Part shown: positions 1 to 64,000 of the stretch, one piece after another
Numbering within the stretch: position 1 is the stretch's first letter
How the letters are laid out: every line of letters starts with the position of its first letter
DNA from: a bacterium
GTDB taxonomy: Bacteria; Patescibacteriota; Minisyncoccia; Phycocordibacterales; UBA6899
DNA length: 64,000 nt
Assembly (NCBI GenBank): GCA_021851895.1
Contig: JAJZQJ010000006.1
Coordinates: forward strand, 13,861 to 77,860
Reading direction: 5' to 3'
Position numbers and translations under genes: made by a program
Notes under the pieces: generated by a model
Told to the model about the DNA's origin: nothing
The model's database searches: none
The model's input: only the letters and a program-made list of their open reading frames with translations

Positions 1-47
1 ATAGCATACTATACTAACTTATAGTATTCTTATCCTCTTCCCTGTGG

Positions 48-82
48 ATAACTTTACTATGGCGAAGCCATAGTAAAGTTAT
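48..82. repeat. Perfect 15-bp-stem hairpin (ataactttactatgg / ccatagtaaagttat); its left arm overlaps a perfect DnaA-box-like 9-mer TTATCCACA (rc, 43-51)
   Basis: Inverted repeat and 9-mer read directly from the sequence. Confidence 0.5.
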
Positions 83-104
83 TCTATTCAAGGCCACCAA
101 AGAA

Positions 105-195
105 CGATATATGAAACCGCGCGAATTTTTCCGTGCGGTTGCCTCGCTGAAGCTCTGCAACTTCAAAGCCACTCACCCTCGATATATGAAACCGC
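105..195. repeat. Two direct repeats, each about 50 nt, with a perfect 16-nt core cgatatatgaaaccgc (105-120 and 180-195); each is followed by a small hairpin and a T-tract
   Basis: Direct repeat seen in the sequence. The overlapping 78-aa ORF (84-320) repeats RFHIS and is judged spurious. Confidence 0.5.
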
Positions 196-311
196 CTGGA
201 TTTTTCGTGGCGAGGGCTTGGCTGGAGCTCGAGAGCGTACAGTGGTACGCGGAGAGCGAAGCCTGAAGCCCTCCCCGCGAAAAAGACAGCGGCCGTACTT
301 TCGCAGATGAA

Positions 312-368
312 CCTCTTCATTCTGAATAAAAAAACGCCAAAGGCGTTTTTTTATTCAGAATGAAGAGG
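312..368. terminator. 57-nt perfect palindrome (27-bp arms, aaa loop) with A/T tracts on both sides; bidirectional intrinsic terminator overlapping the last codons of pilC
   Basis: The reverse complement of 312-338 equals 342-368 exactly. Confidence 0.7.
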
Positions 369-1590
369 TGATGTCATAAATTGGCATAAGGACCGAGGTA
401 AGCAATCCTCCCACACCAAGACCGAGCATGACGATCATCGCAGGCTCAATAAGACCAACGAGTGTATCGACTGCGTTGTCGACCTCGCGCTTATAGAACT
501 TCGCAAGCGTCTCGAGAATGTTTCCAACTTCTCCAGTCTCTTCTCCAACGCGCACCATTTGCACCATGACCTGAGGAATGAGCGGAGATCGTCCCAATGC
601 CCCCGAAAGCGCCACTCCCGTACGCACATCCTGAGCTGCAGTGAGCATCGCCTGTTTGTAGAGTTCATTATCAACGACCTCAGCGGAGATTTCCACCGCG
701 CGCACCATCGGAACTCCAGAGGTAACCATCGTATTGATGTTATCGCAAATACGAGAGAGATAGAGCTTGCGATAGAGGTCTCCGACATAAGGGACCTGCA
801 GTGCAAGATTCGCATACACCTCCTTTCCCTCTCGCGACTGACCATAACGAATCGCAAAGAAGATACCGACTGCAAGGACCGCCGCAAAGAAGAGGCCGTA
901 ATTGATCAAGAAATTTGAGGCGCCAATAACGATGCGTGTATATATTGGAAGCTCCTTCCCCGTCTCAACGATGATCGCTGAAAGTTTCGGAATAACGATG
1001 ACGAGCATCAAGACCATGACCGAAGCGAACACCACGATAACGAAGGCTGGATAGACGAGGGCCTTTTTCGTCTTCGTGACGAGTTCATAGGTACGATCGA
1101 GGTAATCTGCGAGATACTCGAAGGTCTTTGAGAGGTTTCCTGACTCCTCGCCCGCGCGCACCATGTTCGTGTAGAATGGAGTGAAGACATCGGGGAATTT
1201 CGCCATTGCTGATGCAAGCGTCGAACCCGCACGGAGATCCTCGGCTATCGTTTCAAGACGATGGCGGAGTGCCACGTTCTCAGTCTCACCCGCGAGAAGC
1301 TGGAAGACACGCAGCGCAGGAACCTGCGCAAGAAAGAGCGTCGAAATTTGCCTCGAGAGGATGACGATATCTTTATATTTTACGCGCTCCTCGAAGAAAG
1401 AGAGCTTCTTCATCCAGGCAGGCTGCACGCCCACCTCACTGACGTTCATAACGACGAGGCCTCGACGTTGGAGCGCTGCGATTGCGAGGTCCTTGCTTGC
1501 CGCATCAACCTCACCGCGTCGCTCCTGCCCAGAGCTTTGTTCTATGGCGATATACCGAAATTGCATGCATATATTGTAGCATGGATTCAT
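355..1590 (-). CDS. pilC: Type IV pilus assembly platform protein PilC (GspF family), paralog 1
   Basis: 411 aa, polytopic, with two GspF-type repeats; sits next to pilT and pilB. Confidence 0.85.
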   Translation of the reverse strand: MNPCYNICMQFRYIAIEQSSGQERRGEVDAASKDLAIAALQRRGLVVMNVSEVGVQPAWMKKLSFFEERVKYKDIVILSRQISTLFLAQVPALRVFQLLAGETENVALRHRLETIAEDLRAGSTLASAMAKFPDVFTPFYTNMVRAGEESGNLSKTFEYLADYLDRTYELVTKTKKALVYPAFVIVVFASVMVLMLVIVIPKLSAIIVETGKELPIYTRIVIGASNFLINYGLFFAAVLAVGIFFAIRYGQSREGKEVYANLALQVPYVGDLYRKLYLSRICDNINTMVTSGVPMVRAVEISAEVVDNELYKQAMLTAAQDVRTGVALSGALGRSPLIPQVMVQMVRVGEETGEVGNILETLAKFYKREVDNAVDTLVGLIEPAMIVMLGLGVGGLLTSVLMPIYDITSSF

Positions 1591-1687
1591 GCAAGGTCAT
1601 CGGTCACAGGGGATAGGTCATAGGTTGATACGAATACAAAATCCAGTGCGTTGAGCACTGGATTTTCCCTATCACCTATCACCTTTT

Positions 1688-2755
1688 CTACAGTAAACGT
1701 TCGAGGGATTTTGGATTCTGCGAGTGCATATACGCACTATCCGCTGAGATCTCTCCCGACTTCACAAGACCTGCGAGAACACGATTCATGTCGATCATAC
1801 CAAGCTCAGAACCCGTCTCGATGATCATCGGAATCTCATGCGTGCGTCGTTCTCGAATGAGATTCGCGACTGCATTATTATTGATCAAAAGCTCATATGC
1901 AGGAACGAGGCCACCCGCAATTCGCGGCACAAGGCGCTGCGAGAAGATGCCGGCGAGCGAACCTGCGAGCTGCACGCGGATCTGATCTTGCTGCCCTGCT
2001 GGGAACGAGTCGATGATACGATCGATCGTCTGTGATGCATTGTTCGTATGCAATGTCGAGAGCACCAAGTGTCCAGTTTCTGCAGCAGTAACCGCTGCTG
2101 AGATCGTCTCAAGACCGCGCATCTCTCCGATAAGAATAACGTTGACATCCTCACGGAGACAAGAACGCAGAGCGATATTGAAGTCATCAGTATCGAAATG
2201 CACTTCACGCTGTGAGATCATCGAACGATCTGCCTGGAAGACATATTCGATCGGATCTTCGATCGTAACGATATTCTCTGCGCGATCACGATTGATCATT
2301 TCAACCATGGCTGCAAGCGTCGTCGATTTACCTTGCCCAACGGGACCCACACAAAGGAAGAAACCCTGTTTGCGCTTCGTGAAGAGCTCCAAGACAGGAG
2401 GTAGGCCGAGTTCATGTACGGTCTTCACTTTTTGAGGAACGAGGCGTAGAGCGATACCTATCGTGCCGCGTTGGAAGAATGCATTGCCGCGGAAACGCGC
2501 CTCAGAGCCAAACGAGAAAGAGAAGTCGGATTCCTTCGCCGAAAGAAAGCGCTTCATCCCCGCCTCATCGAGCAATTCTTGCAACACTGCACGCGTATCG
2601 TCTGGTGTAAGCACGGGGAATTTCACGAGCGGAACAAGGACACGAGCGACACGGATGGTTGGAGATCGCCCAACCGCGAAGTGAAGGTCTGATGCACCTT
2701 CTCTTATGACCGTAAGGATCAGCTCCTCAATGTATTTTCGATAATCTTGTATCAT
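1688..2755 (-). CDS. pilT: Twitching-motility / pilus-retraction ATPase PilT
   Basis: 355 aa; Walker A GPVGQGKSTT; a HLVLSTLHT-type His box; the size is typical of PilT. Confidence 0.85.
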   Translation of the reverse strand: MIQDYRKYIEELILTVIREGASDLHFAVGRSPTIRVARVLVPLVKFPVLTPDDTRAVLQELLDEAGMKRFLSAKESDFSFSFGSEARFRGNAFFQRGTIGIALRLVPQKVKTVHELGLPPVLELFTKRKQGFFLCVGPVGQGKSTTLAAMVEMINRDRAENIVTIEDPIEYVFQADRSMISQREVHFDTDDFNIALRSCLREDVNVILIGEMRGLETISAAVTAAETGHLVLSTLHTNNASQTIDRIIDSFPAGQQDQIRVQLAGSLAGIFSQRLVPRIAGGLVPAYELLINNNAVANLIRERRTHEIPMIIETGSELGMIDMNRVLAGLVKSGEISADSAYMHSQNPKSLERLL

Positions 2756-2764
2756 ATGAAAGAA

Positions 2765-3184
2765 TTATTTTTTCGATGCCGTCGCAGCTTGCTGCCGCGA
2801 TAATGCCTCCTCATAAATCCGACTCACCCTCCCCACCACTTCCGATGGCGTCGAGGTCGCTTTGACGATATATCCAAGCGCACCGAGCTTTACCGCACGC
2901 TCGATATCTTCTTCCTCCCCAAGATTAGAGAGTACGACGATGATTGCATTTGGTACGAGCTGCTCTGCGCGCATGGTCTCGAGAAGTTGAAAGCCATCCA
3001 TACCCGGCATCACGAGATCGGTCACCACTATTCCTGGCTTGTCTCCCGCGCGGATCTGGTCGAGTGCTTCTTTTGGATTTGCCTTGGCGACGACGTTGTA
3101 ACCAGCCATACTGAAGCGCTGGGAATACATATCGAGTAAGAATCCATCATCTTCGATGAGATACAGTGTAATAGGATCAGACAT
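2765..3184 (-). CDS. Single-domain response regulator (CheY-like REC)
   Basis: 139 aa; IEDD acidic pair and a DLVMPGMDG phospho-acceptor region; no output domain. Confidence 0.75.
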   Translation of the reverse strand: MSDPITLYLIEDDGFLLDMYSQRFSMAGYNVVAKANPKEALDQIRAGDKPGIVVTDLVMPGMDGFQLLETMRAEQLVPNAIIVVLSNLGEEEDIERAVKLGALGYIVKATSTPSEVVGRVSRIYEEALSRQQAATASKK

Positions 3185-3211
3185 GCCGTAATTATATCAC
3201 GGTAAATCCAA

Positions 3212-3303
3212 AGTCATGAGTCATGCGTCATGAGTCATGAGTAAAAGCAAAATACACAGCATAATACTGTGTATTTTTGAGCGCCCTCATGACTCATGAC
3301 TAG
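3212..3303. repeat. Inverted arrays of tandem heptamers (GTCATGA x4 at 3212-3243; CTCATGA x2 at 3286-3303) flanking the pilB terminator hairpin
   Basis: Seen directly in the sequence; the right-hand array overlaps the pilB stop codon. Confidence 0.6.
3250..3277 (-). terminator. Intrinsic terminator of pilB (aaatacacag / ctgtgtattt hairpin followed by a T-tract on the minus strand)
   Basis: 10-bp stem plus a U-run. Confidence 0.6.
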
Positions 3304-5027
3304 ATGATATTATTGATCTCCTCAAACGGTATGATGCCCTGAAACGCCTTTATGAGTGCGTCGTCTTTCATCGTGAGCATTCCCTTCCGACGAGCAATAT
3401 CGTAGATCATCTGCTCCTCAGGCTTTGTGAGGATAATATGCTCAATATCCTTATCGAGTCGCAGGAATTCAAAGACAGGAATACGACCCTTCGTTCCTGA
3501 AGGACAGCTCGCTGAAGGTGTCGCGTTATAGACGTAACTTGGGATCGTGATCGTCGCACGGATCTCCGGTGGGAGATCGGCAAACTGTCGTTCTGCCAAG
3601 ATGCGCTGACTTTCGGTCATCGGTTGTGCCGTCTTCCCTTCCTCACAGAGCGTACGGAGCAAGCGCTGCGCAACGACAAGCGCAAGTGTCGGTGCAATGA
3701 GATAGGGATCGACACCCATGTCGATGAGACGTGGTATCGCTCCTGCAGCAGTGTTCGTGTGCAAGGTTGAGAAGACAAGGTGACCGGTGAGTGCTGCCTG
3801 GATGGCAAGCTGTGCAGTCTCCTTATCACGGATCTCACCGACCATGATAATGTCGGGGTCCTGACGCAAGATAGAACGAAGACCATTCGCGAACGTATAC
3901 CCGATCTCCGGGCGCACTTGCGATTGAGACACTCCTTGCATGCTGTACTCAACTGGATCCTCGAGTGAGACGACATTGTACTTCTCTCGATCGAGCTCAC
4001 TGAGCATCGTATAAAGCGTCGTCGTCTTACCTGAACCGGTAGGACCAGTCACCAAGATAAGTCCATAGGGCATACCGAGCACCTGGCGAAGATCCGCCTT
4101 TCGCTTGTCATCCAAACCGATTTGATCGATGGTACGGATACCTCTCGATGAGTCGAGAATACGCATCACCACCTTTTCTCCGAAATATGCGGGGAATGTG
4201 GAGACACGGAAGTCTACACGTCGATCATCCATCTTCACTGAGAAACGCCCGTCCTGAGGCTTTCGCTTCTCATCGAGTTTCAGCTGTGCAAGGATCTTGA
4301 TACGCGCAACAACCGCACTGTGAATGTTCGTCGGCAAGATGATCGATGTGTACATTGCACCGTCGACACGAAAACGTACGCGCACGCGCTCACCCATGTG
4401 TTCAATGTGGACATCTGAAGCGTTCCCTTCCACGGCATGGCGCAAAAGCACTGCAACGATCTTCGTGACCGGCGCCTCTTCGACGATCTTCTCCTCGCCT
4501 TCACCCCCACCTGTAGACACCTCCTCGGCGCCACCTTGTGCGAACTCGACACCCTCGGTCTTCTCCATGTCGAGCTCAGAGAGCGCCTTGGTGACCTCAC
4601 CAGTAAGATTCTTATACTGCTCGACGACGTTATTGAAATCGGGTTGCGTGATAACGTAAAGTCGAAACGGCATCCCGAGCTTCGCCGCGATGAATTGCAC
4701 GGCATCGCGCGCCTGAGTGAAATCAGGATCGACAATACCAACCTCAAGCACAGAATCAACAACCGCGAGCGGAACGACAAAATAGTGCCTTGCCGACTCT
4801 TCAGGGATGTCGCGCAGGACACTAACGGGGACTTTTACGTCACCGAGAATGCGATATTCGAGACCATAGTACTCCGCCTTGAGTGTCAGGACCTGTTCCT
4901 GTGTCATACCACCCCGCGAAAGCACTTCATCAAGACCCCCCTTGGTTCGCTCTGACTCCTGCGTCAGCTCCGGTATGATCTGATCTTCGATGATCTGCTT
5001 CTGTGAGAGAAATTGCAGAAAACTCAT
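3300..5027 (-). CDS. pilB: Type IV pilus assembly ATPase PilB (GspE family), paralog 1
   Basis: 575 aa; Walker A GPTGSGKTTTLY; N-terminal GSPII_E_N-like region. Confidence 0.85.
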   Translation of the reverse strand: MSFLQFLSQKQIIEDQIIPELTQESERTKGGLDEVLSRGGMTQEQVLTLKAEYYGLEYRILGDVKVPVSVLRDIPEESARHYFVVPLAVVDSVLEVGIVDPDFTQARDAVQFIAAKLGMPFRLYVITQPDFNNVVEQYKNLTGEVTKALSELDMEKTEGVEFAQGGAEEVSTGGGEGEEKIVEEAPVTKIVAVLLRHAVEGNASDVHIEHMGERVRVRFRVDGAMYTSIILPTNIHSAVVARIKILAQLKLDEKRKPQDGRFSVKMDDRRVDFRVSTFPAYFGEKVVMRILDSSRGIRTIDQIGLDDKRKADLRQVLGMPYGLILVTGPTGSGKTTTLYTMLSELDREKYNVVSLEDPVEYSMQGVSQSQVRPEIGYTFANGLRSILRQDPDIIMVGEIRDKETAQLAIQAALTGHLVFSTLHTNTAAGAIPRLIDMGVDPYLIAPTLALVVAQRLLRTLCEEGKTAQPMTESQRILAERQFADLPPEIRATITIPSYVYNATPSASCPSGTKGRIPVFEFLRLDKDIEHIILTKPEEQMIYDIARRKGMLTMKDDALIKAFQGIIPFEEINNII

Positions 5028-5084
5028 ACTATGAATATTATATCACAACTAAACCCAACGTTCCGAAAATAATGTAAGAAAAAA

Positions 5085-5101
5085 ACCGGAGAGACTCCGG
5101 T
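5085..5101 (-). terminator. Intrinsic terminator (accggag aga ctccggt) downstream of the 5114-5506 gene
   Basis: Hairpin with a T-run on the minus strand. Confidence 0.55.
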
Positions 5102-5113
5102 CATTTATTTTGA

Positions 5114-5506
5114 TCACTCTCGCCCACACAGGAAACGTGCCGCTGCAGCATATGCAGTAAACTTGTCCGTCGACCGCGCGCCGATATTGACGAATGCCGC
5201 ATTGAGCAGTGCATCTCCCGATGCAGCGAACAGCGTGATACTATCCCCGCGAACGTGCATGATATTCTCTGCAAGCAACAAGGTCGTCCCCATCCTCACA
5301 TCACGCCGACTAAGCGGAACGCGACCATCGAGAATGAGTACTGACATGTCTTCATGTGTCGAAAGAATATGCTCACCTTCCTCGATCGTGCTCGCAATAA
5401 AAAGCATGCAGTGCGGCGAAAGCACTGCACCCGCGAGCTCCTGGAAAAGCGGGTCATCCTCGATCAATAAAACCTTTGGTTTTTCTTGAGGAGAATGTGT
5501 AGTCAT
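5114..5506 (-). CDS. Divergent receiver (REC)-like domain protein
   Basis: 130 aa; LLIEDD and VLILDG motifs at the positions expected for a receiver domain; weak similarity. Confidence 0.45.
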   Translation of the reverse strand: MTTHSPQEKPKVLLIEDDPLFQELAGAVLSPHCMLFIASTIEEGEHILSTHEDMSVLILDGRVPLSRRDVRMGTTLLLAENIMHVRGDSITLFAASGDALLNAAFVNIGARSTDKFTAYAAAARFLCGRE

Positions 5507-5609
5507 AACACCCTCCTCGCTGGAACGTAACTTATTTCATAGTACACCCCAAATACCCAAGGTCAACGCCCTAAACATCAGAATATAGGCATGAATGCTC
5601 GGCAAGCAC

Positions 5610-6455
5610 TTAGTGATGCGCCACCACGAACAAGCCGAGGACGATCAACGCAAAAACAAAGGTTTTTCGCACGACTCGATCTTCATGAAAATAAAATACT
5701 CCTGCAGCAAGCGACCAAAGAACCGAAGTGGCCCTTGAAAGTGCGAGGATGAGCGAGGCAGGTGCATACTGGTATGCGAGCGACACGAGCACACTCGACA
5801 CTGCCTGGGAGGCAAATGAAAGGCCAAGCAATGGATGCGCCTTCATCTCAACAAGCAAACGTCGATCTTCACTTGAGAAGAACAGGCGCACTGCATAAAT
5901 GAAGAACAACACCACGGCAACATAGAATTGCGATATCGCGGCTGCATTGAAATGCGCGATATCATATTTATAAAAGGTTATCGTCGCAACAGAGAGCAAC
6001 GCGGAAGCAAATGCATACCCCATCCCCTTCCCATGGATCTTCGTGCCTGCGAAATATGCGAGAAGCACGATGAGTATGATACCGATACCGAGAAAATCGA
6101 TATTCGTAATCGTGTATCCGAGTGCGATGTCGACGATGAGCAATAATGGTATCGTAAGCACTCTAATGAAACCAAAAGTCGAGCGGTCAGCAACTGCAAG
6201 CGCCCTGAACACGACCTCACACTGGATGAATTCCGAAATGACGCGCAAGGCAAAGACAGGGAGCGCGTGCATGTTATACGAGAATGATAGCCCTTGTATC
6301 ACCGCAGTGCCTCCAAAGAATATGAGCGCTATCCCTTCTGTCAAAAATCCATAGAGCACATAGGTAAACACACGTCCAGAAAACGCGAATTTTGAAGCAG
6401 AAGCGGAGAGTTCTCCGAAAAAATTTCCAACAAGTACGAGGAGTGCTGCGAACAT
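5610..6455 (-). CDS. Polytopic membrane protein, EamA/DMT-family-like transporter
   Basis: 281 aa with about 10 hydrophobic segments; no diagnostic motif. Confidence 0.4.
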   Translation of the reverse strand: MFAALLVLVGNFFGELSASASKFAFSGRVFTYVLYGFLTEGIALIFFGGTAVIQGLSFSYNMHALPVFALRVISEFIQCEVVFRALAVADRSTFGFIRVLTIPLLLIVDIALGYTITNIDFLGIGIILIVLLAYFAGTKIHGKGMGYAFASALLSVATITFYKYDIAHFNAAAISQFYVAVVLFFIYAVRLFFSSEDRRLLVEMKAHPLLGLSFASQAVSSVLVSLAYQYAPASLILALSRATSVLWSLAAGVFYFHEDRVVRKTFVFALIVLGLFVVAHH

Positions 6456-6506
6456 ATCCTCATCATACTAGAAAACCGCATATTGTAAAAACGAAATAAA
6501 TAAAAA

Positions 6507-6528
6507 ACAGCACAATGTGCTGTTTTTT
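6507..6528. terminator. Bidirectional intrinsic terminator (acagcac aat gtgctgt, A-run upstream, T-run downstream) immediately after the secF stop
   Basis: Seen in the sequence. Confidence 0.6.
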
Positions 6529-7423
6529 ATTTGTGCTTTCGCTTCTCAATGATGTTCGCCATGGTCACCAAGAGTGGTGAACCGATGAAGATCGAAGAAT
6601 ATGTTCCGACAATGACACCGACACCGAGCGTAAACGCAAAGTAACGTGTCGTCTCGCCTCCAAAGAGGAAGAGTGCGCCGATAACAAGGAGCACCGTGAG
6701 TGACGTATTGATCGAGCGAGTGAACGTCTGAGAAACCGATCTTCCGACCGTCGACTCAAAGGTCTCTTTCGCACCTAAGCGAAGATTCTCACGTGTACGG
6801 TCAAACACGACGATGGTGTCGTGCACAGAGAAACCGAGCACGGTAAGCAATGCAGTGACAAAGAGCACATCGATTTCCACGCCGATATTATGTGCGCCGA
6901 GCATAACGTAGATACCTGCAGGTATGATCACATCGTGCGCGAGCGCGATGACCGTGATCAAACCATAGATCCATGACGATACTGGCTTGCTGACCTGACG
7001 GAATGCATAAGCGACATAAAGCATGATACCGATGAGCACGGTGAAGATCGCCCAAATCGAGTTCTGGCGAAGCTCAGCACCGATCGATGGTCCATATGAA
7101 CTGAAGCGTACGATCTGTGTATCCTCGCCAAGTGATGCAGTCGAAATGAGCTGCTGGCGCTCTTTCTCCGTAAGATCCTTCGTGCGAATGAGCACACTCT
7201 TCTCCCCTGCTGCCTGTACCTGGACGGTGCCCCAACCAAGCTTTGAGAGCGCGGTCTTTATGTCATCCACCTGAGGCTTATCCTTATAGGAGAGCTCAAG
7301 CAATGCACCACCAGTGAATTCGATACTGTAATTCCACTTATTGAAGATGAGTGAACCCAATGAAGCGACCAGCAATATTCCCGAGAGAATATAGAAGTAT
7401 ACGCGATGTTTAATGATATACAT
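6527..7423 (-). CDS. secF: Protein translocase subunit SecF
   Basis: 298 aa; N-terminus YSIEFTGGALLELSY is SecF-typical; six TM segments. Confidence 0.85.
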   Translation of the reverse strand: MYIIKHRVYFYILSGILLVASLGSLIFNKWNYSIEFTGGALLELSYKDKPQVDDIKTALSKLGWGTVQVQAAGEKSVLIRTKDLTEKERQQLISTASLGEDTQIVRFSSYGPSIGAELRQNSIWAIFTVLIGIMLYVAYAFRQVSKPVSSWIYGLITVIALAHDVIIPAGIYVMLGAHNIGVEIDVLFVTALLTVLGFSVHDTIVVFDRTRENLRLGAKETFESTVGRSVSQTFTRSINTSLTVLLVIGALFLFGGETTRYFAFTLGVGVIVGTYSSIFIGSPLLVTMANIIEKRKHK

Positions 7424-7429
7424 ATGGGT

Positions 7430-8838
7430 CTAGTTAGTGAATCCGCCTCCAAAGAAGAATCGTACGAGTTTCGACTTACCCGAAGCGCCAAGTGCGTAAA
7501 GGAATGAACGAGAGATCGTGATGGCCGTAAAGAGCGACACGAGGACTCCCAAGCCGAGCGTCAACGCAAAACCCTTCACGACAGACGTACCAAACCAGAA
7601 CAGGATCGACGCTGAGATGAGTGACGAAATGTTCGAGTCGCGGATACTCGTCCATGCACGAGTGAATCCATCATGCATCGCATCACCGAGCTCCTTCCCT
7701 TTCTTCATCTCCTCCTTCATGCGCTCAAAGATGAGGATGTTCGCGTCGACTGCCATACCCACCGAGAGCAGGAATCCTGCGATACCTGCGGCGGTCAGTG
7801 TGACAGGAATCAACTTGAACACAATGAGCATCAACACGACGTAGATACCCATGGCGAGCGAAGCAACGATACCGGGCACGCGATACCACACGATGAGGAA
7901 GAACGCGACAAGCAAGATGCCGATGAGACCAGCATGTACACCAGCCTTCAACGCATTCTGCCCAAGTGTTGCACCGATCGTCTGCGTAGAAACAAGTGTG
8001 ATCGGTACCGGAATTGCACCAGAGTTCAAGCGACCCTTGAGGTCACGTGCCTCCTGGAGTGTGAAATTACCCGAGATGACTGCGTTACCATCGGTGATCG
8101 CCTCGCGAACGACTGGCGTCGAGATCGCCTGTCCATCGAGGTAGATGGCGACGCGCTTCTCAACGTTTGCCTTCGTGATCTCACCGAAGAGCTGCTTCCC
8201 TTCATCATTGAAAGCGAGTGAGATCGTCGGCTCATTCGTCTGACTATTGATCACCACCTCAGCCTTCTTGAGCTGAGCTCCAGTGAGCTTCGTTTCTACG
8301 AAATCAGGATCTTCGAGTGCGCGTGGGTGTGCGAGAAGTGCTGCCTTCTTTTCTTCATCCGTGACACCCTGCTTCTCGTAGACCGCCTTCACCGCATCGC
8401 GATCCTTCTTGATGGCGTCCTTATCTGGACCATCGGGACGCTCCGTCTTGAACTGCAAGAGTGGAGTCTGTCCGATCTGCTCTGTTGCAGCACGAACATC
8501 AGTAAGTCCTGGGAACTCGATGATCAGACGCTGCACTGCCTCGCCGTCTGCAGAATGCGTGGATTCCGTTTGGACATTGGGCTCTGAAACGCCGAGTGCG
8601 TTGATACGACGCTCGATAACATCACGGAGCGCTGCCATTGTCTCAGGGACATCCTTTGCTGCGACTGCCTTTGTATCCGCCTGATAAGTCAATTGTGTGC
8701 CTCCCTCGATGTCGAGTCCGAAGCGAAACGGAAAGTTCGCCATGAACTTGGTTCCTGGCTTCTCGCTCGCGTAGACACCAAACCCGAGCCCTACTCCAGC
8801 AAGGAGAAGGATGAGGGCAATAATGCGCTTTTTCCACA
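7430..8838 (-). CDS. secD: Protein translocase subunit SecD (start taken at MWKKR)
   Basis: About 470 aa with a large periplasmic domain and a C-terminal six-TM bundle; adjacent to secF. A TTTACG-16-TATAAT promoter-like pair lies 10 nt upstream of the ATG. Confidence 0.85.
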
Positions 8839-8972
8839 TAATACCTTGAATTATAGCTATATTTATGTTCTCGTAAACCTTGACACCACATCGTAACTTG
8901 AGCACAGAGAGGAGAAAAATGAAGTCCTCGCACAAAAGAAAAACCCATCACATTATGATGGGCAACTTACGC

Positions 8973-9458
8973 TCAAGAGAATCTTGGACGCTCGTAGATC
9001 GGAGTGAGTTTCGTGCGCTCAATGATCACCTGGCGCCACGCATCAACCGAGACATGACCCACCGGGGGGATGTCATCCAATTGATGCTTCGCAGCATGAT
9101 GCAAACGACGCAATACACGCTCTGCGTCGATGAGCTCTAACCGCATGCCAATGCGATAGACTGCATCATCTGAGAGTCTCTCGGGCGGACCGTCAGCATA
9201 GACCAACTCCCCCGAGAAAAGATCGACTGCTGCGGTTCGCGCGATATTCCAGCTCGTTTCCCGAATTCTCCACAGTCCGGAATAATAGGCGAACGCAAGG
9301 TCATTCTCTTGAGCACCATGATATCCGTCGTCCGCATGAAGCGCGCACCAGGGCACACGCCTCCAAAGATCCTTCTGCGCACGGACGTGATCGCGAATAT
9401 GTTCAATGAACGTCGCTCGCTCACGCTCGAGGACACAGCTCACATCATTGGTTTTCAT
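8973..9458 (-). CDS. Hypothetical protein (162 aa)
   Basis: ORF with a GGAGG RBS 7 nt upstream of the ATG; its own terminator hairpin at 8944-8962. Confidence 0.5.
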   Translation of the reverse strand: MKTNDVSCVLERERATFIEHIRDHVRAQKDLWRRVPWCALHADDGYHGAQENDLAFAYYSGLWRIRETSWNIARTAAVDLFSGELVYADGPPERLSDDAVYRIGMRLELIDAERVLRRLHHAAKHQLDDIPPVGHVSVDAWRQVIIERTKLTPIYERPRFS

Positions 9459-9661
9459 TGCGTCCTCCTTTCTGACACTGAAAACACGATACCACATCAA
9501 TCACCCCCTGGCAATGCATCGAAATATAGAGCTATGCTATTATCGCAGCGGAGGTTGTTTGCAGGGCATTTTTTTTCGCACTCTTTTTGTCTCGGGGCTT
9601 CCGAGCAAAAGAGCGCAGCTTCCATTTACCCACAGCGCGACACGCGCACAACAGGAGTCAT

Positions 9662-10802
9662 CATGACAAAAATCATTTTCAAGAACGACGCACAGCGCCA
9701 GTACATCAATATCGACTGGAATAAGGTCGTCGCCCGCCTCGAGGAACTCAAGAACGTCAAGGAGTCACTTGGCAACAAGCACTTCACACAGTCCGTTCGC
9801 GAATGGGCCGAAAGCCTCGAGATCGAAGAGCAAATCCGTCTGCTGAATGTCACACTCGGAGGGCTCTCGAACGATGATGCTTCCGTTGGTGTCTATGCGA
9901 CGAGACCCGAGGATTACGAGCGTTTCGCTCCCTTCCTCGAGCCGATCATCCGTGAATATCACAAGATTTCCGGAGAAACCAAGCAGCACCACGATTGGAA
10001 TATCCCCGTCGGTGAATATGTGCTCACGAAGATCGATCCCTCGCTCGACCGTGTCTCGATGCGTGCTCGCGTCGCACGTAACGTCAACGGATGGAATCTT
10101 CCCAGCTCGATGAGCCAGGACGAGCGAGTGCAGTTCGAGGCGTACATGGAAGGAATTTTTGCTGGTCTCTCGATCGCGGGCAAGTATCACAGCCTGACTC
10201 CAGGTCACGCTGCGGAACTGTCCCAAGAGGAAGCAGACCAAATGCGCCGCGACCACATGCTCTTCAACGACATGACGACCGATAACCATCTCACTTCGAG
10301 TGGTATCGCGTCGCACTGGCCGCACGGGCGTGGTATCTGGGTTTCAGAAGATGAGACCAAGATGATCTGGATCGGTGAGGAGGATCACCTCCGCATCATC
10401 TCGATCGTCCATGGGAATGACCTCGGGGTCGTGGATAAGTCTCTTTCGGACCTCCTCACCGCGATGGAGAACGCGGGCGTCGCATTTGCGATGCACCCGA
10501 CCTATGGCGTCATCACGACCTGTCCGACCAACATGGGTACGGGAAAGCGCCAGTCCATCCTTGGCATGTTCCCGAATCTCTCGAAGCGTGGAACCGATGA
10601 GGCGAACTTGAAGCGCATCGCCAAGGAGCTCGGTCTCCAGGCGCGTGGCCTTTCGGGTGAGCACTCCCAAATGGATGAACGCGGTACTGCGGACATCTCG
10701 CCATCAGCACGCTTCGGCGTCACTGAGGCAGAGGTCACGAAGCGTCTCTATGAGGGACTTCGCGCACTCTACGCACGCGAGAAGGAAGCGGGTCAGGAAT
10801 AA
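9662..10802 (+). CDS. Phosphagen kinase (ATP:guanido phosphotransferase, arginine-kinase-like) with the N-terminal domain
   Basis: 380 aa; CPTNMGTGKR active-site signature; HWPHGRGIW, EEDHLRIIS and GEHSQ motifs; AGGAG RBS. The longer ORF from 9309 is rejected. Confidence 0.75.
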
Positions 10803-10810
10803 AAAAAGGA

Positions 10811-10835
10811 AACCAGGGATCACCCTGGTTTTTTC
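10811..10835. terminator. Bidirectional terminator shared by the convergent kinase and PAP2 genes (aaccaggg atca ccctggtt)
   Basis: Hairpin with flanking A- and T-runs. Confidence 0.6.
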
Positions 10836-11359
10836 ATACTCCATTTTTTCTCAAGCGGTCCATAGCAAAGCGCTACAACGATTCCGATCGATGCGCCAAT
10901 GAGCACATCACTTGCCCAATGCACGCCGACGGCAACTCTCCCCAACATGGTGAATGGCACCATGAAAGCGATCACCTTCCCTAGGCGAGGATGCGTAGAG
11001 AGGAGCGTCGTCGCAAATGCAGCGATGAGCGCCGAATGCATCGAGGGGAATGAGGCATGCGGATCCGTCGCGGGCACAAATGGCACGAGATGAAGGGCTG
11101 CATAAGGACGATCTGAGGGAAACAAATACTTTAGGAGCAAGACGACAAGCATCGCGGAGAGCGCAGGAAGAATATCGTGAAATACCGTACGTGAATACAT
11201 CCCCTTCCGGCGCAGGGGAAGCATGACGAACACATAAAGCGCGAAGGCAATGACGAGGGTACCATCTGAGAAGATGATCGCGATATATTCCATCAGCATG
11301 CTCTTCGAGAAAAACGAGAACACGGCGACAGCGATAGAATGATTGATTGCGGTGATCAT
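10820..11359 (-). CDS. PAP2-family phosphatase (undecaprenyl-diphosphatase / BcrC-like)
   Basis: 179 aa; all three PAP2 motifs present: KYLFPSDRP, PSMHS, GRVAVGVHWASD. Confidence 0.7.
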   Translation of the reverse strand: MITAINHSIAVAVFSFFSKSMLMEYIAIIFSDGTLVIAFALYVFVMLPLRRKGMYSRTVFHDILPALSAMLVVLLLKYLFPSDRPYAALHLVPFVPATDPHASFPSMHSALIAAFATTLLSTHPRLGKVIAFMVPFTMLGRVAVGVHWASDVLIGASIGIVVALCYGPLEKKWSMKKPG

Positions 11360-12198
11360 GTTGTTTGATGTTGACGACCTCGCGCCAGAATGAGTACATT
11401 CTTCATCAGCGCAGAGACGACCAGCGGACCAACCCCTCCTGGTGTCGGCGTGAAAAGTTCTGCATGCAGTGCGACATCGGGATGGACATCACCGACAAGC
11501 TTTCCGTCGATACGTTGCATCCCTGCATCGATCACAACAACTCCTTCGCTCACATGTTCAGGGAGAAGCAGATTCGGTACCCCCGTACCACAAATGATGA
11601 TTTGAGCCTCCTTGGTGAACTCCTTAAGATCACGAACAGGCTGATCGACAACAGTGACCCGCGCGCCACATTGACGCATAAATTGCGCAAGTGGAGCCCC
11701 GACAAGTATTCCATGACCAAGTACAAGCACCTCCCTTCCGAGCGTGTGCACATTGTACGCTTCGAGTATGTACTGCACAGCAGAGACGATCGGCGGAAGG
11801 ATCGGGAATTCCTCATGTGCAAAGCGCGCACGGGCAAGCGGTGAAAGAACATCGACGTCCTTCTCTATCGGGATAGCAGAGAGGACCTTATTCCTATCGA
11901 TGTGTGGAGGAAGCGGAAGCTGTACGATGATGCCATCGATATCTCCGTCTCCAGCGAATTCTTGTACAGCCTCAATGACCATTTCAGTCGTCGCTGCATG
12001 AGACAAACGCAAGACTTTCGCTCCCATAGATAGCTCTCTTGCTTTCGCTACTTTTCGTTCTACATAACTCGCACTCGGCGCATCACCTTCAATGAGAATG
12101 ATTCCGAGGCCTGGAGTGAAATCGAACTGTGCCCGTGCCTTTTTCAGTGATTCTTCCATTTTTTTCGCGAGCGCTCTGCCATGCACAATATTCATCAT
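11356..12198 (-). CDS. folD: Bifunctional methylene-THF dehydrogenase / methenyl-THF cyclohydrolase FolD
   Basis: N-terminal MMNIVHGRALAKK aligns with FolD; dinucleotide-binding GHGILVG; PGGVGP loop. The stop overlaps the PAP2 start by 4 nt. TATAAT lies 6 nt upstream of the ATG, which may indicate a leaderless transcript. Confidence 0.85.
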   Translation of the reverse strand: MMNIVHGRALAKKMEESLKKARAQFDFTPGLGIILIEGDAPSASYVERKVAKARELSMGAKVLRLSHAATTEMVIEAVQEFAGDGDIDGIIVQLPLPPHIDRNKVLSAIPIEKDVDVLSPLARARFAHEEFPILPPIVSAVQYILEAYNVHTLGREVLVLGHGILVGAPLAQFMRQCGARVTVVDQPVRDLKEFTKEAQIIICGTGVPNLLLPEHVSEGVVVIDAGMQRIDGKLVGDVHPDVALHAELFTPTPGGVGPLVVSALMKNVLILARGRQHQTT

Positions 12199-12228
12199 GC
12201 TGGCATTATAGCATGGGTGTATACTATG

Positions 12229-13020
12229 CATATGAAACCACTATTCCGTTCCCTCCTCTATATCGCCATCGGCGTTTATGTTGGCTATGGAGCGCTCGTC
12301 ACATTTCGACAAGATCGTATGCTCTACTATCCACCGCAAGGGACTCCTGACATTTCAACCTGCGCAAAAGATATCGGCGGCATACCCATTGTCGATCCCA
12401 AATACAAGGACCTCCATGGTGTCCTCTATGAAAAGAGTTCGAGCACACTCATCGTCATTTATCACGGCAATGCAACTGACGCATGTGAGCGCGGCCTCTA
12501 TCTGACCGCACTCCATGATAACCCCGCAAGCATACTCATCGTCTCGTATCCAGGCTATCTCGGTGACCTCACCCCACCAAGCAGCACGCGGATACTTAAG
12601 GAAGTCGCACAAGTCGTACTCTGGACGACAGAGCACCGCTATCTTACGGTTGGCGTGATCGGAGAGAGTATCGGGGTCGGACCCGCGAGCTATCACGCCG
12701 CCCTCTACCCCGCGCCCCTTGCGCTCATTGCGCCCTACCCCTCACTCTCCGCACTCGCATCGACGATATTTCCGTTATATCCCATGCGCGCACTTCTCCA
12801 TGAAGACTTCTACGTAAGCACATGGTCACGTGCAGCATCGCGTGTACTTATCATCGCCGGAGCGAAAGACACCATGGTACCCAAACGGCTCTCCGAAGAA
12901 CTCTTCGCCTCATTGCCGCAAAAAGAGAAATATTTTCTTGAACTCCCCTACGATCATGATGGACTACTCTCGAGCGCTGAGAGTGCACGCATGATCGCAC
13001 GCTTCCTCAATGTGCAATAA
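12229..13020 (+). CDS. Alpha/beta-hydrolase-fold protein with an N-terminal membrane anchor
   Basis: GESIG nucleophile elbow, a downstream Asp/His, and an N-terminal TM segment. Confidence 0.5.
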   Translation, partial: HMKPLFRSLLYIAIGVYVGYGALVTFRQDRMLYYPPQGTPDISTCAKDIGGIPIVDPKYKDLHGVLYEKSSSTLIVIYHGNATDACERGLYLTALHDNPASILIVSYPGYLGDLTPPSSTRILKEVAQVVLWTTEHRYLTVGVIGESIGVGPASYHAALYPAPLALIAPYPSLSALASTIFPLYPMRALLHEDFYVSTWSRAASRVLIIAGAKDTMVPKRLSEELFASLPQKEKYFLELPYDHDGLLSSAESARMIARFLNVQ

Positions 13021-13021
13021 T

Positions 13022-13044
13022 AAAACACGCCAAAGCGTGTTTTA
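13022..13044. terminator. Bidirectional terminator (aaaacacgc caaa gcgtgtttt)
   Basis: Seen in the sequence. Confidence 0.6.
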
Positions 13045-13050
13045 TCATAC

Positions 13051-14397
13051 CTATGCACCGACACGTGAAAGTAATGTGTGTATCGTCCTCAGCGTTATTT
13101 TGAGGTCGAGCATAAATGAACGATGCTGGAGATAATATAAATCGTATGCGAGCTTCTCTCTCGTTTCCTCAACAGTCTGCGGAGGGCGCTCGTGATGGAC
13201 TTGTGCCCATCCAGACAAGCCAGGGGTGATGAAATGTCGCACATCATAATACGGGATAAGCTCGTTATATTTCGCAACAAGGCTTGGCACTTCGGGACGC
13301 GGCCCTATGAGTGAGAGATCCCCCGCGATAACATTGATGAGCTGTGGTAATTCATCGAGACGACTCACGCGCAAGAAACGACCTACCTTTGTAACTCGCT
13401 TATCTCCTGGCGCAAGTGGTATCCCCGCGTCCATGGTTGTCATCGTGCGGAACTTTGCGATGAATATACGCTTATTGTCCTTACCCACGCGCTCCTGCAC
13501 AAAGAATGCTGGACCACCGTCTCTTCTTATCGCAATGATGATGGGTATGTATAGCGGGACAGTGAATATGAAAAGTGGAATAGATATGGAAAGATCCATG
13601 ATCCTCTTCATCGTGTCGTAGCCAACATGTGCTCTACGAGAAATATGCTCAACGAGCCACGCATACCCAAGGAGTGAAAGTGGCACACTCTCAGTGATGT
13701 CCTCATGAATGACGTGCTGGTCCACGAAATGCACGCCTGAAAAAGAGAGTTTATATAATTCTGGAAGAATCCCCAATATCTGCTCATTACGGACATCAAG
13801 GACGATGACCTTTGCGCTCCCCTGGCGCACGAACTCTTTTACCCAAGAAATCACCTGCTCTCCACTCAATGTCTTCGTATCGCAATAGTGTGCGAAATAA
13901 AGTGGATAATACTGGGCATCGTTCACTACTCTGAAAAGTCTCCTTGTCTCGTCTCCTGAACCAACGAGTATTGCACGCTCGCGAACACGTACACCCAAAT
14001 GTCGAGCGATGAGAATACGCCAAGCGAATGTGCCCGTTGTGCTCAGTACAAGGTTGATGAACAAGAACGTTTTCGGTGCGATGCCGAAAAATGGGATTGC
14101 ATAGAAAAGTACGATCGCAGCGACTGCCGAGAAGAATTGTGCATTGAACAGCGTCGTCGCGAGCTTTGACTTCATGGACAACATCCGTGACTCATAGAGT
14201 CCGAAGACATACGCGACAAGGAACCATGCTACGAAAATGATCGTGTACGGCGTCGCATGACGAGCGAAATCATTCCATGAGGGAATACTGAAATAGCGTA
14301 CAACAAAAGAAGCCCAGAGTGCGCCGTACCAAACGACGAGATCTCCGAGAAACAGCGATAGGCCATAGGTGAAACGGTGTCCACGCATGTATTGCAA
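13051..14397 (-). CDS. Polyprenyl-phosphate sugar phosphotransferase (WbaP/CpsE-type bacterial sugar transferase)
   Basis: 448 aa; C-terminal sugar-transferase domain (KRIMDL, DELPQL, IGPRPE, SGWAQV motifs) after four TM segments. Confidence 0.8.
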   Translation of the reverse strand: MQYMRGHRFTYGLSLFLGDLVVWYGALWASFVVRYFSIPSWNDFARHATPYTIIFVAWFLVAYVFGLYESRMLSMKSKLATTLFNAQFFSAVAAIVLFYAIPFFGIAPKTFLFINLVLSTTGTFAWRILIARHLGVRVRERAILVGSGDETRRLFRVVNDAQYYPLYFAHYCDTKTLSGEQVISWVKEFVRQGSAKVIVLDVRNEQILGILPELYKLSFSGVHFVDQHVIHEDITESVPLSLLGYAWLVEHISRRAHVGYDTMKRIMDLSISIPLFIFTVPLYIPIIIAIRRDGGPAFFVQERVGKDNKRIFIAKFRTMTTMDAGIPLAPGDKRVTKVGRFLRVSRLDELPQLINVIAGDLSLIGPRPEVPSLVAKYNELIPYYDVRHFITPGLSGWAQVHHERPPQTVEETREKLAYDLYYLQHRSFMLDLKITLRTIHTLLSRVGA

Positions 14398-14434
14398 ACT
14401 AACAGATGAGAGAGCATGTGTCTAGCATATAAAA

Positions 14435-14458
14435 AACGAGGAAAATCCTCGTTTTTTA
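14435..14458. terminator. Bidirectional terminator (aacgagga aaat cctcgtt)
   Basis: Seen in the sequence. Confidence 0.6.
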
Positions 14459-14481
14459 TATGGAAATAAGCGCCAAATCGA

Positions 14482-15627
14482 CTAGTATCTTGCGAGTGTA
14501 TCTTCCACCATCGACTCGACACTGAAACGCGTCGATACACGCTCTTTGAGCGCCGCTCCAAATGCCTGTCGTTTCTCGGGATGCTCGATGAGATACTGCA
14601 ATGCACGAGCGACCTCTCCTGGATTACGCGGCTGTATAAGGACGCCACTTTCCATATCATCGATCGCCTCAGGTACTCCCCCAACCGCAGTTGCGACCAC
14701 AGGGAGGCCGGCATGCCCAGCCTCGAGAATTGCATAAGGAAAAGCCTCAGTGATCGATGGGAGCAAAAACACATCAAAAGCAGAGAGCGCACGGGCTACA
14801 TCTTTTTGGTACCCAAGTAACAGCACAATACCAGAAAGTCCGAGGCTTGCGATCTCTTCTTTCAGACGTGCTTCTTCTTCCCCACTTCCGCATATCGCAT
14901 ACCGCACATTGACCGCATTCAGTCGCAAAAGTTGTGCGATTCCCGCTATCGCATAGGAAAGTCCCTTATTGCGATGGAGCTCGGAAGCCGATCCAATAAG
15001 GAGCGTCCCCTCGGGTAATTCCTCAGGGATACCGAGAGCCTTTCGAGCATCCGCCCGCGAGAGCATATCAACGGGAGTCACACCATTATGTACAACAACA
15101 ACACGCCCCTTGGTCAAAGGAAGCCTGCGAATATCCTCTGCGGTCTTTTCGGAAACTGCGATCACGATATGTGCAAAGAAGATGGTGAACCAATGCGCAA
15201 TACCAATGAGGAAGCGCTGAAAATCACTTCGATCTTCATTGAAGGCCCAACCGTGACCAGTAAAGATGATGTGCATCCGCGGCCTGCGCAAAAGGAAGGA
15301 CCAAAGATTCATCACCCTCCCCGCGAGACCTCCAAGAAGACCCGCTTTTGAGCTATTGCAATGGAGGACATCTGGGCGCTCCTTCTTAAGTATGGTAAGC
15401 AACTCTAGGAAGCTCTTCCACTCATCGCGAAGCGAAATATCACGCTGCAATGCCACGATGGAGTGCGTGCGCACATCGATAGCCGAGAGCTTTTCTAGCA
15501 ACATGCCCTTCCCTCCGGAACATACAAGCACGTCGTGTCCACGTGCTTTCGCGCCAAGTGCGAGATCATAGACATACCTTTGCGCACCCCCAAAATTGGA
15601 TTTTGTGATCAAATAGATGATCTTCAT
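14482..15627 (-). CDS. Glycosyltransferase family 4 (GT-B fold)
   Basis: EAFPYAILEAGHAGLPVVATAVGG motif typical of GT4. Confidence 0.8.
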   Translation of the reverse strand: MKIIYLITKSNFGGAQRYVYDLALGAKARGHDVLVCSGGKGMLLEKLSAIDVRTHSIVALQRDISLRDEWKSFLELLTILKKERPDVLHCNSSKAGLLGGLAGRVMNLWSFLLRRPRMHIIFTGHGWAFNEDRSDFQRFLIGIAHWFTIFFAHIVIAVSEKTAEDIRRLPLTKGRVVVVHNGVTPVDMLSRADARKALGIPEELPEGTLLIGSASELHRNKGLSYAIAGIAQLLRLNAVNVRYAICGSGEEEARLKEEIASLGLSGIVLLLGYQKDVARALSAFDVFLLPSITEAFPYAILEAGHAGLPVVATAVGGVPEAIDDMESGVLIQPRNPGEVARALQYLIEHPEKRQAFGAALKERVSTRFSVESMVEDTLARY

Positions 15628-15684
15628 GATCAACTAATACTAACAGGAAATGAAATGATACACAAAACGCGCCGAATGGCGCGT

Positions 15685-16806
15685 TTAGAAACCGAGGAAT
15701 TCATTCTTCATATCTTCCCTATTTGCAACACGATGGAATCTCCGCATACCCATCAAAAGTCCAAGGCCGGCGAACTCCGTAAGTAAATGCGAGCCGCCGT
15801 AACTCATGAATGGGAGCGTCTGCCCGGTAACAGGCATCAAACCGATATTCATACCGACATGGATCATGAACTGCACGGTTATAAAGATGACGAGACCACA
15901 TGCATAGAGTGTCTCAAAATTAGTTGCACCGACCATGCCTTCATGAAGAATACGCATGATAAGTATGAGAAACGCGATGAAAAGCAACGATACGCCGATG
16001 AAGCCCCACTCCTCAGCAAAAGCCGCGAAGATGAAATCCGTCTGATACTCAGGAAGAAATTTCAAACGCGATTGTGTACCCTCTCCAATTCCCCTTCCGA
16101 TCAATTGCCCCGAACCTACGGCCACGGTCGATTGATAGGCATTCCAACCAGAGCCTCTTATATCGGTAAGTGGGGCCACGAACGTAATGATACGGTTCTT
16201 CTGATGCTGGGTGAAAACAAATCCCCACATGATACCAAACAGCACGAGACCGATGCCCAGTACACCGAAAAGATGCTTCTTGTTAATCCCAGAGACGACA
16301 GTCATGCCGAACCAGAGCGCAAGATAGATGATCGCTGAGCCAAAGTCAGGCTGTATAAGCACCAATAATGCCGGAAGTGCAACATAAGCCCCACTTATGA
16401 TGATGTGCTTCACGTGTGCGATCTCGACGTGACGCCGCGAATAATATTTCGCGAGCAACAAAATGATCACAAGCTTCATGACGTCCGCGGGCTGGAATGC
16501 GAGCAGTCCCAGATTGAACCAACCACGCGCCCCCTTCCAAGCACTTCCCATGACAAAGAGTGCAGCAAGCAAAAACACCATCACCCCATAGAGCATCGCA
16601 ATGACGTGCGAACGCCTGAGAATACGTGTATCGATGAAGGAAAAACCGATCGAAACTCCAAATGCGATCGGTATCCAGATCAACTGCTTGAGAAAGTAGG
16701 CGTTGCTTCCATGAAATGCATACATGGAGACGAGGCCCGCACCTAAAATGGGAACGAGAATAAGGTAAGTGATCCAATCAATGTGTCGTAGTTTCTCCAA
16801 GTTCAT
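15685..16806 (-). CDS. SEDS-family peptidoglycan glycosyltransferase (FtsW/RodA)
   Basis: 373 aa, 10 TM; conserved FLPEYQTDFIFA and PDFGSAII motifs. Confidence 0.8.
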   Translation of the reverse strand: MNLEKLRHIDWITYLILVPILGAGLVSMYAFHGSNAYFLKQLIWIPIAFGVSIGFSFIDTRILRRSHVIAMLYGVMVFLLAALFVMGSAWKGARGWFNLGLLAFQPADVMKLVIILLLAKYYSRRHVEIAHVKHIIISGAYVALPALLVLIQPDFGSAIIYLALWFGMTVVSGINKKHLFGVLGIGLVLFGIMWGFVFTQHQKNRIITFVAPLTDIRGSGWNAYQSTVAVGSGQLIGRGIGEGTQSRLKFLPEYQTDFIFAAFAEEWGFIGVSLLFIAFLILIMRILHEGMVGATNFETLYACGLVIFITVQFMIHVGMNIGLMPVTGQTLPFMSYGGSHLLTEFAGLGLLMGMRRFHRVANREDMKNEFLGF

Positions 16807-18184
16807 ATATCCTTGGGATTATTTCAACCACAGATGGTCCCTTTTTGCAAATGGTGGTCGCGATCTGTTTATAGACTCGCCCCAGCTCGCTTCCCGACGG
16901 AGCAGCATAATAGTACTCGGGGAGCGTCGCAATACCCTTAAGAAAATCGACGTTTACATCACCTCCAAGACCGATCGTATAGAGCGTCACTCCTTTTGAT
17001 TTCAGATCCTTCGCTGCGTTCTCAGCTATCGTTATAGGGTATTTCGTATTCTTCGGATCAGCAGGATCCTTTGGGTCGGTTGGGGCGCCATCAGTGAGCA
17101 GCACCACGGCTTGTCGTGCATCACTGCGCTTGCGCTGCGTCGAAAACTCATCGCTCGCGGCAGTGAGTGCAGCAGCGATATTCGTAAGTTGCAATCCTGA
17201 AGTAAGAATCTGTGTACCCGCGATCGCTGCATTCACACGCGTAAGATCCTGCGTGAGCGGCTGATCGATCGGACTCGTCACATCAGTAGCGAAAGAAACA
17301 TAACCGGCCTGATCATCCTTCGTGAGCTGCGAGACAAAGTCTTCCGCAGCACTTTTCGCCATTGAGAGTGGTTGTGGAGGATTGCTCCCATCAGATGCCA
17401 TCGAGCCAGAACGGTCGAGGACGAGCATGATATCTACAGGAGCAGCACATGTTTGCCCCGCGGCATCATAAATGAACTTCTGAGGCCACGTGAAGGTGAT
17501 CTTTTTCGTCTCTCGAGGCTGCAGTTCATCAATATAGGTCTCCGAAACACCAACAGGTCCATTCTTATCGGAAACGGTCGCCGTGACGGGGACATTGTTC
17601 AAAGTATCGGTCGTTTGATTTTGAACCGTCGCGACGAGCTGCGGAGTGGTATCAGGGGTCTGCAGCTCGTAGCCAAGCACGGAGATCTTTCGCTGTTGCG
17701 GTGGGGATGCTTTCACATATTTATAACCCGGCGCTATCGTCAACCGCGCCTTCGTAGCCTCAATGCCCTGCGTATCAAGTCCTCCCCCATAAAGCATGAA
17801 GTGATCGCCCGCATTCGCAAATGTGCTATACGACCGAGAAAGGATGGTACGCCCTGAAGCGTCAAAGAGTTCTATCGTGTAATTCAACTGCGGTATACTT
17901 GCGTCGAGATTTGGATTCTCTACAAGTGAAGCAACATCGTACATACCCTTTCGTACGACGAATGTCTTTGTCCAAATGGTTTTTATGCCTTGATGTGTAT
18001 CGACACATTGCAGCGCACAAACACCCCCACAATCGACACCGGTCTCATTTTGATTCTGTATCTTATCGAAGCACGTTGGACGTGCGCGCACCATAAAGAA
18101 CACCGCGGTTCCAATAAGCAACAAGCTTCCAAAGAATATCGCGAGTGTGATCAATTGACGCCTCTTCGCCCAATCTAGTTTCAT
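16778..18184 (-). CDS. Membrane-anchored von Willebrand factor A (vWA) domain protein
   Basis: MIDAS motif DIMLVLDRSGSM; N-terminal TM; start taken at MKLDW. Confidence 0.7.
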   Translation of the reverse strand: MKLDWAKRRQLITLAIFFGSLLLIGTAVFFMVRARPTCFDKIQNQNETGVDCGGVCALQCVDTHQGIKTIWTKTFVVRKGMYDVASLVENPNLDASIPQLNYTIELFDASGRTILSRSYSTFANAGDHFMLYGGGLDTQGIEATKARLTIAPGYKYVKASPPQQRKISVLGYELQTPDTTPQLVATVQNQTTDTLNNVPVTATVSDKNGPVGVSETYIDELQPRETKKITFTWPQKFIYDAAGQTCAAPVDIMLVLDRSGSMASDGSNPPQPLSMAKSAAEDFVSQLTKDDQAGYVSFATDVTSPIDQPLTQDLTRVNAAIAGTQILTSGLQLTNIAAALTAASDEFSTQRKRSDARQAVVLLTDGAPTDPKDPADPKNTKYPITIAENAAKDLKSKGVTLYTIGLGGDVNVDFLKGIATLPEYYYAAPSGSELGRVYKQIATTICKKGPSVVEIIPRIYELGETTTH

Positions 18185-18262
18185 GAGACAATTATAACAT
18201 AGGGAAAAATGTGGCCTAAAACAAAACCCCCAGCACGGCATAGGGGTTGCGCACGCTCATGA

Positions 18263-18643
18263 TCACTTGAGATACGTTCGTACTTTCTCGACGATGGTAT
18301 TTATCTTCGTGTCCGCCTTAACAAGGTATTCAACGGCACCAAGCGCGAGCCCTTTTTGCGCATCAGATTCCTGTCCGAGATTCGAGAGTATGATCACGGG
18401 TATGTTTTTCCATTTCGGATTCGCTTTCAATTCTGCGAGCACTTCAAACCCATTCTTCTTTGGAAGCATCATGTCGAGAAGGATAAGTGCGGGAATATCA
18501 TCACCTTTACTTTTGAGCAGATCGAAAACCGCCTCTCCGTCATTCACCACAAGAGAAGTGATCTGCTCGTGAGCGAATTTCGCCTGATAGGCCTTATCGA
18601 TGTAAATGTCGTCCTCGACGACCATTATCCATTTCTCAGCCAT
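18263..18643 (-). CDS. Single-domain response regulator (REC)
   Basis: 126 aa from MAEKW; VEDD acidic pair, LLDMMLP phospho-acceptor region, conserved K. Confidence 0.75.
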   Translation of the reverse strand: MAEKWIMVVEDDIYIDKAYQAKFAHEQITSLVVNDGEAVFDLLKSKGDDIPALILLDMMLPKKNGFEVLAELKANPKWKNIPVIILSNLGQESDAQKGLALGAVEYLVKADTKINTIVEKVRTYLK

Positions 18644-18692
18644 AGATAATGTTAGTATAGCAAATAATATATAATATACAATTACGCATTCT

Positions 18693-19085
18693 TCAGCCTT
18701 GTTTCTGCGCATTCTGTGCGAAGTACTCCCCCACACGACCGACGACGGTCTTGATATCATTATCTGATTTCGATATGAAATCGATGATATTAAGCTCGAA
18801 TGCGCGCTTCATTTTTTCTGGACTTGTTGAGACCGACACAATGAGCACCGGAATGTCTTTGAACTTTTGATTCGCACGAAGATGTTCAAGAAGATCGATT
18901 CCAGACATACCTGGAAGCAAAACATCGAGCCAAATCAGATCAGGAATATGCTCCGCGAGGTGTCTCATCGCGATCTCTGCAGATGAAGCGACGATCGGCA
19001 AGAATCCGGCGTGCCTCAATTTCAATTCAACTGCCTCTGCGAGCGCGAGATCATCTTCGACAATGAGAATTTGTGGTATTTGCAT
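18693..19085 (-). CDS. Single-domain response regulator (REC)
   Basis: 130 aa; VEDD acidic pair and WLDVLLPGMSG phospho-acceptor region. Confidence 0.75.
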   Translation of the reverse strand: MQIPQILIVEDDLALAEAVELKLRHAGFLPIVASSAEIAMRHLAEHIPDLIWLDVLLPGMSGIDLLEHLRANQKFKDIPVLIVSVSTSPEKMKRAFELNIIDFISKSDNDIKTVVGRVGEYFAQNAQKQG

Positions 19086-19089
19086 GATG

Positions 19090-19548
19090 TTATAAGCCTA
19101 GTGGAACTAATGTTTCCCTGAGATCACCAACACGAAGTGTGCCCCATCCCAAGGAATCGAAGAAAACGGAAACTTGTAATCCGCGCCGTGCATTTCGATA
19201 ATACCCGATCGCTGAAACTATTTTCGGATCAGCTGTCTGTCCTGACCCACTTCCGATCGCCACACGTACGCACGCACGCAATGTGTTGCACCCATCTTGA
19301 GCCATCGGTGTCTCAAGGAGATACGAAGTCGATGTGCCGAGATTCCGGTCGCGCGCAAGCCCAAGCAAAGCATCACGCACGCCGATTTGCGCATATTGCA
19401 TTGCCTGCGCACCATCCGTGTTCGCCTGCGTCAGATAGATCCTGGCGGTCTCCACTGAAGTGACGCTGATCGCAATCAAAAATACGAGTATGCCGATCCC
19501 CAAGACGAGCGGCAAACTCGCCGCTCCGCGCTGTGTCATCAGTCTCAT
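19090..19548 (-). CDS. Membrane-anchored hypothetical protein in the pseudopilin operon
   Basis: 152 aa; N-terminal hydrophobic helix but no clear G-F-T-L-x-E prepilin motif. Confidence 0.35.
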   Translation of the reverse strand: MRLMTQRGAASLPLVLGIGILVFLIAISVTSVETARIYLTQANTDGAQAMQYAQIGVRDALLGLARDRNLGTSTSYLLETPMAQDGCNTLRACVRVAIGSGSGQTADPKIVSAIGYYRNARRGLQVSVFFDSLGWGTLRVGDLRETLVPLGL

Positions 19549-20054
19549 AAGCCATCCTTACCTACGAATAACGCACCATCGATCGTTCGGAGCATTGCAG
19601 GCGCAGCCTTATGCGATAAGAGGACGTGATACCCGATACTCGTAGTCGTTGCATTCAATCTTTGCTCGAAATATTCTCTTCGAGTGAAAGAGACATTCTC
19701 TACAACAACATTTGTACTTGTTATCGATCGCGTCCCTCGCCCAGAGATACGCACCAAGGCATCGCCGTTTTGCTCGATGAGCACGCCGCCAAGACTTCCA
19801 ACCAGCGTGAGTACTGTTGACGTCCCCGATGACAGCGGTGTCACCACTTGCGTTGCGTCGACAAGATCACCCCGCATCGTGTTGATGATATCTTGTGCAC
19901 CATTAGCAAGATCGTTTCTTCGATCATGCTCGGTTTGTGCACCGAGTGCCGCGATAAAATAATTCGAAAGCACGACTCCTATGATCGATAAAATGGCCAC
20001 ATACATGAGGATTTCAATGATAGACATTCCCGTTTTTCGATTTGGAGTTTGCAT
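19545..20054 (-). CDS. Pseudopilin / minor type IV pilin
   Basis: Start at MQTPNRKTGMSIIEILMYV: class III prepilin signal G-M-S-I-I-E followed by a hydrophobic helix. Confidence 0.65.
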   Translation of the reverse strand: MQTPNRKTGMSIIEILMYVAILSIIGVVLSNYFIAALGAQTEHDRRNDLANGAQDIINTMRGDLVDATQVVTPLSSGTSTVLTLVGSLGGVLIEQNGDALVRISGRGTRSITSTNVVVENVSFTRREYFEQRLNATTTSIGYHVLLSHKAAPAMLRTIDGALFVGKDGL

Positions 20055-20065
20055 AACAGCATTGT

Positions 20066-21388
20066 TTATGGTGACCACGAAACAAACACTTGATCGACCA
20101 CGGGGGTGCTCACACCCTGATTGACGCAATCGTCGGCACAAAGTTGTACTTTATATCGATAGTATTCTTTCCCATTGACTGCTGCTACGCAACCGGAACG
20201 GAACAGATCGAATGGAATATCAGGACCCAGAGTGGTGAACCAGTCACCACTACTACAGGTCGCTCCGCCCACATAGTTCCAGCCCCCGACAGAACATGTC
20301 GGATAATCACTTGCCCCGTTTGCACACGATGCACTCGCAAACTGAAAACGCACCTTGCCTACATTTCCATTTGCACCACCGAGCACTCCTCTCCAAGTAA
20401 GGCTGTTATAGAGCACGTCGCCCGTTGCGCCCGTATCAAGCACCGCACTCTCAGCTTCTCCTGTTGCAGGGAACCCCCCACAACCACTCTGCGCAGGATG
20501 GAACACGTACGAAAGCACGAGCTTCATCGACACGCTACTCAAGGTGATCCCCTTTGGGTCAATAGTGAATTGCTGGGTATATGCCCCGCCTGTTGCGTGC
20601 TGAAATACATCCTTTGCATTTACTGAAAGCAGATCGAACTTCGCTGGGTTCGGAGTGGCGGGCAATGCATACGTAACTCCATCGCGAAGGGGATCATTGA
20701 AATATAGCGAGACCGTCCCCGCTCCATCGTAATGTCCTGAAAGCTCGACATATGCACTCGTCACTGCCCCACTGATCGCAGAGATGTCATCATTGATCGC
20801 ATAGGAGATTGGGAGTGTCATCATACTTGTGATAGCAGGCACACCGCTGATGAAGTATTCGACAGTCTTTGTTTTTTCAGTACTCGGTAGACCATCTGGG
20901 CAATTATTTCCGATCTCACGAGTATATGAATTCGTCGCATGTACCGAAACCGTAGAAAGCGACACGCCATTCGCGAGCAACGTTAGCGTATGCATATATG
21001 TCCCCGCCGTTGTGGCTGCGAGTTTATGTGCTCTATCAATATATATGAATGAAAATGTTGCGGAATCTGGCACATTCGGTAAAGTGAACGTCTGATCACT
21101 GAGTGGGTCTCCATCGATGCGTACTACGAAGGAACCACCTCCTTGATACAATCCATCAATGCTAAGATAGACCTTCATCGTACCAGATGCGCCGACCACC
21201 TCTCCTCCGCTAATTGAGAAATCGATGGTCTTTGACCCGGTGATGTCCTGATTGCCGGCAAGCACCAATGTGCGCGTTGACACATCCACCTCTCGCGCAA
21301 AGACAGAAAAAGCCACCGTAAGAGAGCCGGCAAAGATACAGAGGAATATGACGATAGATTTTTTGCTGTATTTCAACATGATGATCAC
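20066..21388 (-). CDS. Secreted hypothetical protein (440 aa) in the pseudopilin operon
   Basis: Signal-peptide-like N-terminus; Cys-rich C-terminus; no recognised domain. Confidence 0.5.
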   Translation of the reverse strand: MIIMLKYSKKSIVIFLCIFAGSLTVAFSVFAREVDVSTRTLVLAGNQDITGSKTIDFSISGGEVVGASGTMKVYLSIDGLYQGGGSFVVRIDGDPLSDQTFTLPNVPDSATFSFIYIDRAHKLAATTAGTYMHTLTLLANGVSLSTVSVHATNSYTREIGNNCPDGLPSTEKTKTVEYFISGVPAITSMMTLPISYAINDDISAISGAVTSAYVELSGHYDGAGTVSLYFNDPLRDGVTYALPATPNPAKFDLLSVNAKDVFQHATGGAYTQQFTIDPKGITLSSVSMKLVLSYVFHPAQSGCGGFPATGEAESAVLDTGATGDVLYNSLTWRGVLGGANGNVGKVRFQFASASCANGASDYPTCSVGGWNYVGGATCSSGDWFTTLGPDIPFDLFRSGCVAAVNGKEYYRYKVQLCADDCVNQGVSTPVVDQVFVSWSP

Positions 21389-21411
21389 TCAGAACATTAT
21401 GATAACGATAC

Positions 21412-22017
21412 TCATAAGGGGATGCTTATATCCCCCATATCTGTACGCAACACATATCCCCAATGTTTCGATCCCTCATCAATATAGAATGCGATGCCGA
21501 CGATATGTGCATGTGCGAAATATGGATTCGCGACGAGCTGAGCGAGTGCTTCTTTCGAGTCAGGAAAACGCTGTGGCATCGGTAAATATACTGGCGCATG
21601 CACAGTAACGGGTACATCGCTTATGACACCACCACTTCCTAACTCAATGCGGCGAACGGTACTGCTCGCGTCATAAAGTATTTCGTAACGCATACTCGTT
21701 CCATCGGGATACAACTCTGCGAGCGAACGCACTGCAAATATATGGAGTTGCCGTCCTGCGACCAATGCGATCGCGTGTTTAAGTGTGATCGCATTCATAG
21801 GCCCCTTGCCTGCATCAATAGCGACAGGAGCAGCGGAGAAATCGGGATAGCGCAATACGGTATGTCGGCTTGTGGTCGCTGCGCTACCCTCTCGATCACT
21901 CGCGCTGAAAGATAATTGTGCTTCCTGTCTACCAAGATAGGATACGAAAATCGTCGCAGCCAATGTGCAGCATAAGACACTTCCCCATATGAGTTTTCTG
22001 TATGATTTTTTCATCAT
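21412..22017 (-). CDS. Membrane-anchored hypothetical protein (about 200 aa, start at MMKKSYRK)
   Basis: Its ATG overlaps the TGA of the upstream giant gene (ATGA), suggesting translational coupling. Confidence 0.4.
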   Translation of the reverse strand: MMKKSYRKLIWGSVLCCTLAATIFVSYLGRQEAQLSFSASDREGSAATTSRHTVLRYPDFSAAPVAIDAGKGPMNAITLKHAIALVAGRQLHIFAVRSLAELYPDGTSMRYEILYDASSTVRRIELGSGGVISDVPVTVHAPVYLPMPQRFPDSKEALAQLVANPYFAHAHIVGIAFYIDEGSKHWGYVLRTDMGDISIPL

Positions 22018-25000
22018 GGTGTATAGCTGTAAGTGACAATGATATCCGCGCCCACACCATAAAGTGTCGTATCGGGACCAGCGGTGACCTCGATGGTATT
22101 CGTTCCTGGTGAAAGCAGTAATGCTGAAACCTTGTGATAGAGACGCCATGGAGAAAGTATCGTGCGACCACCTGGGAGCGCATAAGTTACCGAGCTCTCA
22201 TTATCAACCTTTACGGAAAGTGACGCGTTTGCAGTAGCACCTGAAGTTCCATATATACCGCGGATATCCAAGAAAATACTCTGGTACTGTATACTCTGCT
22301 CTGGTATGACGATACTAAAAGTACTTGTTGCACTACCACCACTTTGCACAATGTCACCATTTGAGAGCACGCCGAAGTACACTGTCTTTGACGGCTGCGA
22401 TACTCCGAGCGTCGTGAATTGCTGCACACTACTCCAAGTATGATTACCCGCAGCGTCACTCGCATAGAGTCGGTAATAATAGAGCGTATTTGAATCGAGA
22501 TTCACGAGCGAGGCGTTGTGGTCAAGCGTAAGGGACAGCGATTCCGCCTGACAACCTGACGCTGCATCACAGTTATCGCTAAAAATTCCCGTCTTATTGA
22601 GCTCTATAAGTTGTGTCGCTGGCTCATTTGTATTCCACGTGATCGTTGCGCCATTTGTTGTCGGTGTTCCTGCGCTGATATTAATGATCGAAGGAGGAGT
22701 ACGATCAACGAGAAAATCTGCTGCGGTCTCTAGATTCGGACTTAAAGAAGGATACGCTGCCCATGGACCATAAAAAGTTTTTGTCCCCGCAGTATACTCA
22801 ATACGCGCCTGCCAATGATATGCGTTCTCCGAGACGGGAACCGCAACCTTACAGTTATTCGCATCAACATTACAGTCGATAGTCCCTGGCCCAGGAACTG
22901 CTGGTCCAAGAACCTCAGAAGCACAGACGGACTGTCCACAAACAAACGTTGTTCCTATAGGCTGCACCTCAACAGCGAGCCGCATACTTCCGGAAACGCC
23001 CGATGATGAAGTGAGCACGCCCCCAAAGAAGACGGTATTTGCCCACGTCGCTCCGCCGACATTAAGCACAGACATGCCCGGAGTGGGATTGGTGCCACCA
23101 AGCATCGACGTGTTTTGTGTCGTCGTCGCGTATTGCGTAAGTCCAGAAGGCGCAGCAGGTTGATTATTGTTGAGTACGTTGAACGACAATTGCCCCGCAA
23201 AGAATGTTCCTGCGGTCAACGATGCGACCGTAGCACCTATCGATGCCCCAAAGGGGACCTCGGTCACCACACTTGTATCCGCCCACGACCCCCAATAGTC
23301 TGCAACCGCTCCCCCAACGATGACTTGGTCTGCTGAAGAGAATGCGGGTGGTAGCGTGACGTCACCATCGATGCCAACCGTACCGGCCGGACACACACCA
23401 TCACCAGACGGACAGAAATGATTCCCAGTGAGTGTGATCGCATCTCCTGCACCGCCACTCGTGGGCGTAATGCTCAGCAATCTTGGTCGCACATGGAACG
23501 GATTCGCATAATCCACACTCGCAGCATTTGCAACTGGAAAATCACGGACCAAAGTGATCGTGCCGACATAAAGATTGTCAGGAATCACGGCGGGGACCTC
23601 GACCTTCACTGCGGTATTACCCCAGCTCTCTATGACAACTGAGTCAATAGGCGCCGTGCACGTGGTCACACTACACCCCAAGATACGCACAAGACCAGCC
23701 CCCTGGTTTGCACCGAAACGTGTACCCAGCAATGTGATGACGCCATCAGTATCGCCAGTTGCAAACTCCTTCGCGCCATCTGGGCCAAGGCCAACAGGAA
23801 CGAGTAAACCTGTTATCTGCGGGAAAAGATAGAAGTCGAGTCCTCCCGCACTCACCCCACTTGCGGTGACCGACAAAGCGCCAACACCTCCATAGTTCGC
23901 ACCGAAATCAGTATCTGCGTTACCCGAAACACTTGCATCGAGATTTATGACGATCTGCGTATTACTCCATGAAACAACATTCGCATCGCTAATCGTGGTC
24001 TCTGTCGCTCCCCTTATCGACACTCTATTTTGTGCAGTCGCCCTATTCCCTACTCCTGGATCTGCACCAAAACCGAAACCATTGATGGTTATCGTTTGTG
24101 CGCTCGCGCCGATACCGAGCCTTCCACCGCAGTTCACACAACCTGAAGCATAACTGAGTGTATTTTCTGAAGTATTCACGTAATCGGTCATGTTTGGTGC
24201 GATCACTCCTCGCACCGTTGGAGTCCCCACGAGATATTCATCATCAAGCGGTGAGGCACTCGTATCGATGTCATTGATCGAATTGATCACAAGCGTGATC
24301 GTCTGACCAACAGATGGAGAGACACCTGCGTTTGCATACGTCGCTTTAGGAAATACATAAAACGTATCTCCAGGATTCAGTGTAAGAGATGGCGAAAATG
24401 AAAAAGTGACCGTGTTTCCTGACACCACTCCAGTGATCGACTGCGTTATGCCATTGTTTGGATTCGCATCCGTATCGATATCGAGTGACCAGCCACTTGT
24501 CTCAGCGAGATTTGCAGTTCCCGTATTCGTAAGGAGGACACGCGAAAGCGTGATCGGTGTCTGTCCTCTCGCATGGAAAACATATCCACTACAATCACCC
24601 TGCCCCACACAAAGTGGGTCAGCGATATATGCCGTACCCCCTGACGGAAGTGGCGTCGTCGTATTCGCGGCAGTAGTACTTGCGATGAAGAGTGCGGGCG
24701 CATTCTGAAGCGCAGCGCCCATGCGTGCATACATACTGTCAGGTACCGGATATGCCCATGTCGTCAATTCGGGGACAGAGCCTGGTGCGACACTTGCAAA
24801 AGAAACGCTTGTCCCGGATAACGTGACACGCTTCATGTATCCCACATTGCTTGCATCGTCAATGAAAAGCAGTGCTTGTGACGGTGCGCCACTTATGGGA
24901 AGTGCCATGATCTGTCCTTCTCCAGTGATCGTCGTTGGCGACGTCGCATTCGTTGGCTGTGCCACAAAACTTCCACCATTCACCGAAAGGTACCAATCGA

Positions 25001-26078
25001 TGCCATTAGTCACATCATTTCCATAAACAGCGACTGCTGCACGATTCGCACCATCGACGAGCCAAAATGCATCGGTTGGCATTTGCCCATCATTGATCGG
25101 ATTGACCGAGGCATCAACTGATGGTGCCCCGAAGCTCGTACCACTCCACATATCGAACTCACACAAATACTGCGCAACAGAGGGTTCCATAGTGCAGGTA
25201 GATAATATGATCTCGTTTGTCGACGGACTCGGCACAAGGCGCATGAAATCGCCGTAACCGGAAAGTGCAGTCAATGAACCGATCGCAGACCACGTACCTC
25301 CGGCAGACCTTGTTATCCATCGCGCACGATTTGAAGAATTCTCGCCCATCACTACAAGCATGTCGCCAGAAAGTGCCTCAAAGGAAACATCCATACCACG
25401 CATCGGTGGATAGATACCATTGAATCCCGTATATACCGTCGCATTGTTCGTGATCCTATTCCCATAATATTGCCAACTCGAGCCATTCCAGAACGCCGCA
25501 CTACCCGATCGTGTATCATCGAGATAAGCGAGGCCGAGCTGATTCGAATTCGGGCGTGCAGCCATCTTGATCGCGATGATATTTCCGGAAGTCGGACCAT
25601 TTGTTCTCTCTAACTGCCCCGACCATGCCCCGCCGCTCCAGGTGCGGTAATAGAACGTCGATTTGTTTCCCAATATTCTGCCTCTATATGCAATGACGGC
25701 TCTTCCAGTCGTTTGCTCATATGCGATATCGAAACGTGCGACATTACTGTCTCCAACAGATGCAGTCCAGTCCGCTATCCAATTCTTCCCATCAGCTGAA
25801 TGATACACATGGAGGATTCCACCTGAGTCTTGGACTCCAAGCACGAAATCTTGAGCGATGGGACTCGCTTTAGCAATGATGAATTTCGCATTGACACCCG
25901 CAATCGCAATAGAAGGAGAACCAAGTGTCCCAAAAACTTCGCTATGAAAACGCTGCATGACGTCTCCCCCGCTTTCCCAAAGCACTGGCCCCTCATCGAC
26001 AAATGCCCTTGCGTGTACAGGCAAGATGCCGATCAATAAAAAGAAAAGGAGGAAAAATTGTTTTTGTACGTAATGCAT
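22014..26078 (-). CDS. Giant secreted/cell-surface protein (about 1354 aa), Cys-rich with IPT/TIG-like and fibronectin-III-like modules; candidate pilus-associated adhesin
   Basis: Signal peptide. Repeated TLxGxxF...VxSWxxT IPT-like segments. An FN3-like segment TITWNTNEPATQ...YYYRLYASDAAGN. Many paired-Cys motifs. Embedded between pseudopilin genes. Confidence 0.7.
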   Translation of the reverse strand: MHYVQKQFFLLFFLLIGILPVHARAFVDEGPVLWESGGDVMQRFHSEVFGTLGSPSIAIAGVNAKFIIAKASPIAQDFVLGVQDSGGILHVYHSADGKNWIADWTASVGDSNVARFDIAYEQTTGRAVIAYRGRILGNKSTFYYRTWSGGAWSGQLERTNGPTSGNIIAIKMAARPNSNQLGLAYLDDTRSGSAAFWNGSSWQYYGNRITNNATVYTGFNGIYPPMRGMDVSFEALSGDMLVVMGENSSNRARWITRSAGGTWSAIGSLTALSGYGDFMRLVPSPSTNEIILSTCTMEPSVAQYLCEFDMWSGTSFGAPSVDASVNPINDGQMPTDAFWLVDGANRAAVAVYGNDVTNGIDWYLSVNGGSFVAQPTNATSPTTITGEGQIMALPISGAPSQALLFIDDASNVGYMKRVTLSGTSVSFASVAPGSVPELTTWAYPVPDSMYARMGAALQNAPALFIASTTAANTTTPLPSGGTAYIADPLCVGQGDCSGYVFHARGQTPITLSRVLLTNTGTANLAETSGWSLDIDTDANPNNGITQSITGVVSGNTVTFSFSPSLTLNPGDTFYVFPKATYANAGVSPSVGQTITLVINSINDIDTSASPLDDEYLVGTPTVRGVIAPNMTDYVNTSENTLSYASGCVNCGGRLGIGASAQTITINGFGFGADPGVGNRATAQNRVSIRGATETTISDANVVSWSNTQIVINLDASVSGNADTDFGANYGGVGALSVTASGVSAGGLDFYLFPQITGLLVPVGLGPDGAKEFATGDTDGVITLLGTRFGANQGAGLVRILGCSVTTCTAPIDSVVIESWGNTAVKVEVPAVIPDNLYVGTITLVRDFPVANAASVDYANPFHVRPRLLSITPTSGGAGDAITLTGNHFCPSGDGVCPAGTVGIDGDVTLPPAFSSADQVIVGGAVADYWGSWADTSVVTEVPFGASIGATVASLTAGTFFAGQLSFNVLNNNQPAAPSGLTQYATTTQNTSMLGGTNPTPGMSVLNVGGATWANTVFFGGVLTSSSGVSGSMRLAVEVQPIGTTFVCGQSVCASEVLGPAVPGPGTIDCNVDANNCKVAVPVSENAYHWQARIEYTAGTKTFYGPWAAYPSLSPNLETAADFLVDRTPPSIINISAGTPTTNGATITWNTNEPATQLIELNKTGIFSDNCDAASGCQAESLSLTLDHNASLVNLDSNTLYYYRLYASDAAGNHTWSSVQQFTTLGVSQPSKTVYFGVLSNGDIVQSGGSATSTFSIVIPEQSIQYQSIFLDIRGIYGTSGATANASLSVKVDNESSVTYALPGGRTILSPWRLYHKVSALLLSPGTNTIEVTAGPDTTLYGVGADIIVTYSYTP

Positions 26079-26088
26079 AATTTCATAT

Positions 26089-26565
26089 TCAACCGCCAAC
26101 TCTCGTTATGACCGGTGTCCCACGATCATCGATACTGACCATTAACCTAACCGCACTATAGCCAATGGTGAATGTCGTCGATGCAGTTGCTCCCGAGAGC
26201 GGCGCGAATTCTACACTCCGCGGCACGCTTGAAGGATCGATCCAAGAGACACCAACGGGGAGCGTCTTCGTTTCAGTCGAAAATGGTTCAGCAGCATAAT
26301 CTCGAGTACCTGTCGCGTAGAATTCCCACGATGCGCTCGCCGGCAATGCCCGCACTCCCCAGGTCATTCCCCTATCTCCGGCGATCGCTCTTCCTCTTGC
26401 GGCTTCGATATCCGCAACAAATGACTGCATTGCACTACCCGCAGCAACTTCAATGATCGATGACCGGAAATACATGATTCCCGCTGCGCTGAGCACAGTA
26501 AGTACTGCCAGTGTTATCAACACCTCCAATATAGTGAACGCTCGGTTGTCTCTTGTGGTTTTCAT
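26089..26565 (-). CDS. Pseudopilin
   Basis: Start at MKTTRDNRAFTILEVLITLAVL: canonical prepilin N-terminus. Confidence 0.7.
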   Translation of the reverse strand: MKTTRDNRAFTILEVLITLAVLTVLSAAGIMYFRSSIIEVAAGSAMQSFVADIEAARGRAIAGDRGMTWGVRALPASASWEFYATGTRDYAAEPFSTETKTLPVGVSWIDPSSVPRSVEFAPLSGATASTTFTIGYSAVRLMVSIDDRGTPVITRVGG

Positions 26566-26587
26566 ATGCAAGTCACCGCATGAACGA

Positions 26588-27220
26588 TCAGCAACCAGTG
26601 CAAAGTTGCAATTTATCTCCGACCTGGATGTTCTTATGTGTCCCGAGCAGTATATTCGGCGTCTCACATCCCACAGTAGAAGAACCAACGAGACTCCAAC
26701 CTGTTTGACCGCAAACGATATTTCGCCATCGAGTAAGTACTGTCGACACGACGAGCGATTCACCCGTTCCCCACATAGCATTTGCAGTGATGAGGAGAGA
26801 CCCAGAATCGATCACGCTTGATGAAGTTGCAGTAAGCGCAAGCGGTGTCGTTGTCGCCGCAATCGTCCTGGAAGCATCTTGCACGGTGAAGGAAAGTGCG
26901 TAGGAAGTACCATCTATTACAACGGTGCTCGTTCCGATGGATGGCACATAGTGGTTTGCGGTGAGCGTCATCGCGTAGGGCGTGTTTCTTTGCAATTGTG
27001 CTATAGAACCCCAACTTTCCTCCGATGCAGCGCGAACCCTCGTGAGCATTTCCTCGATAGCGCTGCTCGCGACTGTTCTCATTCTCGACGTTTTCTCACT
27101 GACGAATCCTGCGGATAACGCCTGCGCGATGATCGTCGATATGGCGAGAAAGAGCGCGAGCGAGAGCAGCACTTCAATGAGCAGCACACCCCTTTGTGTT
27201 TGTCTGGCCATTATCTGCAT
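26588..27220 (-). CDS. Pseudopilin with a Cys-rich C-terminus
   Basis: N-terminus QRGVLLIEVLLSLALF is prepilin-like (G-x-L-L-I-E). Confidence 0.6.
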   Translation of the reverse strand: MQIMARQTQRGVLLIEVLLSLALFLAISTIIAQALSAGFVSEKTSRMRTVASSAIEEMLTRVRAASEESWGSIAQLQRNTPYAMTLTANHYVPSIGTSTVVIDGTSYALSFTVQDASRTIAATTTPLALTATSSSVIDSGSLLITANAMWGTGESLVVSTVLTRWRNIVCGQTGWSLVGSSTVGCETPNILLGTHKNIQVGDKLQLCTGC

Positions 27221-27223
27221 ACG

Positions 27224-28435
27224 CTAAGATACTTTCGTCATAAGCTGATAGATCGGCAGGAGTATACTCATCGCGATCAAACCGACGACGACACCCATAA
27301 CAAGGAGAAGTAGCGGTTCGAGCAGTGTGGTCATGTTTCGAAGGAGATAATCCACTTCGTCATCATAGAAATCAGAAACTTCAACCAAGATATCTCCGAG
27401 CTTGCCGGTCTCCTCACCCACTCGCGTGAGTCCAACAACAATTCCAGGAAAAAGCTCTGGATGCTTTTCGAGTTCTCCCGAAAGCGGTGCGCCACCCATT
27501 ACTGCCTGGCGCGCTTCGCGTGTTGCGCGTTCCATTGCACGATGACCTACACTTCCTGCGGTCGTCTCAAGTGCTTCCATCATGGGAATTCCTGCAACAA
27601 GCAAATTACCCAGCGTACGGGTGAAGCGCACAAGTGCAACACCATGGACAACAGTCCTTGCAATCGGTACGCGTTCAAGTGCGAGCGCAAAGAGTGCCCT
27701 ACCTTTTTCCGCTTTGCGAAACCAATAGACGATACCGCCGATACAGAAGAGGAATAATCCATCGAGCCACAGGCTGTATGAAAAGCTATTCGATAGTGCA
27801 AGGATGATGCGGGTGAGTAGTGGAAGCGCGACACCCGATTGCGCGAAGGCTCCAGAAAGTCTCGGGAGTACGAAAATGAGCAACAAGAGAATGACTGCAC
27901 CTGAACCGATGACAAGAATGAGCGGATACACGAGTGCACCCTTCACACGCTGCCGTAAACCGAAATCACGCTTCAGGTACTCTGCGATGAGTGCAAGCGT
28001 CTTCCCAAGCGTTCCCGAAAGTTCACCAGACTGAAGAAGGCCAATAAATGCGGGATTGAAATACTGTTTATACGGGGTGAATGCTTGGGACAATGATGCA
28101 CCACCACGCACCGACGCTTCAACACCTGCGATCATCGATTTCATCGCGGGGCGCTTATTGTCTTTTGAGAGTAGTGAAAGTGCGCCAAGCACAGTAACTC
28201 CGGCCTGCAAAGCGATTCCAAAATTTCGTATGAAAAAGAGAATATCTGCCGCTGCCGGCGCACGCTTTGAAAAACGGCGAAACGGCGTTTCGCCCTCATG
28301 CATCAGAGAAAGTTCCACGGGTGTTATCCCTCGCTGCATGAGTAGAGTAACGGCATGCTCGCGCGTTGCACCCTCGATGCTCCCCTCTACGTGTGCACCC
28401 TTTTTGCTTATTGCTTTGTAGACATAGACTGGCAT
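27224..28435 (-). CDS. pilC: PilC / GspF-family platform protein, paralog 2
   Basis: 403 aa; two GspF repeats; immediately downstream of the second pilB. Confidence 0.85.
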   Translation of the reverse strand: MPVYVYKAISKKGAHVEGSIEGATREHAVTLLMQRGITPVELSLMHEGETPFRRFSKRAPAAADILFFIRNFGIALQAGVTVLGALSLLSKDNKRPAMKSMIAGVEASVRGGASLSQAFTPYKQYFNPAFIGLLQSGELSGTLGKTLALIAEYLKRDFGLRQRVKGALVYPLILVIGSGAVILLLLIFVLPRLSGAFAQSGVALPLLTRIILALSNSFSYSLWLDGLFLFCIGGIVYWFRKAEKGRALFALALERVPIARTVVHGVALVRFTRTLGNLLVAGIPMMEALETTAGSVGHRAMERATREARQAVMGGAPLSGELEKHPELFPGIVVGLTRVGEETGKLGDILVEVSDFYDDEVDYLLRNMTTLLEPLLLLVMGVVVGLIAMSILLPIYQLMTKVS

Positions 28436-28449
28436 AGCTCTCTCAATGA

Positions 28450-30159
28450 TTATTCGCGTGCAACACGCAGCACCTCCTCAATAGTTGTCGATCCAAGCTC
28501 TACTTTGCGGAGCCCATCTTCGAACATCGTGACCATGCCTTCCTTTATTGCCTGCTTGCGCAGCGTCGCAGAGTCCTTCCCTTCTACAATGAGCGTGCGC
28601 ACCGCATCGCTTATTGGGAACACTTCAAAAATGCCCATCTGTCCAAGATATCCCGTCATGCTGCAAACCGAACAACCTTTTCCTTTAAACAACGTCTGTG
28701 GAAGATGCGTAATATGCTCTTCGCCTCGCTCAGCGAGCTCTGCTTTGATGCGCGCATTCGTTGCATCATCAGCGGGATACGAGGTGATACATGTCGTACA
28801 TACGCGTCGCACCAAACGCTGCGCAATGACGACATTCACCGTACTTGAGAGCAGAAACGGTTCAGCGCCCATATCGACGAGTCGCGGCACTGCGCTTGGC
28901 GCATCAGTCGTATGCAACGAAGAGAGGACGCGATGTCCGGTAAGTGCCGCATGTATTGCGATCTCTACGGTTTCATTATCGCGAATCTCTCCGATCATGA
29001 TGATGTCGGGGTTCTGTCTGAGTAATGCGCGAAGACCATTTGCGAACGTGATACCTGTCTTCGTATTCACTTGTGTTTGATTGATGCGGGGAAACTCATA
29101 TTCAACGGGATCTTCGATCGTCGTGATGTTCACATCAGGAGTATTCAGGATCTGAAGCAATGCATAGAGCGTTGTCGTTTTTCCGTGACCCGTTGGACCA
29201 GTGACCAAAATGAGTCCATGAGGTCGATGAATCTCCAACTCAAGTGCCTTGATCGCGGATTCCTCCAACCCAAGACTCGAAAGAGACAACGGCCTTGCTG
29301 ATGAGCGCAAAAGACGCATCTCAGCTTTCTCTCCGTGAAGCACCGGAATGATATTCACACGAACATCAGTTGATGCACCCTCCTCGCTCTCGAAAGCGAA
29401 ACGGCCATCCTGAGGAACACGATGTTCGTCGATTGCGAGATTTGCGAGCACCTTCACGCGCGCAACAAGTGCAGTGATGAGCTCGGGAGGCAGCTGCACG
29501 ACAACGCGCATGACTCCATCAACGCGGAAACGCACGAGCATAGCATCGGGTAGAGGCTCAAAGTGGACGTCCGATGCATTCAACGTAATTGCATGATCAA
29601 GTATTTTCGTGAGGATCGTTGTAATTGAAACAGAGGTTGCCTTTGCATTGAGCGGCTGATCAATTTCGTGCGCAGCCTCCTCCGCATGACCTTTCAGGAT
29701 CGTCTCGAAATCACCGCCGAAAGTCGGCTGATACTGCTTGAGCCCATAATGGAAGCTCGAAGAACCCATGAGCGCGGGCTCCACCCAAGCAGAAAGAAGC
29801 GCAGCAACATAGGCTCTTGTCCCATAATCGAGCGGATCAAGCATTGCAAGCTGCGCAACACCGGACTCTTTATTAAAGCCATAGAGTATGACACGTTTCG
29901 ATTTCGCGACAGCCTCAGGAAGCATCGACAATACCGCCGCATCGATTTCGATACGATGGAGATTGATGACAGGAACACCATAGTACGGCTGCAACGTCTC
30001 AAGAAAGATATCTTCGGAAATCACCCCTCTTCCGATGAGGACATCCTCGATCTCGTGGCCCGAATGCGCCGCTTCGGTCGCAGCGAGCTCAAAATCGTCT
30101 TCCGATACGAAGCCGGAATCTATGAGAAAACCACGGAGTGCCTCCTTCGTTATATGCAT
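28450..30159 (-). CDS. pilB: PilB / GspE-family assembly ATPase, paralog 2
   Basis: 569 aa; Walker A GPTGHGKTTTLY; tetra-Cys motif CTTC...CSVC; N-terminal GSPII_E_N-like domain. Confidence 0.85.
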   Translation of the reverse strand: MHITKEALRGFLIDSGFVSEDDFELAATEAAHSGHEIEDVLIGRGVISEDIFLETLQPYYGVPVINLHRIEIDAAVLSMLPEAVAKSKRVILYGFNKESGVAQLAMLDPLDYGTRAYVAALLSAWVEPALMGSSSFHYGLKQYQPTFGGDFETILKGHAEEAAHEIDQPLNAKATSVSITTILTKILDHAITLNASDVHFEPLPDAMLVRFRVDGVMRVVVQLPPELITALVARVKVLANLAIDEHRVPQDGRFAFESEEGASTDVRVNIIPVLHGEKAEMRLLRSSARPLSLSSLGLEESAIKALELEIHRPHGLILVTGPTGHGKTTTLYALLQILNTPDVNITTIEDPVEYEFPRINQTQVNTKTGITFANGLRALLRQNPDIIMIGEIRDNETVEIAIHAALTGHRVLSSLHTTDAPSAVPRLVDMGAEPFLLSSTVNVVIAQRLVRRVCTTCITSYPADDATNARIKAELAERGEEHITHLPQTLFKGKGCSVCSMTGYLGQMGIFEVFPISDAVRTLIVEGKDSATLRKQAIKEGMVTMFEDGLRKVELGSTTIEEVLRVARE

Positions 30160-30232
30160 ATACTAAAGTATACCACATATACAAAAAGCTACTCATAAAG
30201 AGTAGTGGGGACAGCATGCGCGCCAAGGAAAG

Positions 30233-30910
30233 TCAGTGCGTGAAGCGGAGCATGTCAAAAATAGGAAAGACGATTTCCATCTTTGTTCCGGAGAAATAGA
30301 CAAGCACAGTGGCAATGATGAGCGACGGGTAGAGTGGAGCCCGTCCCCCGCCCCTTATGGTCACAAAAACCACATGAATGAAAAAGAGTACGAAAGCGAC
30401 GATCACATAGAGAAGAATATCTGGCCAACCGACAATGAGACTACCTGCGATGAAAATATTAATGTCGAGCGCAGAGAGTAGGTGCGGCCGATACGCTCGG
30501 AGTGCCCTGAGTAGGATGTAGAGGAGCAACGTCGTAAGCAAACCCCAGAAGAGCGCCAGCCAGAAATGCGACAACATGTAGTCAAAAAAATATCCATGGC
30601 GCAAACGCAATAGCGGACCAAAGAGTGCGTAAAGTCCCGGCAGTGGCACGCCCGAAGGAAGCGGAAGATAGGTAAGCGGTCGAGTAAACTGATTGTCAAA
30701 CCAATGCACATATTGCCCCGCAGAAAGGAATATTCCGTAAAGAATACGCGAGAGTATATATCCGATATGAATCCAACTCATCCGCAAAATCCGCAGGTCT
30801 GTTCGCAAGGAGCCCCAAGCGAGCAGCAAGACATAGCAGAGAAGGCACGCCATGTTGAAGTAGACGAGCAGATGCCCAAAGATGTCGGCGCGCATTAAAG
30901 TTCCTATCAT
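30233..30910 (-). CDS. Polytopic membrane protein, candidate prepilin peptidase (A24-like) by position
   Basis: 225 aa, 6-7 TM; sits between the pilin gene and pilB; conserved Asp candidates present, but no GGGD motif. Confidence 0.4.
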   Translation of the reverse strand: MIGTLMRADIFGHLLVYFNMACLLCYVLLLAWGSLRTDLRILRMSWIHIGYILSRILYGIFLSAGQYVHWFDNQFTRPLTYLPLPSGVPLPGLYALFGPLLRLRHGYFFDYMLSHFWLALFWGLLTTLLLYILLRALRAYRPHLLSALDINIFIAGSLIVGWPDILLYVIVAFVLFFIHVVFVTIRGGGRAPLYPSLIIATVLVYFSGTKMEIVFPIFDMLRFTH

Positions 30911-30976
30911 ATATTATATTATATCAAGTCTTCAGAGGAATACAAAAAGCGCCGAAGCGCCTTATGTATTTTCCTT

Positions 30977-31675
30977 TTAGAAACTCCCTTGTCCGAGAAT
31001 ACGAATATTCGTACCCACTTCAAAGAGATTGTCATTATCACCTCCATCGGACTGCATGCGATTGGTGACCTTTGTGAATTCATCGCTCTCGAGACGTGCA
31101 TCTACCTCATACGTCAATGTTGTTGAATTACATGCATAGCGATAGACGTAGTCGGAGTTTACCGGCGCGGTGAGGGTCGTCAGCTTGTTCACGGGATCAA
31201 CAGGAAGATTTGATATCGGAGACCCCGAAGTGAGTGCTTCAAAGTTCACTGGGATCCACCCAGAACCATCTACGCGCGCGAGATTTGCGAGAGTGACTTG
31301 GGCTGCGGTTGGCTGCGTCGTCACACCAGAAAGATTGATGCCCGTTATGCTCCCTGTATCAGAGGGCAAACTGTACCAGATCTTATTCCCTGTCGTCCAG
31401 CCAGATGCGCTGCGACAAAGACTATTGATAGTCGATGTTGGACTACCATCGAGATTCGGATCCGAGATCGTTGTCGTATAAACACCCATTGCAGTCTTGA
31501 GTGTGTTGAGATCGGAGATACGCTGAGAGTCACGAGATTTTCGCAATGTTTCTACCGGATTGATCACGATGATCAACATCACGGAAAGAATAGCGATGAT
31601 GGCGATCACGATGAGCAACTCGAGCAGTGTAAAACCCTCATGCTGCCTCTCTTGTTTTACAAATAGAGATTGCAT
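30977..31675 (-). CDS. pilA: Type IV (major) pilin
   Basis: Leader MQSLFVKQERQHE followed by GFTLLELLIVIAIIAIL, a textbook class III signal. Confidence 0.8.
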   Translation of the reverse strand: MQSLFVKQERQHEGFTLLELLIVIAIIAILSVMLIIVINPVETLRKSRDSQRISDLNTLKTAMGVYTTTISDPNLDGSPTSTINSLCRSASGWTTGNKIWYSLPSDTGSITGINLSGVTTQPTAAQVTLANLARVDGSGWIPVNFEALTSGSPISNLPVDPVNKLTTLTAPVNSDYVYRYACNSTTLTYEVDARLESDEFTKVTNRMQSDGGDNDNLFEVGTNIRILGQGSF

Positions 31676-31858
31676 ATTGAATGAAGCACGTAAATGATGA
31701 TTAAGTGTAAAGCTTCGTATACTTTACTTATGTATAGTATATCATACGCTAGTCACAAGAGGCAATGCTTTACGCGTATACTGTGGATAGTACTGTGCAT
31801 ATGTATAGTATGTGCTACATGGTATACTTTACGTATGACGAGCAAGTCGCTCAAACGG

Positions 31859-33229
31859 ATGCGTTTTCTCATGAATGCACGCGAACGTATCGTGGGTATA
31901 TCGTTTACGGACGCGACTATTCACTGTGCACTCCGAGACAGCATCGATAGCGACGCGCCCGCACGCTTTCTCTCTTGGCCACTCCCTCCGAACATCATCG
32001 CACACGGTGTTGTACTCGACCCCGAGGGCCTTGCGCGAAATATCGAGCAAGCACTCGATACTTTTAAAGTACAGATCTCCTTTGCAAACCTTTCCATCCC
32101 CTCTGATCTTATTTTCTCGAGCATGCTTCGGCTTCCCAAGAGCGAGCGCGCAAGCGACCGAGAGAAGGCACTCGGGTTCCTCCTCGACGTCGAACTTCCC
32201 TGGAAAAAAGATCTCGCCTATACCGATCATCACGTTTTTGAAGAAAAGAGTGAGGATCGCATCAGCATATTTTCGATAACCCGTTCCATCGCGGACCCCT
32301 ACATACTCGCAGCAGAACATGCGGGAGTCGAAGTGCTCGCCCTCGAATTCGATGCGGTGAGCATGCTTCGCCTTTCAGAGAAAAATCCAAACAATACACT
32401 CATGGTTTCGGCGACACCAACGCAGGTGAATGTAGATATCGTAAAGGATGGCGCAATTGCATTTCATTATGCGATCCCCGTCGAAAAAGTACCTGATATT
32501 ACTTCGCTAAAGTCAGAGCTCAATCACATTCGTGACTACTTCATGGCGGAAACCGGTGAATTCGTCGGAGAAGAAGTAGTAAAAATGACCCTCAACGAGA
32601 CCGCAAAGGCATTCCTCGGCGACCGCAAAAGTGACATCAATATACTCCCCGCCGCGGGGGCAGCACTGCGCAAACCGAGCCCAAAAGGAATCCATGAACT
32701 CTCACTACTCCCACTCCGCTCAAGTGAGCTTTACGTACTCCATCGCATTGCATCAGGCCTCCAACTTTTGCGCCAAGCTGCAATTGCGACCTGTATCATC
32801 CTGATCGGAGCGCACATATTGATGGTTCAAGTCCTGAACATTGTCGCGAAACAAAGCAGTGAACGTGCAATGACGGCACCGCGGTTATTTGCAAATGCCG
32901 CTCTTGTAGAGAAGCAAATGGGAATACTCAATCAAACGCTCGCGGTTGGCGATACGATCGCTTCTATTTCCCACCGCTACGGACCAATGCTCGAAATGAT
33001 CGATGGACTACAAACCGATGGCATCTCATTCAATGCGATCACGACAGGAGTCGCAAACACACCGATCACCATCGCAGGTGTCGCTGCAACGAGGGCACAA
33101 TACAATCTCTTCCGCATGCAGATCTCCTCAAACAAAGCGATCGACGTGCTCTCCTTCCCACTCGGTAATCTCGAAACGATGAATGCTATTCCATTCACCC
33201 TCTCGATAAAGATGAAACTTCCCACATAA
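31859..33229 (+). CDS. PilM-like (actin-fold) protein fused to a PilN-like TM/periplasmic segment
   Basis: N-terminal IVGISFTDATIHCAL resembles the PilM phosphate-1 region; TM helix near residue 380 followed by a periplasmic tail; start uncertain (31835-31871). Confidence 0.5.
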   Translation: MRFLMNARERIVGISFTDATIHCALRDSIDSDAPARFLSWPLPPNIIAHGVVLDPEGLARNIEQALDTFKVQISFANLSIPSDLIFSSMLRLPKSERASDREKALGFLLDVELPWKKDLAYTDHHVFEEKSEDRISIFSITRSIADPYILAAEHAGVEVLALEFDAVSMLRLSEKNPNNTLMVSATPTQVNVDIVKDGAIAFHYAIPVEKVPDITSLKSELNHIRDYFMAETGEFVGEEVVKMTLNETAKAFLGDRKSDINILPAAGAALRKPSPKGIHELSLLPLRSSELYVLHRIASGLQLLRQAAIATCIILIGAHILMVQVLNIVAKQSSERAMTAPRLFANAALVEKQMGILNQTLAVGDTIASISHRYGPMLEMIDGLQTDGISFNAITTGVANTPITIAGVAATRAQYNLFRMQISSNKAIDVLSFPLGNLETMNAIPFTLSIKMKLPT

Positions 33230-33230
33230 C

Positions 33231-33818
33231 ATGGCATCCTTACTCGACAAGACGACATTTCGCATACGCATCATCCGCGAGAGTGCACTCATCCTCGTGG
33301 TCATTTTCGCAACCTATCTCATCAACATCCAGCTCCGTGTACAGATAGAACAAACAGATGCAGCCATTGTCTCCGAGAATAATCTCTATGGCCTTCGAGA
33401 ATATCACCAAGAGACCTTCGATCTCCTTGAGCAACGTCTTGTCGCGATGAAAGCGATCACCGAGCGCATCGACAAAGCACTACCTGCGACCGAAGATATC
33501 GGTGACTTCCTCACCATACTGAGTACCTATGGCGCGAAAAATGGCGTCGTTGTGAATGTCAGTGTGGGTACCGCAGCGATCAGCACTATCCAAAAAGATG
33601 GAGTCGCGCTGCAAACGATCGCGATCGCGATCGACGTAAATGGCGAGGCGAATGCGTTGCGGCAATACATCAATGCGATCGAGCATCTCCCCTACTTCTT
33701 TGCCATCTCGGGTATCGACGAGCGCAGAGATCCCGCGAAGCCTGGGTTCCGCCATCTTGTCATCGCAGGCACACTTTGGACTAAGCCAACGCAAACGCTG
33801 ACACAAATGCAGCAATAA
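33231..33818 (+). CDS. PilO-like bitopic protein
   Basis: N-terminal TM, coiled-coil, then periplasmic domain; start coupled to the upstream stop. Confidence 0.4.
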   Translation: MASLLDKTTFRIRIIRESALILVVIFATYLINIQLRVQIEQTDAAIVSENNLYGLREYHQETFDLLEQRLVAMKAITERIDKALPATEDIGDFLTILSTYGAKNGVVVNVSVGTAAISTIQKDGVALQTIAIAIDVNGEANALRQYINAIEHLPYFFAISGIDERRDPAKPGFRHLVIAGTLWTKPTQTLTQMQQ

Positions 33819-33827
33819 CCATTCACT

Positions 33828-34205
33828 ATGCAGTTTCAGGCACCTGACAACTTTAAAAAAGCAGTGCTCCCGTCGCTCTTCGGGCTCTACATCATCGGAA
33901 CGACCGCCGCATTCATCTTTCAAGCGCGCTATTTCAACGACGTCCTCACGCGTGCTTTTGCCGCACCCGCAATACCGGCACAAGTTTCAGTAAATCTCGA
34001 AGCGCTTAACCGCGTATCACAGATGATCGGCATAGACCCGCAAACGATCACCATGCTCACCGCATCGACCCTTATCACGAAAACACAGAGCGAGGCACGA
34101 CAGACGACCCCAACTGCACCGCTCCTCTCGACAACAACAGCGACAACATCTCCGCCCCTCATCGCCTCGAGCACGCAATCAACGACAACCATCAAGCGCC
34201 CATAA
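33828..34205 (+). CDS. Small membrane protein with a Ser/Thr-rich tail (PilP-like position)
   Basis: 125 aa; one TM segment; TTTATTSPP low-complexity tail. Confidence 0.35.
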   Translation: MQFQAPDNFKKAVLPSLFGLYIIGTTAAFIFQARYFNDVLTRAFAAPAIPAQVSVNLEALNRVSQMIGIDPQTITMLTASTLITKTQSEARQTTPTAPLLSTTTATTSPPLIASSTQSTTTIKRP

Positions 34206-34208
34206 ATA

Positions 34209-34232
34209 AAAACACGCAACATGCGTGTTTTT
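34209..34232. terminator. Bidirectional terminator (aacacgca aca tgcgtgtt) shared by the pilMNO-like operon and tatD
   Basis: Seen in the sequence. Confidence 0.6.
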
Positions 34233-34250
34233 TGTTTATTGTGATTCGCA

Positions 34251-35072
34251 CTAGAGAGCAAAGAATCTTCGTGCATTTTCATTTAGCTGCTTACGCATGA
34301 TCTCGGGGTCCTCTCCGCGGATACGCGCGATCGCTGCATAGACTTCGCGGACATATTTCGATTCATTCCGTTTTCCACGATAGGGCTTCGGGGCGACATA
34401 AGGCGCATCGGTCTCTGCGAGGATCGATCCTTTTGGCAGATACCGCACGACTTCATCGTAATCCGTAGTGAACGTGAGCACACCAGTGAATGAACAAGTG
34501 AAACCAAGATCGAGGAATTGCCTTGCGATCTCTTTATCCCCCGCAAAGAAGTGCGCATTCCCCCTGATCTCTGGCCCGGGCGCACGCGACGCTTCGCGCA
34601 ATTGCGCGAGGATATCGACATATGCATCCATCGTTCCCTTTGTTGGTCGTCCATGGATCATAAGCGGCTTATCAACGCTTCGCGCGATGTCGATCTGTTC
34701 CGCGAAAAGATGATACTGTCGTCGCTTCTCTTTCTGTTCGTCCCCCGACCACTCACCCGCTTCAGGCCAATAGTAATCAAGTCCGCACTCACCAATTGCA
34801 ACAACCTCGGGCAGCTTCGCCCAAGCACGATAGCGATCATTGTCGAAGACTTCGGGATGTCCATCAGAAGGATGCTGACCGATGACGGCATACCTCCCCT
34901 CCTCAGGATTCGCGAGCGCGATCGCCTTTTCGTTCATCGCCACATCGGTCCCCACGACGACAGTCGCGATCTTCTGCTCCAAAAGCTCCGCCTTTATAGC
35001 ATCACGGTCGGCATCAAACGCCTTATCATTCAAATGCCCATGGGCATCAATATACTCAAACTCCATATCCAA
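34251..35072 (-). CDS. tatD: TatD-family metal-dependent hydrolase / DNase
   Basis: IDAHGHL N-terminus with conserved His/Glu/Asp positions of the TatD TIM barrel. Confidence 0.8.
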   Translation of the reverse strand: MDMEFEYIDAHGHLNDKAFDADRDAIKAELLEQKIATVVVGTDVAMNEKAIALANPEEGRYAVIGQHPSDGHPEVFDNDRYRAWAKLPEVVAIGECGLDYYWPEAGEWSGDEQKEKRRQYHLFAEQIDIARSVDKPLMIHGRPTKGTMDAYVDILAQLREASRAPGPEIRGNAHFFAGDKEIARQFLDLGFTCSFTGVLTFTTDYDEVVRYLPKGSILAETDAPYVAPKPYRGKRNESKYVREVYAAIARIRGEDPEIMRKQLNENARRFFAL

Positions 35073-35122
35073 AGCATACCAGAATTCACCCCCTCGCGCA
35101 CACCCTCAAAAACTTAATTTGA

Positions 35123-35148
35123 ACGTTTATCACGTACGTCATAAACGT
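35123..35148. promoter_or_regulatory. Near-perfect 26-nt palindrome ACGTTTAT-c-ACGTACGT-c-ATAAACGT
   Basis: Seen in the sequence; related to the 36064-36095 inverted repeat. Confidence 0.4.
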
Positions 35149-35339
35149 CCATAATTAACACCACCTCCTTAAATCTTCTGCCTCCATTTTCAGTAAATTT
35201 CAAATTTTAAATAAAAAAATACACACTTCACATGTATATACAAAATATAATTCGCCCTCAGTGTCACAATCAAACCGAAAAACCAAAAATGGGAGTTCAA
35301 AAAATTGCAAGAAGTGAGCCATCGCCCTTATTCTGAGTT

Positions 35340-35870
35340 TTATCTCAGTGAGGGTTTGTAGAACCCAAAATGAATATACCTACCGATACCGAGTAGCTCA
35401 CTAGCACTACTAATAAAGGACGTTGCATCGAAATCTATAATATAGAATGAGCGATGAATTAAACGAAAACCAAGAGATCTAACAAAATCACGAAAAAGTG
35501 CACGCTTTTTCCGAAGCGCCTCCGGGATATCCCAAGATATCGCCCTAAGCTTTCCATCCAGCACACGCTTGCCTATTGAGTCATGAGCAAGACGACTCAT
35601 TTTCTCCTCGTCTCCATAATAGTTTTGAAGTGCGATACCCTTCTCGGTGAGCGAAAATATTATAACCTTTTTACCATTTTTCATCGAAGTTGAACGACGA
35701 ATATAGCCTTGTCGCTCCAAAGTCACGAATGCTCTCCGTTTCTGTACGCTATTTAAAACATCTAAAGCTTCTGACCCAGCGCCCTTAAGCGCGTACCACT
35801 TTGCCCTTACTTGCCCAAGTCGAGATCGACGATCAAGACCGCTAAACAAAGCCATTAGGAAAGTTTTCAT
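35340..35870 (-). CDS. Putative transcriptional regulator: N-terminal winged-helix domain plus a C-terminal Cas2/PaaX_C-like ferredoxin-fold segment
   Basis: Start at MKTFLMALF with a GGAG RBS; LERQGYIRRS...LTEKG winged-helix-like segment; C-terminal WDIPEALRKKRALFRDFVRSLGFRLIHRSFY matches the YDV..RR.K..K.L...G.R.Q.SV pattern. Confidence 0.4.
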   Translation of the reverse strand: MKTFLMALFSGLDRRSRLGQVRAKWYALKGAGSEALDVLNSVQKRRAFVTLERQGYIRRSTSMKNGKKVIIFSLTEKGIALQNYYGDEEKMSRLAHDSIGKRVLDGKLRAISWDIPEALRKKRALFRDFVRSLGFRLIHRSFYIIDFDATSFISSASELLGIGRYIHFGFYKPSLR

Positions 35871-36063
35871 ATTTCTCCCAACACGTCCTCGAAGCTCTTC
35901 TTCGACATGGAAGTGGCCGTCGCCATGATTACCCAAACCGATAGCATGTTCAAGATCATTCATATTTGTGGAAAATAATAAAGCCACTGCATCGCTGCGT
36001 GGCATGTGTATTTACTAACTATACATCAATATATCAATAATAGAATACGATTATCCACAGAAA

Positions 36064-36095
36064 AGGACGTTTATGGCGAACGGCATAAACGTCCT
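36064..36095. promoter_or_regulatory. Perfect 12-bp inverted repeat AGGACGTTTATG-N8-CATAAACGTCCT, directly after a perfect DnaA-box-like TTATCCACA at 36051-36059
   Basis: Seen in the sequence. Confidence 0.4.
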
Positions 36096-36243
36096 ATTTA
36101 AAATAAAAACGCGATGGGATGCAAAATCACACCGGATGGCACAATTGCCATGCGGTGCGGTTTTTTGTTAATACTTTCTAGCAATCTCAGGCGGCTATGA
36201 CCTCGCCTGTGATTGAAAGTTCTTATTTCAGTTTTATTATTCT

Positions 36244-39200
36244 TTACGGAGCAGTGCTTGTAGCGTCACCATCCCCCGCAACAATATCAACGGATGTGCT
36301 TGTGCCGATCTCTTCAACTATGACATCCGGCGTAGTTGTCGAGTTGTCACTGCTTAAATTCTCTATCACAACATTATCCGCTGAAGGCGCTTCATCTGAG
36401 CTCTCTGGACTCGACACATTCGACATGGAAGGTTCCGAAGTACTTGGCATTGACCATGGCACGTATCCCGCATCACCCTCATAATTTCCAACAAGATAGG
36501 GTCGTTCGAGTACACACGATCCGATGGATGAAATGATGCCTGGACAGACCCCTCTTTCATAATCGAATATTTCTATATCTTCCTCAGGAAGACCTGGCCT
36601 GGTCGTGTAGAAGAAGCGTATCGTGCCTGACGATTCTATATCCTCAGGTAGAACAAAACCTATGTACTCTGCCCTCGTCTCAACGCCACCATTTTGCGAA
36701 ACTAGTGGCACTGCTTGCGCAGTAAGTCCGTCGCTCGCGATCAAGACATATTCTCGTGCAGGTATACTGAGCACAGGAAACGGAATACGCACACCTGCGA
36801 TACTCACGTCAGTCAATTTCAAATCGATCGCAGCAGAGCCCATCATATTCGAGACTTTGAACCAAGATGACTCCCCTGCTGCGCCAATATAATATTCGGT
36901 GATCTGCATACGCCCATCGAGTGGATTCCAGCCTCCAGATGTTACAGGGAAAAGTTCCGGCCTTGGCGCCCACCCATGACCGCATGTCGCATTCAATTCT
37001 TCATCAGTGATGCCATCATAATAGAGCGGCCCGTCATAGCAGAAAACGCTTTCTGTTGTCGTCGCACTACCATCTTCACCGCTCGCCGTCGACGTCGCGG
37101 TCGACGTTCCTGTGACAATCCCTCCACCATCGATTGGTGGTGTACTCGTTGACGATGGAGGTCCTTCCTCTCCAGGAGTCGATGTCGCGGTCGATGTCCC
37201 AGCGACTAACCCGCCATTATCAATCGGAGGTGTACTCGTCGATGATCCTGACCCATCCTCCACTGGTGTCGAAGTCGCAGTGCTCGTACTGGATGAATCT
37301 ATTAGTGATAACGACTCCGTCGTTGTCGCGGACGATCCACTGCCTGAATCTTCCGGTGGCGGCAACTCTTCAGTGCTTGATGCGGAGCCATCCGCCGGAG
37401 TCGTTGTGCCGACAGCATCTCCTTGCGAATCCTCAACAGGAGGGACATCATCGGTGCTCGTTGCTGTTGAGGTGCTCATCTCGTCATCGATCTCAGGTGT
37501 TGTCGTGCTCTCGACGGGCGGAATCGCCTCGGGAGGAGGATCGATAAATTCAGGAGGTAATCCATAATATTCATTGCAATCCACAAAATCTCGCGCTGCG
37601 TAATAGACGTGACAATCCTCTGCATCCTGCATTGCAAGCACTCCGAATGGATCATCAGGCCCTCCCTGCTGCCCTTCATCTTGCCCCGTTGGAGGAATTG
37701 CTGGGCCACAGTCGACGCCGATGCGATACACTTTTCCTCCAAGCCATTCGAGCAGCATCGTCCGATCACGATAGGTGCTACATGAAGGGATCTCTGCTGG
37801 AGAAGTGCCATCATCGAAATACGTAAGGAAGAGTTTTCCGGACTCGAGGCGCATACGCGACGCTATAGTATTCACACGCACTACACCACCACGGACGATA
37901 ACTGGAGCAGTAAGATACGTATAGGGGTCACGAACGAATACCCCACCCTCATGCACGACGATATGCGGCACCGTCTCGATCAAAGGCCGATTCGACTCGG
38001 AAGTATAATTTGCGAACTGTTTATTCGTCGATATACTTCCCGTCTTCCAGATCCCCAATGTTCCGTAGACATGTATGACCGTCTGCGCGTTCCCTCCAAA
38101 AATCGCAGCATCAGGAAGTGCAAGCACCCACGATCGATCGTTGCCAACCATCCATTCTTCACCACTTTGAACAGTGACCTCACCAGTTACATAGACGGCA
38201 TCACTACCTCGCGGAATGATCTCATTAGGATATACACCCGCAATCCTCCTCCCCTCATAAATATTGTATTTCCAAGACTGATTCGCATAACCAATAGTCG
38301 ACGCATTTTCATATTGCGTTGGCGTATCGAGCGCACGCGCGCGCACCCAATAGCTCGGATTATCGCCAGGCGCGATAGTGATCATACGCTCACATGACCG
38401 ACGCAATGCATATGCATTTGCGCAATATGCACCGCCATAAGGCGCACGATCGACCAAGCTATGATTGGCAAGTATGACGAATTCACCACTTGAACGCGAG
38501 CGCGACGAAAGCCCCTCAATGAAACGATATGGTGCCTCCGACTGAAGTATCGCATGTGATTTCGTTCCATCACTACTGAGTACAACAAACCTTTTCGGTG
38601 GTATACCAGTGAGTGGGAATGGATAATGCTCGCCGTCTTCGATGAATTCCGCATTACGCATATCGAGCCATTTGTCGGTAGTATTCATGAGCTCAACCCA
38701 TGATGACTCACCATCTTTCCCGATATAATACTCAGTGATGAGCAGTTGCCCCGAAGTGGGTATTATCGAGGCACTCTCTTGGCTCTGCGGAAGATTATCT
38801 TCAATCGTGAATCCTCCTTGCTCCACTATGATCGGCGTCGTCGAAGCTTCTTCGAGTGCATGTGCACGCGCCGTCGGCAATGACCCACTTCGCCTTATGA
38901 CGGATGAAGCGATGACTTGTTTCTCTAATGTACTCTCCGCCTTAAGCATGCGCTTCAACAATGCGATACGCTCAAGTAATGCGGTCTTGTACTCCGCATC
39001 AGGATCGACCGCCGGAGCTGCTTTCAGCGGCTTCTTCTTGGGCAATGTCGTCTCTTTGACGACAGGCGGTGCATCTTGCTGCACAACAGGCAAGACTACT
39101 GCGGGCTTGAAACCAGGATAAGTGACTGGTGCCTCTTTCTTGAGGTCGGGAAGATCGCGTGTGCCCTTTAATTCCTCCATAGGTTGTGGAGCTGAAGAAA

Positions 39201-40101
39201 AAACTGACCCCGAGAGAACACTCATGAACTGCGCGGCCCCTTTGAAAATACTGGCACCCACTCCTGCAATGGGATCAGCGATCGCAAAGTATGCCGCAGC
39301 GAGCGCGTGCGCAACCCCCGTATCGGGAGCGGGCACACAAGGCAAGCTTGCATCTTTCCCCGTATCAACCTCAAGCGTCGCCAGCTCAGCCTTGATATCC
39401 TTCATCATTTGCGCACTCCCGTAATGGAGGTACGTATCGACGAAATTATGCCCGAGCGCATCTTTTGATGAACCTATTTCTGGAAAATCAACATTCGGTG
39501 GTGCTATAGCACCCACGCTCCCGACGAGGCCAGCAATGACCTTGTCGTTTTTTGAGAGAATATATCGTGCATTCGGAGCGGACATCTGTGCAGGCGAGGC
39601 GACGTTATACATCGTCATACTACTCGTCCCGATACCCCCTTCGCGGGTCGCGAGCCAATCGTAGATCGTATTAGCATAAAAATTACCCTGCGAGTGCGGC
39701 ACAAAGAGAATCCTCCCCTCTTTAACTTCATCATGCATCGCGCTGATCATCTCTTCTGCATCATAATCAAGCCCCATCGCATGTTGTGCCTGATCGAAGG
39801 TCTTCTGAATGACTGAAGTTAGACTGTCCCCAATGCCTGCGATATGAGATGGGTTGAAAGCATAATATGTTTTCACAATTTCACCCTGGAAAGTATCTGG
39901 GACAATTTTCTTTAACTCTCTTGCGCCATGAGCAGCATCTGATTCACTATTTAATACCCCATTAATATAAATTACTGAGTACCCATTTTTAAAACACTTA
40001 TTAGTCACTTCTGTTACGCCGAAGAAATATCCATAACCCGGGCTTGGAAAAACTAACACGACCAAAGTGGTCGCCAAAATTACTATTCTCTTCATAATCA
40101 C
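36244..40101 (-). CDS. Giant secreted protein (1285 aa): lipase-like alpha/beta-hydrolase domain, two lamin-tail (LTD) domains, and Ser/Thr/Gly-rich repeats
   Basis: Signal peptide; VPHSQGN nucleophile-elbow-like motif; two ITEYYIG..GESSW...L..W.L....E..FPFP segments matching the LTD pattern; repeated SSTSTPPIDxGGxVxGTSTATST units. Confidence 0.7.
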   Translation of the reverse strand: MIMKRIVILATTLVVLVFPSPGYGYFFGVTEVTNKCFKNGYSVIYINGVLNSESDAAHGARELKKIVPDTFQGEIVKTYYAFNPSHIAGIGDSLTSVIQKTFDQAQHAMGLDYDAEEMISAMHDEVKEGRILFVPHSQGNFYANTIYDWLATREGGIGTSSMTMYNVASPAQMSAPNARYILSKNDKVIAGLVGSVGAIAPPNVDFPEIGSSKDALGHNFVDTYLHYGSAQMMKDIKAELATLEVDTGKDASLPCVPAPDTGVAHALAAAYFAIADPIAGVGASIFKGAAQFMSVLSGSVFSSAPQPMEELKGTRDLPDLKKEAPVTYPGFKPAVVLPVVQQDAPPVVKETTLPKKKPLKAAPAVDPDAEYKTALLERIALLKRMLKAESTLEKQVIASSVIRRSGSLPTARAHALEEASTTPIIVEQGGFTIEDNLPQSQESASIIPTSGQLLITEYYIGKDGESSWVELMNTTDKWLDMRNAEFIEDGEHYPFPLTGIPPKRFVVLSSDGTKSHAILQSEAPYRFIEGLSSRSRSSGEFVILANHSLVDRAPYGGAYCANAYALRRSCERMITIAPGDNPSYWVRARALDTPTQYENASTIGYANQSWKYNIYEGRRIAGVYPNEIIPRGSDAVYVTGEVTVQSGEEWMVGNDRSWVLALPDAAIFGGNAQTVIHVYGTLGIWKTGSISTNKQFANYTSESNRPLIETVPHIVVHEGGVFVRDPYTYLTAPVIVRGGVVRVNTIASRMRLESGKLFLTYFDDGTSPAEIPSCSTYRDRTMLLEWLGGKVYRIGVDCGPAIPPTGQDEGQQGGPDDPFGVLAMQDAEDCHVYYAARDFVDCNEYYGLPPEFIDPPPEAIPPVESTTTPEIDDEMSTSTATSTDDVPPVEDSQGDAVGTTTPADGSASSTEELPPPEDSGSGSSATTTESLSLIDSSSTSTATSTPVEDGSGSSTSTPPIDNGGLVAGTSTATSTPGEEGPPSSTSTPPIDGGGIVTGTSTATSTASGEDGSATTTESVFCYDGPLYYDGITDEELNATCGHGWAPRPELFPVTSGGWNPLDGRMQITEYYIGAAGESSWFKVSNMMGSAAIDLKLTDVSIAGVRIPFPVLSIPAREYVLIASDGLTAQAVPLVSQNGGVETRAEYIGFVLPEDIESSGTIRFFYTTRPGLPEEDIEIFDYERGVCPGIISSIGSCVLERPYLVGNYEGDAGYVPWSMPSTSEPSMSNVSSPESSDEAPSADNVVIENLSSDNSTTTPDVIVEEIGTSTSVDIVAGDGDATSTAP

Positions 40102-40147
40102 AAACTTGCGCGTTTGTGAATAATAAAAACAATTTGGAAATTATTTT

Positions 40148-40786
40148 CTACCTAATTTCAGGGAATATATCACACTGTGCACCATCGATATCACCAAAAC
40201 TCGAGATATTCTTCAGCGCTCCGACATAAGCGGCATTTCTTTGGGGTGTATTGATAAGTTCACCAATCAAACCTTTTTCAGCGCTATCTACAAGCGCTAA
40301 ATTTTGTGCACTATTTGGTAAATCATAATATATTTTTTCACAACCCGTTGCCCTCATTTCCTCCCCAAGCGCTGCCTTGAGTGTCTCCTTACTTTCCGTA
40401 TGGGTCATCACCATCGCCTCAGCGCGTGCCCACTGCATCCACACCGCGCGCTCCTTCTGGTCAGTATAGTGATCGAATATCCAGCGCTCAACATCATCAC
40501 GAACATAATTATGATTCACGTCGATTCCAGCGACCGTCGCATCATTCTCTGCCTTATTCGGCTCCGGCGGAAGTTTTGATCCATCCACATCAGCGAGTGT
40601 CAGACGAATCTCATGAATGGCCGCTACTTTTTTCGCGGTATCATCCGCATGGAGCAACTGCCCTGTGCGCACGATAACGAGCAAGCCGTAGACGACGAGA
40701 GCGCCAATAACCACTCTTTTTATTACTTTTACAACACGAGAGCGGTGCCGAGGCACCGCAGTTTGCATTTCTTCTGCATTCATCAT
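40148..40786 (-). CDS. Membrane-anchored hypothetical protein
   Basis: 212 aa with an N-terminal TM; no recognised domain. Confidence 0.45.
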   Translation of the reverse strand: MMNAEEMQTAVPRHRSRVVKVIKRVVIGALVVYGLLVIVRTGQLLHADDTAKKVAAIHEIRLTLADVDGSKLPPEPNKAENDATVAGIDVNHNYVRDDVERWIFDHYTDQKERAVWMQWARAEAMVMTHTESKETLKAALGEEMRATGCEKIYYDLPNSAQNLALVDSAEKGLIGELINTPQRNAAYVGALKNISSFGDIDGAQCDIFPEIR

Positions 40787-40810
40787 GATTCAATTATATC
40801 CTATTAACTT

Positions 40811-41071
40811 TCATTTTTGTATGTTGCCCGTCGCGGCAGGCTGCATCTCCCGCAAGCGCTGCACAGCGTCGTCCACGACGGGCACGGATTTTCCCAATCG
40901 TTGTGCAGTATGACGATTGTTCCCCATAAAATCCTCTTGCATCAAAACGACCACAGAAAGAGCGATCGCGCTGAGCGCAAGCACAAGACTCACGCTCACA
41001 AGGACCGCTCGAGCACCCTCCTCACGAAGAGAGAACGCCTCATCGACACCATGTATTTCTCCGTTTTGCAT
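40811..41071 (-). CDS. Small hypothetical membrane protein
   Basis: 86 aa with one TM. Confidence 0.3.
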   Translation of the reverse strand: MQNGEIHGVDEAFSLREEGARAVLVSVSLVLALSAIALSVVVLMQEDFMGNNRHTAQRLGKSVPVVDDAVQRLREMQPAATGNIQK

Positions 41072-41170
41072 ACGCTATTACACTTACTATACTAACATAT
41101 ATGATTATAACAATATCAATAGATACAGCAACTATAGATATGTGCATAATGTGTGCATAACGCACGAAAA

Positions 41171-41189
41171 AACCACGCAATGCGTGGTT
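41171..41189 (-). terminator. Intrinsic terminator (aaccacgca a tgcgtggtt, followed by a T-run on the minus strand) for the 41197-41847 gene
   Basis: Seen in the sequence. The GGTTCGA within it is not part of a tRNA. Confidence 0.55.
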
Positions 41190-41196
41190 CGATCAA

Positions 41197-41847
41197 TTAC
41201 TTCAAGAGAACACGTTCGCCCTTACTGCTGAGCTCCATATGAGTATAGCCCGGGAGCTGGCGCACGATATTCATGAGATCCTTCCGACGGAGCGGCAGGG
41301 TAACGAGATGGATCGACACCTCACCATCACGAGAAACCCGTAATGTGTCTTTGGGGTAATTGCGCGAAAGTTCCTGGGTCATGATTCCCCCATTTCCGTC
41401 CGCTGTTTTACCGAGGTGGTACTGTACACGGTCATCACGAATGATGAGCTGACGATCGCAGCCGTGCTGGTGCAGTATGAGCCGGTGCGCCGAACTGACG
41501 TCCCCAGCCGATAACACCCACTGCTCCAAAAATCTCTTAACGAAGCGATAACGGTGCAGTTCGATGCTGGAGTAAGTTGCGAGGCCCCAAACGACGATCG
41601 CATAGAACACTGAAGTACAGATCCGCATCCAGAACGAAGTGGGAATCTGATAACTCTTCCCGAAGACGAAATACGTGAGTGCACCGAACAGCAAGACGCT
41701 GATACCCAAGCGCGTACACGCACGCTCACCAAGATTGCACTTCCAGATGTTTTCCTCGAAGCGGTGCGGGAGCACCAGTATCAGGTTGAAGCAGCCGAGG
41801 AAATAGATTGCGGAAACGAGCAAAAATAAGAGGTCCTTCGTGGACAT
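41197..41847 (-). CDS. Hypothetical membrane protein
   Basis: 216 aa; three N-terminal TM segments; soluble C-terminal domain. Confidence 0.45.
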   Translation of the reverse strand: MSTKDLLFLLVSAIYFLGCFNLILVLPHRFEENIWKCNLGERACTRLGISVLLFGALTYFVFGKSYQIPTSFWMRICTSVFYAIVVWGLATYSSIELHRYRFVKRFLEQWVLSAGDVSSAHRLILHQHGCDRQLIIRDDRVQYHLGKTADGNGGIMTQELSRNYPKDTLRVSRDGEVSIHLVTLPLRRKDLMNIVRQLPGYTHMELSSKGERVLLK

Positions 41848-42033
41848 GAGTGCTCCTTGTTCTCCCCCACCATGGGGAAAAGTTCTCTCGTCTAACTAAC
41901 ACAAATCATAGAAAAGACAAGATTCGCACCAGGGTATTGAAAAAGTTTAAATATTCAAAGATTTACAGAATTTCATTTCACAACAAAATTCGTGAGGATT
42001 TTATTTTTGTATTTCAAAACATTGCACAACGAA

Positions 42034-42156
42034 AAACTGCAGATTTGGGATGAAGTTGCCCTCGCTGGAGGCGTGCCGACCGACGGAGCCGTAGGCGTTC
42101 TACGGTGACGAGGCGGTGCGCCGAAGCGTGAGGGCAAATTCGCCCAAATGTGCAGT
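42034..42156. ncRNA. GC-rich extended imperfect hairpin of about 123 nt (candidate structured RNA or 3'-UTR element); the strand is unknown
   Basis: Outer arms aaactgcagatttggg / cccaaatgtgcagttt; inner arms ttgccctc / gagggcaa; apical ccgtag gcgtt ctacgg. GC-rich within an AT-rich spacer. Confidence 0.3.
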
Positions 42157-42786
42157 TTAGAAAAGATTTAACTTATTCAATACAACAAGATGAGGGTAGT
42201 CTACAATATCGCGGACAAACTTATCATACACCCCGAATCGATATTCAAACTCCGCAGACTCCATGAGCGCATACGAGAGCTCCTTCCCTACTTCTGCCTC
42301 AAGCTTCTTGAGTTCGCGCTCGATCGCTGCACGCTTCAGTTTATCACCAACGATGAGTACATCGACACGAGAGGTCGGCTCATCGATGAAGATACCTGCA
42401 ACAATGATGAGTTTGAAGTGTCCACACCCCTTGAAGCGGGCTGCGATGTCTTCCTTGCCCATTGCGATCTCGGTGACGAGACCACGAAGTGAAGCAAGGA
42501 ATGGGAATGATGGATCGAGGCCATATCCTGTGAACTTCTTTTTCTTGAGTTCGGTCTCTGCGCTCACCTTGGCCCGTGATGACTTTGGCACGAGCTTCAC
42601 CGCCTCGCGCTCTTTAACAAGTGCAATATCACGGAGAAGACGTACCTCTTTGCGTGCAACATCGATCGAGGTTCGTGCGCGTTGAGCGACGTCGGCGATC
42701 TCGTAGATCTCTTCACTGTTCATGAGGAAAAGGCGCATGACGCGGACGCGTGCCGCTGAGCCGAATAGTTTCGCGAGGGTATCCAT
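42157..42786 (-). CDS. Conserved hypothetical protein with a possible N-terminal HTH
   Basis: 209 aa from MDTLAKLFG; no catalytic motif recognised. Confidence 0.45.
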   Translation of the reverse strand: MDTLAKLFGSAARVRVMRLFLMNSEEIYEIADVAQRARTSIDVARKEVRLLRDIALVKEREAVKLVPKSSRAKVSAETELKKKKFTGYGLDPSFPFLASLRGLVTEIAMGKEDIAARFKGCGHFKLIIVAGIFIDEPTSRVDVLIVGDKLKRAAIERELKKLEAEVGKELSYALMESAEFEYRFGVYDKFVRDIVDYPHLVVLNKLNLF

Positions 42787-42840
42787 AATACGGTTAGTGT
42801 AGCATAGACGGGGCCAAAAATCACCCCGAAAACACGCAAA

Positions 42841-42862
42841 AACCACGCCAGGCGTGGTTTTT
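42841..42862. terminator. Terminator of paralog A (aaccacgcc a ggcgtggtt plus T-run)
   Basis: Seen in the sequence. Confidence 0.6.
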
Positions 42863-42975
42863 GCACAAAAGACAAGACTATGCTCAGGCCACCAGGAAGT
42901 GCCTGTAGACGGCGAAAAAATGCGAAACGCGAGCACCGGACGGCGCTCGCGTTTCTACACAATCATTCCTTTTAA

Positions 42976-45027
42976 TTAATTGGTGATGAAGAGGTTTGAA
43001 GACTGGAAGTCGCCTTCTGGAGTACCCGCGATCTGTGCGGTCGCTGCTCCATAGGCACCACTCGTCGTATAGCCGACAGAGTTTACCTGGAGACGATACT
43101 GGCCTGCTGCAGTCGGATCATAGGTCACGACGACCTCGATCGTTGCTGACTCACCATCTGCGATACGGACGTAATTACCATCACGTGTACCACCGGAGAT
43201 GAGGGCTACAGACTTCGTTGTCGCACCTGACGACACGACGTTGCCATTTCCATCCTCCATGCTGTACACAACACCCGTTGTGCTCGTTGCTGAATCGATG
43301 GTGAATGGCACCCAGATATCATTACCTGATGCAGTCACACGAATCTGCATGTGGTACTCACCATAACTTGCTGATGGGTTATATGAGTTTTGCACTGCAT
43401 TCGCATATGAGCTTACGCGAGCGATATTGAGGCCCGTCGAGCGGAAAGTCTGCGTGCGACCTGTTGCTGAACCTGAGAATGCAGTGATGTTATCACCATT
43501 CTGATCCTGTGCATTTACCGAGGCGTAAGAGACGGTCATCGAGCTTCCTTCTGGGAATGATGCAGTGCCGATCTTCAACATGCGCGCAACGACATCGAAG
43601 GTTGCAGTGTTGTCCTGATCGATCGTTGCGAGATCATCGAGGTTAAATGTGAGTACACCACCTGAGACCGCTGTTGCGTCTGCGGTTGCAAGCACATTGC
43701 CATCACGAAGGAGCTGAAACTCGCTTGCCTGATTTGCGATCGCCGCACCCGAACTTGAAACATTCACGCGAACCTGATCGAACTGTGTACGTGTTCCCTC
43801 TGGCTTCAAGCGGAACTCGAGCATCGTCACCTTGTCGCCTGAACCACTATCAGAGACGAATACCGTGCGCTCATCAGGATTGTTTGCACCAGTATAGATG
43901 CGCACCTTTACGTCGCCTGAGGTTGAGAGCTTGTCGACGTATACTCCTGAATTTGAGACGCTTGAACCATCAGAGAAGGTGTAGCCGGTTGCATCGGTGA
44001 AACGGATGCTATCAGCACGCACAGTCCATGGACTTCCGCTTCCGGCAATTGCTGAATCGATGTATGGGACACCAATAGCGCGCACGTAGAATACCGTCTG
44101 GCCAGATGAGCCCATGCGTACGATCGCATTATCGAGCGCGACTGCCTTCGAGTACTGACCGGAGCCATCGCGATAGAAATCACTTGCGGAGACACGTCCG
44201 ACCTGTGAACCATTAGCATAGATCTCGAACGCGTCGAAGTAGCGCGTGAGGTTGTTGTTATTTGAACCGTTGTAATTCAAAGTGAGGCGAAGATTCGTCA
44301 CACGGACATCGGACCCGTCTGCGCGTACCTTGAAACCAAGTACGTACTTCCCTGATCCCGTCACAACGTTGTCTTCAACATCCGCAGAATAGCTATTTAC
44401 GGAAATCGAGCCTGCGCTGCCATTCAATCCTGAGTTGTTTGTATATCCCCCGTTGTTGTAGTTCGACGATGTGTTTGTATTCGTCACGACCGTCGTCGGA
44501 GTAACTGAAGATGGGATATCAGTGCTTGCACCAAGAACGACACCACCTGTTGGGACGCAGAGCTGATGCAATTGTGCGCGAGTCGCTACACCAACGATAC
44601 CTGTACCGTAGGAAAGACCCATAGGCGCAAGCACATCGGCTGCATACTTATTCTGAAAACGAATGACTGCAGCACGAGTCAATGGACCAAAATAGTCCGT
44701 CTCTGCACCGGGAGCACCAACTCCGTAGCCTGCAACCTGCGTATCTGCAGACTGATTAAGGACACGCTGGAGCTCGACGACCTCGGGGTCATACATGCCA
44801 AGCGAAAGCTCTTTGGTGAATGTGCACGATGTGCCAACATTTGCATTTGCATTATTGTAGGCGATCACTGCATTCCCACCATTCTGCGAAAGCTGCAACT
44901 GCTGCAACTGTGCAATGAGGGCGTTGATCTGTGCTTGTAATTCGTCAGTAGTCACCGCAGAAGCCATTGCGGGTACCAAGAGTACAAGCATGAGCAACCC
45001 GGCGAATTTTGTAATCATATTTTTCAT
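42976..45027 (-). CDS. Surface protein paralog A: signal peptide, peptidoglycan-binding (PG_binding_1-like) domain, beta-rich core, conserved FQSSNLFITN C-terminus
   Basis: Start at MKNMITKF. TTDELQAQINALIAQLQQ helix. Cys-bracketed G(M)xDxEVxxLQxxLN...YFGPxTxAAVIxFQNKY PG-binding domain. Shares its termini with paralogs B and C. Confidence 0.75.
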   Translation of the reverse strand: MKNMITKFAGLLMLVLLVPAMASAVTTDELQAQINALIAQLQQLQLSQNGGNAVIAYNNANANVGTSCTFTKELSLGMYDPEVVELQRVLNQSADTQVAGYGVGAPGAETDYFGPLTRAAVIRFQNKYAADVLAPMGLSYGTGIVGVATRAQLHQLCVPTGGVVLGASTDIPSSVTPTTVVTNTNTSSNYNNGGYTNNSGLNGSAGSISVNSYSADVEDNVVTGSGKYVLGFKVRADGSDVRVTNLRLTLNYNGSNNNNLTRYFDAFEIYANGSQVGRVSASDFYRDGSGQYSKAVALDNAIVRMGSSGQTVFYVRAIGVPYIDSAIAGSGSPWTVRADSIRFTDATGYTFSDGSSVSNSGVYVDKLSTSGDVKVRIYTGANNPDERTVFVSDSGSGDKVTMLEFRLKPEGTRTQFDQVRVNVSSSGAAIANQASEFQLLRDGNVLATADATAVSGGVLTFNLDDLATIDQDNTATFDVVARMLKIGTASFPEGSSMTVSYASVNAQDQNGDNITAFSGSATGRTQTFRSTGLNIARVSSYANAVQNSYNPSASYGEYHMQIRVTASGNDIWVPFTIDSATSTTGVVYSMEDGNGNVVSSGATTKSVALISGGTRDGNYVRIADGESATIEVVVTYDPTAAGQYRLQVNSVGYTTSGAYGAATAQIAGTPEGDFQSSNLFITN

Positions 45028-45183
45028 AATATTTTGAGTTTTTTGACACCGAAGGCCAACAGGCCAAGGGCGCAAATGGGTGTTTGGTAATCATGGTTCT
45101 ACCACAACCCCAACTGAGAAACAAGCAAAGCACGGCCCTGTGACAAGGTTTTTACCTTGACACCACGATTCCCTCCCTGCCTT

Positions 45184-45209
45184 TTTAAAGGACAAAACTG
45201 TCCTTTAAA
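45184..45209. promoter_or_regulatory. Perfect palindrome TTTAAAGGACA-aaac-TGTCCTTTAAA in the paralog A upstream region; a further half-site TTTGTCCTTTAGT at 45271-45283
   Basis: Seen in the sequence; the 13-mer is identical to 52088-52100. Confidence 0.55.
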
Positions 45210-45384
45210 AAGGACGCTCACTAACATGCGCTATACCTAGCTTTCTGGAGATACATGAATTCCCTTCATCTTTGTCCTTTAGTTTCGTGCACATTTGCAA
45301 TTATCTTCAGAACACACATTATATATATTGGCAAGTATTCTATACACCATGCGCATACAGACAAGGCTTCCCCTCACAACAAAA

Positions 45385-45409
45385 AACTTCGCCGAAGCGA
45401 AGTTTTTTG
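45385..45409. terminator. Terminator of paralog B (aacttcgc cgaa gcgaagtt, flanked by A5 and T6)
   Basis: Seen in the sequence. Confidence 0.65.
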
Positions 45410-45437
45410 TCTTGAACGACTTACCGAATACTCTGCA

Positions 45438-47438
45438 TTAATTCGTAATGAAGAGATTCGATGTCTGGAAGTCAGTGTCAGGAGTTGCTGCGATCGATGC
45501 AGTTGCTGCACCAGTTGCGCCAGCGGTTGTGTATCCGACTGAGCCAACCTGCAAACGGAACTGACCAGCTGCAGCAGCGTCGTAAGTCACAACGATATCA
45601 AGTGTTGCGGACTCACCATCTGCGATCTTCACATAGTTACCATCGCGGATTCCGCCAGAGACGAGTGCGACCGAAGCCGTAGTCGTACCTGTGGTTGATG
45701 CGATCGTTGCACCATTTGAGTCCTCGATCGTGTATGAGATACCGGTCGTTGAACTTGCATTATCAATCGTAAATGGTACCCAGATATCATCACCAGAAGC
45801 GGTGACCTTTACCTGCATGTCGAATGTACCGAAGCTTGCTGATGGCGTGTTCGAGTTCGTTGTCGCACTTGCCGTCGAGCTTACCTTGGTTACATTAAGA
45901 CCAGTTGCACGGAAGGTCTGTGTCTTTCCGGTTGCTGAACCATAGAACTTCGATGTTGGGATCACATCACCGTTGACGTCCTGAGCGTTGATACCATAGG
46001 TTGCGATCGTAACTGATGAGGTTGCACCCTGCGGGAACGTCGCAGTAGCGATCTTCTGCATCTTACCCACGATCTGGTAGGTGACCGTATCATCCTGGTT
46101 CACATACTCGAGATTATCGAGATTGAATGTTGCAAGACCAGTTGCTGCGGTAAACTCTGAAGTATTTGTTGGATCAACCGTTGCAAGGGTTGAACCATTC
46201 TTCACGAGCTGGAACTCGCTGAACATCTGGCTCGTCGAGGTTGAGCTGGTTGTCGTTGCTTTCAACTGATCAAATGAGATCTTCGTACCCTCTGCCTTGA
46301 TGCGGAACTCGTTCATGACGACCTTGTCGCCTGAATTGTCCTGTGAAACAAAGACGGTGCGCTCGTCTGGATTTGCTGAGCTTGATGAGAAGCGAACCTT
46401 GACATCAGATGATGAAGCGAGCTTACTGACCGTAATACCTGAATAGGTCACACCACTTGCTGTTGAAGAAAGAGTGACGCCAGTTGCATCCTGGTAACGA
46501 ATTTCGTTAAGGGTTGCGGTCCAAAGTGCTGCAAGATTTGCAGTATCAATGGTCTGCGCACCAATAGCCTTCACTGCGAAGGTGACCTGGTTTGCAGTAC
46601 CCATGCGTACGATCGTATTTGCGTTAAGCGCAATGGTCTTTGAGTAGTGACCAGCAGAATCACGGTTGAAATCACCCGCCATTGCTGAACCTACCTTTGA
46701 ACCATTCGCATAAATATCAAGTTCCTGGAAATAGCGATCGAGGTAGTTCGAGACACTTGAATTGTCCGTCATTGCAAGCGAAATCTTTACATGAGAGACA
46801 TTGATATCTGAACCATCTGCCTTGACCTTAAAGCCGAGAACGGTCTGCGCTGCACCAGTGACGACGTTCGTGTCGTTATCTGAGCTGTAGTTGCTGATAT
46901 CTGCTGAACCAGCACCACCATTAAGACCAGAAACACTTGTACCCGTGGTACCCGTCGTGCCGGTTGTTCCGGTCGTTGTACCTGGAGTGGTTGTCGTAGG
47001 TACTGCTGCACAAAGTGCATTGATCTTTGCGCGAGTCATTGCCCCGACCAAGCCGCTACCCATTGAGAGACCCACTGGAGCGAGCACCTCAGATGCGTAC
47101 TTGTTCTGGAACTTGATGACTGCAGCCTTTGTTGCGGGTCCGAAGTACATCGTCTCATTCCCCATTGAGCCAGGACCTGATGCTGCGACCTCGGTCGCCA
47201 TGTCCTGATTGAGGAACTTCTGGAGATTCATCACCTCCGCGTCCGACATACCCTGCTTGAGTGTCTTGGTGAAGACCGATGAGCAAGATGCGGTTGCTGC
47301 CGGCTTTGCTGCTGCGAGTTGTGCCATAAGCGCATTGATCTGCGCCTGGAGCTCCTCGATGGTCGCTGCTGATGCTACCACTGGGAGGAGCACCGAAGCG
47401 AGGGCAAGGCCGACGAACTTTGTATACTTATTCGTCAT
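45438..47438 (-). CDS. Surface protein paralog B (666 aa): same architecture, C-terminus TDFQTSNLFITN
   Basis: N-terminus MTNKYTKFVGLALASVLLPVVASAATIEELQAQINALMAQL; PG-binding domain; Thr/Gly linker. Confidence 0.75.
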   Translation of the reverse strand: MTNKYTKFVGLALASVLLPVVASAATIEELQAQINALMAQLAAAKPAATASCSSVFTKTLKQGMSDAEVMNLQKFLNQDMATEVAASGPGSMGNETMYFGPATKAAVIKFQNKYASEVLAPVGLSMGSGLVGAMTRAKINALCAAVPTTTTPGTTTGTTGTTGTTGTSVSGLNGGAGSADISNYSSDNDTNVVTGAAQTVLGFKVKADGSDINVSHVKISLAMTDNSSVSNYLDRYFQELDIYANGSKVGSAMAGDFNRDSAGHYSKTIALNANTIVRMGTANQVTFAVKAIGAQTIDTANLAALWTATLNEIRYQDATGVTLSSTASGVTYSGITVSKLASSSDVKVRFSSSSANPDERTVFVSQDNSGDKVVMNEFRIKAEGTKISFDQLKATTTSSTSTSQMFSEFQLVKNGSTLATVDPTNTSEFTAATGLATFNLDNLEYVNQDDTVTYQIVGKMQKIATATFPQGATSSVTIATYGINAQDVNGDVIPTSKFYGSATGKTQTFRATGLNVTKVSSTASATTNSNTPSASFGTFDMQVKVTASGDDIWVPFTIDNASSTTGISYTIEDSNGATIASTTGTTTASVALVSGGIRDGNYVKIADGESATLDIVVTYDAAAAGQFRLQVGSVGYTTAGATGAATASIAATPDTDFQTSNLFITN

Positions 47439-47880
47439 ATGAATTTAAATGAAATAATCAACTTGTTCCGTTTTCGCTTGGACGCCATACGAATAGAACA
47501 CTCGTATTCCGTACCTCGCTCGGCGGAATAAATCATGTAGTCATCATGCGATGTCTACGAGAGTTCACTACTGTTATAAATAATGAAGCTCATAAATCAC
47601 GGTTTGAAGTTTGTGCGTACCATCCCCTCCGCAAGAAGTGACAATACGCAGCTGGCCCGTATATAAGACATGGATCCGCAAGCGTTCCCTGCATATATAC
47701 GTACCGATCGATCACGATCAGCATCCCAGAAAGTGCGGTGGCTACCCATCTTCCCATGCAACCCTGATCGACTGCTTCGCTTTCCTCTATGAGGCATCCA
47801 CAGTGCGTACACCACAGATGCTCCATCGCAGAAACTTTTCGCACAAACATACAAAGACGAAAAACTGCTCACGAAAGCTT
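47439..47880. repeat. About 440-nt non-coding upstream block of paralog B, duplicated at 50319-50767 with about 85-90% identity; contains a conserved leader hairpin at 47487-47507
   Basis: Aligned by eye. Shared segments aaataatcaacttgttccgttttcgct..., ataaatcacggtttgaagtttgtgc...ccgcaagaagtgacaatac..., and gcagaaacttttcgcacaaacatacaaagacgaaaaactgctcacgaaagct. The ORFs called inside it (47590-48018) are judged spurious. Confidence 0.7.
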
Positions 47881-48130
47881 TCTCCTCACACACAAGCTAC
47901 CGCTCGATCGCTCGGGCAGTACCTATCTTGCACGAACCCCTGGAGTAGAGGACCGTGTGCGATAGACATCCTGTCAGACGTCTTCACTTGCATAACAATG
48001 CCGTACTACGTTTTGTGACAGGAATAGCATAATTATATAGTCGATAACAATATCGGCAATAAAAAGCATCCACACAATGTCCTATACGAATGGTTAGGGC
48101 ATAAAGGACAGGGGTGCCTTGTTCAATTCA

Positions 48131-48262
48131 AGGGAATAGGGAAAAGGGAAAAGCGTATAGGGTAAATGCCACTAGTAAGAAAAAACGCGAGCACAGTAGG
48201 TGCTCGTGTTTTTTGTATTCTGTTTTTCTCTTTTCCCTATACCCTTTTCCCTTTTCCCTAGC
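48131..48262. mobile_element. MITE-like mini-element: imperfect TIRs about 30 bp long (agggaatagggaaaagggaaaagcgtataggg / ccctatacccttttcccttttccct) around a terminator-type hairpin
   Basis: The TIRs are reverse complements with a few mismatches; same repeat family as 52219-52736, 55118-55349 and 62138-62175. Confidence 0.55.
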
Positions 48263-48286
48263 ATATCCTCCTCTTCCTAAAAGCAA

Positions 48287-48308
48287 AAACCCGCCGAAGC
48301 GGGTTTTT
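48287..48308. terminator. Terminator of paralog C (aaacccgc cgaa gcgggttt)
   Basis: Seen in the sequence. Confidence 0.65.
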
Positions 48309-48347
48309 GTCTGTAGACGATCAGAGATCGTTTCTACATCAGGAACA

Positions 48348-50318
48348 TTAGTTCGTGATGAAGAGGTTTGATGACTGGAAGTCTGACTCTGGTGCTGCAG
48401 TGATCGAGAGGCTTGCTCCGGTTGCTGCATCAGTGTTGTTGTAACCAACTGAACCGATCTGGAGGCGGTACTGGCCAGCTGCTGATGGGTCGTAAGTTAC
48501 GACAACCTCGAGCGTTGCTGACTCACCGTCTGCGATCTTCACCGTGTTGCCATCGCGAGTACCACCTGAAATGAGTGCTACTGATGCGGTGTTCGTACCT
48601 GCTGCAGTTACGTCAGTGTTGTTTGAATCCTCAACAGTGAAACGTACACCTGCTGCGCCGGTTGAGCTTGCGGTGAATGGAACCCATACATCATTGCCTG
48701 ATGCGGTTACCTTAACATCGTAGGTGAAGGTACCGAAGCTTGCTGATGGTGTGTTTGAGTTCGTGGTTGCAGCTACATTTGAGCTGACCTTGGTTACGTT
48801 AAGACCAGTTGCAAGGAAGGTCTGCTGGCGGCCATCTGCTGAGCCATAGAACTTCGATGATGGGATAACGTCGCCGTTTACGTCCTGAGCGTTGATGCTC
48901 TTGAACGAGATGGTTGCGGTCTGGCCTGCAACGAAGGTTGCGGTACCGATCTTCTGCATCTTTGCAACGACCTGGAAGGTCTGGGTCTCGTCCTGGTTAA
49001 CAGTTACGAGGTTGTCGATGTTGAAGTATGCAACACCTGCTGAAAGCTCTGAGCTTGAAGTGTCGACAGTGTCGATGACTGAACCATTCTGGACGAGCTG
49101 GAGCTCGCTGATCATGTTTGAAGTCGTCGTTGAAGTCGTAACGTTCATCTGGAGCTGGTCAAATGACACCTTGGTGCCCTCTGCCTTTACCTTGAACTCA
49201 TTCATGACAACCTTGTCGCCTGATGAAGTATCAGAAACGAAGTTGGTCTTCACGTCTGGGTTTGCAGCACCTGCTGAGAAGCGAACCTTAACATCAGATG
49301 ATGTTGAGAGCTTGTTAACAGCAACGCCGTTGATCGTGTAGGTCGTTGTGTCTGAGAGCACTGCACCGGTTGCATCTGCGAAGCGGATGTTACCCTCGGT
49401 GATGTCCCACTTAGCACCTGCGTTATCAGAATCAATCGATGAAGCACCGACTGCCTTGATGGTGAAGGTGGTCTGGTTTGAAGCACCCATCTTCACGATA
49501 ACCTTGTTGTCAAGAGCGATCGTCTTTGAGTACTGACCAGCTGAATCACGGTTGAAGTCGCTTGCATTTGCTGAAGCAACCTTTGAACCATTTGCGTATA
49601 CGTCGATCCTATCGAAGTAACGGTTAAGGTAGTTTGAAGCATTTGGGTATGCTGATGCGTTGCTTGCCTCGAATGCGAGAGACACCTTGAGGTGTGAAAC
49701 TGCAACGTCAGAACCGTCTGCCTTTACCTTGAATCCTGCAACAGTCTGTGCAACACCCGTCACGACATTCGTGTCGTTGTCTGAAGTGTAGCTGGTGACC
49801 GTTACTGAACCTGCCGTACCATTAAGACCAGTTACTGGAGCTGGAGTTGTGGTTGGGGTGGTTGATGGAGTAGAAACAACTGCACCTGAGCAGAGAGCAT
49901 TGATCTTTGCGCGGGTTGATGCACCTACGAAACCGGTACCTGCTGAGAGGCCTGCTGGAGCGAGCACCTCAGATGCGTACTTGTTCTGGAACTTGATGAC
50001 TGCAGCCTTCGTTGCTGGGCCGAAGTACATCGTTTCGTTGCCCTTTGAACCAACGCCTGATGCTGCTACCTGAGTATCAACATCTGAGTTAAGTGCCTTC
50101 TGGAGGTCCATAACCTCAGCGTCTGACATACCTGCCTTGAGTGACTTTGAGAGTACTACTGAGCAAGATGCTGTTGTTGCCGGCTTTGCTGCTGCGAGCT
50201 GAGCCATGAGCGCATTGATCTGCGCCTGGAGCTCCTCGATGGTCGCTGCTGATGCTACTACTGGGAGGAGCACTGCTGCGAGAGCAAGACCGACGAACTT
50301 TGAATTCTTATTCGTCAT
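48348..50318 (-). CDS. Surface protein paralog C (about 656 aa from MTNKNSKF): same architecture, C-terminus SDFQSSNLFITN
   Basis: N-terminus MTNKNSKFVGLALAAVLLPVVASAATIEELQAQINALMAQLAAAKPA; PG-binding domain; the 37-codon N-terminal ORF extension is rejected. Confidence 0.75.
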   Translation of the reverse strand: MTNKNSKFVGLALAAVLLPVVASAATIEELQAQINALMAQLAAAKPATTASCSVVLSKSLKAGMSDAEVMDLQKALNSDVDTQVAASGVGSKGNETMYFGPATKAAVIKFQNKYASEVLAPAGLSAGTGFVGASTRAKINALCSGAVVSTPSTTPTTTPAPVTGLNGTAGSVTVTSYTSDNDTNVVTGVAQTVAGFKVKADGSDVAVSHLKVSLAFEASNASAYPNASNYLNRYFDRIDVYANGSKVASANASDFNRDSAGQYSKTIALDNKVIVKMGASNQTTFTIKAVGASSIDSDNAGAKWDITEGNIRFADATGAVLSDTTTYTINGVAVNKLSTSSDVKVRFSAGAANPDVKTNFVSDTSSGDKVVMNEFKVKAEGTKVSFDQLQMNVTTSTTTSNMISELQLVQNGSVIDTVDTSSSELSAGVAYFNIDNLVTVNQDETQTFQVVAKMQKIGTATFVAGQTATISFKSINAQDVNGDVIPSSKFYGSADGRQQTFLATGLNVTKVSSNVAATTNSNTPSASFGTFTYDVKVTASGNDVWVPFTASSTGAAGVRFTVEDSNNTDVTAAGTNTASVALISGGTRDGNTVKIADGESATLEVVVTYDPSAAGQYRLQIGSVGYNNTDAATGASLSITAAPESDFQSSNLFITN

Positions 50319-50767
50319 AGTGAATGAAATGAAATAATGAAACTTGTTCCGTTTTCGCTCGGACGCTATACGAATGAAACATTCGTATGTCGTACCCTCG
50401 CTCGACGGAATAAATTTTGTATCTGTCATTAACGACTGATACGGTAAACGATTACTTAACAGTAAAAGTTTTATAAATCACGGTTTGAAGTTTGTGCATA
50501 CTATCCCCTCCGCAAGAAGTGACAATACACAGCAGGCCCGTACACTCCGCTAGGATCCGCAAGCGTTCCTAATTTTGTATACGCACCAATCATCTACCAG
50601 CAATGTCCTGTGAGAAGTTTGAGTGGCTGCTCGCCCCTCTCCGTTCACTACCAACAGACGACTTGCTTCGCTTTCTTCGATGGAAAACGCGATGTCACCA
50701 CCACGCCTTTCATTGCAGAAACTTTTCGCACAAACATACAAAGACGAAAAACTGCTCACGAAAGCTG
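50319..50767. repeat. Second copy of the duplicated upstream non-coding block, with a perfect leader hairpin atacgaatg-aaa-cattcgtat at 50368-50388
   Basis: Offset of 2880-2887 nt from copy B, the same as the gene-start offset. Confidence 0.7.
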
Positions 50768-50991
50768 TTGCCTCCAGCCCCAGAACCCAGCGGCACCCAT
50801 AATACTCACTTGGTGTGTGTATGTGTGCTTAGAATTTGTGGCACGCTCATTCCCGCCCGAAGGCGTGGAGATGAATGAGCGTAACGCAATCTTATTACAG
50901 TTGCGACACTAAGTCAACAAACGAAATCATTTTTTGTGACAATTTAATGGCTCTATAACTGGATATTCGACACATCGCCTCGTCTTAGAGG

Positions 50992-51059
50992 TGTCCTAAA
51001 TATGTCCTATATGCATGCGCAAATTATTTCAATTTAGGATATACATGTCCTATAGGACA
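50992..51059. promoter_or_regulatory. Cluster of TGTCCTA half-sites ending in the perfect palindrome TGTCCT-AT-AGGACA (51046-51059), between the regulator gene and the paralog array
   Basis: Seen in the sequence. Confidence 0.5.
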
Positions 51060-51088
51060 GACCCTTTTCTCTGGTGCCGCACCGATAT

Positions 51089-51116
51089 GAAAAGGCCCAA
51101 TGTTTAGGGCCTTTTC
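51089..51116. terminator. Terminator of the regulator gene (gaaaaggccc aatgtttag ggccttttc)
   Basis: Seen in the sequence. Confidence 0.6.
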
Positions 51117-51125
51117 ATATAATTC

Positions 51126-51147
51126 GATGTCCGTTATAAAGGACATC
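51126..51147. promoter_or_regulatory. Palindrome GATGTCC-N8-GGACATC overlapping the regulator stop codon
   Basis: Seen in the sequence. Confidence 0.4.
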
Positions 51148-52030
51148 AGTGCAGCAAAGGAAGTCGCGCGATGCGGTAAGTCGACCAACGACGGTCACCC
51201 TCCTTAATAAGGATACCCTCTTCGACCATTGCGGAGAGTTCACGCTGAATGGTTTTCTCGGAAACATTTTGGAGTTTTGCCGAAATGTCCTTTATCGAAC
51301 AATTCTGTTTCGTGGCAATGACACCGGTAATGATCTCTCGGCGTGAGTTTCGTGTCTCCTCACTGCGTGCCTGGCGCTCTTGCACATCTGCATCAACGAG
51401 CGTTATGTGTGGTGCAACCGCTGAACGGATACCACCTTCGGGGACCATAGTGATCGGCTTCGCCTTGATCACCTCCTTCTCCTTTATAGGGAGAGGAGCA
51501 ATCGGCTTAGGAATGTCACTCATCTGTAGGCGCGGCGCGCTGAGCGGCGTGCTGACGGGAATCTTCTTTTCAATGGGCGGTGCGACAGGCTTTGCTTCGG
51601 CTGTCTCTGCTTTGACCGCTACTGCTTCCGTGGTCGCTGCAATCGTAGCGAGAGAGGCATCCGCCTGCTCTTCCCCACCCCGCGTCGGCGCTGCGATCTC
51701 AAGGACATCGAAGAAGTCCGAGGTGAACAACGGTGCGGGGGTCGGCGCAGCACTACCTCGTGCCGCAAGGAGTACCTCGAGCGCACGGAGCTCATCCTCA
51801 AGGACATCAGCATTCATCGGGCTGACTGCACGTGCGATACGTGCGATCGAGAGAATGTCGAGCGTCTGCTCGATACCGCGAAGAATGCTTGCAGCATCGG
51901 ATTCGAGGAGCGCTACTGCGCAGTTGCGAAGGTGCCACTTTAGGGGCTCCTTCTCGGACATGATGTCCGTGACCATATAGAGAGCTGTTGCAAGCTTCAG
52001 TGCCTTGCGTGAACTGTACGTATCTGACAT
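51146..52030 (-). CDS. Putative transcriptional regulator with a C-terminal winged HTH, an Ala/Pro-rich linker and an uncharacterised N-terminal domain
   Basis: C-terminal IKDISAKLQNVSEKTIQRELSAMVEEGILIKEGDRRWSTYRI looks like a DeoR/GntR-type recognition helix plus wing. Confidence 0.5.
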   Translation of the reverse strand: MSDTYSSRKALKLATALYMVTDIMSEKEPLKWHLRNCAVALLESDAASILRGIEQTLDILSIARIARAVSPMNADVLEDELRALEVLLAARGSAAPTPAPLFTSDFFDVLEIAAPTRGGEEQADASLATIAATTEAVAVKAETAEAKPVAPPIEKKIPVSTPLSAPRLQMSDIPKPIAPLPIKEKEVIKAKPITMVPEGGIRSAVAPHITLVDADVQERQARSEETRNSRREIITGVIATKQNCSIKDISAKLQNVSEKTIQRELSAMVEEGILIKEGDRRWSTYRIARLPLLH

Positions 52031-52042
52031 ATGTCCTTTAAA
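52025..52042. promoter_or_regulatory. 10-nt palindrome GACATATGTC overlapping the regulator ATG, followed by TGTCCTTTAAAA; upstream half-site TTTGTCCTTTAGT at 52088-52100
   Basis: Seen in the sequence. Confidence 0.5.
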
Positions 52043-52218
52043 ATAGTTGATGGATTATTAACCGACAATCAGGTTGGAACACAACCTTTTTGTCCTTTAG
52101 TAGTGACGTACATTATACTAGATAATTTGAAAATGTCAATAGTTTCCCTATCTCATATCAAAGTCACTACTCTTGTGTCCTTCATACTACTCATCTGGGA
52201 CAATACGTCAAATACCAA

Positions 52219-52736
52219 GGGAAAAGCGTATAGGGAAAAGGTAATAGGGTTAATGCATTAAAGACATTTGATGCATAGCCGTTCTACTATATTTATAGAT
52301 AGTGTGCTATATTATAGCGATGGTGTACATTAAGGACTACAAGGATCTTATTGTATGGAAGAAGTCAATGGTCCTCACAAAGACCATATACCTGCTCTGT
52401 AAACACATTCCGACCTCTGAAAAATTCAGCCTAATTTCTCAGATGCAGCGATCTGCAGTTTCTGTGCCCTCAAACATTGCGGAAGGCTACGGGCGCACGA
52501 CGCGCAAAGATTATGCGCACTTCCTGCATATTGCACGAGGCTCAGCGGCCGAGCTAGAAACCCAAATCTTACTCACGAAAGACCTCTATCCGAATATCGA
52601 TACTACGCTAGCTCTCAACCAAGTAATGGAGGTTCGTAAGATTCTTGTCGTACTTATTCAAAAACTTGAGGCAAAATGAAAATGCAGCACGAGTATGCTG
52701 CATTTCCCTATTCCCTTTTCCCTATACGCTTTTCCC
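52219..52736. mobile_element. TIR-flanked cassette (518 nt; TIRs gggaaaagcgtatagggaaaaggtaatagggttaatgc / gcatttccctattcccttttccctatacgcttttccc) carrying one small gene
   Basis: The 37-nt ends are reverse complements apart from about 4 mismatches; same family as 48131-48262. Confidence 0.6.
52320..52679 (+). CDS. Four-helix-bundle protein (23S rRNA intervening-sequence protein family)
   Basis: Signature VPSNIAEGYGR...KDYAHFLHIARGSAAELETQ; own hairpin terminator at 52679-52704. Confidence 0.65.
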   Translation: MVYIKDYKDLIVWKKSMVLTKTIYLLCKHIPTSEKFSLISQMQRSAVSVPSNIAEGYGRTTRKDYAHFLHIARGSAAELETQILLTKDLYPNIDTTLALNQVMEVRKILVVLIQKLEAK

Positions 52737-52744
52737 TTAAACTC

Positions 52745-55078
52745 CTAGAGATCGTCTGCAGTGATAAGTATCGCCCTTGGCTTCGCGCCATCTGCCGGCC
52801 CAATGATCCCCCGCTGCTCCATCATATCGATGATGCGTGCCGCTCGAGAATACCCAAGACCCATGCGTCGCTGCAAGAACGACGTCGAGGCCTTACCACT
52901 CTCGACGACAACTCGCTTTGCCTCTTCAAACTTCTCGTCATCATCACCGCTATCGATACTCCCCGAGAGCATATCATCAGGGATGCCGTCGACGAGGGTA
53001 TTCGCGCCATCGGGATTTTGAGAGCCAATTGCAAGTTCTTCACCCATCGTGCCGTCATAGTTCTCTTTGAGGAACTTTACGATCTTCTTCACCTCATCCT
53101 CGGAGATGAATGCGGACTGGAGACGTATTGGCTTTGGACTCGAAGAAGAGACATAGAGCATATCTCCCTGTCCAAGCAAGACTTCGGCGCCCGCTTCATC
53201 GATGATCGTACGTGAGTCGACTTGCGAAGCGACCTGCATTGCGATACGGCCCGGGATGTTCGCCTTAATGAGACCCGTGATGACATTGACTGACGGACGC
53301 TGTGTCGCGATCACGAGATGAATACCCGTTGCGCGTGCAAGCTGCGCGATACGGACGATCGAAGCCTCGAGCTCTTTTGGAAATGCCATCATGAGATCTG
53401 CGAGCTCATCGATGACGATAACAATGTACGGCATGAGCTCCGGAAGCTCCTTCTCCTCGCCGGGCTGCGCCTTGCCATCTAATTTACGCTTCTCATAACG
53501 GTCGAGTGCAGGCTGCAACACATTCTTATGATATGAGCCGATATCTCGACACTTCTCACGCTCAAGCACCTCGAGACGTCTATCCATCTCCTTTGTGGCC
53601 CACTTCAATGAAAGTAATGCCTTCTTCGCCGCAGTGATGACTGGAGTCAAAAGATGCGGAATGCCATTATAGAGCGTAAGCTCAACGCGCTTCGGATCCA
53701 CCATGATAAAGCGTAGCTGCTCTGGAGAATTACGATACAAAAGCGATGTGATGATCGTATGCATGGTCACCGACTTTCCTGAACCTGTCGTTCCTGCAAC
53801 CAGCATATGAGGCATCTTTGCCACGTTCATATATTGACCGGCACCACTGATTCCACGGCCCAAAGCAACAAAGAGTGGATTTGGATCGTTCATGAACGTC
53901 GGATCCCCAAGCAAGGCACCAAGACCAACCGTCGCCTTCTGCTTATTCGGAATCTCAATACCAACGAGGGACTTCCCTGGGATAGGAGCCTCGATACGGA
54001 TCGGCGATACAGCGAGCGCAAGCTCCAAGTCGCTCGCGAGCGACGTGATACGTGAGAGGCGGACGCCCTGCGCAGGTTTCAATGAATAGCGCGTAACCGA
54101 GGGACCAACGGACACCTCATCCATTTCGACCTGGATACCGAAATTCGAAAGGGTGCTCTTAATGGTATTCGCATTTGCCTTTATATCCCCAAAGCCAGCC
54201 TTGCCCTTATCCCCTGCTAGTAATGCGATCGGAGGAGGAATGTATTTCCCGTGGAGATTCGAGTCAAACGTAAACGGAACACCTTCATTTTTACTTGGAG
54301 TCTTTCCCGGCTCGTGCATGTTGACGACGAGTGGTCGCTCCTCGGGCACCTCCTCAACGGTCTCCTCTTCAGGATCCTCGACCTCAACCTCTTCTTCTTC
54401 GTCAGGTGCCTGCTCAGCGACACTCTTCTTACCAAGACGAACAGTTACACCCTCACTGCCCTCAACGAGCTCCGGCTCACCATCATCCTCTTCCTCATAC
54501 CACTGCTCTGGCTTTGGCTTTCGCTTGAAGCGCGCAAACAAATTGAACACGAATCCCAAATGGAGTGGTGTATCAAAGAGCACAAGAATCGCAATGATGA
54601 ATATCGCCGAAAGCAGTATTCCTGCGGCAATTCCGCCAAAAAGGAATTTGATTCCAAGATATACGTAGTACCCGAATGCTCCACCAACGCCACCATCCCC
54701 AGCATTCGAATCGACGAGTGCAAGCAAACCAAGCGCAGAAACGAGGAAAAACGGACCAGCGATCAAAGCAGGGGTTGGCAAACCATGCCCACCAGTGCGC
54801 AAGAAATTAAAGCCGAGCAACAGGAAGAGCGTTGGAACGACCCAATAACCGACACCAAAGACATAATGGATACCATCATAAAGCTTCGCGCCGAGAAAAC
54901 CGCCCTGTCCGAAGCCTGCGACAAAGAGAATGGCTGAAAAAAGCGCGAGCCCAATTCCGATGATAGAATGCCTTGTTTCCTCCTTTAAACCTGACCAGAA
55001 GCCTATAGATGGCCCTGCTTCATCATATTCGGGTGTTGTCTTGACTCGCTTGCGCGTTGCCTTCTTTGCTGCTGCCAT
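52745..55078 (-). CDS. ftsK: DNA translocase FtsK/SpoIIIE
   Basis: 777 aa; N-terminal TM domain, acidic linker, Walker A GTTGSGKSV, C-terminal gamma wHTH domain (LQRRMGLGYSRAARIIDMME). Confidence 0.85.
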   Translation of the reverse strand: MAAAKKATRKRVKTTPEYDEAGPSIGFWSGLKEETRHSIIGIGLALFSAILFVAGFGQGGFLGAKLYDGIHYVFGVGYWVVPTLFLLLGFNFLRTGGHGLPTPALIAGPFFLVSALGLLALVDSNAGDGGVGGAFGYYVYLGIKFLFGGIAAGILLSAIFIIAILVLFDTPLHLGFVFNLFARFKRKPKPEQWYEEEDDGEPELVEGSEGVTVRLGKKSVAEQAPDEEEEVEVEDPEEETVEEVPEERPLVVNMHEPGKTPSKNEGVPFTFDSNLHGKYIPPPIALLAGDKGKAGFGDIKANANTIKSTLSNFGIQVEMDEVSVGPSVTRYSLKPAQGVRLSRITSLASDLELALAVSPIRIEAPIPGKSLVGIEIPNKQKATVGLGALLGDPTFMNDPNPLFVALGRGISGAGQYMNVAKMPHMLVAGTTGSGKSVTMHTIITSLLYRNSPEQLRFIMVDPKRVELTLYNGIPHLLTPVITAAKKALLSLKWATKEMDRRLEVLEREKCRDIGSYHKNVLQPALDRYEKRKLDGKAQPGEEKELPELMPYIVIVIDELADLMMAFPKELEASIVRIAQLARATGIHLVIATQRPSVNVITGLIKANIPGRIAMQVASQVDSRTIIDEAGAEVLLGQGDMLYVSSSSPKPIRLQSAFISEDEVKKIVKFLKENYDGTMGEELAIGSQNPDGANTLVDGIPDDMLSGSIDSGDDDEKFEEAKRVVVESGKASTSFLQRRMGLGYSRAARIIDMMEQRGIIGPADGAKPRAILITADDL

Positions 55079-55117
55079 AAAAGTGTGATTTCGTGGCTCT
55101 ATTGTAGCACGAATGCA

Positions 55118-55349
55118 GGGTATAGGTTATAGGGAATAGGGTATAGGGAAATGCAAAATGCAATGAATCAAGCCATAAATTCGACAGGAATAGCAATTTC
55201 ATATTAAATGCGTAAAGGACATCCTCTGTCCTTTTGCTTCTGAATTACCTACGACCTATGACCTATAACCTATTGCCTATCAAGCATATTTGAGCAAGAC
55301 CAACTCACCCGGACTCTTCTCTATACCCTATTCCCTATACGCTTTTCCC
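55118..55349. mobile_element. Third TIR-flanked mini-element (gggtataggttatagggaatagggtatagggaaatgc ... ctataccctattccctatacgcttttccc); it encloses the palindrome AAAGGACA-tcctc-TGTCCTTT (55214-55234) upstream of ftsK
   Basis: Seen in the sequence. Confidence 0.5.
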
Positions 55350-55431
55350 TTTCACTCTCCCTCCATTGACGTTGCCAGTCTACACTTTCGCGCTGAGCCC
55401 CCACCCTCCCTCTTATGCTATCATTATCCCC

Positions 55432-55872
55432 ATGACACTCAGGCAACTCATTATTCGTGGAACAGGAATCGCACTCGCGCTAGCCTTCCTTGTCTATGCG
55501 GGAATCGAGTCACGCGGAATCTTCCTCGGGCCGACGATCATCCTCGATTCGCCACCTGAAGGCATCAGTACGACCTCTTCACTCATGCTCATTTCTGGAC
55601 GATCCATTCGCACGAAGGAGCTCACCGTCGATGGCGGTAAGGTCTTCATTGACACAAGCGGTAATTTCTCGGAGCATTTGGTGCTCTCCCCTGGGTATAA
55701 TATAATGACTATTGTTGCCACTGACGCTCGAGGAAAACAGCATACGATCACAAGGCATCTCATCTATGATGCACCTCATGAGCAGCGCATTGTGACCGCT
55801 ACTACCTTAGCAGCGACCACGACCGAGGCGACGAGTTCACCAGCAACCACTACGTCAGGAATTAACATTTAA
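55432..55872 (+). CDS. Membrane-anchored hypothetical protein upstream of recA
   Basis: Start at MTLRQLIIRG; one TM; Thr-rich tail. Confidence 0.4.
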   Translation: MTLRQLIIRGTGIALALAFLVYAGIESRGIFLGPTIILDSPPEGISTTSSLMLISGRSIRTKELTVDGGKVFIDTSGNFSEHLVLSPGYNIMTIVATDARGKQHTITRHLIYDAPHEQRIVTATTLAATTTEATSSPATTTSGINI

Positions 55873-55881
55873 CATCATCGT

Positions 55882-56985
55882 ATGGCATTCAAAAAACCAG
55901 CAAAGAAGGCGGCGAAGACGACAGGAACGAAAGCGACCGATAAAGACGCTTTCGCATCGATCGAAGCAACACTTAATGCGATCAAAACCAAGTTCGGCGA
56001 CGAAGCGATCATGAAGCTTGGCGACCAGCCACGCGTCGCGATCGAGGCAGTCTCTACCGGCTCACTCGGACTTGATCATGCGCTTGGCATCGGCGGACTT
56101 CCCCGCGGACGCATCGTAGAGATCTTTGGACCTGAATCATCAGGTAAGACGACACTTGCGCTGCACGTCATCGCAGAGGCACAGAAGATCGGTGGCATCG
56201 CAGCGTTCATCGACGCAGAGCATGCACTCGATCCTGAATATGCACGTAAACTTGGAGTAGATATCAATCATCTTCTCGTATCGCAGCCTGATACCGGAGA
56301 ACAAGCACTTGAAATCACCGAGTCACTCGTCCGCACCGGCAATATCGACGTCATCGTCGTTGACTCCGTCGCAGCACTCACCCCAAAGGATGAGATCGAG
56401 GGCGATATGGGTGCACAGCATGTTGGAAAGCAAGCTCGCCTCATGAGTCAGGCTCTCCGCAAGCTCACTGCGATCTGTAGCAAGACAAAGACCATCGTCA
56501 TCTTCATCAACCAGATCCGTATGCAGATCGGCGTGATGTTCGGTAACCCCGAGACGACGCCAGGAGGAAAGGCGCTAAAGTTCTACACCTCCGTCCGTAT
56601 CGACATCCGCAAGATCGCACAGATCAAGAAGGGTGAGGATGTCATCGGTAGCCGCACGCGAGCAAAGGTCGTGAAGAATAAGGTTGCTGCCCCATTCAAA
56701 CAGGCAGAATTCGATCTCGTCTACAACGAAGGTATCAGCCGCGAGTCAGAGATGCTCATGTTCGGTGAGAAGTATGGCATCATCAAGAAGTCGGGATCAT
56801 CATACAGCTGGGGCGATATGAAGATCGGCCGTGGCTATGACTCTGCACGACTCTTCCTCCGTGAGAACAAAGAGGTCGGCAAGGATCTCGAAGCAGCGAT
56901 CCTCGAGAAGATGCGCGGTGATGAATCATTCTCTGTCACACCGACATCTGATGATCTTGATGAAGGGACTCCTGACGAAGAGTAG
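55882..56985 (+). CDS. recA: Recombinase RecA
   Basis: GPESSGKTT Walker A; loop L1/L2 regions; 367 aa with a Lys-rich N-terminal tail and an acidic C-terminus. Confidence 0.9.
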
Positions 56986-57003
56986 AATATTTGTGCAACG
57001 TAA

Positions 57004-57056
57004 AAACAGCCGGCTATCGCACGGCTGTTTTTATACGCCGCATGCATATGCGGCGT
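57004..57056 (+). terminator. Two tandem hairpins after recA (aaacagccg..cggctgttt plus TT; acgccgcat gcat atgcggcgt)
   Basis: Seen in the sequence. Confidence 0.6.
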
Positions 57057-57248
57057 GCACAAATATTCTGCTTTCTCAGCAAGATCACGGCACTCGTCAT
57101 TTTCCGCAGACTTACCGTTTTACTCCAGTGCGCATTCAATATATACACGTACATCCCATTTGCGCGCTTTGCTCTAAACAGGTAATTCTACAAAAAGCCC
57201 CTCGGTGTTTCATCGTATTTTTGCTTATACATATTGATTCAAAATAAA

Positions 57249-57274
57249 AAGGAGGTCGAGAATTCGACCTCCTT
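57249..57274 (-). terminator. Terminator of the epimerase gene (aggaggtcga gaa ttcgacctcct; T5AT4 follows on the minus strand)
   Basis: Seen in the sequence. Confidence 0.65.
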
Positions 57275-57278
57275 GATC

Positions 57279-58184
57279 TTATGTGAGCTCCCATTCCTTG
57301 CGCAGCTGCGCAATACCCTCAGGGAGCGTGATGAGCGACTCCCAACCAAGGAGCGTACGCGCGCGCGAACTATCCGCGAGTGCGCGCTTCGGCTCGAGGC
57401 GTGCGGGGATGTATTCGATCGGATGCGCGAAGAGTGCTGCGAGCTCATTGATGCTCGTCTCGATGCCGTTGCCGATGTTGATGATCTCGCCCTTCCCCAC
57501 GCTTTCCGCATCGGCAGCCAAGAGATTCGCGCGCGCAATGTCCTCAACATGCACGAAGTCACGCGTCTGCGTCCCGTCACCAGTGATTGAAAGCGGCTTC
57601 CCTTCCTTGATCATACGCAGGAAGGCTCCGACAACGAGTGCGTAGGCACCGTTCGGATCGAGACGTGGCCCATAGACATTGAAATAGCGCAGGCATACGG
57701 TTTGGACACCGTACAACCATGCGTATTGATGCATGAGCTTCTCGCCGATGAACTTATGCGTACCGTAGGGCGACTGCGACTGCTCCGGCATGGTTTCCAC
57801 GAAGGGCACCTGCTCCTGATTGCCGTAAATCGCCCCCGAAGAAGAGAACACTACCCGTCGCACATGTTCGAGCCGTGCCACTTCGAGCACATTGAGCGTA
57901 CCGACCACGTTCGTGTGGAACGTCGCCTCAGGCTCATCGATCGTGTGCTGCACGCGCGGCAAGGCCGCGAGATGGAAGATGGTATCCACGCCGCGAGCCG
58001 CATCCCGAAGACGCTCACGGTCACGCACGTCAGCGTGAATGAAATAGGCGTTCTTGTTGACATGACCCATTCCTGCCACGAGACTATCATAGACGATGAC
58101 ATGATCACCACGCGCGACAAGCGCATCGACGATGTGCGAGCCAATGAAACCAGCTCCACCCGTCACGAGTACTTTCCTCTTCAT
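57279..58184 (-). CDS. NAD-dependent epimerase/dehydratase (UDP-sugar 4-epimerase, GalE-like extended SDR)
   Basis: VLVTGGAGFIGSH Rossmann motif; YxxxK catalytic region; AGGAGG RBS upstream of MKRKV. Confidence 0.8.
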   Translation of the reverse strand: MKRKVLVTGGAGFIGSHIVDALVARGDHVIVYDSLVAGMGHVNKNAYFIHADVRDRERLRDAARGVDTIFHLAALPRVQHTIDEPEATFHTNVVGTLNVLEVARLEHVRRVVFSSSGAIYGNQEQVPFVETMPEQSQSPYGTHKFIGEKLMHQYAWLYGVQTVCLRYFNVYGPRLDPNGAYALVVGAFLRMIKEGKPLSITGDGTQTRDFVHVEDIARANLLAADAESVGKGEIINIGNGIETSINELAALFAHPIEYIPARLEPKRALADSSRARTLLGWESLITLPEGIAQLRKEWELT

Positions 58185-58267
58185 GTTCACGATAACCCTC
58201 CTTAAAGATCTGAGGTTTCTCTTCCCTATTACTAACATGAATGAAAAAAGTCGCAAGGATGCGACTT

Positions 58268-58612
58268 TTATGCATGCTGGATCTTACGACCTGAAATAGA
58301 AGGGAGCTCTTTCAGGAGGTCTAAGACAAGCGAAATAGCGAAATAGCAAATAGAGAGGAGAAGGAGGATCGTAACCGCTTTCGTCGAGAGGAATGCACCA
58401 AAGAGGTAGCGTGTCTTATCGAAGAAACCGAATGCGGCCATATTATGGAGCACTGCACCATAGGAAACATAATGCGTCGAAACGAAGATGCTTAAAAGAA
58501 GCGCATAGGTTTTGCGAGCATGAGGAAAGAAGAAATGACGCAAAAACGCGATTGCGCGGACTCTTCTCATGATACGTTGTTCGAGTTGTGTTTGCATGAT
58601 ATTTCTATTCAA
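58268..58612 (-). CDS. Small membrane protein, putative anti-sigma factor
   Basis: 114 aa with two TM segments; start overlaps the sigma-factor stop by 4 nt. Confidence 0.35.
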   Translation of the reverse strand: MNRNIMQTQLEQRIMRRVRAIAFLRHFFFPHARKTYALLLSIFVSTHYVSYGAVLHNMAAFGFFDKTRYLFGAFLSTKAVTILLLLSICYFAISLVLDLLKELPSISGRKIQHA

Positions 58613-59223
58613 ATCAATTCACCCCCTTTGCGCGCGGCGACCTCAAGCGCATGCTTTCCTCTATAGATCCTTGTCTTTACCGCAGCGAGCGTGAGGCCCT
58701 CCATAGCCGCGATTTCCTTTTGCGAATATTCTTCAAGAAAGAAGAGGCGGAGCGGCCGCGCAAATACTTCAGGTATCTTTCCGAGAAGATCGCGGACGAG
58801 ATCGCGCATCTCATTATTCCTCACTTCATCATTGGTATCCGCGAGCTGCTCATAGATCTCTGGATCGAGGTCACACTGCAATGCATGTGTGCGCTTCTTA
58901 CGCTGGTATCGCGTGAATGCGGTGTTCATCAGAATGCGATACGCCCATGATCTGAACGTCGCACCTTCGACGTAATGAAATTTATCTGCGTGGATATAGA
59001 TCTTTAGAAACGTCTCCTGGACGACGTCTTCCGCATCCTGCTCGGCTTGCACGATATTGCGGGCCCGGCGGAGAAAAGCGACCTCATAGCGACGAACGAG
59101 CAGCGCGAAGCTCTCTGGATCCTTTCGGGATCGCAAGAGGAGGTCTTCATCGGCAGATGACCCATCAAGCTCGTCCACCAAGACGTCATCAAGTAGCATG
59201 GCTACAGTATGTTCGACTTTCAT
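58609..59223 (-). CDS. RNA polymerase sigma factor, ECF (sigma-70 group 4)
   Basis: Region 2 (DAEDVVQETFLKIY) and region 4 (LTLAAVKTRIYRGKHAL) motifs. Confidence 0.75.
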   Translation of the reverse strand: MKVEHTVAMLLDDVLVDELDGSSADEDLLLRSRKDPESFALLVRRYEVAFLRRARNIVQAEQDAEDVVQETFLKIYIHADKFHYVEGATFRSWAYRILMNTAFTRYQRKKRTHALQCDLDPEIYEQLADTNDEVRNNEMRDLVRDLLGKIPEVFARPLRLFFLEEYSQKEIAAMEGLTLAAVKTRIYRGKHALEVAARKGGELI

Positions 59224-59323
59224 AAAAAAGCAACTGAAGCGTCCATGACGCGTCACCTCCTATTACACGGGAGCCACTCAAAAAGTTGCATAATGTCGAA
59301 ATATGGGCTAATATGGCCATATT

Positions 59324-59899
59324 ATGGCAATTCTTGCATACAACGAAGTAACACAGCGCAAGTTCATCGACTACGAGGGAGAGCCTTTCGAGGTCCTTAC
59401 GTCATGGGTCTTTCGCAAGCAGCAGCGTAAGCCGGTCAACCAGACCAAGCTGCGCAGCCTTATCAATGGCCGCGTGCTCGAGATCACCTTCCACCAGAAC
59501 GATAAGATCGAGGAGGCTGAGGTCGGCACCGCACAGGTGAAGTATCTCTTCTCGAATAAGGGCGAACACTGGTTCTGCGATCCAGAGGATCCAAAGAATC
59601 GCTACACCCTCTCTGACGATATCGCTGGGGAGATCCTTAAGTGGACCAAGACGAACACGGTACTCGACGGCATCACCTATGACGAAAAGGTCATCGGTAT
59701 CCGTCCACCGATCAAGGTGGTCCTCAAGGTCACCGAATGTGCCCCTGCAGTTCGTGGAGACACTTCAGGAAATGCACTAAAGACCGTCGTTGTTGAGACT
59801 GGCGCAAAGGTGAACGTCCCAATGTTCATCAATGAGGGCGACATTATCGAAATCAACACGGAGACTGGCGAATATACTAACCGCGTTGAGAAGGCCTAA
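59324..59899 (+). CDS. efp: Elongation factor P
   Basis: 191 aa; three-domain pattern with GDT...G.KVNVP and GEY motifs; terminator with perfect 17-bp arms at 59896-59934. Confidence 0.85.
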
Positions 59900-59962
59900 C
59901 TAAAAAAGAACACACTTTGTGTTCTTTTTTAGTTGATTGCGACCACCACATCGGATGTTATA

Positions 59963-60537
59963 CTATGTTAATGAAAGTAAGAGGCTTCACACTCATCGAA
60001 CTCCTTGTCGTCATTGCGATCATTGGCCTACTCTCAAGCGTCATTCTTGCTTCGCTCGGAACTGCCCGCGCGAAAGCACGCGATGCACAGCGCGTCGCAG
60101 GTGTGCGACAACTCATGAATAGTTTGGAGTTCTATTTTGATGTTAATGGAAAATTCCCACGCTCAGCAAGCTGTGGAGCGACCGTACCCAATACCGGCTG
60201 GTGTAATAGCTGGGAATCCCTAGATGCGAATGGCCACTGGATAAGAGATACAGGTACTCAAGATGTCCTTTCTCCATACATCAATAGGGACTCGATAGAC
60301 CCGGCGCCAAAGTTACCCGTCCTCGCGACATGGCTCACCGAGAATGGTGCATACTATTATTTCTCGAACAATCTCTCTCCTACATATAAAGATATGTACG
60401 TCATTGTATTCAAGCTTGAAAAACCTCCACATCCTATCGAATCCATCGACGGAGTCTATGACTGTCTCGGAAATGCATTTGACTACGGCAATACCTGGCA
60501 AGGAGTAGTATCGATAGGACGTAGCTGTACAAGATAA
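59963..60537 (+). CDS. Type IV pilin-like protein (orphan, outside the main pilus locus)
   Basis: [23 protein letters not shown] class III signal; terminator at 60560-60599 (18-bp arms). Confidence 0.7.
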
Positions 60538-60623
60538 CCGCAAAAATGTTTTTAAGAGTAAAACAAAACACTTTCACGAGAGTGAAAGTGTTTTGTTTTA
60601 CATTCGCGCAAATGCGCAATCCA

Positions 60624-60836
60624 TTATGCAGCGATATATGGCATGAAGCCCATGTAACGACTACGCTTGATTGCGAGGGTCATAGCACGCTGCTGCTTGC
60701 TCTGGAGATTTGTACGCTTCTTGCCCATGATCTGGCCAGCTGGCGTAATGAAGGTGTTCAAAAGTTCAACATCCTTATAATCGAAGTGCTTAAGCCCCTC
60801 GATAGAGATCTCCTTCTTCTTCGTAACTTTTTTCAT
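60624..60836 (-). CDS. rpsR: 30S ribosomal protein S18
   Basis: Start at MKKVTKKKEI; FDYKDVELLNTFIT and AIKRSRYMGFMPY motifs; the longer ORF start is rejected. Confidence 0.85.
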   Translation of the reverse strand: MKKVTKKKEISIEGLKHFDYKDVELLNTFITPAGQIMGKKRTNLQSKQQRAMTLAIKRSRYMGFMPYIAA

Positions 60837-60842
60837 ATTCTT

Positions 60843-60945
60843 GTAGTGAGAAGTGAGAAGCAAGAAGTGAGAAGTATTTCCAGTAGCGCATGTTTTATAC
60901 ATGAATTGCCTTCTTACTTCTTACTTCTTACTTCTTACTATTTCT
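60843..60945. repeat. Inverted arrays of tandem nonamers (AGTGAGAAG x3 at 60843-60872; CTTCTTACT x4 at 60912-60945) in the ssb-rpsR spacer
   Basis: Seen in the sequence. Confidence 0.6.
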
Positions 60946-60948
60946 TAG

Positions 60949-61422
60949 TTAAAAAGGTATGTCATCCGGGTTAATATCATCACTTGGATACTCGATCGTC
61001 TCGAGTTCTGGCATCGGTGCCGATGCGGCAGCCGGTGCGTGTGAAGGAGCTGCTGGTCGAGCGGTGCCACCAAAGTCACTTGCTCCTTGACCTCCTATCT
61101 TTGGACCGAACTGGAAGTTCTCCACAACGATCTCCGTACGATATTGCTTCGTGCCATCCTTAGCATCCCAAGAGCGAGTCTGAATACGACCTTCTACGAA
61201 GATCGGACTCCCCTTCTTCATATAGCGATTGATGGTATCCGCCTGCTGTGCCCATGCGACACAGTTGTGAAACTGTACCTCCTCCTGCTTTGCACCATTC
61301 TTGTCCTTGTAGACACGATTCGTCGCAACTGAGAACTGTACGACCTGTGTCCCTGCGGGGGTCGTCTTCAATTCCGGATCACGGGTTAAGTTGCCGTAGA
61401 TGAATGCCTTGTTGATGTACAT
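60949..61422 (-). CDS. ssb: Single-stranded DNA-binding protein
   Basis: OB-fold N-terminus; Gly-rich linker; C-terminal acidic DDIPF tip. Confidence 0.85.
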   Translation of the reverse strand: MYINKAFIYGNLTRDPELKTTPAGTQVVQFSVATNRVYKDKNGAKQEEVQFHNCVAWAQQADTINRYMKKGSPIFVEGRIQTRSWDAKDGTKQYRTEIVVENFQFGPKIGGQGASDFGGTARPAAPSHAPAAASAPMPELETIEYPSDDINPDDIPF

Positions 61423-61588
61423 ACCATTTGCGGGCCGTATATTTGGGCGCATATGACCTCGCCTCAGCACCCGACTCATTCACCGTACCAACGTACGGCT
61501 CATTTGAGTTCGAGTGCTTCCGGCGGAGGCCACCTGCATCCCAAATCTCTGACCCTTAATTATGTTCAAATAAATAGTGAACTTAGTT

Positions 61589-62068
61589 TTATTCTGCGAT
61601 GAGCTTATCAATAGAAGCGTCGATCTCTGCCTCGCTTGCAACAGGCTGTGCCTCTGCATCTTCTCCATCCTTGCCCTCCTTCTTCTTCTCGAAGAGCTTG
61701 CGTGGAGCCATAGTGTCCTCGCGAACGGTCTTGATAAGCAAGAAGCGGATGACATCCTCGTCTGCCTTCAAGGTCGCAGCGACCTCCTTTGCACCCTTTG
61801 GCTCAGCCTCGAACTTGAACCAACCTGTATAAGCTGACGTATACGTTGCGCGCTTGTTCTGCGCGACCTTCGTCATGGGATAGGCAAGATCGATCTTCTT
61901 CGCAGCACCCTCGGCGATGACGGTGCCATTAATCGAATTGATCGCCTCACGGATCGCAGCAACACGTGCAGCGAGCCCATCCTCGTTCACCGTTGGGACA
62001 ATGAGGAAACCTACTTCGTAGATTCGCTCATCTGCGCCAATGGCGTCAATGGTCATATCTTTTTCCAT
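61589..62068 (-). CDS. rpsF: 30S ribosomal protein S6 (with an acidic C-terminal extension)
   Basis: ERIYEVGFLIVP core; classic rpsF-ssb-rpsR gene order. Confidence 0.8.
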   Translation of the reverse strand: MEKDMTIDAIGADERIYEVGFLIVPTVNEDGLAARVAAIREAINSINGTVIAEGAAKKIDLAYPMTKVAQNKRATYTSAYTGWFKFEAEPKGAKEVAATLKADEDVIRFLLIKTVREDTMAPRKLFEKKKEGKDGEDAEAQPVASEAEIDASIDKLIAE

Positions 62069-62137
62069 GGGGGCACTATAGCAAAGCACATCCGTAAAGT
62101 CAATTTTTTTAGATAGATGAAATTATACAAATGCAAA

Positions 62138-62175
62138 GGTTGTAGGGAATAGGTTATAGGGAATAGGTTTAATGC
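62138..62175. repeat. Solo copy of the TAGGGAATAGG...TTTAATGC repeat
   Basis: ggttgtagggaataggttatagggaataggtttaatgc matches the TIR family. Confidence 0.5.
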
Positions 62176-62219
62176 GAATGCAAATAAAAATGGGCCCCAT
62201 TGGGACCCACTGTAGATGT

Positions 62220-63440
62220 TTATTTATAGTCCATTTTCAATGCTTTGAGCATTTCCCTTCCCTGCTTGTCGAGCTCAGGATCGCGCTCACGCATCGGAAC
62301 GAAATGAGCTGCCGCTCCAGTCGGTAATATGGGATTATCAAGATCGCGCTCGAATTCCGGCTCGTCGTCAGAAGTCCCCTTGAGCCTGATATCCGGGCAA
62401 ACCCCATATCCCTGAACACGCTGATTCGCACCGATGAAATATTCATGCGTCGTCAGTGTCAGTTGACCGAGTCGCCCATTCTTAAGGAGAGAAACAGACT
62501 GGATCACCCCTTTACCGAATGTACGCGGATCCTTACTTGCAACGACTCCGATCTTATAGTGTTGCAGGACGCCGGCAACGATCTCACTACAGGAGGCGGA
62601 GCCCGCATCGACAAGGACGACTACGGGGACGTTGCGTAGCCGCGAGTTATCGACACCGACCGGATCAGGATCAGAAAAGACCCTCTCGACTTTCGTCTTC
62701 GCAGCACTGTTGTAATTCTTTTCGGTAATGAGCAGTACGCCAGGTTTTTTCACGAATGCAGACAGCAGTATGGTCGCATTGCGGAGGAAGCCACCGGGAT
62801 TCCCGCGAAGATCGATCACGACGCCATCGATCTTTCCGAAGGGGGCACTCCCCCATATCGCATTAGTCGCAGCAGTCAACTGCGCCTGGAAACCATTGGC
62901 TTCGAGATCGTTAAAATCCTTGATCTTGATCAGGCCATACCTTCCCGCAAAGACGCTCGCCTCGATCTTTTGTGACGCTTTACCCGGATCCAAAAGATCG
63001 GGCGTCGGTCCCCCTCCTTGTTCTTTGAGTTTTTTGATCGCCTCGAGAACTTCGGATTGCGGCTCATAAGAGGAATGCGGGTCAAGATCTGCGACGAAAC
63101 CGAGCAGCTTCTCTTCAAACTCTTGCTGCGGTATGTCTCGGTAATAACTCTTGCGCACCTTCCACATAACGGGAGCGACTTCAGCAAGCGCATGCACGAA
63201 TTCGGATTTACGATTATAGTCTTCAGCAGAGGTGACCTTTTCTCCGGTCGCCGCCTCGAGTGCGCGCACGCGCTCCAGAGATACTCTTCCCCGTAAGTCG
63301 CGAGGCAAACGATATTCATCGATCTTCCTGAATGCGGGTATGCTGATCGCAGGCCAACAAATGACCGCAAAGAATACGAGAAGGATCACGAATATCGACC
63401 ACCGCTTACGATCCGAATGATCGGGGATCTCCATCAACAT
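62220..63440 (-). CDS. S41-family C-terminal processing peptidase
   Basis: GNPGGF and VVLVDAGSASCSEIVAG catalytic-Ser region; downstream FGKGV with the catalytic Lys. Confidence 0.8.
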   Translation of the reverse strand: MLMEIPDHSDRKRWSIFVILLVFFAVICWPAISIPAFRKIDEYRLPRDLRGRVSLERVRALEAATGEKVTSAEDYNRKSEFVHALAEVAPVMWKVRKSYYRDIPQQEFEEKLLGFVADLDPHSSYEPQSEVLEAIKKLKEQGGGPTPDLLDPGKASQKIEASVFAGRYGLIKIKDFNDLEANGFQAQLTAATNAIWGSAPFGKIDGVVIDLRGNPGGFLRNATILLSAFVKKPGVLLITEKNYNSAAKTKVERVFSDPDPVGVDNSRLRNVPVVVLVDAGSASCSEIVAGVLQHYKIGVVASKDPRTFGKGVIQSVSLLKNGRLGQLTLTTHEYFIGANQRVQGYGVCPDIRLKGTSDDEPEFERDLDNPILPTGAAAHFVPMRERDPELDKQGREMLKALKMDYK

Positions 63441-63531
63441 GGCACCCTCACTTGTACATCTATGCTTACGTTAACGCATGCGGACAAAGTTGCAACTTGC
63501 CAAATCCTCAAAAAGAAACCATTATAAAAAA

Positions 63532-63554
63532 ACGCCCGAGGGCGTATTTTATTT
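63532..63554. terminator. Terminator (acgccc gag ggcgt plus T-run) after the M16 gene
   Basis: Seen in the sequence. Confidence 0.55.
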
Positions 63555-64000
63555 GAATTTCAATTGCTTTCGGAACTGCTTATCATCCTTCCAAGGACCG
63601 ATGATCGCGAGATTCAAACGATTCTCAAGGAAGATCTTCCGAGCGAGCTCCCGAACCTCCTTTGCGGTCACCCTGTTTATACGTTTGATCGCCTCCTCGG
63701 GGCCGATGAACTCATTGCGCAACACCCACTGAAATCCATAGTATTCAGCGAGTTCATCCGATGATTCGAGTCCGAGCAGCATACGACCAGCGAGCATGTC
63801 CTTCGCTTTCTTAAGCTCATCCTTATCGATCAGTTCCTCTGCGAGTCTCTCAAACTCCTCAATGATCGCAGGAATGACCTCGGGTGCACGCATATTGTCG
63901 ACACCAACCGAGGCCGCGAGCACACCGTGATCGGTGAATGCATCATTTGATGCACGCACGTAATACCCGAGACCGAGCTCAACGCGTATCTTATGGAAAA
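63549..64000 (-). CDS. M16-family (insulinase-like) peptidase, C-terminal part; the gene continues past the window edge
   Basis: Peptidase_M16_C-like segment; the reading frame stays open to position 64000. Confidence 0.5.
   Translation of the reverse strand, partial: FHKIRVELGLGYYVRASNDAFTDHGVLAASVGVDNMRAPEVIPAIIEEFERLAEELIDKDELKKAKDMLAGRMLLGLESSDELAEYYGFQWVLRNEFIGPEEAIKRINRVTAKEVRELARKIFLENRLNLAIIGPWKDDKQFRKQLKFK

What the first reader, a model, noticed from the sequence alone, without database searches (positions are those of the whole stretch)
42976..52042. Regulator followed by three tandem paralogous PG-binding surface proteins, each with a duplicated long leader block: candidate phase- or variation-prone envelope / S-layer-like system
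Three co-directional genes (42976-45027, 45438-47438, 48348-50318) encode 650-700-aa secreted proteins with near-identical N-termini: signal peptide, an AT(I/T)(E/D)ELQAQINAL helix, and a Cys-bracketed PG_binding_1-like domain. Their C-termini are near-identical (...QFRLQVGSVGYTT...(T/S/G)DFQ(T/S)SNLFITN). The roughly 450-aa beta-rich cores between these ends are strongly diverged. The tandem unit of about 2.88 kb includes a duplicated non-coding upstream block of about 440 nt (47439-47880 and 50319-50767). A wHTH regulator gene sits immediately upstream in the same orientation. This layout is typical of abundantly expressed, diversifying envelope proteins, but this domain combination with this C-terminal motif is not a family I recognise.
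Basis: partly seen in the sequence, partly recalled or inferred. Interest (0 to 1): 0.7.

Follow-up and report, generated by a model that had tools for sequence, protein, structure and literature searches.

The report
Triplicated wall-anchored surface protein genes
Three neighbouring genes of an ultra-small (Paceibacteria) bacterium encode versions of a cell-wall-anchored surface protein that is probably the cell's outer protein coat, and two of them are preceded by a previously undescribed folded RNA leader; nothing indicates a rapid-variation system.

Summary
Three co-directional minus-strand paralogs (683, 666 and 656 aa) follow a 294-aa winged-HTH gene.

The cores are not strongly diverged: they are 55-64% identical, like the rest of each protein. 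Every domain is under purifying selection, and the triplication predates the split from a related genome.

Each protein has a signal peptide, a helix, a genuine PG_binding_1 domain, a disordered Thr/Ser/Gly linker and three tandem ~160-aa beta-sandwich domains. There is no catalytic fold.

The family is large (at least 650 clusters) and uniform in length. Named hits are all Paceibacteria-type, and in every locus long enough to show it the gene lies in one conserved RecA-FtsK-regulator locus. In two distant genomes a Wzy_C/glycan cluster follows it. Similar PGBD proteins are among the top-expressed genes of cultured Paceibacteria.

Best reading: the major peptidoglycan-anchored, S-layer-like surface protein, kept as three separately transcribed isoforms.

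New findings:
- The duplicated upstream block is a conserved structured RNA leader, supported by covariation and held-out validation. It is absent from Rfam and from gene 1.
- The regulator joins an Avd/23S-IVP-like four-helix bundle to a wHTH.

There is no phase-variation machinery, only patchy gene conversion.

The parts
42976..45027 (-). g1: 683-aa paralog (most diverged copy; ortholog of the 695-aa gene of L001, 78% identity)
   Evidence: ORF; alignment; PG_binding_1 27.1 bits against a cut-off of 23; orthology
45438..47438 (-). g2: 666-aa paralog. Signal peptide residues 1-24, helix 27-43, PG_binding_1 bundle 55-145 (nt 47004-47276), disordered linker 147-167 (nt 46938-47000), three beta-sandwich domains 174-666 (nt 45441-46919)
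48348..50318 (-). g3: 656-aa paralog. The ORF is open up to 50429, but the signal peptide starts at the ATG at 50318
   Evidence: the 693-aa annotated form is P0002
51146..52030 (-). Regulator: N-terminal four-helix bundle (residues 4-92, Avd/23S-IVP-like fold), ~120-residue disordered linker, long helix and winged HTH (214-287)
50319..50882 (-). g3 leader (predicted 5' UTR, ~564 nt from the predicted start). Structured core 50476-50777
   Evidence: alignments A4/A5; RNAalifold; covariation statistics; strand test; single-sequence folds
47439..48025 (-). g2 leader (predicted 5' UTR, ~587 nt). Structured core 47595-47890
   Evidence: same as the g3 leader; CM hit of 125 bits
50711..50766 (-). 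Block A of the g3 leader (AGCUUUCGUGAGCAGUUUUUCGUCUUUGUAUGUUUGUGCGAAAAGUUUCUGC..), nearly invariant in 11 leaders
47824..47879 (-). Block A of the g2 leader
50476..50591 (-). Block B region of the g3 leader: helix 10, helix 11 (G-CUUG-C tetraloop hairpin), helix 12, and the 3' tail GCACAAACUUCAAACCGUGAUU
   Evidence: model R1, 134 bits; compensatory changes in held-out L012 and L014
47595..47709 (-). Block B region of the g2 leader
   Evidence: R1, 125 bits
50341..50396 (-). Window-specific hairpin inserted just before the g3 start codon. It is absent from all related leaders
   Evidence: (D17, I6)
47460..47515 (-). The same inserted hairpin before the g2 start codon (88% identical to the g3 copy)
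50889..50917 (-). Predicted g3 promoter TTGACT-17-TAAGAT. The TTGACT hexamer is aligned in the five g3-type leaders and the full motif also occurs in the divergent L014
50841..50887 (-). Stem-loop at the predicted 5' end of the g3 transcript. The stem sequence differs between genomes but pairing is kept
   Evidence: read; inference
48032..48059 (-). Predicted g2 promoter TTGCCG-16-TATAAT, conserved in g2-type leaders
45337..45364 (-). Promoter-like site upstream of g1 (TTGTCT-16-TAGAAT)
   Evidence: weak evidence
52112..52139 (-). Perfect consensus promoter (TTGACA-16-TATAAT) upstream of the regulator gene
51128..51145 (-). Palindrome TGTCCTTTATAACGGACA, a candidate operator
   Evidence: half-site enrichment
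51046..51059 (-). Palindrome TGTCCTATAGGACA, a candidate operator upstream of the g3 promoter
45200..45215 (-). Palindrome GTCCTTTAAAAAGGAC upstream of g1. A related TTGTCCT-type motif is aligned in w_g1, L1_c and L11
50932..50941 (-). TGTCACAAAA motif ~15-24 nt upstream of the -35. Also at 48011-48020 (g2) and as TGTCACAG at -118 of g1
51089..51114 (-). Intrinsic terminator of the regulator gene
   Evidence: read; coordinates
48279..48308 (-). Intrinsic terminator of g3
45381..45408 (-). Intrinsic terminator of g2
42915..42955 (-). Intrinsic terminator of g1
42157..42786 (-). Conserved 209-aa neighbour (92% identical in L001; a gene of 205-209 aa occupies the same position in L004 and L011, homology not tested). 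No family match; relation to the system unknown

Best explanation
The locus encodes three isoforms of the main peptidoglycan-anchored surface protein of a Paceibacteria-type (Patescibacteria) cell, most likely its S-layer or an S-layer-like coat.

Shown:
- Each protein is exported by a Sec signal peptide.
- Each carries an N-terminal helix and a genuine PG_binding_1 three-helix bundle.
- A flexible Thr/Ser/Gly-rich linker follows, then three tandem, mutually homologous ~160-aa beta-sandwich domains. There is no catalytic domain.
- The three genes are ancient paralogs kept by purifying selection.
- Each has its own promoter-like site and terminator.
- g2 and g3 carry a conserved structured leader, with a core of ~300 nt inside a ~560-590-nt untranslated region. 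g1 lacks it.
- All three promoters share upstream TGTCC..GGACA and TGTCACA motifs.
- A co-conserved regulator with an Avd/IVP-like four-helix bundle and a wHTH sits upstream.

Inferred:
- The PG_binding_1 module ties the protein non-covalently to the cell's own wall, and the beta-sandwich array forms the exposed layer.
- The regulator binds the shared DNA motifs.
- The leader gives g2 and g3 a second, post-transcriptional control (mRNA stability or protein binding). The isoforms would then be expressed differentially, as with sap/eag in Bacillus anthracis, and not varied by recombination.
For: Architecture:
- AF2 mean pLDDT 87.5.
- The beta-core matches only Ig/cohesin-like arrays such as PrgB, the AgI/II C-domains and integrin legs.
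- Internal repeats: D1/D2 97.9%, D2/D3 77%.

Composition: pI 4.6-4.9, 2 Cys. This matches the general S-layer properties listed in PMC3666127.

Family:
- 886 cluster representatives, 652 at E<=1e-10, nearly all 600-700 aa with the core in the same position.
- All named hits are Paceibacteria/Parcubacteria.

Fixed locus: RecA, FtsK, regulator, long gap, then the gene. Seen in L001 and L004-L006 and, with a 1119-aa protein carrying the same anchor, in L013.

Glycan link: Wzy_C and glycan-synthesis genes lie directly downstream in L005 and L006.

Expression:
- PGBD proteins are among the five most expressed unknown genes in three Paceibacteria.
- One of them is 2079 nt with a signal peptide cleaved at 26-27 and log2 expression ~16, against 12.5 for an ATP synthase subunit.
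- An apparent S-layer was seen by cryo-EM in Ca. Nealsonbacteria, which has three PGBD genes.
- No S-layer protein has been identified for this class.

Purifying selection. Old triplication.

Leader:
- 91.7% of cells paired, against 43-51% in slid controls.
- 33 doubly changed pairs, against 18.3+-2.7 in shuffles (0 of 500).
- 126 G.U cells against 15 A.C.
- The same architecture appears in eight single-sequence folds.
- Held-out L012 and L014 keep the helices through compensatory changes.
Against: - No direct evidence of a lattice, of abundance in this organism, or of PG binding.
- The link to the highly expressed PMX proteins rests on size, signal peptide and domain description, not on a sequence comparison.
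- The best structural matches of the core are adhesin stalks (PrgB, antigen I/II), which fits an adhesin equally well.
- No glycosylation cluster adjoins the genes in this window. The nearest glycan genes are ~28 kb away.
- Transcription starts are predicted from hexamers only.
- Block B also contains a sigma70-like TTGTCA-16-TAGTAT.
- Leader helices 5-9 and 13 could not be scored in the held-out sequence because of alignment gaps.
- The structure was derived from the same alignment on which its covariation was counted.
Confidence: 0.55

Rival explanations
1. The proteins are host-attachment adhesins of an epibiotic cell, not a coat. The Ig-like array reaches out to the host surface, and the three paralogs give different host specificities.
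For: The top Foldseek matches are adhesin stalks: PrgB, AgI/II C-domains and MSCRAMM-type proteins. Kuroda et al. proposed host attachment for PGBD proteins. The window carries two type IV pilus clusters typical of epibionts.
Against: - The known hosts of the expressing Paceibacteria are methanogenic archaea, which from general knowledge lack murein. The PGBD must then bind the cell's own wall.
- The family is uniform in length and sits in a conserved housekeeping locus across deep divergence.
- Purifying selection acts on all domains.
- Extreme expression suits a structural coat better than a specificity factor.
- The two roles are not exclusive.
Confidence: 0.25
2. The three genes form a recombinational phase- or antigenic-variation system. 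One expressed copy would exchange with silent or alternative cassettes, as in Campylobacter fetus sap or Lactobacillus acidophilus slpA/slpB.
For: - Tandem paralogs with long shared 5' sequence.
- Excess of within-genome quartet sites: P 70 against X 26.
- The same ~70-nt hairpin insertion is present in both leaders of this genome only.
- Contigs of relatives often break inside the array.
Against: - All copies are complete, co-directional and separately terminated, each with promoter-like sites.
- No inverted repeats flank a promoter, there is no recombinase gene in the locus, and there are no simple-sequence tracts.
- Copy order and orthology are stable since the split from L001, at dS ~0.7-1.6.
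- dN/dS is 0.07-0.3.
- The leader quartet sites are cleanly orthologous, 38:5:2.
Confidence: 0.07
3. The conserved upstream blocks act as DNA (promoter, UP element and operator sites for the regulator) and not as a folded RNA.
For: - Block B contains TTGTCA-16-TAGTAT.
- Blocks A and B are almost invariant, as protein-binding DNA often is.
- TGTCAC occurs both in block B and next to the upstream promoter.
Against: - Stems flanking invariant loops covary. Helix 11 shows GGA/UCC, AAA/UUU and AAG/CUU.
- In divergent L014 the hexamers are lost while helix 12 pairing is kept through A-U/G-C swaps.
- There is strong G.U asymmetry between strands.
- A conserved promoter lies upstream of block A.
- Variable hairpins keep their shape with different sequences.
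Confidence: 0.15
4. The proteins are cell-wall enzymes (hydrolases or remodelling factors) that use the PG_binding_1 domain for targeting, as in most characterised proteins with this domain.
For: All solved relatives of the N-terminal domain belong to peptidases, transglycosylases, endolysins or L,D-transpeptidases. Kuroda et al. called them extracellular enzymes.
Against: - No Pfam or NCBIfam catalytic family matches.
- The 490-residue remainder is three repeated beta-sandwiches.
Confidence: 0.03

Closest known systems
S-layer proteins of Gram-positive bacteria built as wall anchor plus beta-sandwich 'beads on a string' (Bacillus anthracis Sap/EA1, Geobacillus SbsB/SbsC)
   Same: - N-terminal wall-binding module, then a string of Ig-like domains.
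- Acidic, Cys-poor, Thr/Ser/Ala/Val-rich.
- Adjacent paralogous genes, each with its own promoter (sap-eag, from my own knowledge).
- Several S-layer genes per strain, sequential or alternative expression, tandem promoters and stabilising 5' UTR structure are described for S-layer genes (PMC3666127).
   Different: - The anchor is PG_binding_1, not SLH (no SLH match).
- There is no detectable sequence similarity.
- Lattice formation is unproven.
- The leader is far longer and more conserved than the S-layer 5' UTRs I know of.
Highly expressed PGBD proteins of Ca. Yanofskyibacterium and Minisyncoccus (Kuroda et al., mBio 2024, PMC10936435)
   Same: - Same bacterial class.
- N-terminal PGBD with a signal peptide.
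- One member is 2079 nt (692 aa) with cleavage at 26-27.
- Similar predicted structures in three genomes, and top-rank expression.
   Different: - Homology to the window proteins was not tested by sequence.
- The authors read them as extracellular enzymes or host-attachment factors.
- They did not describe paralog arrays, the regulator or the leader.
PG_binding_1 (PF01471) domains of wall enzymes (Streptomyces Zn DD-peptidase 1lbu, SleB/SleC, phage endolysins)
   Different: There is no catalytic partner domain. Here the domain is N-terminal to a structural beta-array, and in this lineage it is bracketed by a Cys pair present in only ~40-45% of the family.
S-layer glycoprotein genes followed by an S-layer glycosylation (slg) cluster with a Wzy_C-type oligosaccharyl transferase (Geobacillus sgsE/wsaB; my own knowledge)
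   Same: In L005 and L006 the single family member is followed directly by Wzy_C, nucleotide-sugar epimerases/dehydratases, glycosyltransferases and methyltransferases. The proteins have a Thr/Ser-rich linker.
   Different: This arrangement is not present next to the genes in this window. Glycosylation was not tested.
Recombinational S-layer variation (Campylobacter fetus sap homologs; Lactobacillus acidophilus slpA/slpB inversion, PMC3666127)
   Same: Several paralogs with conserved 5' parts in one locus. Some gene conversion is detectable.
   Different: There is no invertible promoter segment, and no oppositely oriented or promoterless cassettes. The copies are stable and under purifying selection.
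Avd of diversity-generating retroelements and the 23S rRNA intervening-sequence protein family (PF05635), compared with the regulator's N-terminal domain
   Different: - No significant profile similarity (hhalign E 0.068) and no Pfam hit.
- Here the bundle is fused through a ~120-residue disordered linker to a wHTH.
- There is no reverse transcriptase anywhere in the window.

Membership tests
PG_binding_1 (PF01471) domain proteins | Three-helix-bundle peptidoglycan-binding domain recognised by the family model | tested here: met
   [not shown]
PGBD-targeted cell-wall hydrolases | A catalytic domain (peptidase, amidase, transglycosylase or L,D-transpeptidase) joined to the PGBD | tested here: not met
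   [not shown]
S-layer proteins (functional class) | Self-assembles into a two-dimensional paracrystalline lattice covering the cell | not testable with these tools
   Needs cryo-ET or in-vitro assembly. Only microscopy reports of S-layers in some Patescibacteria exist.
S-layer proteins (functional class) | Among the most abundant or most highly expressed proteins of the cell | tested here: inconclusive
   There are no data for this organism. A PGBD protein of matching size in Ca. Yanofskyibacterium has log2 expression ~16, but homology was not verified by sequence.
S-layer proteins (functional class) | Separate wall-anchoring and assembly regions; acidic, Cys-poor composition | tested here: met
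   Anchor, linker and three beta-sandwiches. pI 4.6-4.9 with 2 Cys. General properties as listed in PMC3666127.
SLH-anchored S-layer proteins (Sap, EA1, SbsB) | S-layer homology (SLH) domains | tested here: not met
   No SLH match in Pfam at E<=0.1.
Sortase-anchored Gram-positive adhesins (MSCRAMM, antigen I/II, PrgB) | C-terminal LPXTG sorting signal with a hydrophobic stretch and charged tail | tested here: not met
   All three proteins end ...DFQ(S/T)SNLFITN. The 54 family C-termini show no LPXTG. In the model the last residues form a strand (E662-664) at the end of the beta-rich core.
Trimeric autotransporter adhesins (a source's name for P0022; KEGG K21449 for the PMX protein) | YadA-type C-terminal membrane anchor, coiled-coil stalk and an outer membrane | tested here: not met
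   No such Pfam domains. The model is an all-beta array with one short N-terminal helix.
Invertible or cassette-type S-layer variation systems | One promoter on an invertible segment, or promoterless cassettes in opposite orientation, with flanking inverted repeats | tested here: not met
   All copies are co-directional, with their own promoter-like sites and terminators. The inverted repeats in the region belong to an unrelated small element.
Diversity-generating retroelement targets | Reverse transcriptase gene plus a template/variable repeat pair with adenine-specific differences | tested here: not met
   No RT among the ~55 larger ORFs of the window that were scanned. All repeats are explained by paralogy.
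Any Rfam family (for the leader) | Match to a curated covariance model | tested here: not met
   Only sub-threshold chance hits on terminators and the MITE-like hairpin. Nothing lies on blocks A or B.
DeoR-type winged-HTH regulators (for the 294-aa protein) | HTH_DeoR DNA-binding domain; classical DeoR proteins have it N-terminal to a sugar-phosphate sensor domain | tested here: inconclusive
   The HTH is met: 22 bits against a cut-off of 21, 41 of 54 family members hit it, and the wHTH is seen in the model. However, it is C-terminal and there is no DeoR C-terminal sensor domain, so only the DNA-binding fold is shared.
Avd / 23S_rRNA_IVP (PF05635), for the regulator's N-domain | Four-helix bundle of this family, recognisable by the family profile | tested here: inconclusive
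   [not shown]

The most novel reading that the evidence does not exclude
This family is the so far unidentified S-layer protein of Paceibacteria, the largest class of the candidate phyla radiation. It would be tied directly to peptidoglycan by a PG_binding_1 module, an anchoring mode not described for S-layers.

Its isoforms would be switched by a new two-level circuit:
- a regulator that fuses an Avd-like, possibly RNA-binding, four-helix bundle to a wHTH
- a new class of large structured leader RNA, present on two of the three genes
Probability: 0.3. Interest if true: 0.8.

Novelty: new variant of a known kind. Interest (0 to 1): 0.62.

Why it matters
Patescibacteria make up a large share of bacterial diversity and live attached to other cells, yet the makeup of their envelope is almost unknown. 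A 2026 review reports S-layers only from micrographs.

This work provides:
- A concrete, widespread candidate for the Paceibacteria coat protein, with a confident model and defined domains. That makes the question directly testable by proteomics, cryo-ET of the cultured Minisyncoccus/Yanofskyibacterium systems, and PG-binding assays.
- A testable regulatory pair: a conserved regulator and candidate DNA motifs.
- A new, well-supported structured RNA. Few cis-regulatory RNAs are known in these reduced genomes.
- A reusable signal peptide-helix-PGBD-linker module. It could serve as a marker for wall-attached surface proteins across the class, because it also heads a ~1100-aa family.

Tried and rejected
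- Rfam scan of 42-53 kb at E<=1: only chance hits on terminators and a repeat hairpin.
- Sequence search of PDB with g2 alone: nothing significant.
- afdb50 fold search: library unavailable.
- Exact-match scans of genome and metagenome collections with a 21-mer of block B: only one locus each.
- CM search for block B in the distant loci L004-L006 and L013, and in the rest of the window: no hit. The leader is therefore specific to one clade.
- Generic GTCC-N(2-12)-GGAC pattern: not enriched in the window as a whole, 6 against 7.6 expected. Only the A/T-spaced copies and the 7-mer half-site cluster in the locus.
- The window-specific leader hairpin as a dispersed mobile repeat: no other copy in the window.
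- Small ORFs inside the leader: frames are not conserved between copies.
- An 11-sequence MAFFT alignment of the leader: the variable region misaligns once short variants are added, so it was not used for statistics.
- Profile comparison of the regulator family with IVP proteins: not significant.
- Search for a reverse transcriptase or DGR, and for glycosylation genes next to the locus in the window: none.
- dN/dS as a test for diversifying selection: only domain-scale averages were possible, and dS is near saturation for g1/L_c.

Full report
**1. The observation**

The window has three complete ORFs on the minus strand at 42976-45027 (g1, 683 aa), 45438-47438 (g2, 666 aa) and 48348-50318 (g3, 656 aa). 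The g3 ORF stays open up to 50429, but the signal peptide begins at 50318. A 294-aa ORF at 51146-52030 lies upstream in the same orientation.

The three proteins align over their whole length. Pairwise identities are 56% (g1/g2), 55% (g1/g3) and 68% (g2/g3). By segment, in the order g1/g2, g1/g3, g2/g3:
- N-terminal 160 columns: 56%, 55%, 83%
- Thr/Ser/Asn/Gly linker: 35%, 21%, 37%
- ~440-column core: 55%, 55%, 64%
- last 63 columns: 76%, 70%, 68%

So the genes, the shared N-terminal features, the shared C-terminal ...DFQ(S/T)SNLFITN and the 2.88-kb g2/g3 period are real. The claimed contrast between conserved ends and strongly diverged cores is not. The upstream blocks of g2 and g3 are 74% identical over 461 nt, with sub-blocks at 88-94%. 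g1 has no such block.

**2. What the proteins are**

Pfam finds only PG_binding_1 (g1 27.1 bits against a cut-off of 23; g2 and g3 just below it). NCBIfam finds nothing.

A profile of 54 family members hits the PG-binding domain of the Streptomyces Zn DD-peptidase 1lbu at E 1e-8, along with other wall-enzyme PGBDs.

An AlphaFold2 model of g2 built on that alignment is confident (mean pLDDT 87.5; pTM 0.55, as expected for a flexible multi-domain chain). It shows:
- signal peptide, residues 1-24
- helix, 27-43
- helical bundle, 55-145
- disordered linker, 147-167
- all-beta structure, 174-666

Profile-profile comparison shows the core to be three tandem copies of one ~160-aa domain: D1/D2 probability 97.9%, E 4e-13; D2/D3 77%, E 2e-5.

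The mature proteins are acidic (pI 4.6-4.9), have only the two PGBD-bracketing Cys, and are rich in Thr, Ala, Ser, Val and Gly. The Cys pair is present in only ~40-45% of family members. The C-terminal motif generalises only to a loose P..[DN][FY].[ST]....I pattern with no LPXTG. In the model the last residues form a strand (E662-664) at the end of the beta-rich core, so this is not a sorting signal.

**3. The family and its locus**

A word-indexed search found 231 relatives. All named ones come from Paceibacteria/Parcubacteria metagenome bins. They fall into two groups: full-length relatives of 650-700 aa, and proteins of ~1100 aa that share only the N-terminal ~20%. P0042 shows the same signal peptide, helix, Cys-bracketed PGBD and Thr-rich linker in front of a longer beta-array.

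An exhaustive profile search with the core alone found 886 cluster representatives (652 at E<=1e-10). Nearly all are 600-700 aa, with the core running from about residue 150 to the C-terminus.

Genomic context is strikingly constant:
- L001, from a related groundwater genome, has RecA, a Glucodextran_B-like gene, FtsK, a 23S_rRNA_IVP gene, the regulator, then three paralogs (662, 658 and 695 aa) and the same 208-aa downstream gene.
- L002 and L003 show two paralogs before the contig ends.
- The distant single-copy members in L004, L005 and L006 (27-40% identity) still lie after FtsK and a regulator homolog, with a 630-730-nt gap.
- In L013 the same locus holds a 1119-aa protein with the shared anchor, after a 1.6-kb gap. 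The 650-aa and 1100-aa families are therefore positional equivalents.
- In L005 and L006 the gene is followed at once by a Wzy_C protein and a set of nucleotide-sugar, glycosyltransferase and methyltransferase genes. From my own knowledge, this is the layout of S-layer glycoprotein genes with their glycosylation clusters in Geobacillus.
- In this window the nearest glycan genes are ~28 kb away.

**4. Age and mode of evolution**

Orthologs between the window and L001 are 78% (g1), 76% (g2) and 72% (g3) identical. Paralogs within a genome are 51-72% identical. The triplication therefore predates the split.

Nei-Gojobori dN/dS is 0.07-0.3 in every folded domain and 0.4-0.5 in the linker, with dS of 0.7-1.6. 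This is purifying selection.

A quartet count on g2, g3 and their L001 counterparts gives 117 sites for orthology, 70 for within-genome grouping and 26 for the crossed topology. The two wrong topologies should be about equal without exchange, so the excess points to patchy gene conversion (codons 1-50, 251-300 and 501-600). Genome-specific codon bias is an alternative explanation for part of it.

There are no simple-sequence tracts, no invertible segments and no reverse transcriptase in the window.

**5. The leader**

This is the main new result. Upstream of g2-type and g3-type genes, two blocks are nearly invariant in 11 leaders from nine loci, although the adjacent proteins are only 55-60% identical:
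- Block A: 50711-50766 and 47824-47879
- Block B region: 50476-50591 and 47595-47709

RNAalifold on eight leaders predicts 91 pairs in 13 helices. Counted against controls:
- 91.7% of cells pair, against 43-51% when partners are slid.
- 33 pairs show changes on both sides, against 18.3+-2.7 in shuffles (0 of 500 reach it) and 11-16 in slid versions.

On the opposite strand only 76.2% of cells would pair, and there are 126 G.U cells against 15 A.C. The RNA is therefore the sense strand of the genes.

Folded one at a time, eight leaders give the same layout from different sequences: a hairpin after block A, a single-stranded GGAAAGCGAAGCA, and a long hairpin capped by GCAGCCAC.

A covariance model of block B finds only the training sites in the window and first loci. 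In loci fetched later it finds three more instances:
- L012. Helices 1-4 and 10-12 keep 44 of 48 pairs, with four compensatory changes. These include G-C in place of A-U next to the invariant AACGCUUGCGGA loop.
- L015, a close relative.
- L014, a divergent version, where helix 11 is absent. Helices 10 and 12 are kept through A-U/G-C swaps, while the sigma70-like hexamers inside block B are lost.

Reading the L014 leader shows the whole architecture again:
- a TTGACT-17-TAGCAT promoter
- a 5' stem-loop
- block A
- a new hairpin with a GUAA loop
- the GAAAGC motif
- the CAGCCA-capped hairpin
- block B

The predicted long-range pairing between the block A loop (UUUG..GUUUGUGC) and the block B tail (GCACAAAC..CAAA) is invariant in the close set. 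In L014 it becomes UUUUG/CAAAA.

Conserved promoter-like elements lie upstream of block A: TTGACT-17-TA(A/G)GAT in g3-type leaders and TTGCC-16-TATAAT in g2-type. No terminator separates block B from the start codon. The element is therefore best read as a structured 5' untranslated leader of ~560-590 nt. It has no Rfam match.

Both leaders of this genome, and no other, carry a ~70-nt hairpin inserted just before the start codon.

Helices 5-9 and 13 rest on the training alignment and the single-sequence folds only.

**6. The regulator and DNA motifs**

The 294-aa protein has homologs upstream of the surface-protein gene in 7 of the first 8 related loci, down to 27% identity, and in L013-L015. 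L003 has a transposase-like gene in its place. The family is large, with 2111 hits, and 41 of 54 members match HTH_DeoR.

Its model shows:
- a confident four-helix bundle, residues 4-92
- a ~120-residue disordered linker
- a long helix plus winged HTH, 214-287

Upstream of the promoters lie palindromes of the type TGTCC-(A/T-rich)-GGACA, at 51128-51145, 51046-51059 and 45200-45215. The half-site ATGTCCT/AGGACAT occurs 19 times in the window. Nine of these lie in the 4.8 kb from 47200 to 52031. A TGTCACA motif lies just upstream of the -35 in all g2/g3-type leaders and at -118 of g1-type genes. That these are the regulator's sites is inference.

Each gene has an intrinsic terminator: 42915-42955, 45381-45408, 48279-48308, and 51089-51114 for the regulator.

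**7. Interpretation**

The anatomy is that of a Gram-positive S-layer protein: wall anchor, linker and beta-sandwich array, with acidic Cys-poor composition. Several adjacent paralogs with their own promoters, and a structured leader, also fit what is described for S-layer genes (PMC3666127).

Indirect support for abundance comes from Kuroda et al. PGBD proteins with similar predicted structures are among the five most expressed genes of unknown function in three Paceibacteria. One of them is 2079 nt with a signal peptide cleaved at 26-27 and log2 expression near 16.

Ca. Nealsonbacteria shows an apparent S-layer by cryo-EM and has three PGBD genes. A 2026 review still lists S-layers in this phylum only from microscopy. 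SLH proteins are reported for Absconditabacteria only.

I therefore read the locus as three isoforms of the major peptidoglycan-anchored, S-layer-like surface protein (confidence 0.55). They share transcriptional control through the regulator, and g2 and g3 have an extra RNA-level control.

The main rival is a host-adhesion role (0.25), which is not exclusive of the first. The variation-cassette reading (0.07) and the enzyme reading (0.03) are poorly supported. For the leader, a purely DNA-level function is the rival (0.15).

**8. Novelty**

The domain parts are known, and highly expressed PGBD proteins of Paceibacteria have been noticed before. The following are not described in the literature I could search:
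- an S-layer-type protein anchored by PG_binding_1
- the conserved locus with its bundle-wHTH regulator
- the modular anchor shared with a ~1100-aa family
- the large structured leader

I rate this a new variant of a known kind, with a new RNA element attached.

Noticed in passing
window 48126-48264; 52217-52249 with 52706-52738; 55130-55148 with 55333-55351: Three inverted-repeat pairs of AAGGGAAAAGCGTATAGGG (7 matches against 0.01 expected). One pair flanks the stand-alone 23S_rRNA_IVP gene at 52302-52679 (Pfam E 1.7e-33). One is an empty hairpin between the g3 terminator and the g2 promoter. One lies between FtsK and the next gene. This looks like a small MITE-like element, with one copy carrying the IVP gene.
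   Followed up: partly
[not shown]
   Followed up: partly
window 42157-42786 (-): A 209-aa protein just downstream of g1 is 92% identical in L001, far more conserved than its neighbours. A gene of 205-209 aa occupies the same position in L004 and L011; their homology was not tested. It has no Pfam or NCBIfam match.
   Followed up: partly
L013 8633-11992; P0033-P0120 (about 1100 aa): A second family of ~1100-aa proteins carries the same signal peptide-helix-PGBD-Thr-linker module in front of a longer beta-array. In L013 it occupies the same RecA-FtsK-regulator locus after a 1.6-kb gap that also holds a TTGACT-17-TAnnAT site ~545 nt upstream.
   Followed up: partly
L002, L003, L007, L008, L009, L014, L015 (contig ends): Assemblies of related genomes repeatedly break inside or just after the first paralog. 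This suggests repeat-induced or strain-level assembly problems at this locus. L003 has a transposase-like gene where the regulator should be.
   Followed up: no
window 36244-40101 (-) and 22014-26099 (-): Two very large secreted proteins. One is 1285 aa with a Lamin Tail Domain just below Pfam's cut-off (33.4 bits against 34.3) and long Ser/Thr-rich low-complexity stretches. The other is 1361 aa with a purple-acid-phosphatase N-domain-like (FN3-type) match.
   Followed up: no
window 355-5027 and 27224-31675: Two separate type IV pilus gene sets (PilB/PilT-like T2SSE ATPases, PilC-like T2SSF, N_methyl pseudopilins), plus another pseudopilin at 59917-60537.
   Followed up: no
L004 9429-12647: The FtsH homolog of this related genome carries an intein with a LAGLIDADG endonuclease domain.
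   Followed up: no
L007 (CAYLUP010000017.1): The record is titled 'Candidatus Saccharibacteria'. Its FtsK-IVP-regulator-leader-paralog locus is that of the Paceibacteria-type relatives, so the taxonomic label may be loose.
   Followed up: no

Follow-up and report, generated by a model that had tools for sequence, protein, structure and literature searches.

Winged-helix repressors of the MecI/BlaI type are autoregulated, and their operators, which share a TGT/ACA core, overlap the core promoter of the repressor gene itself and that of a divergent target gene. Oligomers of DeoR proteins engage multiple operators simultaneously, OmpR/PhoB-type regulators and iteron-binding Rep proteins place winged helices on direct repeats 10-11 bp apart, and the Avd proteins of diversity-generating retroelements, which are included in the S23/IVS proteins (TIGR02436, PF05635), form pentamers. 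We know of no S23/IVS family member with a fused DNA-binding domain. LexA/SOS control of recA in Patescibacteria has been treated by Sanchez-Osuna, Barbe and Erill (2017, Environ Microbiol 19:3465), as cited in PMC8565304.

The locus described here lies in a 64-kb stretch of DNA (the window) and encodes a winged-helix protein, the regulator, amid a series of TGTCC/GGACA sites (Table 1), which we characterised computationally through box enrichment and conservation, position relative to promoters, predicted domain architecture and gene order. With MecI/BlaI the regulator shares the winged-helix DNA-binding fold; Foldseek matches to its C-terminal domain include MecI, Fur and ArsR, with MecI and BlaI chains among the best. 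In MecI/BlaI, however, the winged helix is N-terminal and accompanied by a compact C-terminal dimerisation domain, whereas in the regulator it is C-terminal, after a helical bundle and a linker of ~120 aa; those proteins bind palindromes of fixed spacing and are inactivated through sensor-protease cleavage, while the site grammar here is flexible. Membership in this family was rejected, as Penicillinase_R (PF03965) matches 5 of 32 members of the regulator family weakly (best E 0.005) and the architecture differs. A match to HTH_DeoR is common to the regulator and the DeoR family, but DeoR proteins combine an N-terminal HTH with a C-terminal sugar-phosphate sensor (DeoRC), and membership was rejected here as well, given the C-terminal HTH (230-276) and no Pfam hit to DeoRC in the regulator family.

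The modal direct spacing of boxes across the family, 11 bp, resembles that of the OmpR/PhoB and Rep sites; the regulator differs in having neither a receiver domain nor a Rep fold, in having inverted and everted pairs as well, and in the lack of a two-component or plasmid-origin link, the window being without a GC-skew switch. The likeness to LexA/SOS control is that both involve a regulator binding DNA near recA within one superphylum; the box, however, is not a LexA-type palindrome, and boxes are centred on the regulator gene and ftsK, not directly on recA. A LexA/SOS box was rejected, as the Pfam scan of the regulator returned HTH models and weak unrelated hits only, with no S24 or other peptidase family, and the half-site also forms direct repeats. 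As a kind of system this is ordinary; what is new is the family, with its architecture and site grammar, and no description of the regulator family or the motif was found in the literature searched.

A 9-bp half-site in the window

The recurring unit of these sites is a 9-bp half-site, TAAARGACA, and not a palindrome. The heptamer AAGGACA occurs 21 times in the window against 6.5 +/- 2.7 expected, a count that none of 100 shuffles reached. The initial annotation had considered that the motif might be equally dense within genes; AGGACA instead stands at 2.02/kb in non-coding and 0.48/kb in coding DNA. All 16 non-coding copies of AGGACA fall inside 45189-55227, a segment holding ~35% of the window's non-coding DNA, where they flank three surface-protein paralogs, the winged-helix gene and ftsK, and 9 of the 11 copies of AAAGGACA are non-coding. 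With a position weight matrix (PWM) trained on distant relatives only, 10 of the 12 window hits at >=13 bits were located inside 45185-52257, and the window scan found the box to be rare outside the locus.

Palindromic arrangement by itself is weakly above chance: GGACA-N0-12-TGTCC occurs three times in the window (0.72 expected; 2 of 100 shuffles match) and TGTCC-N0-12-GGACA twice (0.65 expected; 13 of 100 shuffles match). The significant signal is therefore the common half-site together with a single long palindrome, 45182-45211, whose halves score 15.9 and 13.6 bits with the PWM. The box is used singly, as direct repeats 11 bp apart, or as inverted or everted pairs, and palindromy is dispensable.

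The sites that had been described as operator-like palindromes around the regulator, the paralogs and ftsK are real, and the list proved incomplete. Direct reading of the sequence confirmed the perfect palindrome reported at 45184-45209 and extended its arms to 13 bp; those at 51046-51059 and 55214-55234 are present as listed, as are the everted pair overlapping the regulator's TGA stop codon and the TGTCCTA half-sites, with copies at 50992-50998 and 51003-51009. The palindrome GACATATGTC does overlap the regulator's ATG but is located at 52026-52035 rather than 52025-52034, and the repeated 13-mer TTTGTCCTTTAGT has one copy at 45271-45283, as reported, and the other at 52089-52101 rather than 52088-52100. 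Three non-coding sites had been missed, namely the pair preceding paralog B (TAAAGGACA, + strand, 48102-48110; TATAGGACA, - strand, 48086-48078) and R3 (Table 1), the third box before the regulator, along with one coding pair, GGACATGATGTCC at 51956-51968, within the regulator gene. Box-like sequence in the regulator coding sequence is forced by the conserved residues K-D-I, so intragenic hits are to be discounted.

Table 1. Coordinates of genes, predicted promoters and boxes in the window.
Feature	Position	Strand	Sequence	Remarks
Surface-protein paralog A	42976..45027	-		contains PG_binding_1 domain
Perfect palindrome	45182..45211	.	TTTTTAAAGGACA-aaac-TGTCCTTTAAAAA	~155-185 nt upstream of paralog A ATG
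Box in paralog A leader	45271..45283	-	ACTAAAGGACAAA	identical 13-mer at regulator's predicted transcription start
Surface-protein paralog B	45438..47438	-		
Paralog B promoter	48032..48059	-	TTGCCG-16-TATAAT	leader of ~580 nt follows
Box pair upstream of paralog B	48078..48110	.	TGTCCTTTA-N16-TATAGGACA	sequence read on - strand
Surface-protein paralog C	48348..50318	-		start set by homology to paralog B
Candidate paralog C promoter	50889..50917	-	TTGACT-17-TAAGAT	leader of ~570 nt follows
Direct repeat	50992..51010	-	ATAGGACAtatTTAGGACA	spacing 11 bp
Everted pair	51046..51059	.	TGTCCTATAGGACA	downstream of terminator, upstream of paralog C promoter
Terminator hairpin of regulator gene	51089..51116	-	GAAAAGGCCC-N8-GGGCCTTTTC	
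Everted pair	51126..51147	.	GATGTCC-N8-GGACATC	over regulator stop codon
Regulator gene	51146..52030	-		294 aa
Box R1	52031..52041	-	TTAAAGGACAT	ends 1 nt before ATG (52030-52028); PWM 16.0 bits
Box R2	52089..52101	-	ACTAAAGGACAAA	11 nt past P1 -10 hexamer; PWM 15.0 bits
Regulator promoter P1	52112..52139	-	TTGACA-16-TATAAT	12/12 consensus match
Box R3	52176..52182	-	gAAGGACAc	2 nt downstream of P2 -10 hexamer
Regulator promoter P2 (upstream)	52184..52211	-	TTGACG-16-TAGTAT	R3 directly after
Free-standing S23/IVS-family protein gene	52302-52679			beside regulator; in window and L001-L004
ftsK	52745..55078	-		
Inverted pair	55214..55234	.	AAAGGACA-tcctc-TGTCCTTT	divergent region between ftsK and gdB-recA
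gdB (Glucodextran_B-like small protein) and recA	55366..56985	+		
ECF-type sigma factor gene	58609-59256			also near locus in L002

Boxes and gene order in close and distant relatives

In three close relatives (L001-L003), whose regulators are 67-69% identical, boxes occur at the same places as invariant islands amid diverged spacers: at the regulator's predicted transcription start, at its start and stop codons, and upstream of the paralogs and ftsK. At the regulator gene, P1 is kept in the three relatives, and the TTGAC and TAG.AT blocks of P2 in all four genomes. As R2 begins 11 nt after the P1 -10 hexamer, it lies around the predicted transcription start; its core CACTACTAAAGGACA is invariant across the four genomes with variable flanks, and TTAAAGGACATATGTCA of R1 is likewise invariant. 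The stop-codon pair has the equivalents TGTCCTATAAGACA and TGTCCTTAAGGACA in the relatives, and the terminator hairpin is found at the same position with a different sequence (ATACCGCC...GGCGGTAT).

On the side of the surface-protein genes, the everted pair at 51046-51059 is kept as TGTC(C/T)TATAGGACA and the adjoining direct repeat has the counterpart GGGACAnATTTAGGACA, while the paralog C promoter is nearly identical in L001 and L002. The pair upstream of paralog B, whose proximal box stops 18 nt short of the -35 hexamer, is also present in L002 (13754-13796), as is a counterpart of the paralog A leader box (ACTAAAGGACAAACATGAAGG at 16478). Upstream of ftsK, L002 has a palindrome at the corresponding place, and L001 and L003 have a direct repeat, TAAAGGACAATAAAGGACA, without repeat arms.

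The distant set comprised 79 Paceibacterota loci with regulators 24-47% identical. The density of A[AG]GACA in the 250 nt upstream of the regulator was 13.97/kb, whereas other intergenic DNA had 1.19/kb and coding DNA 1.59/kb, and 78 of the 79 loci had at least one box upstream of the regulator (63 had at least two), so that the motif co-occurs with regulator homologues, as the initial annotation had proposed to check. The most enriched 6-mers upstream of the regulator were AAGACA (133 observed vs 10.6 expected, in 69 loci) and AGGACA (72 observed vs 7.7 expected); the choice of G or A at the R position tracks genomic GC content (r=0.52). Relative to predicted promoters, boxes most often start immediately after the -10 hexamer, with a sharp maximum at distance 0 (n=37; 38 of 79 loci), and R3 in the window has the same placement as the +0 to +5 peak of these loci. 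In the window, boxes stand at +2 of P2 and at the start of P1. In the 50 nt past the regulator stop codon, box density was 4/kb. With boxes at 78 of 79 distant regulators, abutting or overlapping -10 hexamers, autoregulation of the regulator gene is strongly supported by comparative evidence.

Gene order is recurrent across the 83 sampled loci, in which recA, gdB, ftsK, the regulator and a surface-protein gene form a five-gene neighbourhood. ftsK adjoins the regulator in 82 loci, gdB and recA come after ftsK in 73 of them, and 53 have a surface-protein homologue downstream. In the window the orientation of ftsK is inverted relative to the 79 other Paceibacterota loci (L005-L083), and L001-L004 have the inversion and a gene inserted between ftsK and the regulator; in the window and L001-L003, the regulator and ftsK each retain their own boxes despite this separation. 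From this gene order, ftsK with gdB and recA is the ancestral divergent neighbour of the regulator.

Intergenic boxes on the surface-protein side reach ~5.4/kb in the closest outside group (L004, L006, L007, L010, L018), and the other 48 loci have ~1.2/kb, which is background. The surface-protein link is conserved only in this group and L001-L003, and given the background density before the surface-protein gene in farther groups, it is clade-limited or weak. The proposal that an autoregulated winged-helix protein controls the surface-protein array is supported, with the link to the array restricted to these close groups.

Predicted architecture of the regulator family

The regulator is predicted to consist of an N-terminal four-helix bundle (residues 4-92), a disordered linker (~93-212) and a C-terminal winged helix (213-287). 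The AlphaFold2 model has pLDDT >90 in both folded domains, with the helix-turn-helix and beta-hairpin wing at 246-287. HTH_DeoR is the sole Pfam model above its cut-off (E 1.4e-4; 22 bits vs a cut-off of 21) and matches 31 of 32 family members. The recognition helix SEKTIQRE and the wing RRW.TY are invariant across sequences ~30% identical; as the distant loci were fetched with peptide patterns that included SEKTIQRE, the invariance of the recognition helix is partly a sampling effect.

For the N-terminal domain, the top solved structures in Foldseek were 2gsc and 2rld, with chains A-E of each among the matches; the E-values are marginal (2e-3 to 0.15), with target-normalised TM-scores of 0.65-0.71, and four-helix bundles are common folds. 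This tentative likeness to the pentameric S23/IVS proteins would be one of fold and not of sequence: no Pfam hit to PF05635/TIGR02436 was obtained at E up to 1 in the 32 members, and hhalign against the neighbouring free-standing S23/IVS-type protein gave E 0.045 and a probability of 1.2%. More than 2111 homologues were found, and in the GTDB species set at least 582 of at least 599 candidate stretches were confirmed as encoding a relative. The family appears uncharacterised in the literature searched and is widespread in Paceibacterota.

The candidate binder and its proposed regulatory reach

The TGTCC/GGACA sites are copies of a box probably bound by the regulator, which is predicted to be autorepressing and probably oligomeric, and in this clade would also act at ftsK/recA and the surface-protein genes. 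The box is a strong candidate for the regulator's binding site, the binder being suggested by adjacency and co-occurrence. Binding would occur through the C-terminal winged helix, and the N-terminal bundle may serve as an oligomerisation module, so that several winged helices on flexible ~120-aa tethers could occupy boxes in any arrangement. Such tethering would explain direct repeats spaced by 11 bp, one helical turn, as well as inverted, everted and single boxes. At its own gene, with boxes after the P2 -10 hexamer, at the P1 start and over the start codon, the regulator, once bound, would obstruct RNA polymerase, and we infer negative autoregulation. Within the clade, boxes are also located in the divergent ftsK/gdB-recA region, upstream of the paralog B and C promoters and in the paralog A leader, and the genes concerned would be co-regulated.

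It is unlikely that the boxes are bound by another protein encoded elsewhere, such as a cell-cycle or stress regulator of ftsK-gdB-recA, with the winged-helix gene having them solely through a present or former divergent control region in common with ftsK. In 79 of 83 loci the regulator and ftsK are divergent neighbours, so both genes share the box-rich region. However, where ftsK has moved away, in the window and L001-L003, the regulator keeps three invariant boxes at two promoters and the start codon, and boxes elsewhere are oriented along the regulator's reading direction and concentrate near its ATG, not at the ftsK end. In addition, autoregulatory sites beside a DNA-binding gene are the usual case, and the invariant recognition helix matches the invariant GACA core.

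The sense bias of the boxes in the 79 distant loci (188:36 sense to antisense), their concentration in the last 50 nt before the ATG with a peak at -10 to -1, overlapping the start codon, and a box within the paralog A leader would also fit an RNA element, UAAARGACA, in 5' leaders that controls translation or mRNA stability, perhaps with the same protein acting on RNA. We regard this as very improbable: in the 38 loci with a box directly after the -10 hexamer, the box is upstream of any likely transcription start, the boxes before paralogs B and C precede the predicted -35 hexamer, in the case of C past a terminator, and DNA-binding repressors give the best fold matches to the C-terminal domain. 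Inverted and everted pairs and the exchange of palindrome for direct repeat upstream of ftsK fit recognition of double-stranded DNA.

We give very little credence to the boxes being promoter elements read by RNA polymerase, either as a -35-like GACA or as a site of the ECF-type sigma factor, whose gene is nearby in the window and L002. The GACA core does resemble the 3' half of TTGACA, and TTGGACA occupies the -35 position in some distant loci; but a -10 hexamer 16-18 nt downstream is missing for most boxes, and only 51051-51023 scores as a promoter. Boxes stand right after -10 hexamers, in both orientations and with 11-bp periodicity, and other promoters of the same genomes have the composite TAnnnT+RGACA 30-fold less often (2.34/kb upstream of the distant regulators, 0.08/kb in other intergenic DNA).

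That the boxes are functionless debris of GGGAAWAGGG inverted-repeat cassettes, paralog duplications or mobile elements is largely refuted and hardly credible, since, although the palindrome at 55214 sits between two repeat arms and paralogs B and C have duplicated upstream regions, the ftsK-upstream boxes of L001 and L003 stand without arms, repeat copies 48126-48264 and 62127-62184 contain no box, and 78 of 79 species have boxes by the regulator gene amid flanking sequence that is unrelated; found in relatives with or without arms, the boxes are not part of that repeat, contrary to the MITE-like origin raised as a possibility in the initial annotation. A replication origin with DnaA boxes, or FtsK-orienting sequences, was rejected, there being no GC-skew inflection in the window and the motif being rare outside the locus; no dnaA was found among the ORFs scanned.

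Taking the regulator as the binder, a more far-reaching version of the model is conceivable, though we consider it improbable. An S23/Avd-like bundle would assemble several subunits, possibly five, whose tethered winged helices would engage boxes of any orientation or spacing and could bridge sites hundreds of bp apart, making the protein a lineage-wide master switch that couples ftsK-gdB-recA (segregation and repair) with the cell-surface layer in Paceibacterota; the neighbouring four-helix-bundle protein might modulate it via mixed oligomers.

Within the Candidate Phyla Radiation, Paceibacterota (Parcubacteria) form a very large branch, nearly all of it uncultured. The analysis yields a 9-bp motif, a widespread candidate binder, a five-gene neighbourhood, and boxes on two tandem promoters and a start codon. 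Together they offer a regulatory circuit, a first for this uncultured lineage, that can be tested in vitro with recombinant protein and no culturing. To our knowledge, no role of S23/IVS/Avd proteins outside diversity-generating retroelements has been established; if the oligomeric, tethered winged-helix mechanism is true, it would provide a function for a fold related to these four-helix-bundle proteins.

Boxes in the window and the shared half-site

Reading of 44800-55600 confirmed the TGTCC/GGACA sites that had been described as palindromes placed like operators, including the paired TGTCCTA half-sites; only GACATATGTC and the second copy of a repeated 13-mer had been placed one base away from their actual positions. 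Two further features, a pair upstream of paralog B (the paralogs being three surface-protein genes) and one more box, the third, ahead of the winged-helix regulator gene, were absent from the initial annotation. Across the window AAGGACA occurs in 21 copies against 6.5 expected, a number matched by 0 of 100 shuffles. On a greedy ORF map the density of AGGACA in non-coding DNA is roughly fourfold that in coding DNA, contrary to the possibility that it is equally dense in genes, and its non-coding copies (16/16) all fall within 45189-55227, with none in the remaining ~5.1 kb of non-coding DNA. As inverted or everted pairing by itself marginally exceeds chance while the half-site is enriched, the real signal is the half-site and not the palindrome; the proposed operator family thus stands as a shared half-site, whereas its palindromy is marginal against shuffles. 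A second pass over the window with a weight matrix built from distant-locus sites alone placed 10 of 12 matches of at least 13 bits within 45185-52257.

The best-scoring box of the window lies within the regulator coding sequence, where its codons specify the winged-helix residues S-I-K-D-I, which are conserved. Regulator homologues are all enriched for box-like sequence there because K-D-I is encoded AAR-GAC-AT, so coding-region matches inside this gene are forced by conserved codons; this box may have arisen by coincidence or may be an intragenic site.

Coordinates of features in the window, with gene assignments from Pfam
Feature	Position	Strand	Detail
37-nt inverted repeats	35114-35150, 36065-36101		contain ATAAACGTCC; bracket PaaX-like gene
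PaaX-like gene	35340-36005		Cas2-like central domain
Large ORF	36244-40101		1285 aa; Lamin Tail Domain match
90-nt tandem repeat	37088-37267		72% identical; inside large ORF
Paralog A	42976-45027		PG_binding_1; A-C roughly 660-700 aa
Paralog B	45438-47438		PG_binding_1
Paralog C	48348-50318		PG_binding_1
Palindrome	45184-45209		perfect; arms reach 13 bp at 45182-45211
Paralog B leader	47439-48030	-	predicted promoter to ATG
Paralog B upstream pair	48078-48086, 48102-48110
Paralog C leader	50319-50888	-	predicted promoter to ATG
TGTCCTA half-sites	50992-50998, 51003-51009		two copies, spaced 11 bp
TGTCCTATAGGACA	51046-51059
Terminator	51089-51116
TTTATAAC region	51126-51116	-	-10-hexamer-like
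GATGTCC-N8-GGACATC	51126-51147		spans TGA of regulator ORF
Regulator	51146-52030	-	294 aa; C-terminal DeoR-like HTH
ATAAAGGACATT	51284-51295		best-scoring box, 16.1 bits; within regulator
GACATATGTC	52026-52035
13-mer, second copy	52089-52101
Third regulator-upstream box	52176-52182
23S_rRNA_IVP / four-helix-bundle ORF	52302-52679	opposite to regulator
ftsK	52745-55078
Inverted GGGAAWAGGG copies	52699-52737, 55117-55155		flank ftsK exactly
AAAGGACA-tcctc-TGTCCTTT	55214-55234
gdB (small Glucodextran_B-like protein) and recA	55366-56985
ECF-type sigma factor gene	58609-59256	-	Sigma70_r2 and r4_2 domains
GGGAAWAGGG-type inverted repeats	48126-48264, 52217-52249/52706-52738, 55117-55150/55317-55350, 62127-62184		purine-rich; weak copy 1591-1634

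Conservation in close and distant relatives

Contigs from three close relatives (L001, L002 and L003) encode regulators 67-69% identical to that of the window in the order recA-gdB-ftsK-IVP-regulator, with the paralog array next in L001 and L002, where the contig extends. Box positions are equal in all four sequences, and in their alignments the boxes are invariant islands between variable spacers. CACTACTAAAGGACA, directly 3' of a TTGACA-16-TATAAT promoter, and TTAAAGGACATATGTCA, which covers the regulator start codon, are both invariant; the third, less conserved box follows a second conserved promoter, TTGACG-16-TAGTAT, further upstream. A TGTCCT-TA-RGACA element sits at the regulator stop codon, followed by a terminator hairpin whose position is the same but whose sequence differs among the genomes, and conservation extends past it to TGTC(C/T)TATAGGACA and GGGACAnATTTAGGACA. 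Upstream of ftsK, the window and L002 carry a palindrome between the arms of a MITE-like repeat (GGGAAWAGGG), and L001 and L003 carry the direct repeat TAAAGGACAATAAAGGACA and no such arms, so the two forms are interchangeable at this place. The everted pair at the regulator stop encloses TTTATAAC, which is similar to a -10 hexamer, with the terminator only ~10-40 nt further on; pairs of the form TGTCC-N10-GGACA in distant relatives enclose real-looking -10 hexamers.

A wider scan, with each GTDB species represented by a single genome, yielded more than 582 species with a regulator homologue, from which 80 loci were kept; the 79 usable distant loci, chosen in part via the peptide SEKTIQRE, encode regulators 24-47% identical to that of the window. 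Over the 300 nt preceding the regulator, the strongest 6-mer enrichments were AAGACA (133 against 10.6 expected, in 69 loci), AAAGAC, TAAAAG, GACATA and AGGACA (72 against 7.7). The motif tracks the regulator, as had been proposed: at least one box is present in 78/79 loci and at least two in 63/79, and A[AG]GACA reaches 13.97/kb upstream of the regulator against 1.19/kb in other intergenic and 1.59/kb in coding DNA, with a sense to antisense ratio of 188:36 and positions peaking from -50 to the ATG. From 307 sites the consensus is T(0.64) A(0.72) A(0.86) A(0.65) R G A C A, with a direct-repeat spacing that has a mode of 11 bp. The spacing between a sigma-70-type -10 hexamer and the box peaks sharply at 0 (37 cases), and TAnnnT is followed directly by RGACA in 38/79 loci; this composite occurs at 2.34/kb upstream of the regulator and, 30-fold rarer, at 0.08/kb in other intergenic DNA, so it is no general feature of promoters. 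A comparison of box variants with protein sequence for covariation was uninformative, the recognition helix being invariant and the G/A choice following GC content. A motif-to-gene metagenome search with AAAGACANNNNAAAGACA returned at least 120 stretches, most of them unrelated AT-rich DNA matched by chance; among the matches listed, L125 alone has a regulator homologue, which follows the match immediately.

Gene order and alternative explanations

Across the 83 loci ftsK adjoins the regulator in 82, gdB and recA occur in 73, and a surface-protein paralog homologue lies downstream of the regulator in 53. In the 79 more distant loci (L005-L083) ftsK-gdB-recA is divergent from the regulator, making the box-rich region common to both sides. 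In the window, the close relatives and L004, one of the closest outside loci, ftsK is inverted relative to this arrangement and the locus has an inserted IVP gene; inverted repeat copies flank ftsK exactly, which suggests that it was turned round by repeat-mediated inversion. Similar repeats enclose varied contents (a terminator-like hairpin, the IVP ORF, the ftsK-upstream box palindrome) and resemble a family of small repeats that form cassettes.

That ftsK shares a control region with the regulator in most lineages would fit binding of the boxes by another protein, which is possible; however, regulator and ftsK each retain their own boxes after the rearrangement, and because the regulator keeps its boxes apart from ftsK this explanation is less likely than binding by the regulator. 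An RNA-level element would agree with the strand bias, but the boxes abut -10 hexamers and lie upstream of promoters and terminators. As a promoter or sigma-factor element the boxes lack a matching -10 geometry, occur in both orientations, and form a composite that is rare at other promoters. Repeat debris is refuted by boxes upstream of the regulator in nearly every distant locus and by the armless ftsK boxes of L001 and L003, which also show that the motif is independent of, and not merely part of, the MITE-like repeat.

AAAGGACAtATG was rejected as a Shine-Dalgarno sequence, being too close to the ATG and absent from other start regions, with no comparable purine-rich sequence at the starts of paralogs A-C and ftsK. 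By eye and by promoter scan, a suitable -10 hexamer lies downstream of one box only (51051), and a -35 role was rejected; no GC-skew switch marks the locus as an origin, terminus or dif site. Rfam models scanned permissively over 40000-57000 matched only by chance and below threshold.

The proposed control of the surface-protein array is supported in part. Besides the window's own relatives, the regulator-to-surface-protein intergenic region is box-rich in five of the closest outside loci (L004, L006, L007, L010 and L018; 24 boxes in 4.46 kb, ~5.4/kb) but at background (~1.2/kb) in the remaining 48, so the link is clade-limited. Elsewhere in the neighbourhood, an ECF-type sigma gene is kept within a few kb of the locus in the window and L002 (2041-2631), the PaaX-like gene and its 37-nt repeats may be a second regulator-operator pair with a different motif, and the large ORF with the tandem repeat is probably a repetitive surface protein.

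The regulator protein and its predicted mode of control

In the family alignment the N-terminal segment (RKAEKLTTALYMVTDIMSEKEPLKW...MNA..L) is conserved, the middle is variable and of low complexity, and the C-terminus (DRRKII...VSEKTIQRELLAMV.EGIL.K.GERRWSTY) hardly varies. The AlphaFold2 prediction consists of a four-helix bundle (residues 4-92, pLDDT >90), disorder (93-212), and a long helix followed by a winged helix (213-287) that, in Foldseek searches of the PDB, is like those of MecI/BlaI, Fur/PerR and ArsR. For the N-terminus the best Foldseek matches were 2gsc and 2rld (E 2e-3 to 0.15, target-normalised TM-scores 0.65-0.71), which are members of the S23/IVS four-helix-bundle family; this comparison of folds offers no more than a lead to such kinship. 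Sequence homology of this domain to the neighbouring IVP protein was not upheld by hhalign (probability 1.2%), a PDB profile search (2ibo alone, E 0.17) or Pfam (no match).

The best-supported reading of these computational results, in which promoters are consensus matches, has three parts. The winged helix would recognise the 9-bp box, and the N-terminal bundle would hold several winged helices on long tethers, allowing occupancy of box arrays and tolerating direct, inverted, everted and single arrangements. At the regulator gene itself, each of two tandem promoters has a box on its -10 hexamer or transcription start and the start codon is covered too, a placement that implies negative autoregulation. 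At the paralogs the sign of control cannot be deduced from box positions, which lie 18 nt and ~43 nt upstream of the -35 of TTGCCG-16-TATAAT (48059-48032) for B, 75-140 nt upstream of TTGACT-17-TAAGAT (50917-50889) for C, and, for A, within the leader itself, past a weak candidate promoter (45364-45337).

The ~570-580-nt leaders of paralogs B and C have equivalents in L001 (11080-11709) and L002 (10985-11580 and 13795-14374). They contain blocks, kept in related genomes, that are 88-94% identical between the two paralogs against 71-80% in coding sequences, and RNAalifold on five sequences gave 150 pairs, 26 with compensatory changes. With no Rfam match, they are a candidate structured leader RNA of surface-protein genes.

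As a kind of system, winged-helix repressors that are autoregulated through operators on their own promoters are well known. More than 2111 database homologues of the regulator exist, the named ones all from Paceibacterota/Parcubacteria and none found with a functional name, and a literature search found no published description of the family or motif. What is new is an uncharacterised, lineage-widespread regulator family, its predicted architecture of four-helix bundle, long disordered tether and winged helix, its flexible site grammar, and its conserved link with ftsK-recA and a surface-protein gene.

Follow-up and report, generated by a model that had tools for sequence, protein, structure and literature searches.

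Within a 64-kb stretch of a Paceibacterota (candidate phyla) chromosome (hereafter the window) lie small palindromic elements with arms composed of successive 7-nt units, one of them enclosing a gene of the 23S_rRNA_IVP family (IVP gene), and the question raised is what kind of elements these are and whether the gene belongs to them. A sequence-only reading had described four loci as copies of a MITE-like family with terminal inverted repeats (TIRs), one copy carrying a 23S-IVS-family four-helix-bundle gene as passenger. All four loci are present and far exceed chance: arrays in which at least three perfect AGG cores recur every 7 nt number 9 in the window against 0.46 expected from shuffles, and the 17-mer GGGAAAAGCGTATAGGG occurs there in 4 exact copies, or in 7 when up to two mismatches are allowed, against 0.00 expected. 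What had been overlooked is that a gene between inverted arms is the architecture of an rRNA intervening sequence (IVS), and the explanation we prefer, at a probability of about 0.55, is that the loci are IVS-type palindromic (stem-loop) cassettes outside rRNA genes, together with ORF-less relatives, rather than classical MITEs.

The copy that carries the gene (locus C, 52217-52738) has ftsK and a DeoR-like regulator gene as its neighbours, and is made up as follows.

52217-52256, + strand: left arm, AGGGAAA AGCGTAT AGGGAAA AGGTAAT AGGGTTA, then AATGC
52320-52679, + strand: IVP gene, 119 aa, four-helix bundle, 23S_rRNA_IVP (PF05635 / TIGR02436)
52678-52707, both strands: two-way terminator hairpin, 13-pair stem, T-run on the - strand
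52700-52738, - strand: right arm, G-rich on the - strand, starting 6 nt past the ftsK stop codon

The family assigned to the gene was borne out, since the ORF at 52320-52679, for which the Logan assembly also has a gene call, matches the profiles PF05635 (E 1.7e-33) and TIGR02436 (E 8.8e-34), and the protein matches PDB entries 2GSC (E 3.7e-19) and 2RLD, each of which contains five chains. An extended -10 element (TGcTATATT) lies 6 nt 5' of the ATG, a spacing that suggests a leaderless mRNA, and the hairpin at 52678-52707 is common to the IVP gene on the + strand and ftsK on the - strand. No rRNA was found in the 64-kb window with Rfam at the gathering score, which places locus C outside any 23S or 16S gene. 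The arms are inverted, as had been claimed, but the 37 nt of near-perfect TIR given for them come down to 33 nt with one mismatch (97% complementary, left arm against 52706-52738), and reach ~36-39 nt when more mismatches are allowed. Nor are they ordinary TIRs: each arm is instead a tandem array of ~5 degenerate 7-nt units (AGGGWAW), often with AATGC at its end.

Array loci number seven in the window (A-G), and C alone encloses an IVP gene. The remaining loci comprise the following features.

1594-1688, no single strand: locus A, AGGTCAT-type array, terminator hairpin (1637-1666) and inverted array, in the spacer between a pilT-like gene and pilC
3203-3303, no single strand: locus G, GAGTCAT / ATGACTC arrays around a terminator (3249-3277), beginning at the pilB stop codon
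48130-48169, + strand: locus B left arm, AGGGAAT AGGGAAA AGGGAAA AGCGTAT AGGGTAA, then AATGC; 30 nt, 93% complementary
48180-48214, no single strand: locus B core, two-way terminator hairpin CGAGCAC...GTGCTCG
48225-48260, - strand: locus B right arm, inverted array
55117-55156, + strand: locus D left arm, five units and AATGC, adjoining the ftsK promoter (TGcTACAAT, - strand)
55244-55281, - strand: locus D inner array, TAGGNNN units, G-poor
55316-55350, - strand: locus D outer right arm, holding the exact 17-mer; 34 nt, 85% complementary
60840-60951, no single strand: locus F, inverted GAAGTRA arrays in the ssb-rpsR spacer
62137-62175, + strand: locus E, solo array with AATGC, lying between an S41 peptidase terminator and the rpsF promoter

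The arrangement is one of a G-rich array on the left and a C-rich array on the right, with a terminator hairpin or, at locus C, the IVP gene between them. The loci sit within runs of co-oriented genes, at or just past the stop codon of the gene before them; for A, C, F and G, 0-6 nt separate stop codon and array. Loci A, F and G lie outside the span first reported; F and G have non-AGG units, and three unrelated unit families (AGG type, GAGTCAT and GAAGTRA) share a common architecture in one window. The exact 17-mer, which includes the odd unit AGCGTAT, is shared by B, C and D. The AATGC that had been described as the terminus of the ends is indeed enriched, being found at the inner end of 5/10 AGG-type arrays against ~0.2 expected. 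At locus D (given as 55118-55349) the TIR arms were recognized correctly, but there are three arrays, the inner one having been missed, and the GGACA palindrome between the arms is a member of the AAGGACA-box family, a separate family with 21 copies in place of the 6.5 expected. The hairpin at the core of locus B is kin to a hairpin at 42918-42957 and to one in a further relative, L099.

Two genus-level relatives (L115 and L117) and L099 were available for comparison. Because the IVP gene and its arrays lie at the same chromosomal place, downstream of ftsK, in the window, L115 and L117, and because the 58% identity of the IVP proteins between relatives lies in the span seen for neighbouring genes that likewise evolve fast, the gene-carrying locus is not a recent insert. 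The unit sequence and the period (7 vs 8 nt) differ between the relatives at this site, and array sequence drifts from genome to genome while the two arms within each genome remain complementary. Predicted duplex energies are -61.1 kcal/mol for the window's own arms vs -38.8 and -26.2 when the right arm is a foreign one, and -50.2 for those of L115 vs -30.6 and -30.1; the exception is the L117 left arm, which gives -63.8 with the L115 right arm and a slightly weaker -59.3 with its own. The other loci are less constant, and the polymorphism of empty and filled sites anticipated by the sequence-only reading does exist. Locus D, whose left arm is nearly identical in L115, is absent from L117, and E and F are both absent from L115, where 31 unrelated nt occupy the position of E and the spacer orthologous to that of F is 21 nt long and array-free. 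Conversely, L099 carries the 17-mer at a non-orthologous site whose spacer is array-free in the window, and the hairpin at 42918-42957, which lacks arrays in the window, has them in L099.

If the elements were classical MITEs, that is, non-autonomous TIR elements moved by a transposase encoded elsewhere, with the IVP gene as a passenger, their inverted ends, their small size (<600 bp), the exact 17-mer in several copies and at the L099 site, and the presence or absence of loci between relatives would all be in keeping. We nevertheless consider this quite unlikely. Inspection of the flanks of loci A-G for direct repeats turned up none that would mark a target-site duplication; where filled and empty sites can be compared in L115 and L117 the spacers are replaced, not cleanly interrupted; and no transposase or integrase is found among the 50 window ORFs or in the L115 and L117 gene calls. 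What survives of the MITE-like description is a family of small palindromic elements, one with an IVP gene; the mechanics of a classical MITE find no support. Ends built of variable numbers of degenerate 7-nt units, three unit families with one architecture, and a period that is 7 nt in one relative and 8 nt in another at a single site are likewise at odds with it. REP/REPIN/BIME elements and Correia-type MITEs are short extragenic palindromes that follow genes, are homogenised within a genome and can serve as terminators or mRNA stabilisers. REPINs need a RAYT transposase and have a small palindrome inside each arm, while a Correia element is bounded by defined TIRs of 26 bp and comes with TA duplications. 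No such trait was seen here: the arms are tandem 7-mers, free of internal palindromes at B, C and D, the loci inspected, and no Y1 transposase (RAYT, IS200/IS605-like) was found in the ORFs scanned.

The passenger role is further contradicted by IVP genes elsewhere. Arrays of 7- or 8-nt units flank 18 of the 18 IVP genes examined, from six phyla, mostly as inverted pairs; the sample includes Patescibacteria, Cyanobacteria, Bacteroidota, Gemmatimonadota, Proteobacteria and one genuine 23S rRNA IVS, and some of the array-flanked genes are in tight operon spacers without terminators. When 32 flanks from 16 IVP genes were scored for periodicity, 59% were strongly periodic (lag-7/8 score of at least 0.76), compared with 1.4% of 1,648 control flanks, the best lag being 7 in 25 IVP flanks and 8 in 6. 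The units at IVP flanks in other taxa are AGCT, CTAG, GGTTTAA or ACTTCAA, from 3 to ~17 of them make up an array, and in one plasmid (L125) the flanking arrays are direct, not inverted. Because the gene is array-flanked in so many phyla, it is not an incidental passenger. Plasmid copies in Nostoc and Stanieria are 80% identical and have the same flank units but different neighbours; judging from these sequences, gene and arrays travel together there. Heptamer arrays also occur in Patescibacteria without a nearby IVP gene (e.g. in L058), and therefore the gene is not required in cis. Among Paceibacterota loci we counted 18 arrays at lag 7, with many different units, and 0 at lags 5, 6, 8, 10 and 11. 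We found no description in the literature of the link between IVP gene and arrays as a general rule; it ties together two unexplained features of bacterial genomes, the IVP genes and the intergenic 7/8-nt arrays.

It is with the rRNA IVSs that contain an ORF of family PF05635 (in Leptospira, Coxiella, Brucella and Azospirillum, and reportedly in candidate-phyla rRNA insertions) that locus C shares its gene family. The likeness extends to the form of the insert, 350-450 nt with complementary ends that make a ~28-36 bp stem, and to heptamers in the arms. These read GACAGAT in Coxiella (PMC4990558); in Azospirillum L134 the arms of a true 23S rRNA IVS are built of heptamers that read GGACRGA. In Coxiella the terminal stem is 28 bp, the GACAGAT heptamers are in the 5' region, and RNase III cuts at the first repeat (PMC4990558). 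Unlike these inserts, locus C has ftsK on one side and a regulator gene on the other, a promoter and terminator of its own, and ORF-less sister loci.

The minimum free energy fold of locus C has a ~36-bp closing stem around the whole gene (z -7.7), and the z-scores of other loci are -6.6 (A), -9.3 (B, -61 kcal/mol), -7.5 (F) and -7.4 (G); the left part of locus D, folded alone, is weak (z -0.8). Because an intrinsic terminator precedes the distal arm at A, B, C and G, only in read-through RNA would the full stem form at these loci. The arms are predicted to have the geometry of an RNase III substrate, as a dsRNA stem; no RNase III gene lies in the 64-kb window.

Taken as an IVS-type cassette, locus C would be the full-length copy, with IVP gene, own promoter, bidirectional terminator and ~36-nt reverse-complementary arms, and the other loci would be ORF-less relatives whose like arms have no more than a terminator hairpin or a short spacer between them. 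Where a transcript reads through or is polycistronic, its arms would form a dsRNA helix of 25-36 bp, which may clamp the terminator and which, by analogy with genuine rRNA IVSs, would be a substrate of RNase III; cleavage would separate the insert from the flanking RNA and so make it nearly harmless to the host operon. Arrays would grow and shrink by slippage, arm symmetry might be kept by intrastrand template switching, gene conversion or selection for the stem, and new copies would presumably arise through a DNA-level process that leaves no target-site duplications. The solo array of locus E, the three arrays and weak left fold of locus D, the direct arrays of L125, the L117 arm that prefers a foreign partner and the arrays with no IVP gene nearby are awkward for the cassette reading.

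Other explanations were weighed as well. That the arrays are an immobile mutational by-product, in which polymerase slippage beside stable terminator hairpins makes 7-nt tandem duplications, quasi-palindrome template switching copies them across, and IVP genes tend to land or survive in the hairpin loops, is rather unlikely. It would suit arrays around pre-existing terminators, including the hairpin arrayed only in L099, the rapid drift of unit sequence and copy number with the arms staying symmetric, and the lag-7 arrays scattered in Paceibacterota (18 vs 0 at other lags), and slippage has been proposed as the reason for heptamer excess (cited in PMC4692102 and PMC4679880). It leaves unexplained, however, the recurrence of an exact 17-mer with AGCGTAT at B, C, D and in another species, the arrays at 18/18 IVP genes, terminator-less tight operon spacers included, and the sharing of gene and flank units by Nostoc and Stanieria.

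Alternatively, the units might be iterated DNA or RNA sites for an oligomeric factor, putatively the pentameric IVP itself, that regulates termination, promoter or mRNA fate. The ~5 units per arm in the window, set beside IVP homologues with five chains that are described as homopentamers (PMC4990558), the arrays overlapping promoter -35 regions at A and D, the conserved AATGC at array ends and the co-inheritance of gene and arrays all speak for such sites, but the 3 to ~17 units in other genomes, a period that varies between 7 and 8 nt at a single place, and three unit families in a window with one IVP gene make this unlikely. Highly improbable, finally, are the G-quadruplex (G4) regulatory elements proposed for Xanthomonas GGGAATC arrays, which form G4 structures in vitro (PMC4692102). 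The pattern G3-N(4-11)-G3 x4 fits ~4/14 arrays here (B left, B right, C right and D left), but most of the arrays, namely A, D inner, E, F (GAAGTRA) and G (GAGTCAT), cannot form three-tetrad G4s, and neither do the AGCT, CTAG, GGTTTAA and ACTTCAA units at IVP flanks elsewhere favour them. As a unifying explanation, G4 formation is largely refuted by the G-poor unit families.

Returning to the IVS-type cassettes, their arrays have counterparts among known heptamer repeats. The GGGGAYT repeats of Nostoc go by the name STRR1. Together with the GGGAATC repeats of Xanthomonas they are G-rich and intergenic (Rehm et al. 2015, PMC4692102), with a 7-nt unit and a GGG core, GGGAATA here being one base from GGGAATC, and a position close to where the preceding ORF ends (PMC4692102). 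Xanthomonas has 70-75 convergent (inverted) array pairs, and in both taxa array position is kept between species while length and sequence vary (PMC4692102). The window likewise contains tandem 7-nt units with G3 cores, located between genes shortly after the preceding ORF and in convergent pairs, but its units are degenerate where those of Xanthomonas and Nostoc are near-perfect, and its arms have the AATGC terminus. TAACTGA heptamers of Beggiatoaceae, cyanobacteria and Bacteroidetes (MacGregor 2015, PMC4679880) are similarly intergenic and tandem, with a patchy distribution suggesting horizontal spread, but are mostly direct and just upstream of start codons, with one inverted case; the IVP gene is unmentioned in that paper or its supplement (PMC4679880).

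We tentatively suggest, as a possibility well short of an even chance, that IVP gene and inverted 7-nt arrays form one selfish system, hitherto unrecognised, that spans phyla and occupies both rRNA genes and the spacers of protein genes, and in which the pentameric IVP would act on its own arrays (by binding, or by aiding spread or persistence) and ORF-less pairs would be non-autonomous offspring. If true, much of the unexplained excess of intergenic heptamer repeats in prokaryotes would stem from this system. The link of heptamer repeats to the IVP gene is not drawn in PMC4692102; according to a table there, Xanthomonas GGGAATC repeat #15 overlaps the start of XCC0516, the IVP homologue whose structure is PDB 2GSC.

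Two old puzzles meet in this window, the role of the 23S_rRNA_IVP protein (PF05635; IVP) and that of intergenic tandem heptamers, as the window unites an IVP gene inside inverted heptamer arrays with ORF-less copies of those arrays nearby. The IVP protein has been known since 1993 and crystallised twice, its function is not known, and its genes turn up in rRNA insertions, in cas operons and in many genomes. Among the short tandem repeats of prokaryotic intergenic DNA, heptamers are reported to be the commonest, with "no clear clue" as to what they do (bioRxiv 10.1101/309039). The intervening sequences (IVSs) of rRNA, whose origin and mobility are not known, have complementary border sequences and are excised by RNase III; in Coxiella a terminal stem of 28 bp closes the IVS, whose 5' region contains 2-3 GACAGAT heptamers and is cleaved at the first of them (PMC4990558). 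Xanthomonas has about 186 GGGAATC arrays, 70-75 convergent pairs among them, that are intergenic, near the upstream ORF, species-variable and of no known function (PMC4692102); repeat #15 overlaps the start codon of XCC0516, a link undiscussed there (PMC4692102 supplement). XCC0516 is the IVP protein of PDB 2GSC. IVP genes in cas loci and in candidate-phyla rRNA insertions have already been noted in papers that leave repeats unmentioned, and within a limited literature search we found no paper stating a general association of IVP with heptamers.

The window is a chromosomal segment from the Patescibacteria (Paceibacterota/Parcubacteria), and its ORFs include those for FtsK, RecA, ribosomal proteins S6 and S18, SSB, SecDF, type IV pilus proteins and glycosyltransferases. 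Its FtsK has a best match of 62% identity in a species-representative genome set, where all good matches are to Paceibacterota or Kaiserbacteria-like MAGs, and Logan contigs of run SRR13189623 carry proteins identical to those of the window. No tRNA and no Rfam match was found in the window, and transposase, integrase, reverse transcriptase and RNase III were all absent from the 50 window ORFs scanned. The array loci are as follows.

Heptamer-array loci in the window
1594-1688, locus A: further locus, architecture as at the reported loci
3203-3303, locus G: further locus, same architecture with a wholly different unit, GAGTCAT
48130-48260, locus B: reported locus
52217-52738, locus C: reported locus, with the IVP gene at 52320-52679 (+ strand, 119 aa)
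55117-55350, locus D: reported locus
60840-60951, locus F: further locus, same architecture with a wholly different unit, GAAGTRA
62137-62175, locus E: reported locus

All four loci claimed by a sequence-only reading were found, and apart from the solo locus E their ends are inverted as it described; however, they are not simple terminal inverted repeats. Each arm strings together some five degenerate units of 7 nt, as in AGGGAAA AGCGTAT AGGGAAA AGGTAAT AGGGTTA. The ends around the gene are near-perfect repeats, but of 33 nt with one mismatch rather than 37 nt, and the terminal AATGC of that reading is present in 5 of 10 arrays (about 0.2 expected). Arrays with at least three AGG cores at exact 7-nt spacing number 9 in 64 kb versus 0.46 in shuffles, and the 17-mer GGGAAAAGCGTATAGGG has four exact occurrences in the window versus 0.00 expected. 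Orientation is constant: read on the + strand, the left array is always the G-rich one and the right array its reverse complement. Intrinsic-terminator-like hairpins form the cores of A, B, C and G. The proximal array begins 0-6 nt past the upstream gene's stop codon at A, C, F and G, and the loci sit in co-oriented gene strings (pilB, G, response regulator, pilT-like, A, pilC; rpsF-ssb, F, rpsR). The predicted RNA folds of the loci are long stems with z-scores of -6.6 to -9.3, and in that of locus C a closing stem of about 36 bp encloses the whole gene.

A related terminator hairpin, AATGC plus CGAGCAC...GTGCTCG, occurs at window 42918-42957 and 48166-48215 and at 945-990 of L099, a locus of a more distant relative; arrays surround the copies at locus B and in L099, and none surround that at 42918-42957. 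This hairpin may be a seed for array formation.

The gene of locus C had been assigned to the four-helix-bundle 23S-IVS family, and a clear match to PF05635 and TIGR02436 bears this out. Its solved relatives, PDB 2GSC and 2RLD, have five chains each as deposited, and a search of a phage collection for IVP gave no match. An Avd-like reading, as in diversity-generating retroelements, was considered on a weak PF22296 (bAvd) match (E 0.0048, below cut-off) and was dropped because the scanned ORFs hold no reverse transcriptase. A conserved MQN start behind AAATGCAAAAT found no support in the N-termini of 120 homologues.

An FtsK search led to a groundwater contig (L115, 93% FtsK identity) and to GCA_035583355.1 (L117, 90%), both of which have an IVP gene at the same place, convergent with ftsK, with arrays on both sides. 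Units at this locus repeat every 7 nt in the window, every 7-9 nt in L115 and every 8 nt in L117, and the terminator hairpin differs in sequence among the three. In the window and L115 the arms pair better within their own genome than with the orthologous foreign arm, while the left arm of L117 pairs about as well with the right arm of L115 as with its own. L115 shares locus D, with one of its arms nearly unchanged, and L117 lacks it; loci E and F occur in the window only, L115 having 31 unrelated nt for E and a 21-nt spacer for F. In L099 (about 80% nucleotide identity) arrays with the exact 17-mer surround the conserved AATGC-plus-hairpin, and at that spacer the window retains the hairpin and lacks the arrays. 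No target-site duplication was found at any junction examined, in the window loci or in the relatives. Slippage-driven turnover of the arrays, in which arm symmetry would be maintained, fits these comparative data.

The IVP proteins of the window and L115 are 58% identical, against 93% for FtsK, which could be read as replacement of a cassette. Neighbouring proteins, among them S41 peptidase (58%), the GlucB-like protein (49%) and the DeoR-like one (65%), have diverged to a similar extent, so the IVP value is taken as ordinary divergence, not replacement of a cassette. The positional orthologue in L117 (12438-12764) was called at 88 aa and has a tblastn alignment of 109 aa; like the S23p ORF described in Coxiella, this gene may be decaying.

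A metagenome scan for the exact 17-mer gave 30 single matches, mostly chance, among which L099 is the sole clear relative and L096 a possible analogue. AGG-type arrays are no commoner than chance in 80 ftsK-syntenic loci from other Paceibacterota (8 in 1.31 Mb), and therefore the AGG unit is lineage-specific; lag-7 arrays of other units do occur in such loci. Lag-7 arrays of the unrelated units CTACGTT, TTGATAC and CAAATAC were seen in the Paceibacterota loci L058 (12302-12335 and 12867-12897) and L035 (6782-7586), in spacers near ftsK, recA and efp-like genes, the IVP gene not being nearby.

The result most deserving of follow-up is the association of gene and arrays across phyla, an array bracket being present at 18 of 18 IVP genes examined, in six phyla. 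In other Patescibacteria, spacers of 12-40 nt within operons of co-oriented genes hold the IVP genes (response regulator, IVP, histidine kinase; ABC ATPase, IVP, FtsX permease), which are flanked by 7-nt arrays whose unit core varies by lineage. Flanking arrays were likewise present in 9 of 9 inspected IVP genes on cyanobacterial, Bacteroidota and Gemmatimonadota plasmids.

Units flanking IVP genes elsewhere
L073 (Patescibacteria): core AGG/AGCG
L119-L123 (Patescibacteria): core AGCT
L074 (Patescibacteria): core CTAG
Calothrix plasmid: GGGTGTA
Anabaena plasmid: GGTGACA
Geminocystis plasmid: GGGAARA
Picosynechococcus plasmid: GGAGATAA
Riemerella plasmid: GGTTYAA
Gemmatirosa plasmid: GGCAGGA

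Autocorrelation over 32 flanks of 16 IVP genes was best at lag 7 in 25 flanks and at lag 8 in 6, and periodicity was strong in 59% of the flanks versus 1.4% of 1,648 control gene flanks, the controls being Paceibacterota loci, that is Patescibacteria only, with the plasmid cases lacking matched ones. The arrays are mostly inverted, with one case of direct arrays (L125). This plasmid and two other cyanobacterial ones (L128, L131) carry IVP within cas operons, twice between cas6 and cas4 and once between cas10 and cmr3, with heptamer or octamer arrays at the flanks; the reported "CRISPR-associated" status of 23S_rRNA_IVP (PMC3936711) may reflect cassette insertion, not function. On Azospirillum lipoferum 4B plasmid AZO_p2 (13992-15076) we found an unannotated genuine 23S rRNA IVS with an IVP ORF, with arms built of GGACRGA heptamers, a unit similar to the GACAGAT repeated in the Coxiella IVS. 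The IVP genes on plasmids of Nostoc PCC 7120 and Stanieria have 80% identity and the same two flank units but different neighbours, which indicates that gene and arrays travel together as a unit.

Locus C is built like an intervening sequence, though it is placed between protein-coding genes; the other loci are its ORF-less relatives, and the elements belong to the IVS/heptamer-repeat kind. Judging from sequence shared at non-orthologous sites and gene-plus-array units shared between orders, dispersal clearly happens. It is unlikely to be by classical MITE transposition: the earlier view of a dispersed palindromic family, one copy of which carries a gene, holds, whereas the MITE mechanism finds no support, with no target-site duplication at the loci and no transposase among the 50 window ORFs or the gene calls of the relatives. 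The adjoining ftsK and the GGG-N-GGG motifs could point to KOPS- or dif-like sites, a reading rejected on finding that the cores are unrelated terminator hairpins and that G-poor units share the architecture. Nor can G-quadruplex formation be the property that unifies the arrays, because most unit families are G-poor.

For these IVS-like elements the best-supported mechanism is structural, in which the arms would form a long helix enclosing a terminator or gene. By analogy with rRNA IVSs, the double-stranded RNA of the arms would be a substrate for RNase III, isolating the insert from flanking transcripts; as a caveat to a stem in RNA, the distal arm often lies downstream of the terminator. 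Most interesting would be an action of the IVP protein on its arrays, for which the match between about five units per arm here and a pentameric protein is only suggestive.

Short-read Logan contigs of the source organism (L112, L113 and L114, SRR13189623) end inside arrays, and many database IVP homologues are on contigs of just 0.5-2.5 kb. Array elements thus appear to fragment short-read assemblies, a warning to annotators, and are therefore likely to be under-represented in MAGs.

AAGGACA/TGTCCTT boxes, with 21 copies in the window versus 6.5 expected (45188-45279, 48104, 51139, 52032-52182, 55215-55233), cluster in the promoter regions of three paralogous surface-protein genes and a DeoR-like gene and in locus D, and L115 and L117 have kept them. 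A local HTH regulator probably uses these boxes as its operators. The GGACA palindrome noted in the sequence-only reading exists, but as a member of this box family, separate from the arrays.

Extended -10 boxes (TGnTAYAAT, TATAGT) stand 6-9 nt 5' of the ATG at starts 1566, 52320, 55434 and 62070, a spacing which suggests that leaderless mRNAs may be frequent in this organism. The - strand at 42976-50429 holds three paralogous genes in tandem, each encoding about 670-700 aa with a weak match to the PG_binding_1 domain; an upstream segment of about 300 nt is repeated there at 88-94% identity (47590-47890 and 50473-50774) and has an 86-aa ORF with no match in Pfam, which may be a conserved leader or small gene. 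A 37-nt inverted repeat (35114-35150/36065-36101, 81% complementary, including ATAAACGTCC), with no kinship to the heptamer family, encloses a 221-aa ORF (PaaX central, Cas2-like domain), and a TatD DNase gene adjoins. Within the 1285-aa ORF at 36244-40101 there is a 90-nt tandem duplication of 72% identity (37088-37267). A perfect 28-nt palindrome (AAAAAAACGCC...GGCGTTTTTTT, 311-369), lying where the pilC-like gene ends, resembles a strong terminator for both directions.
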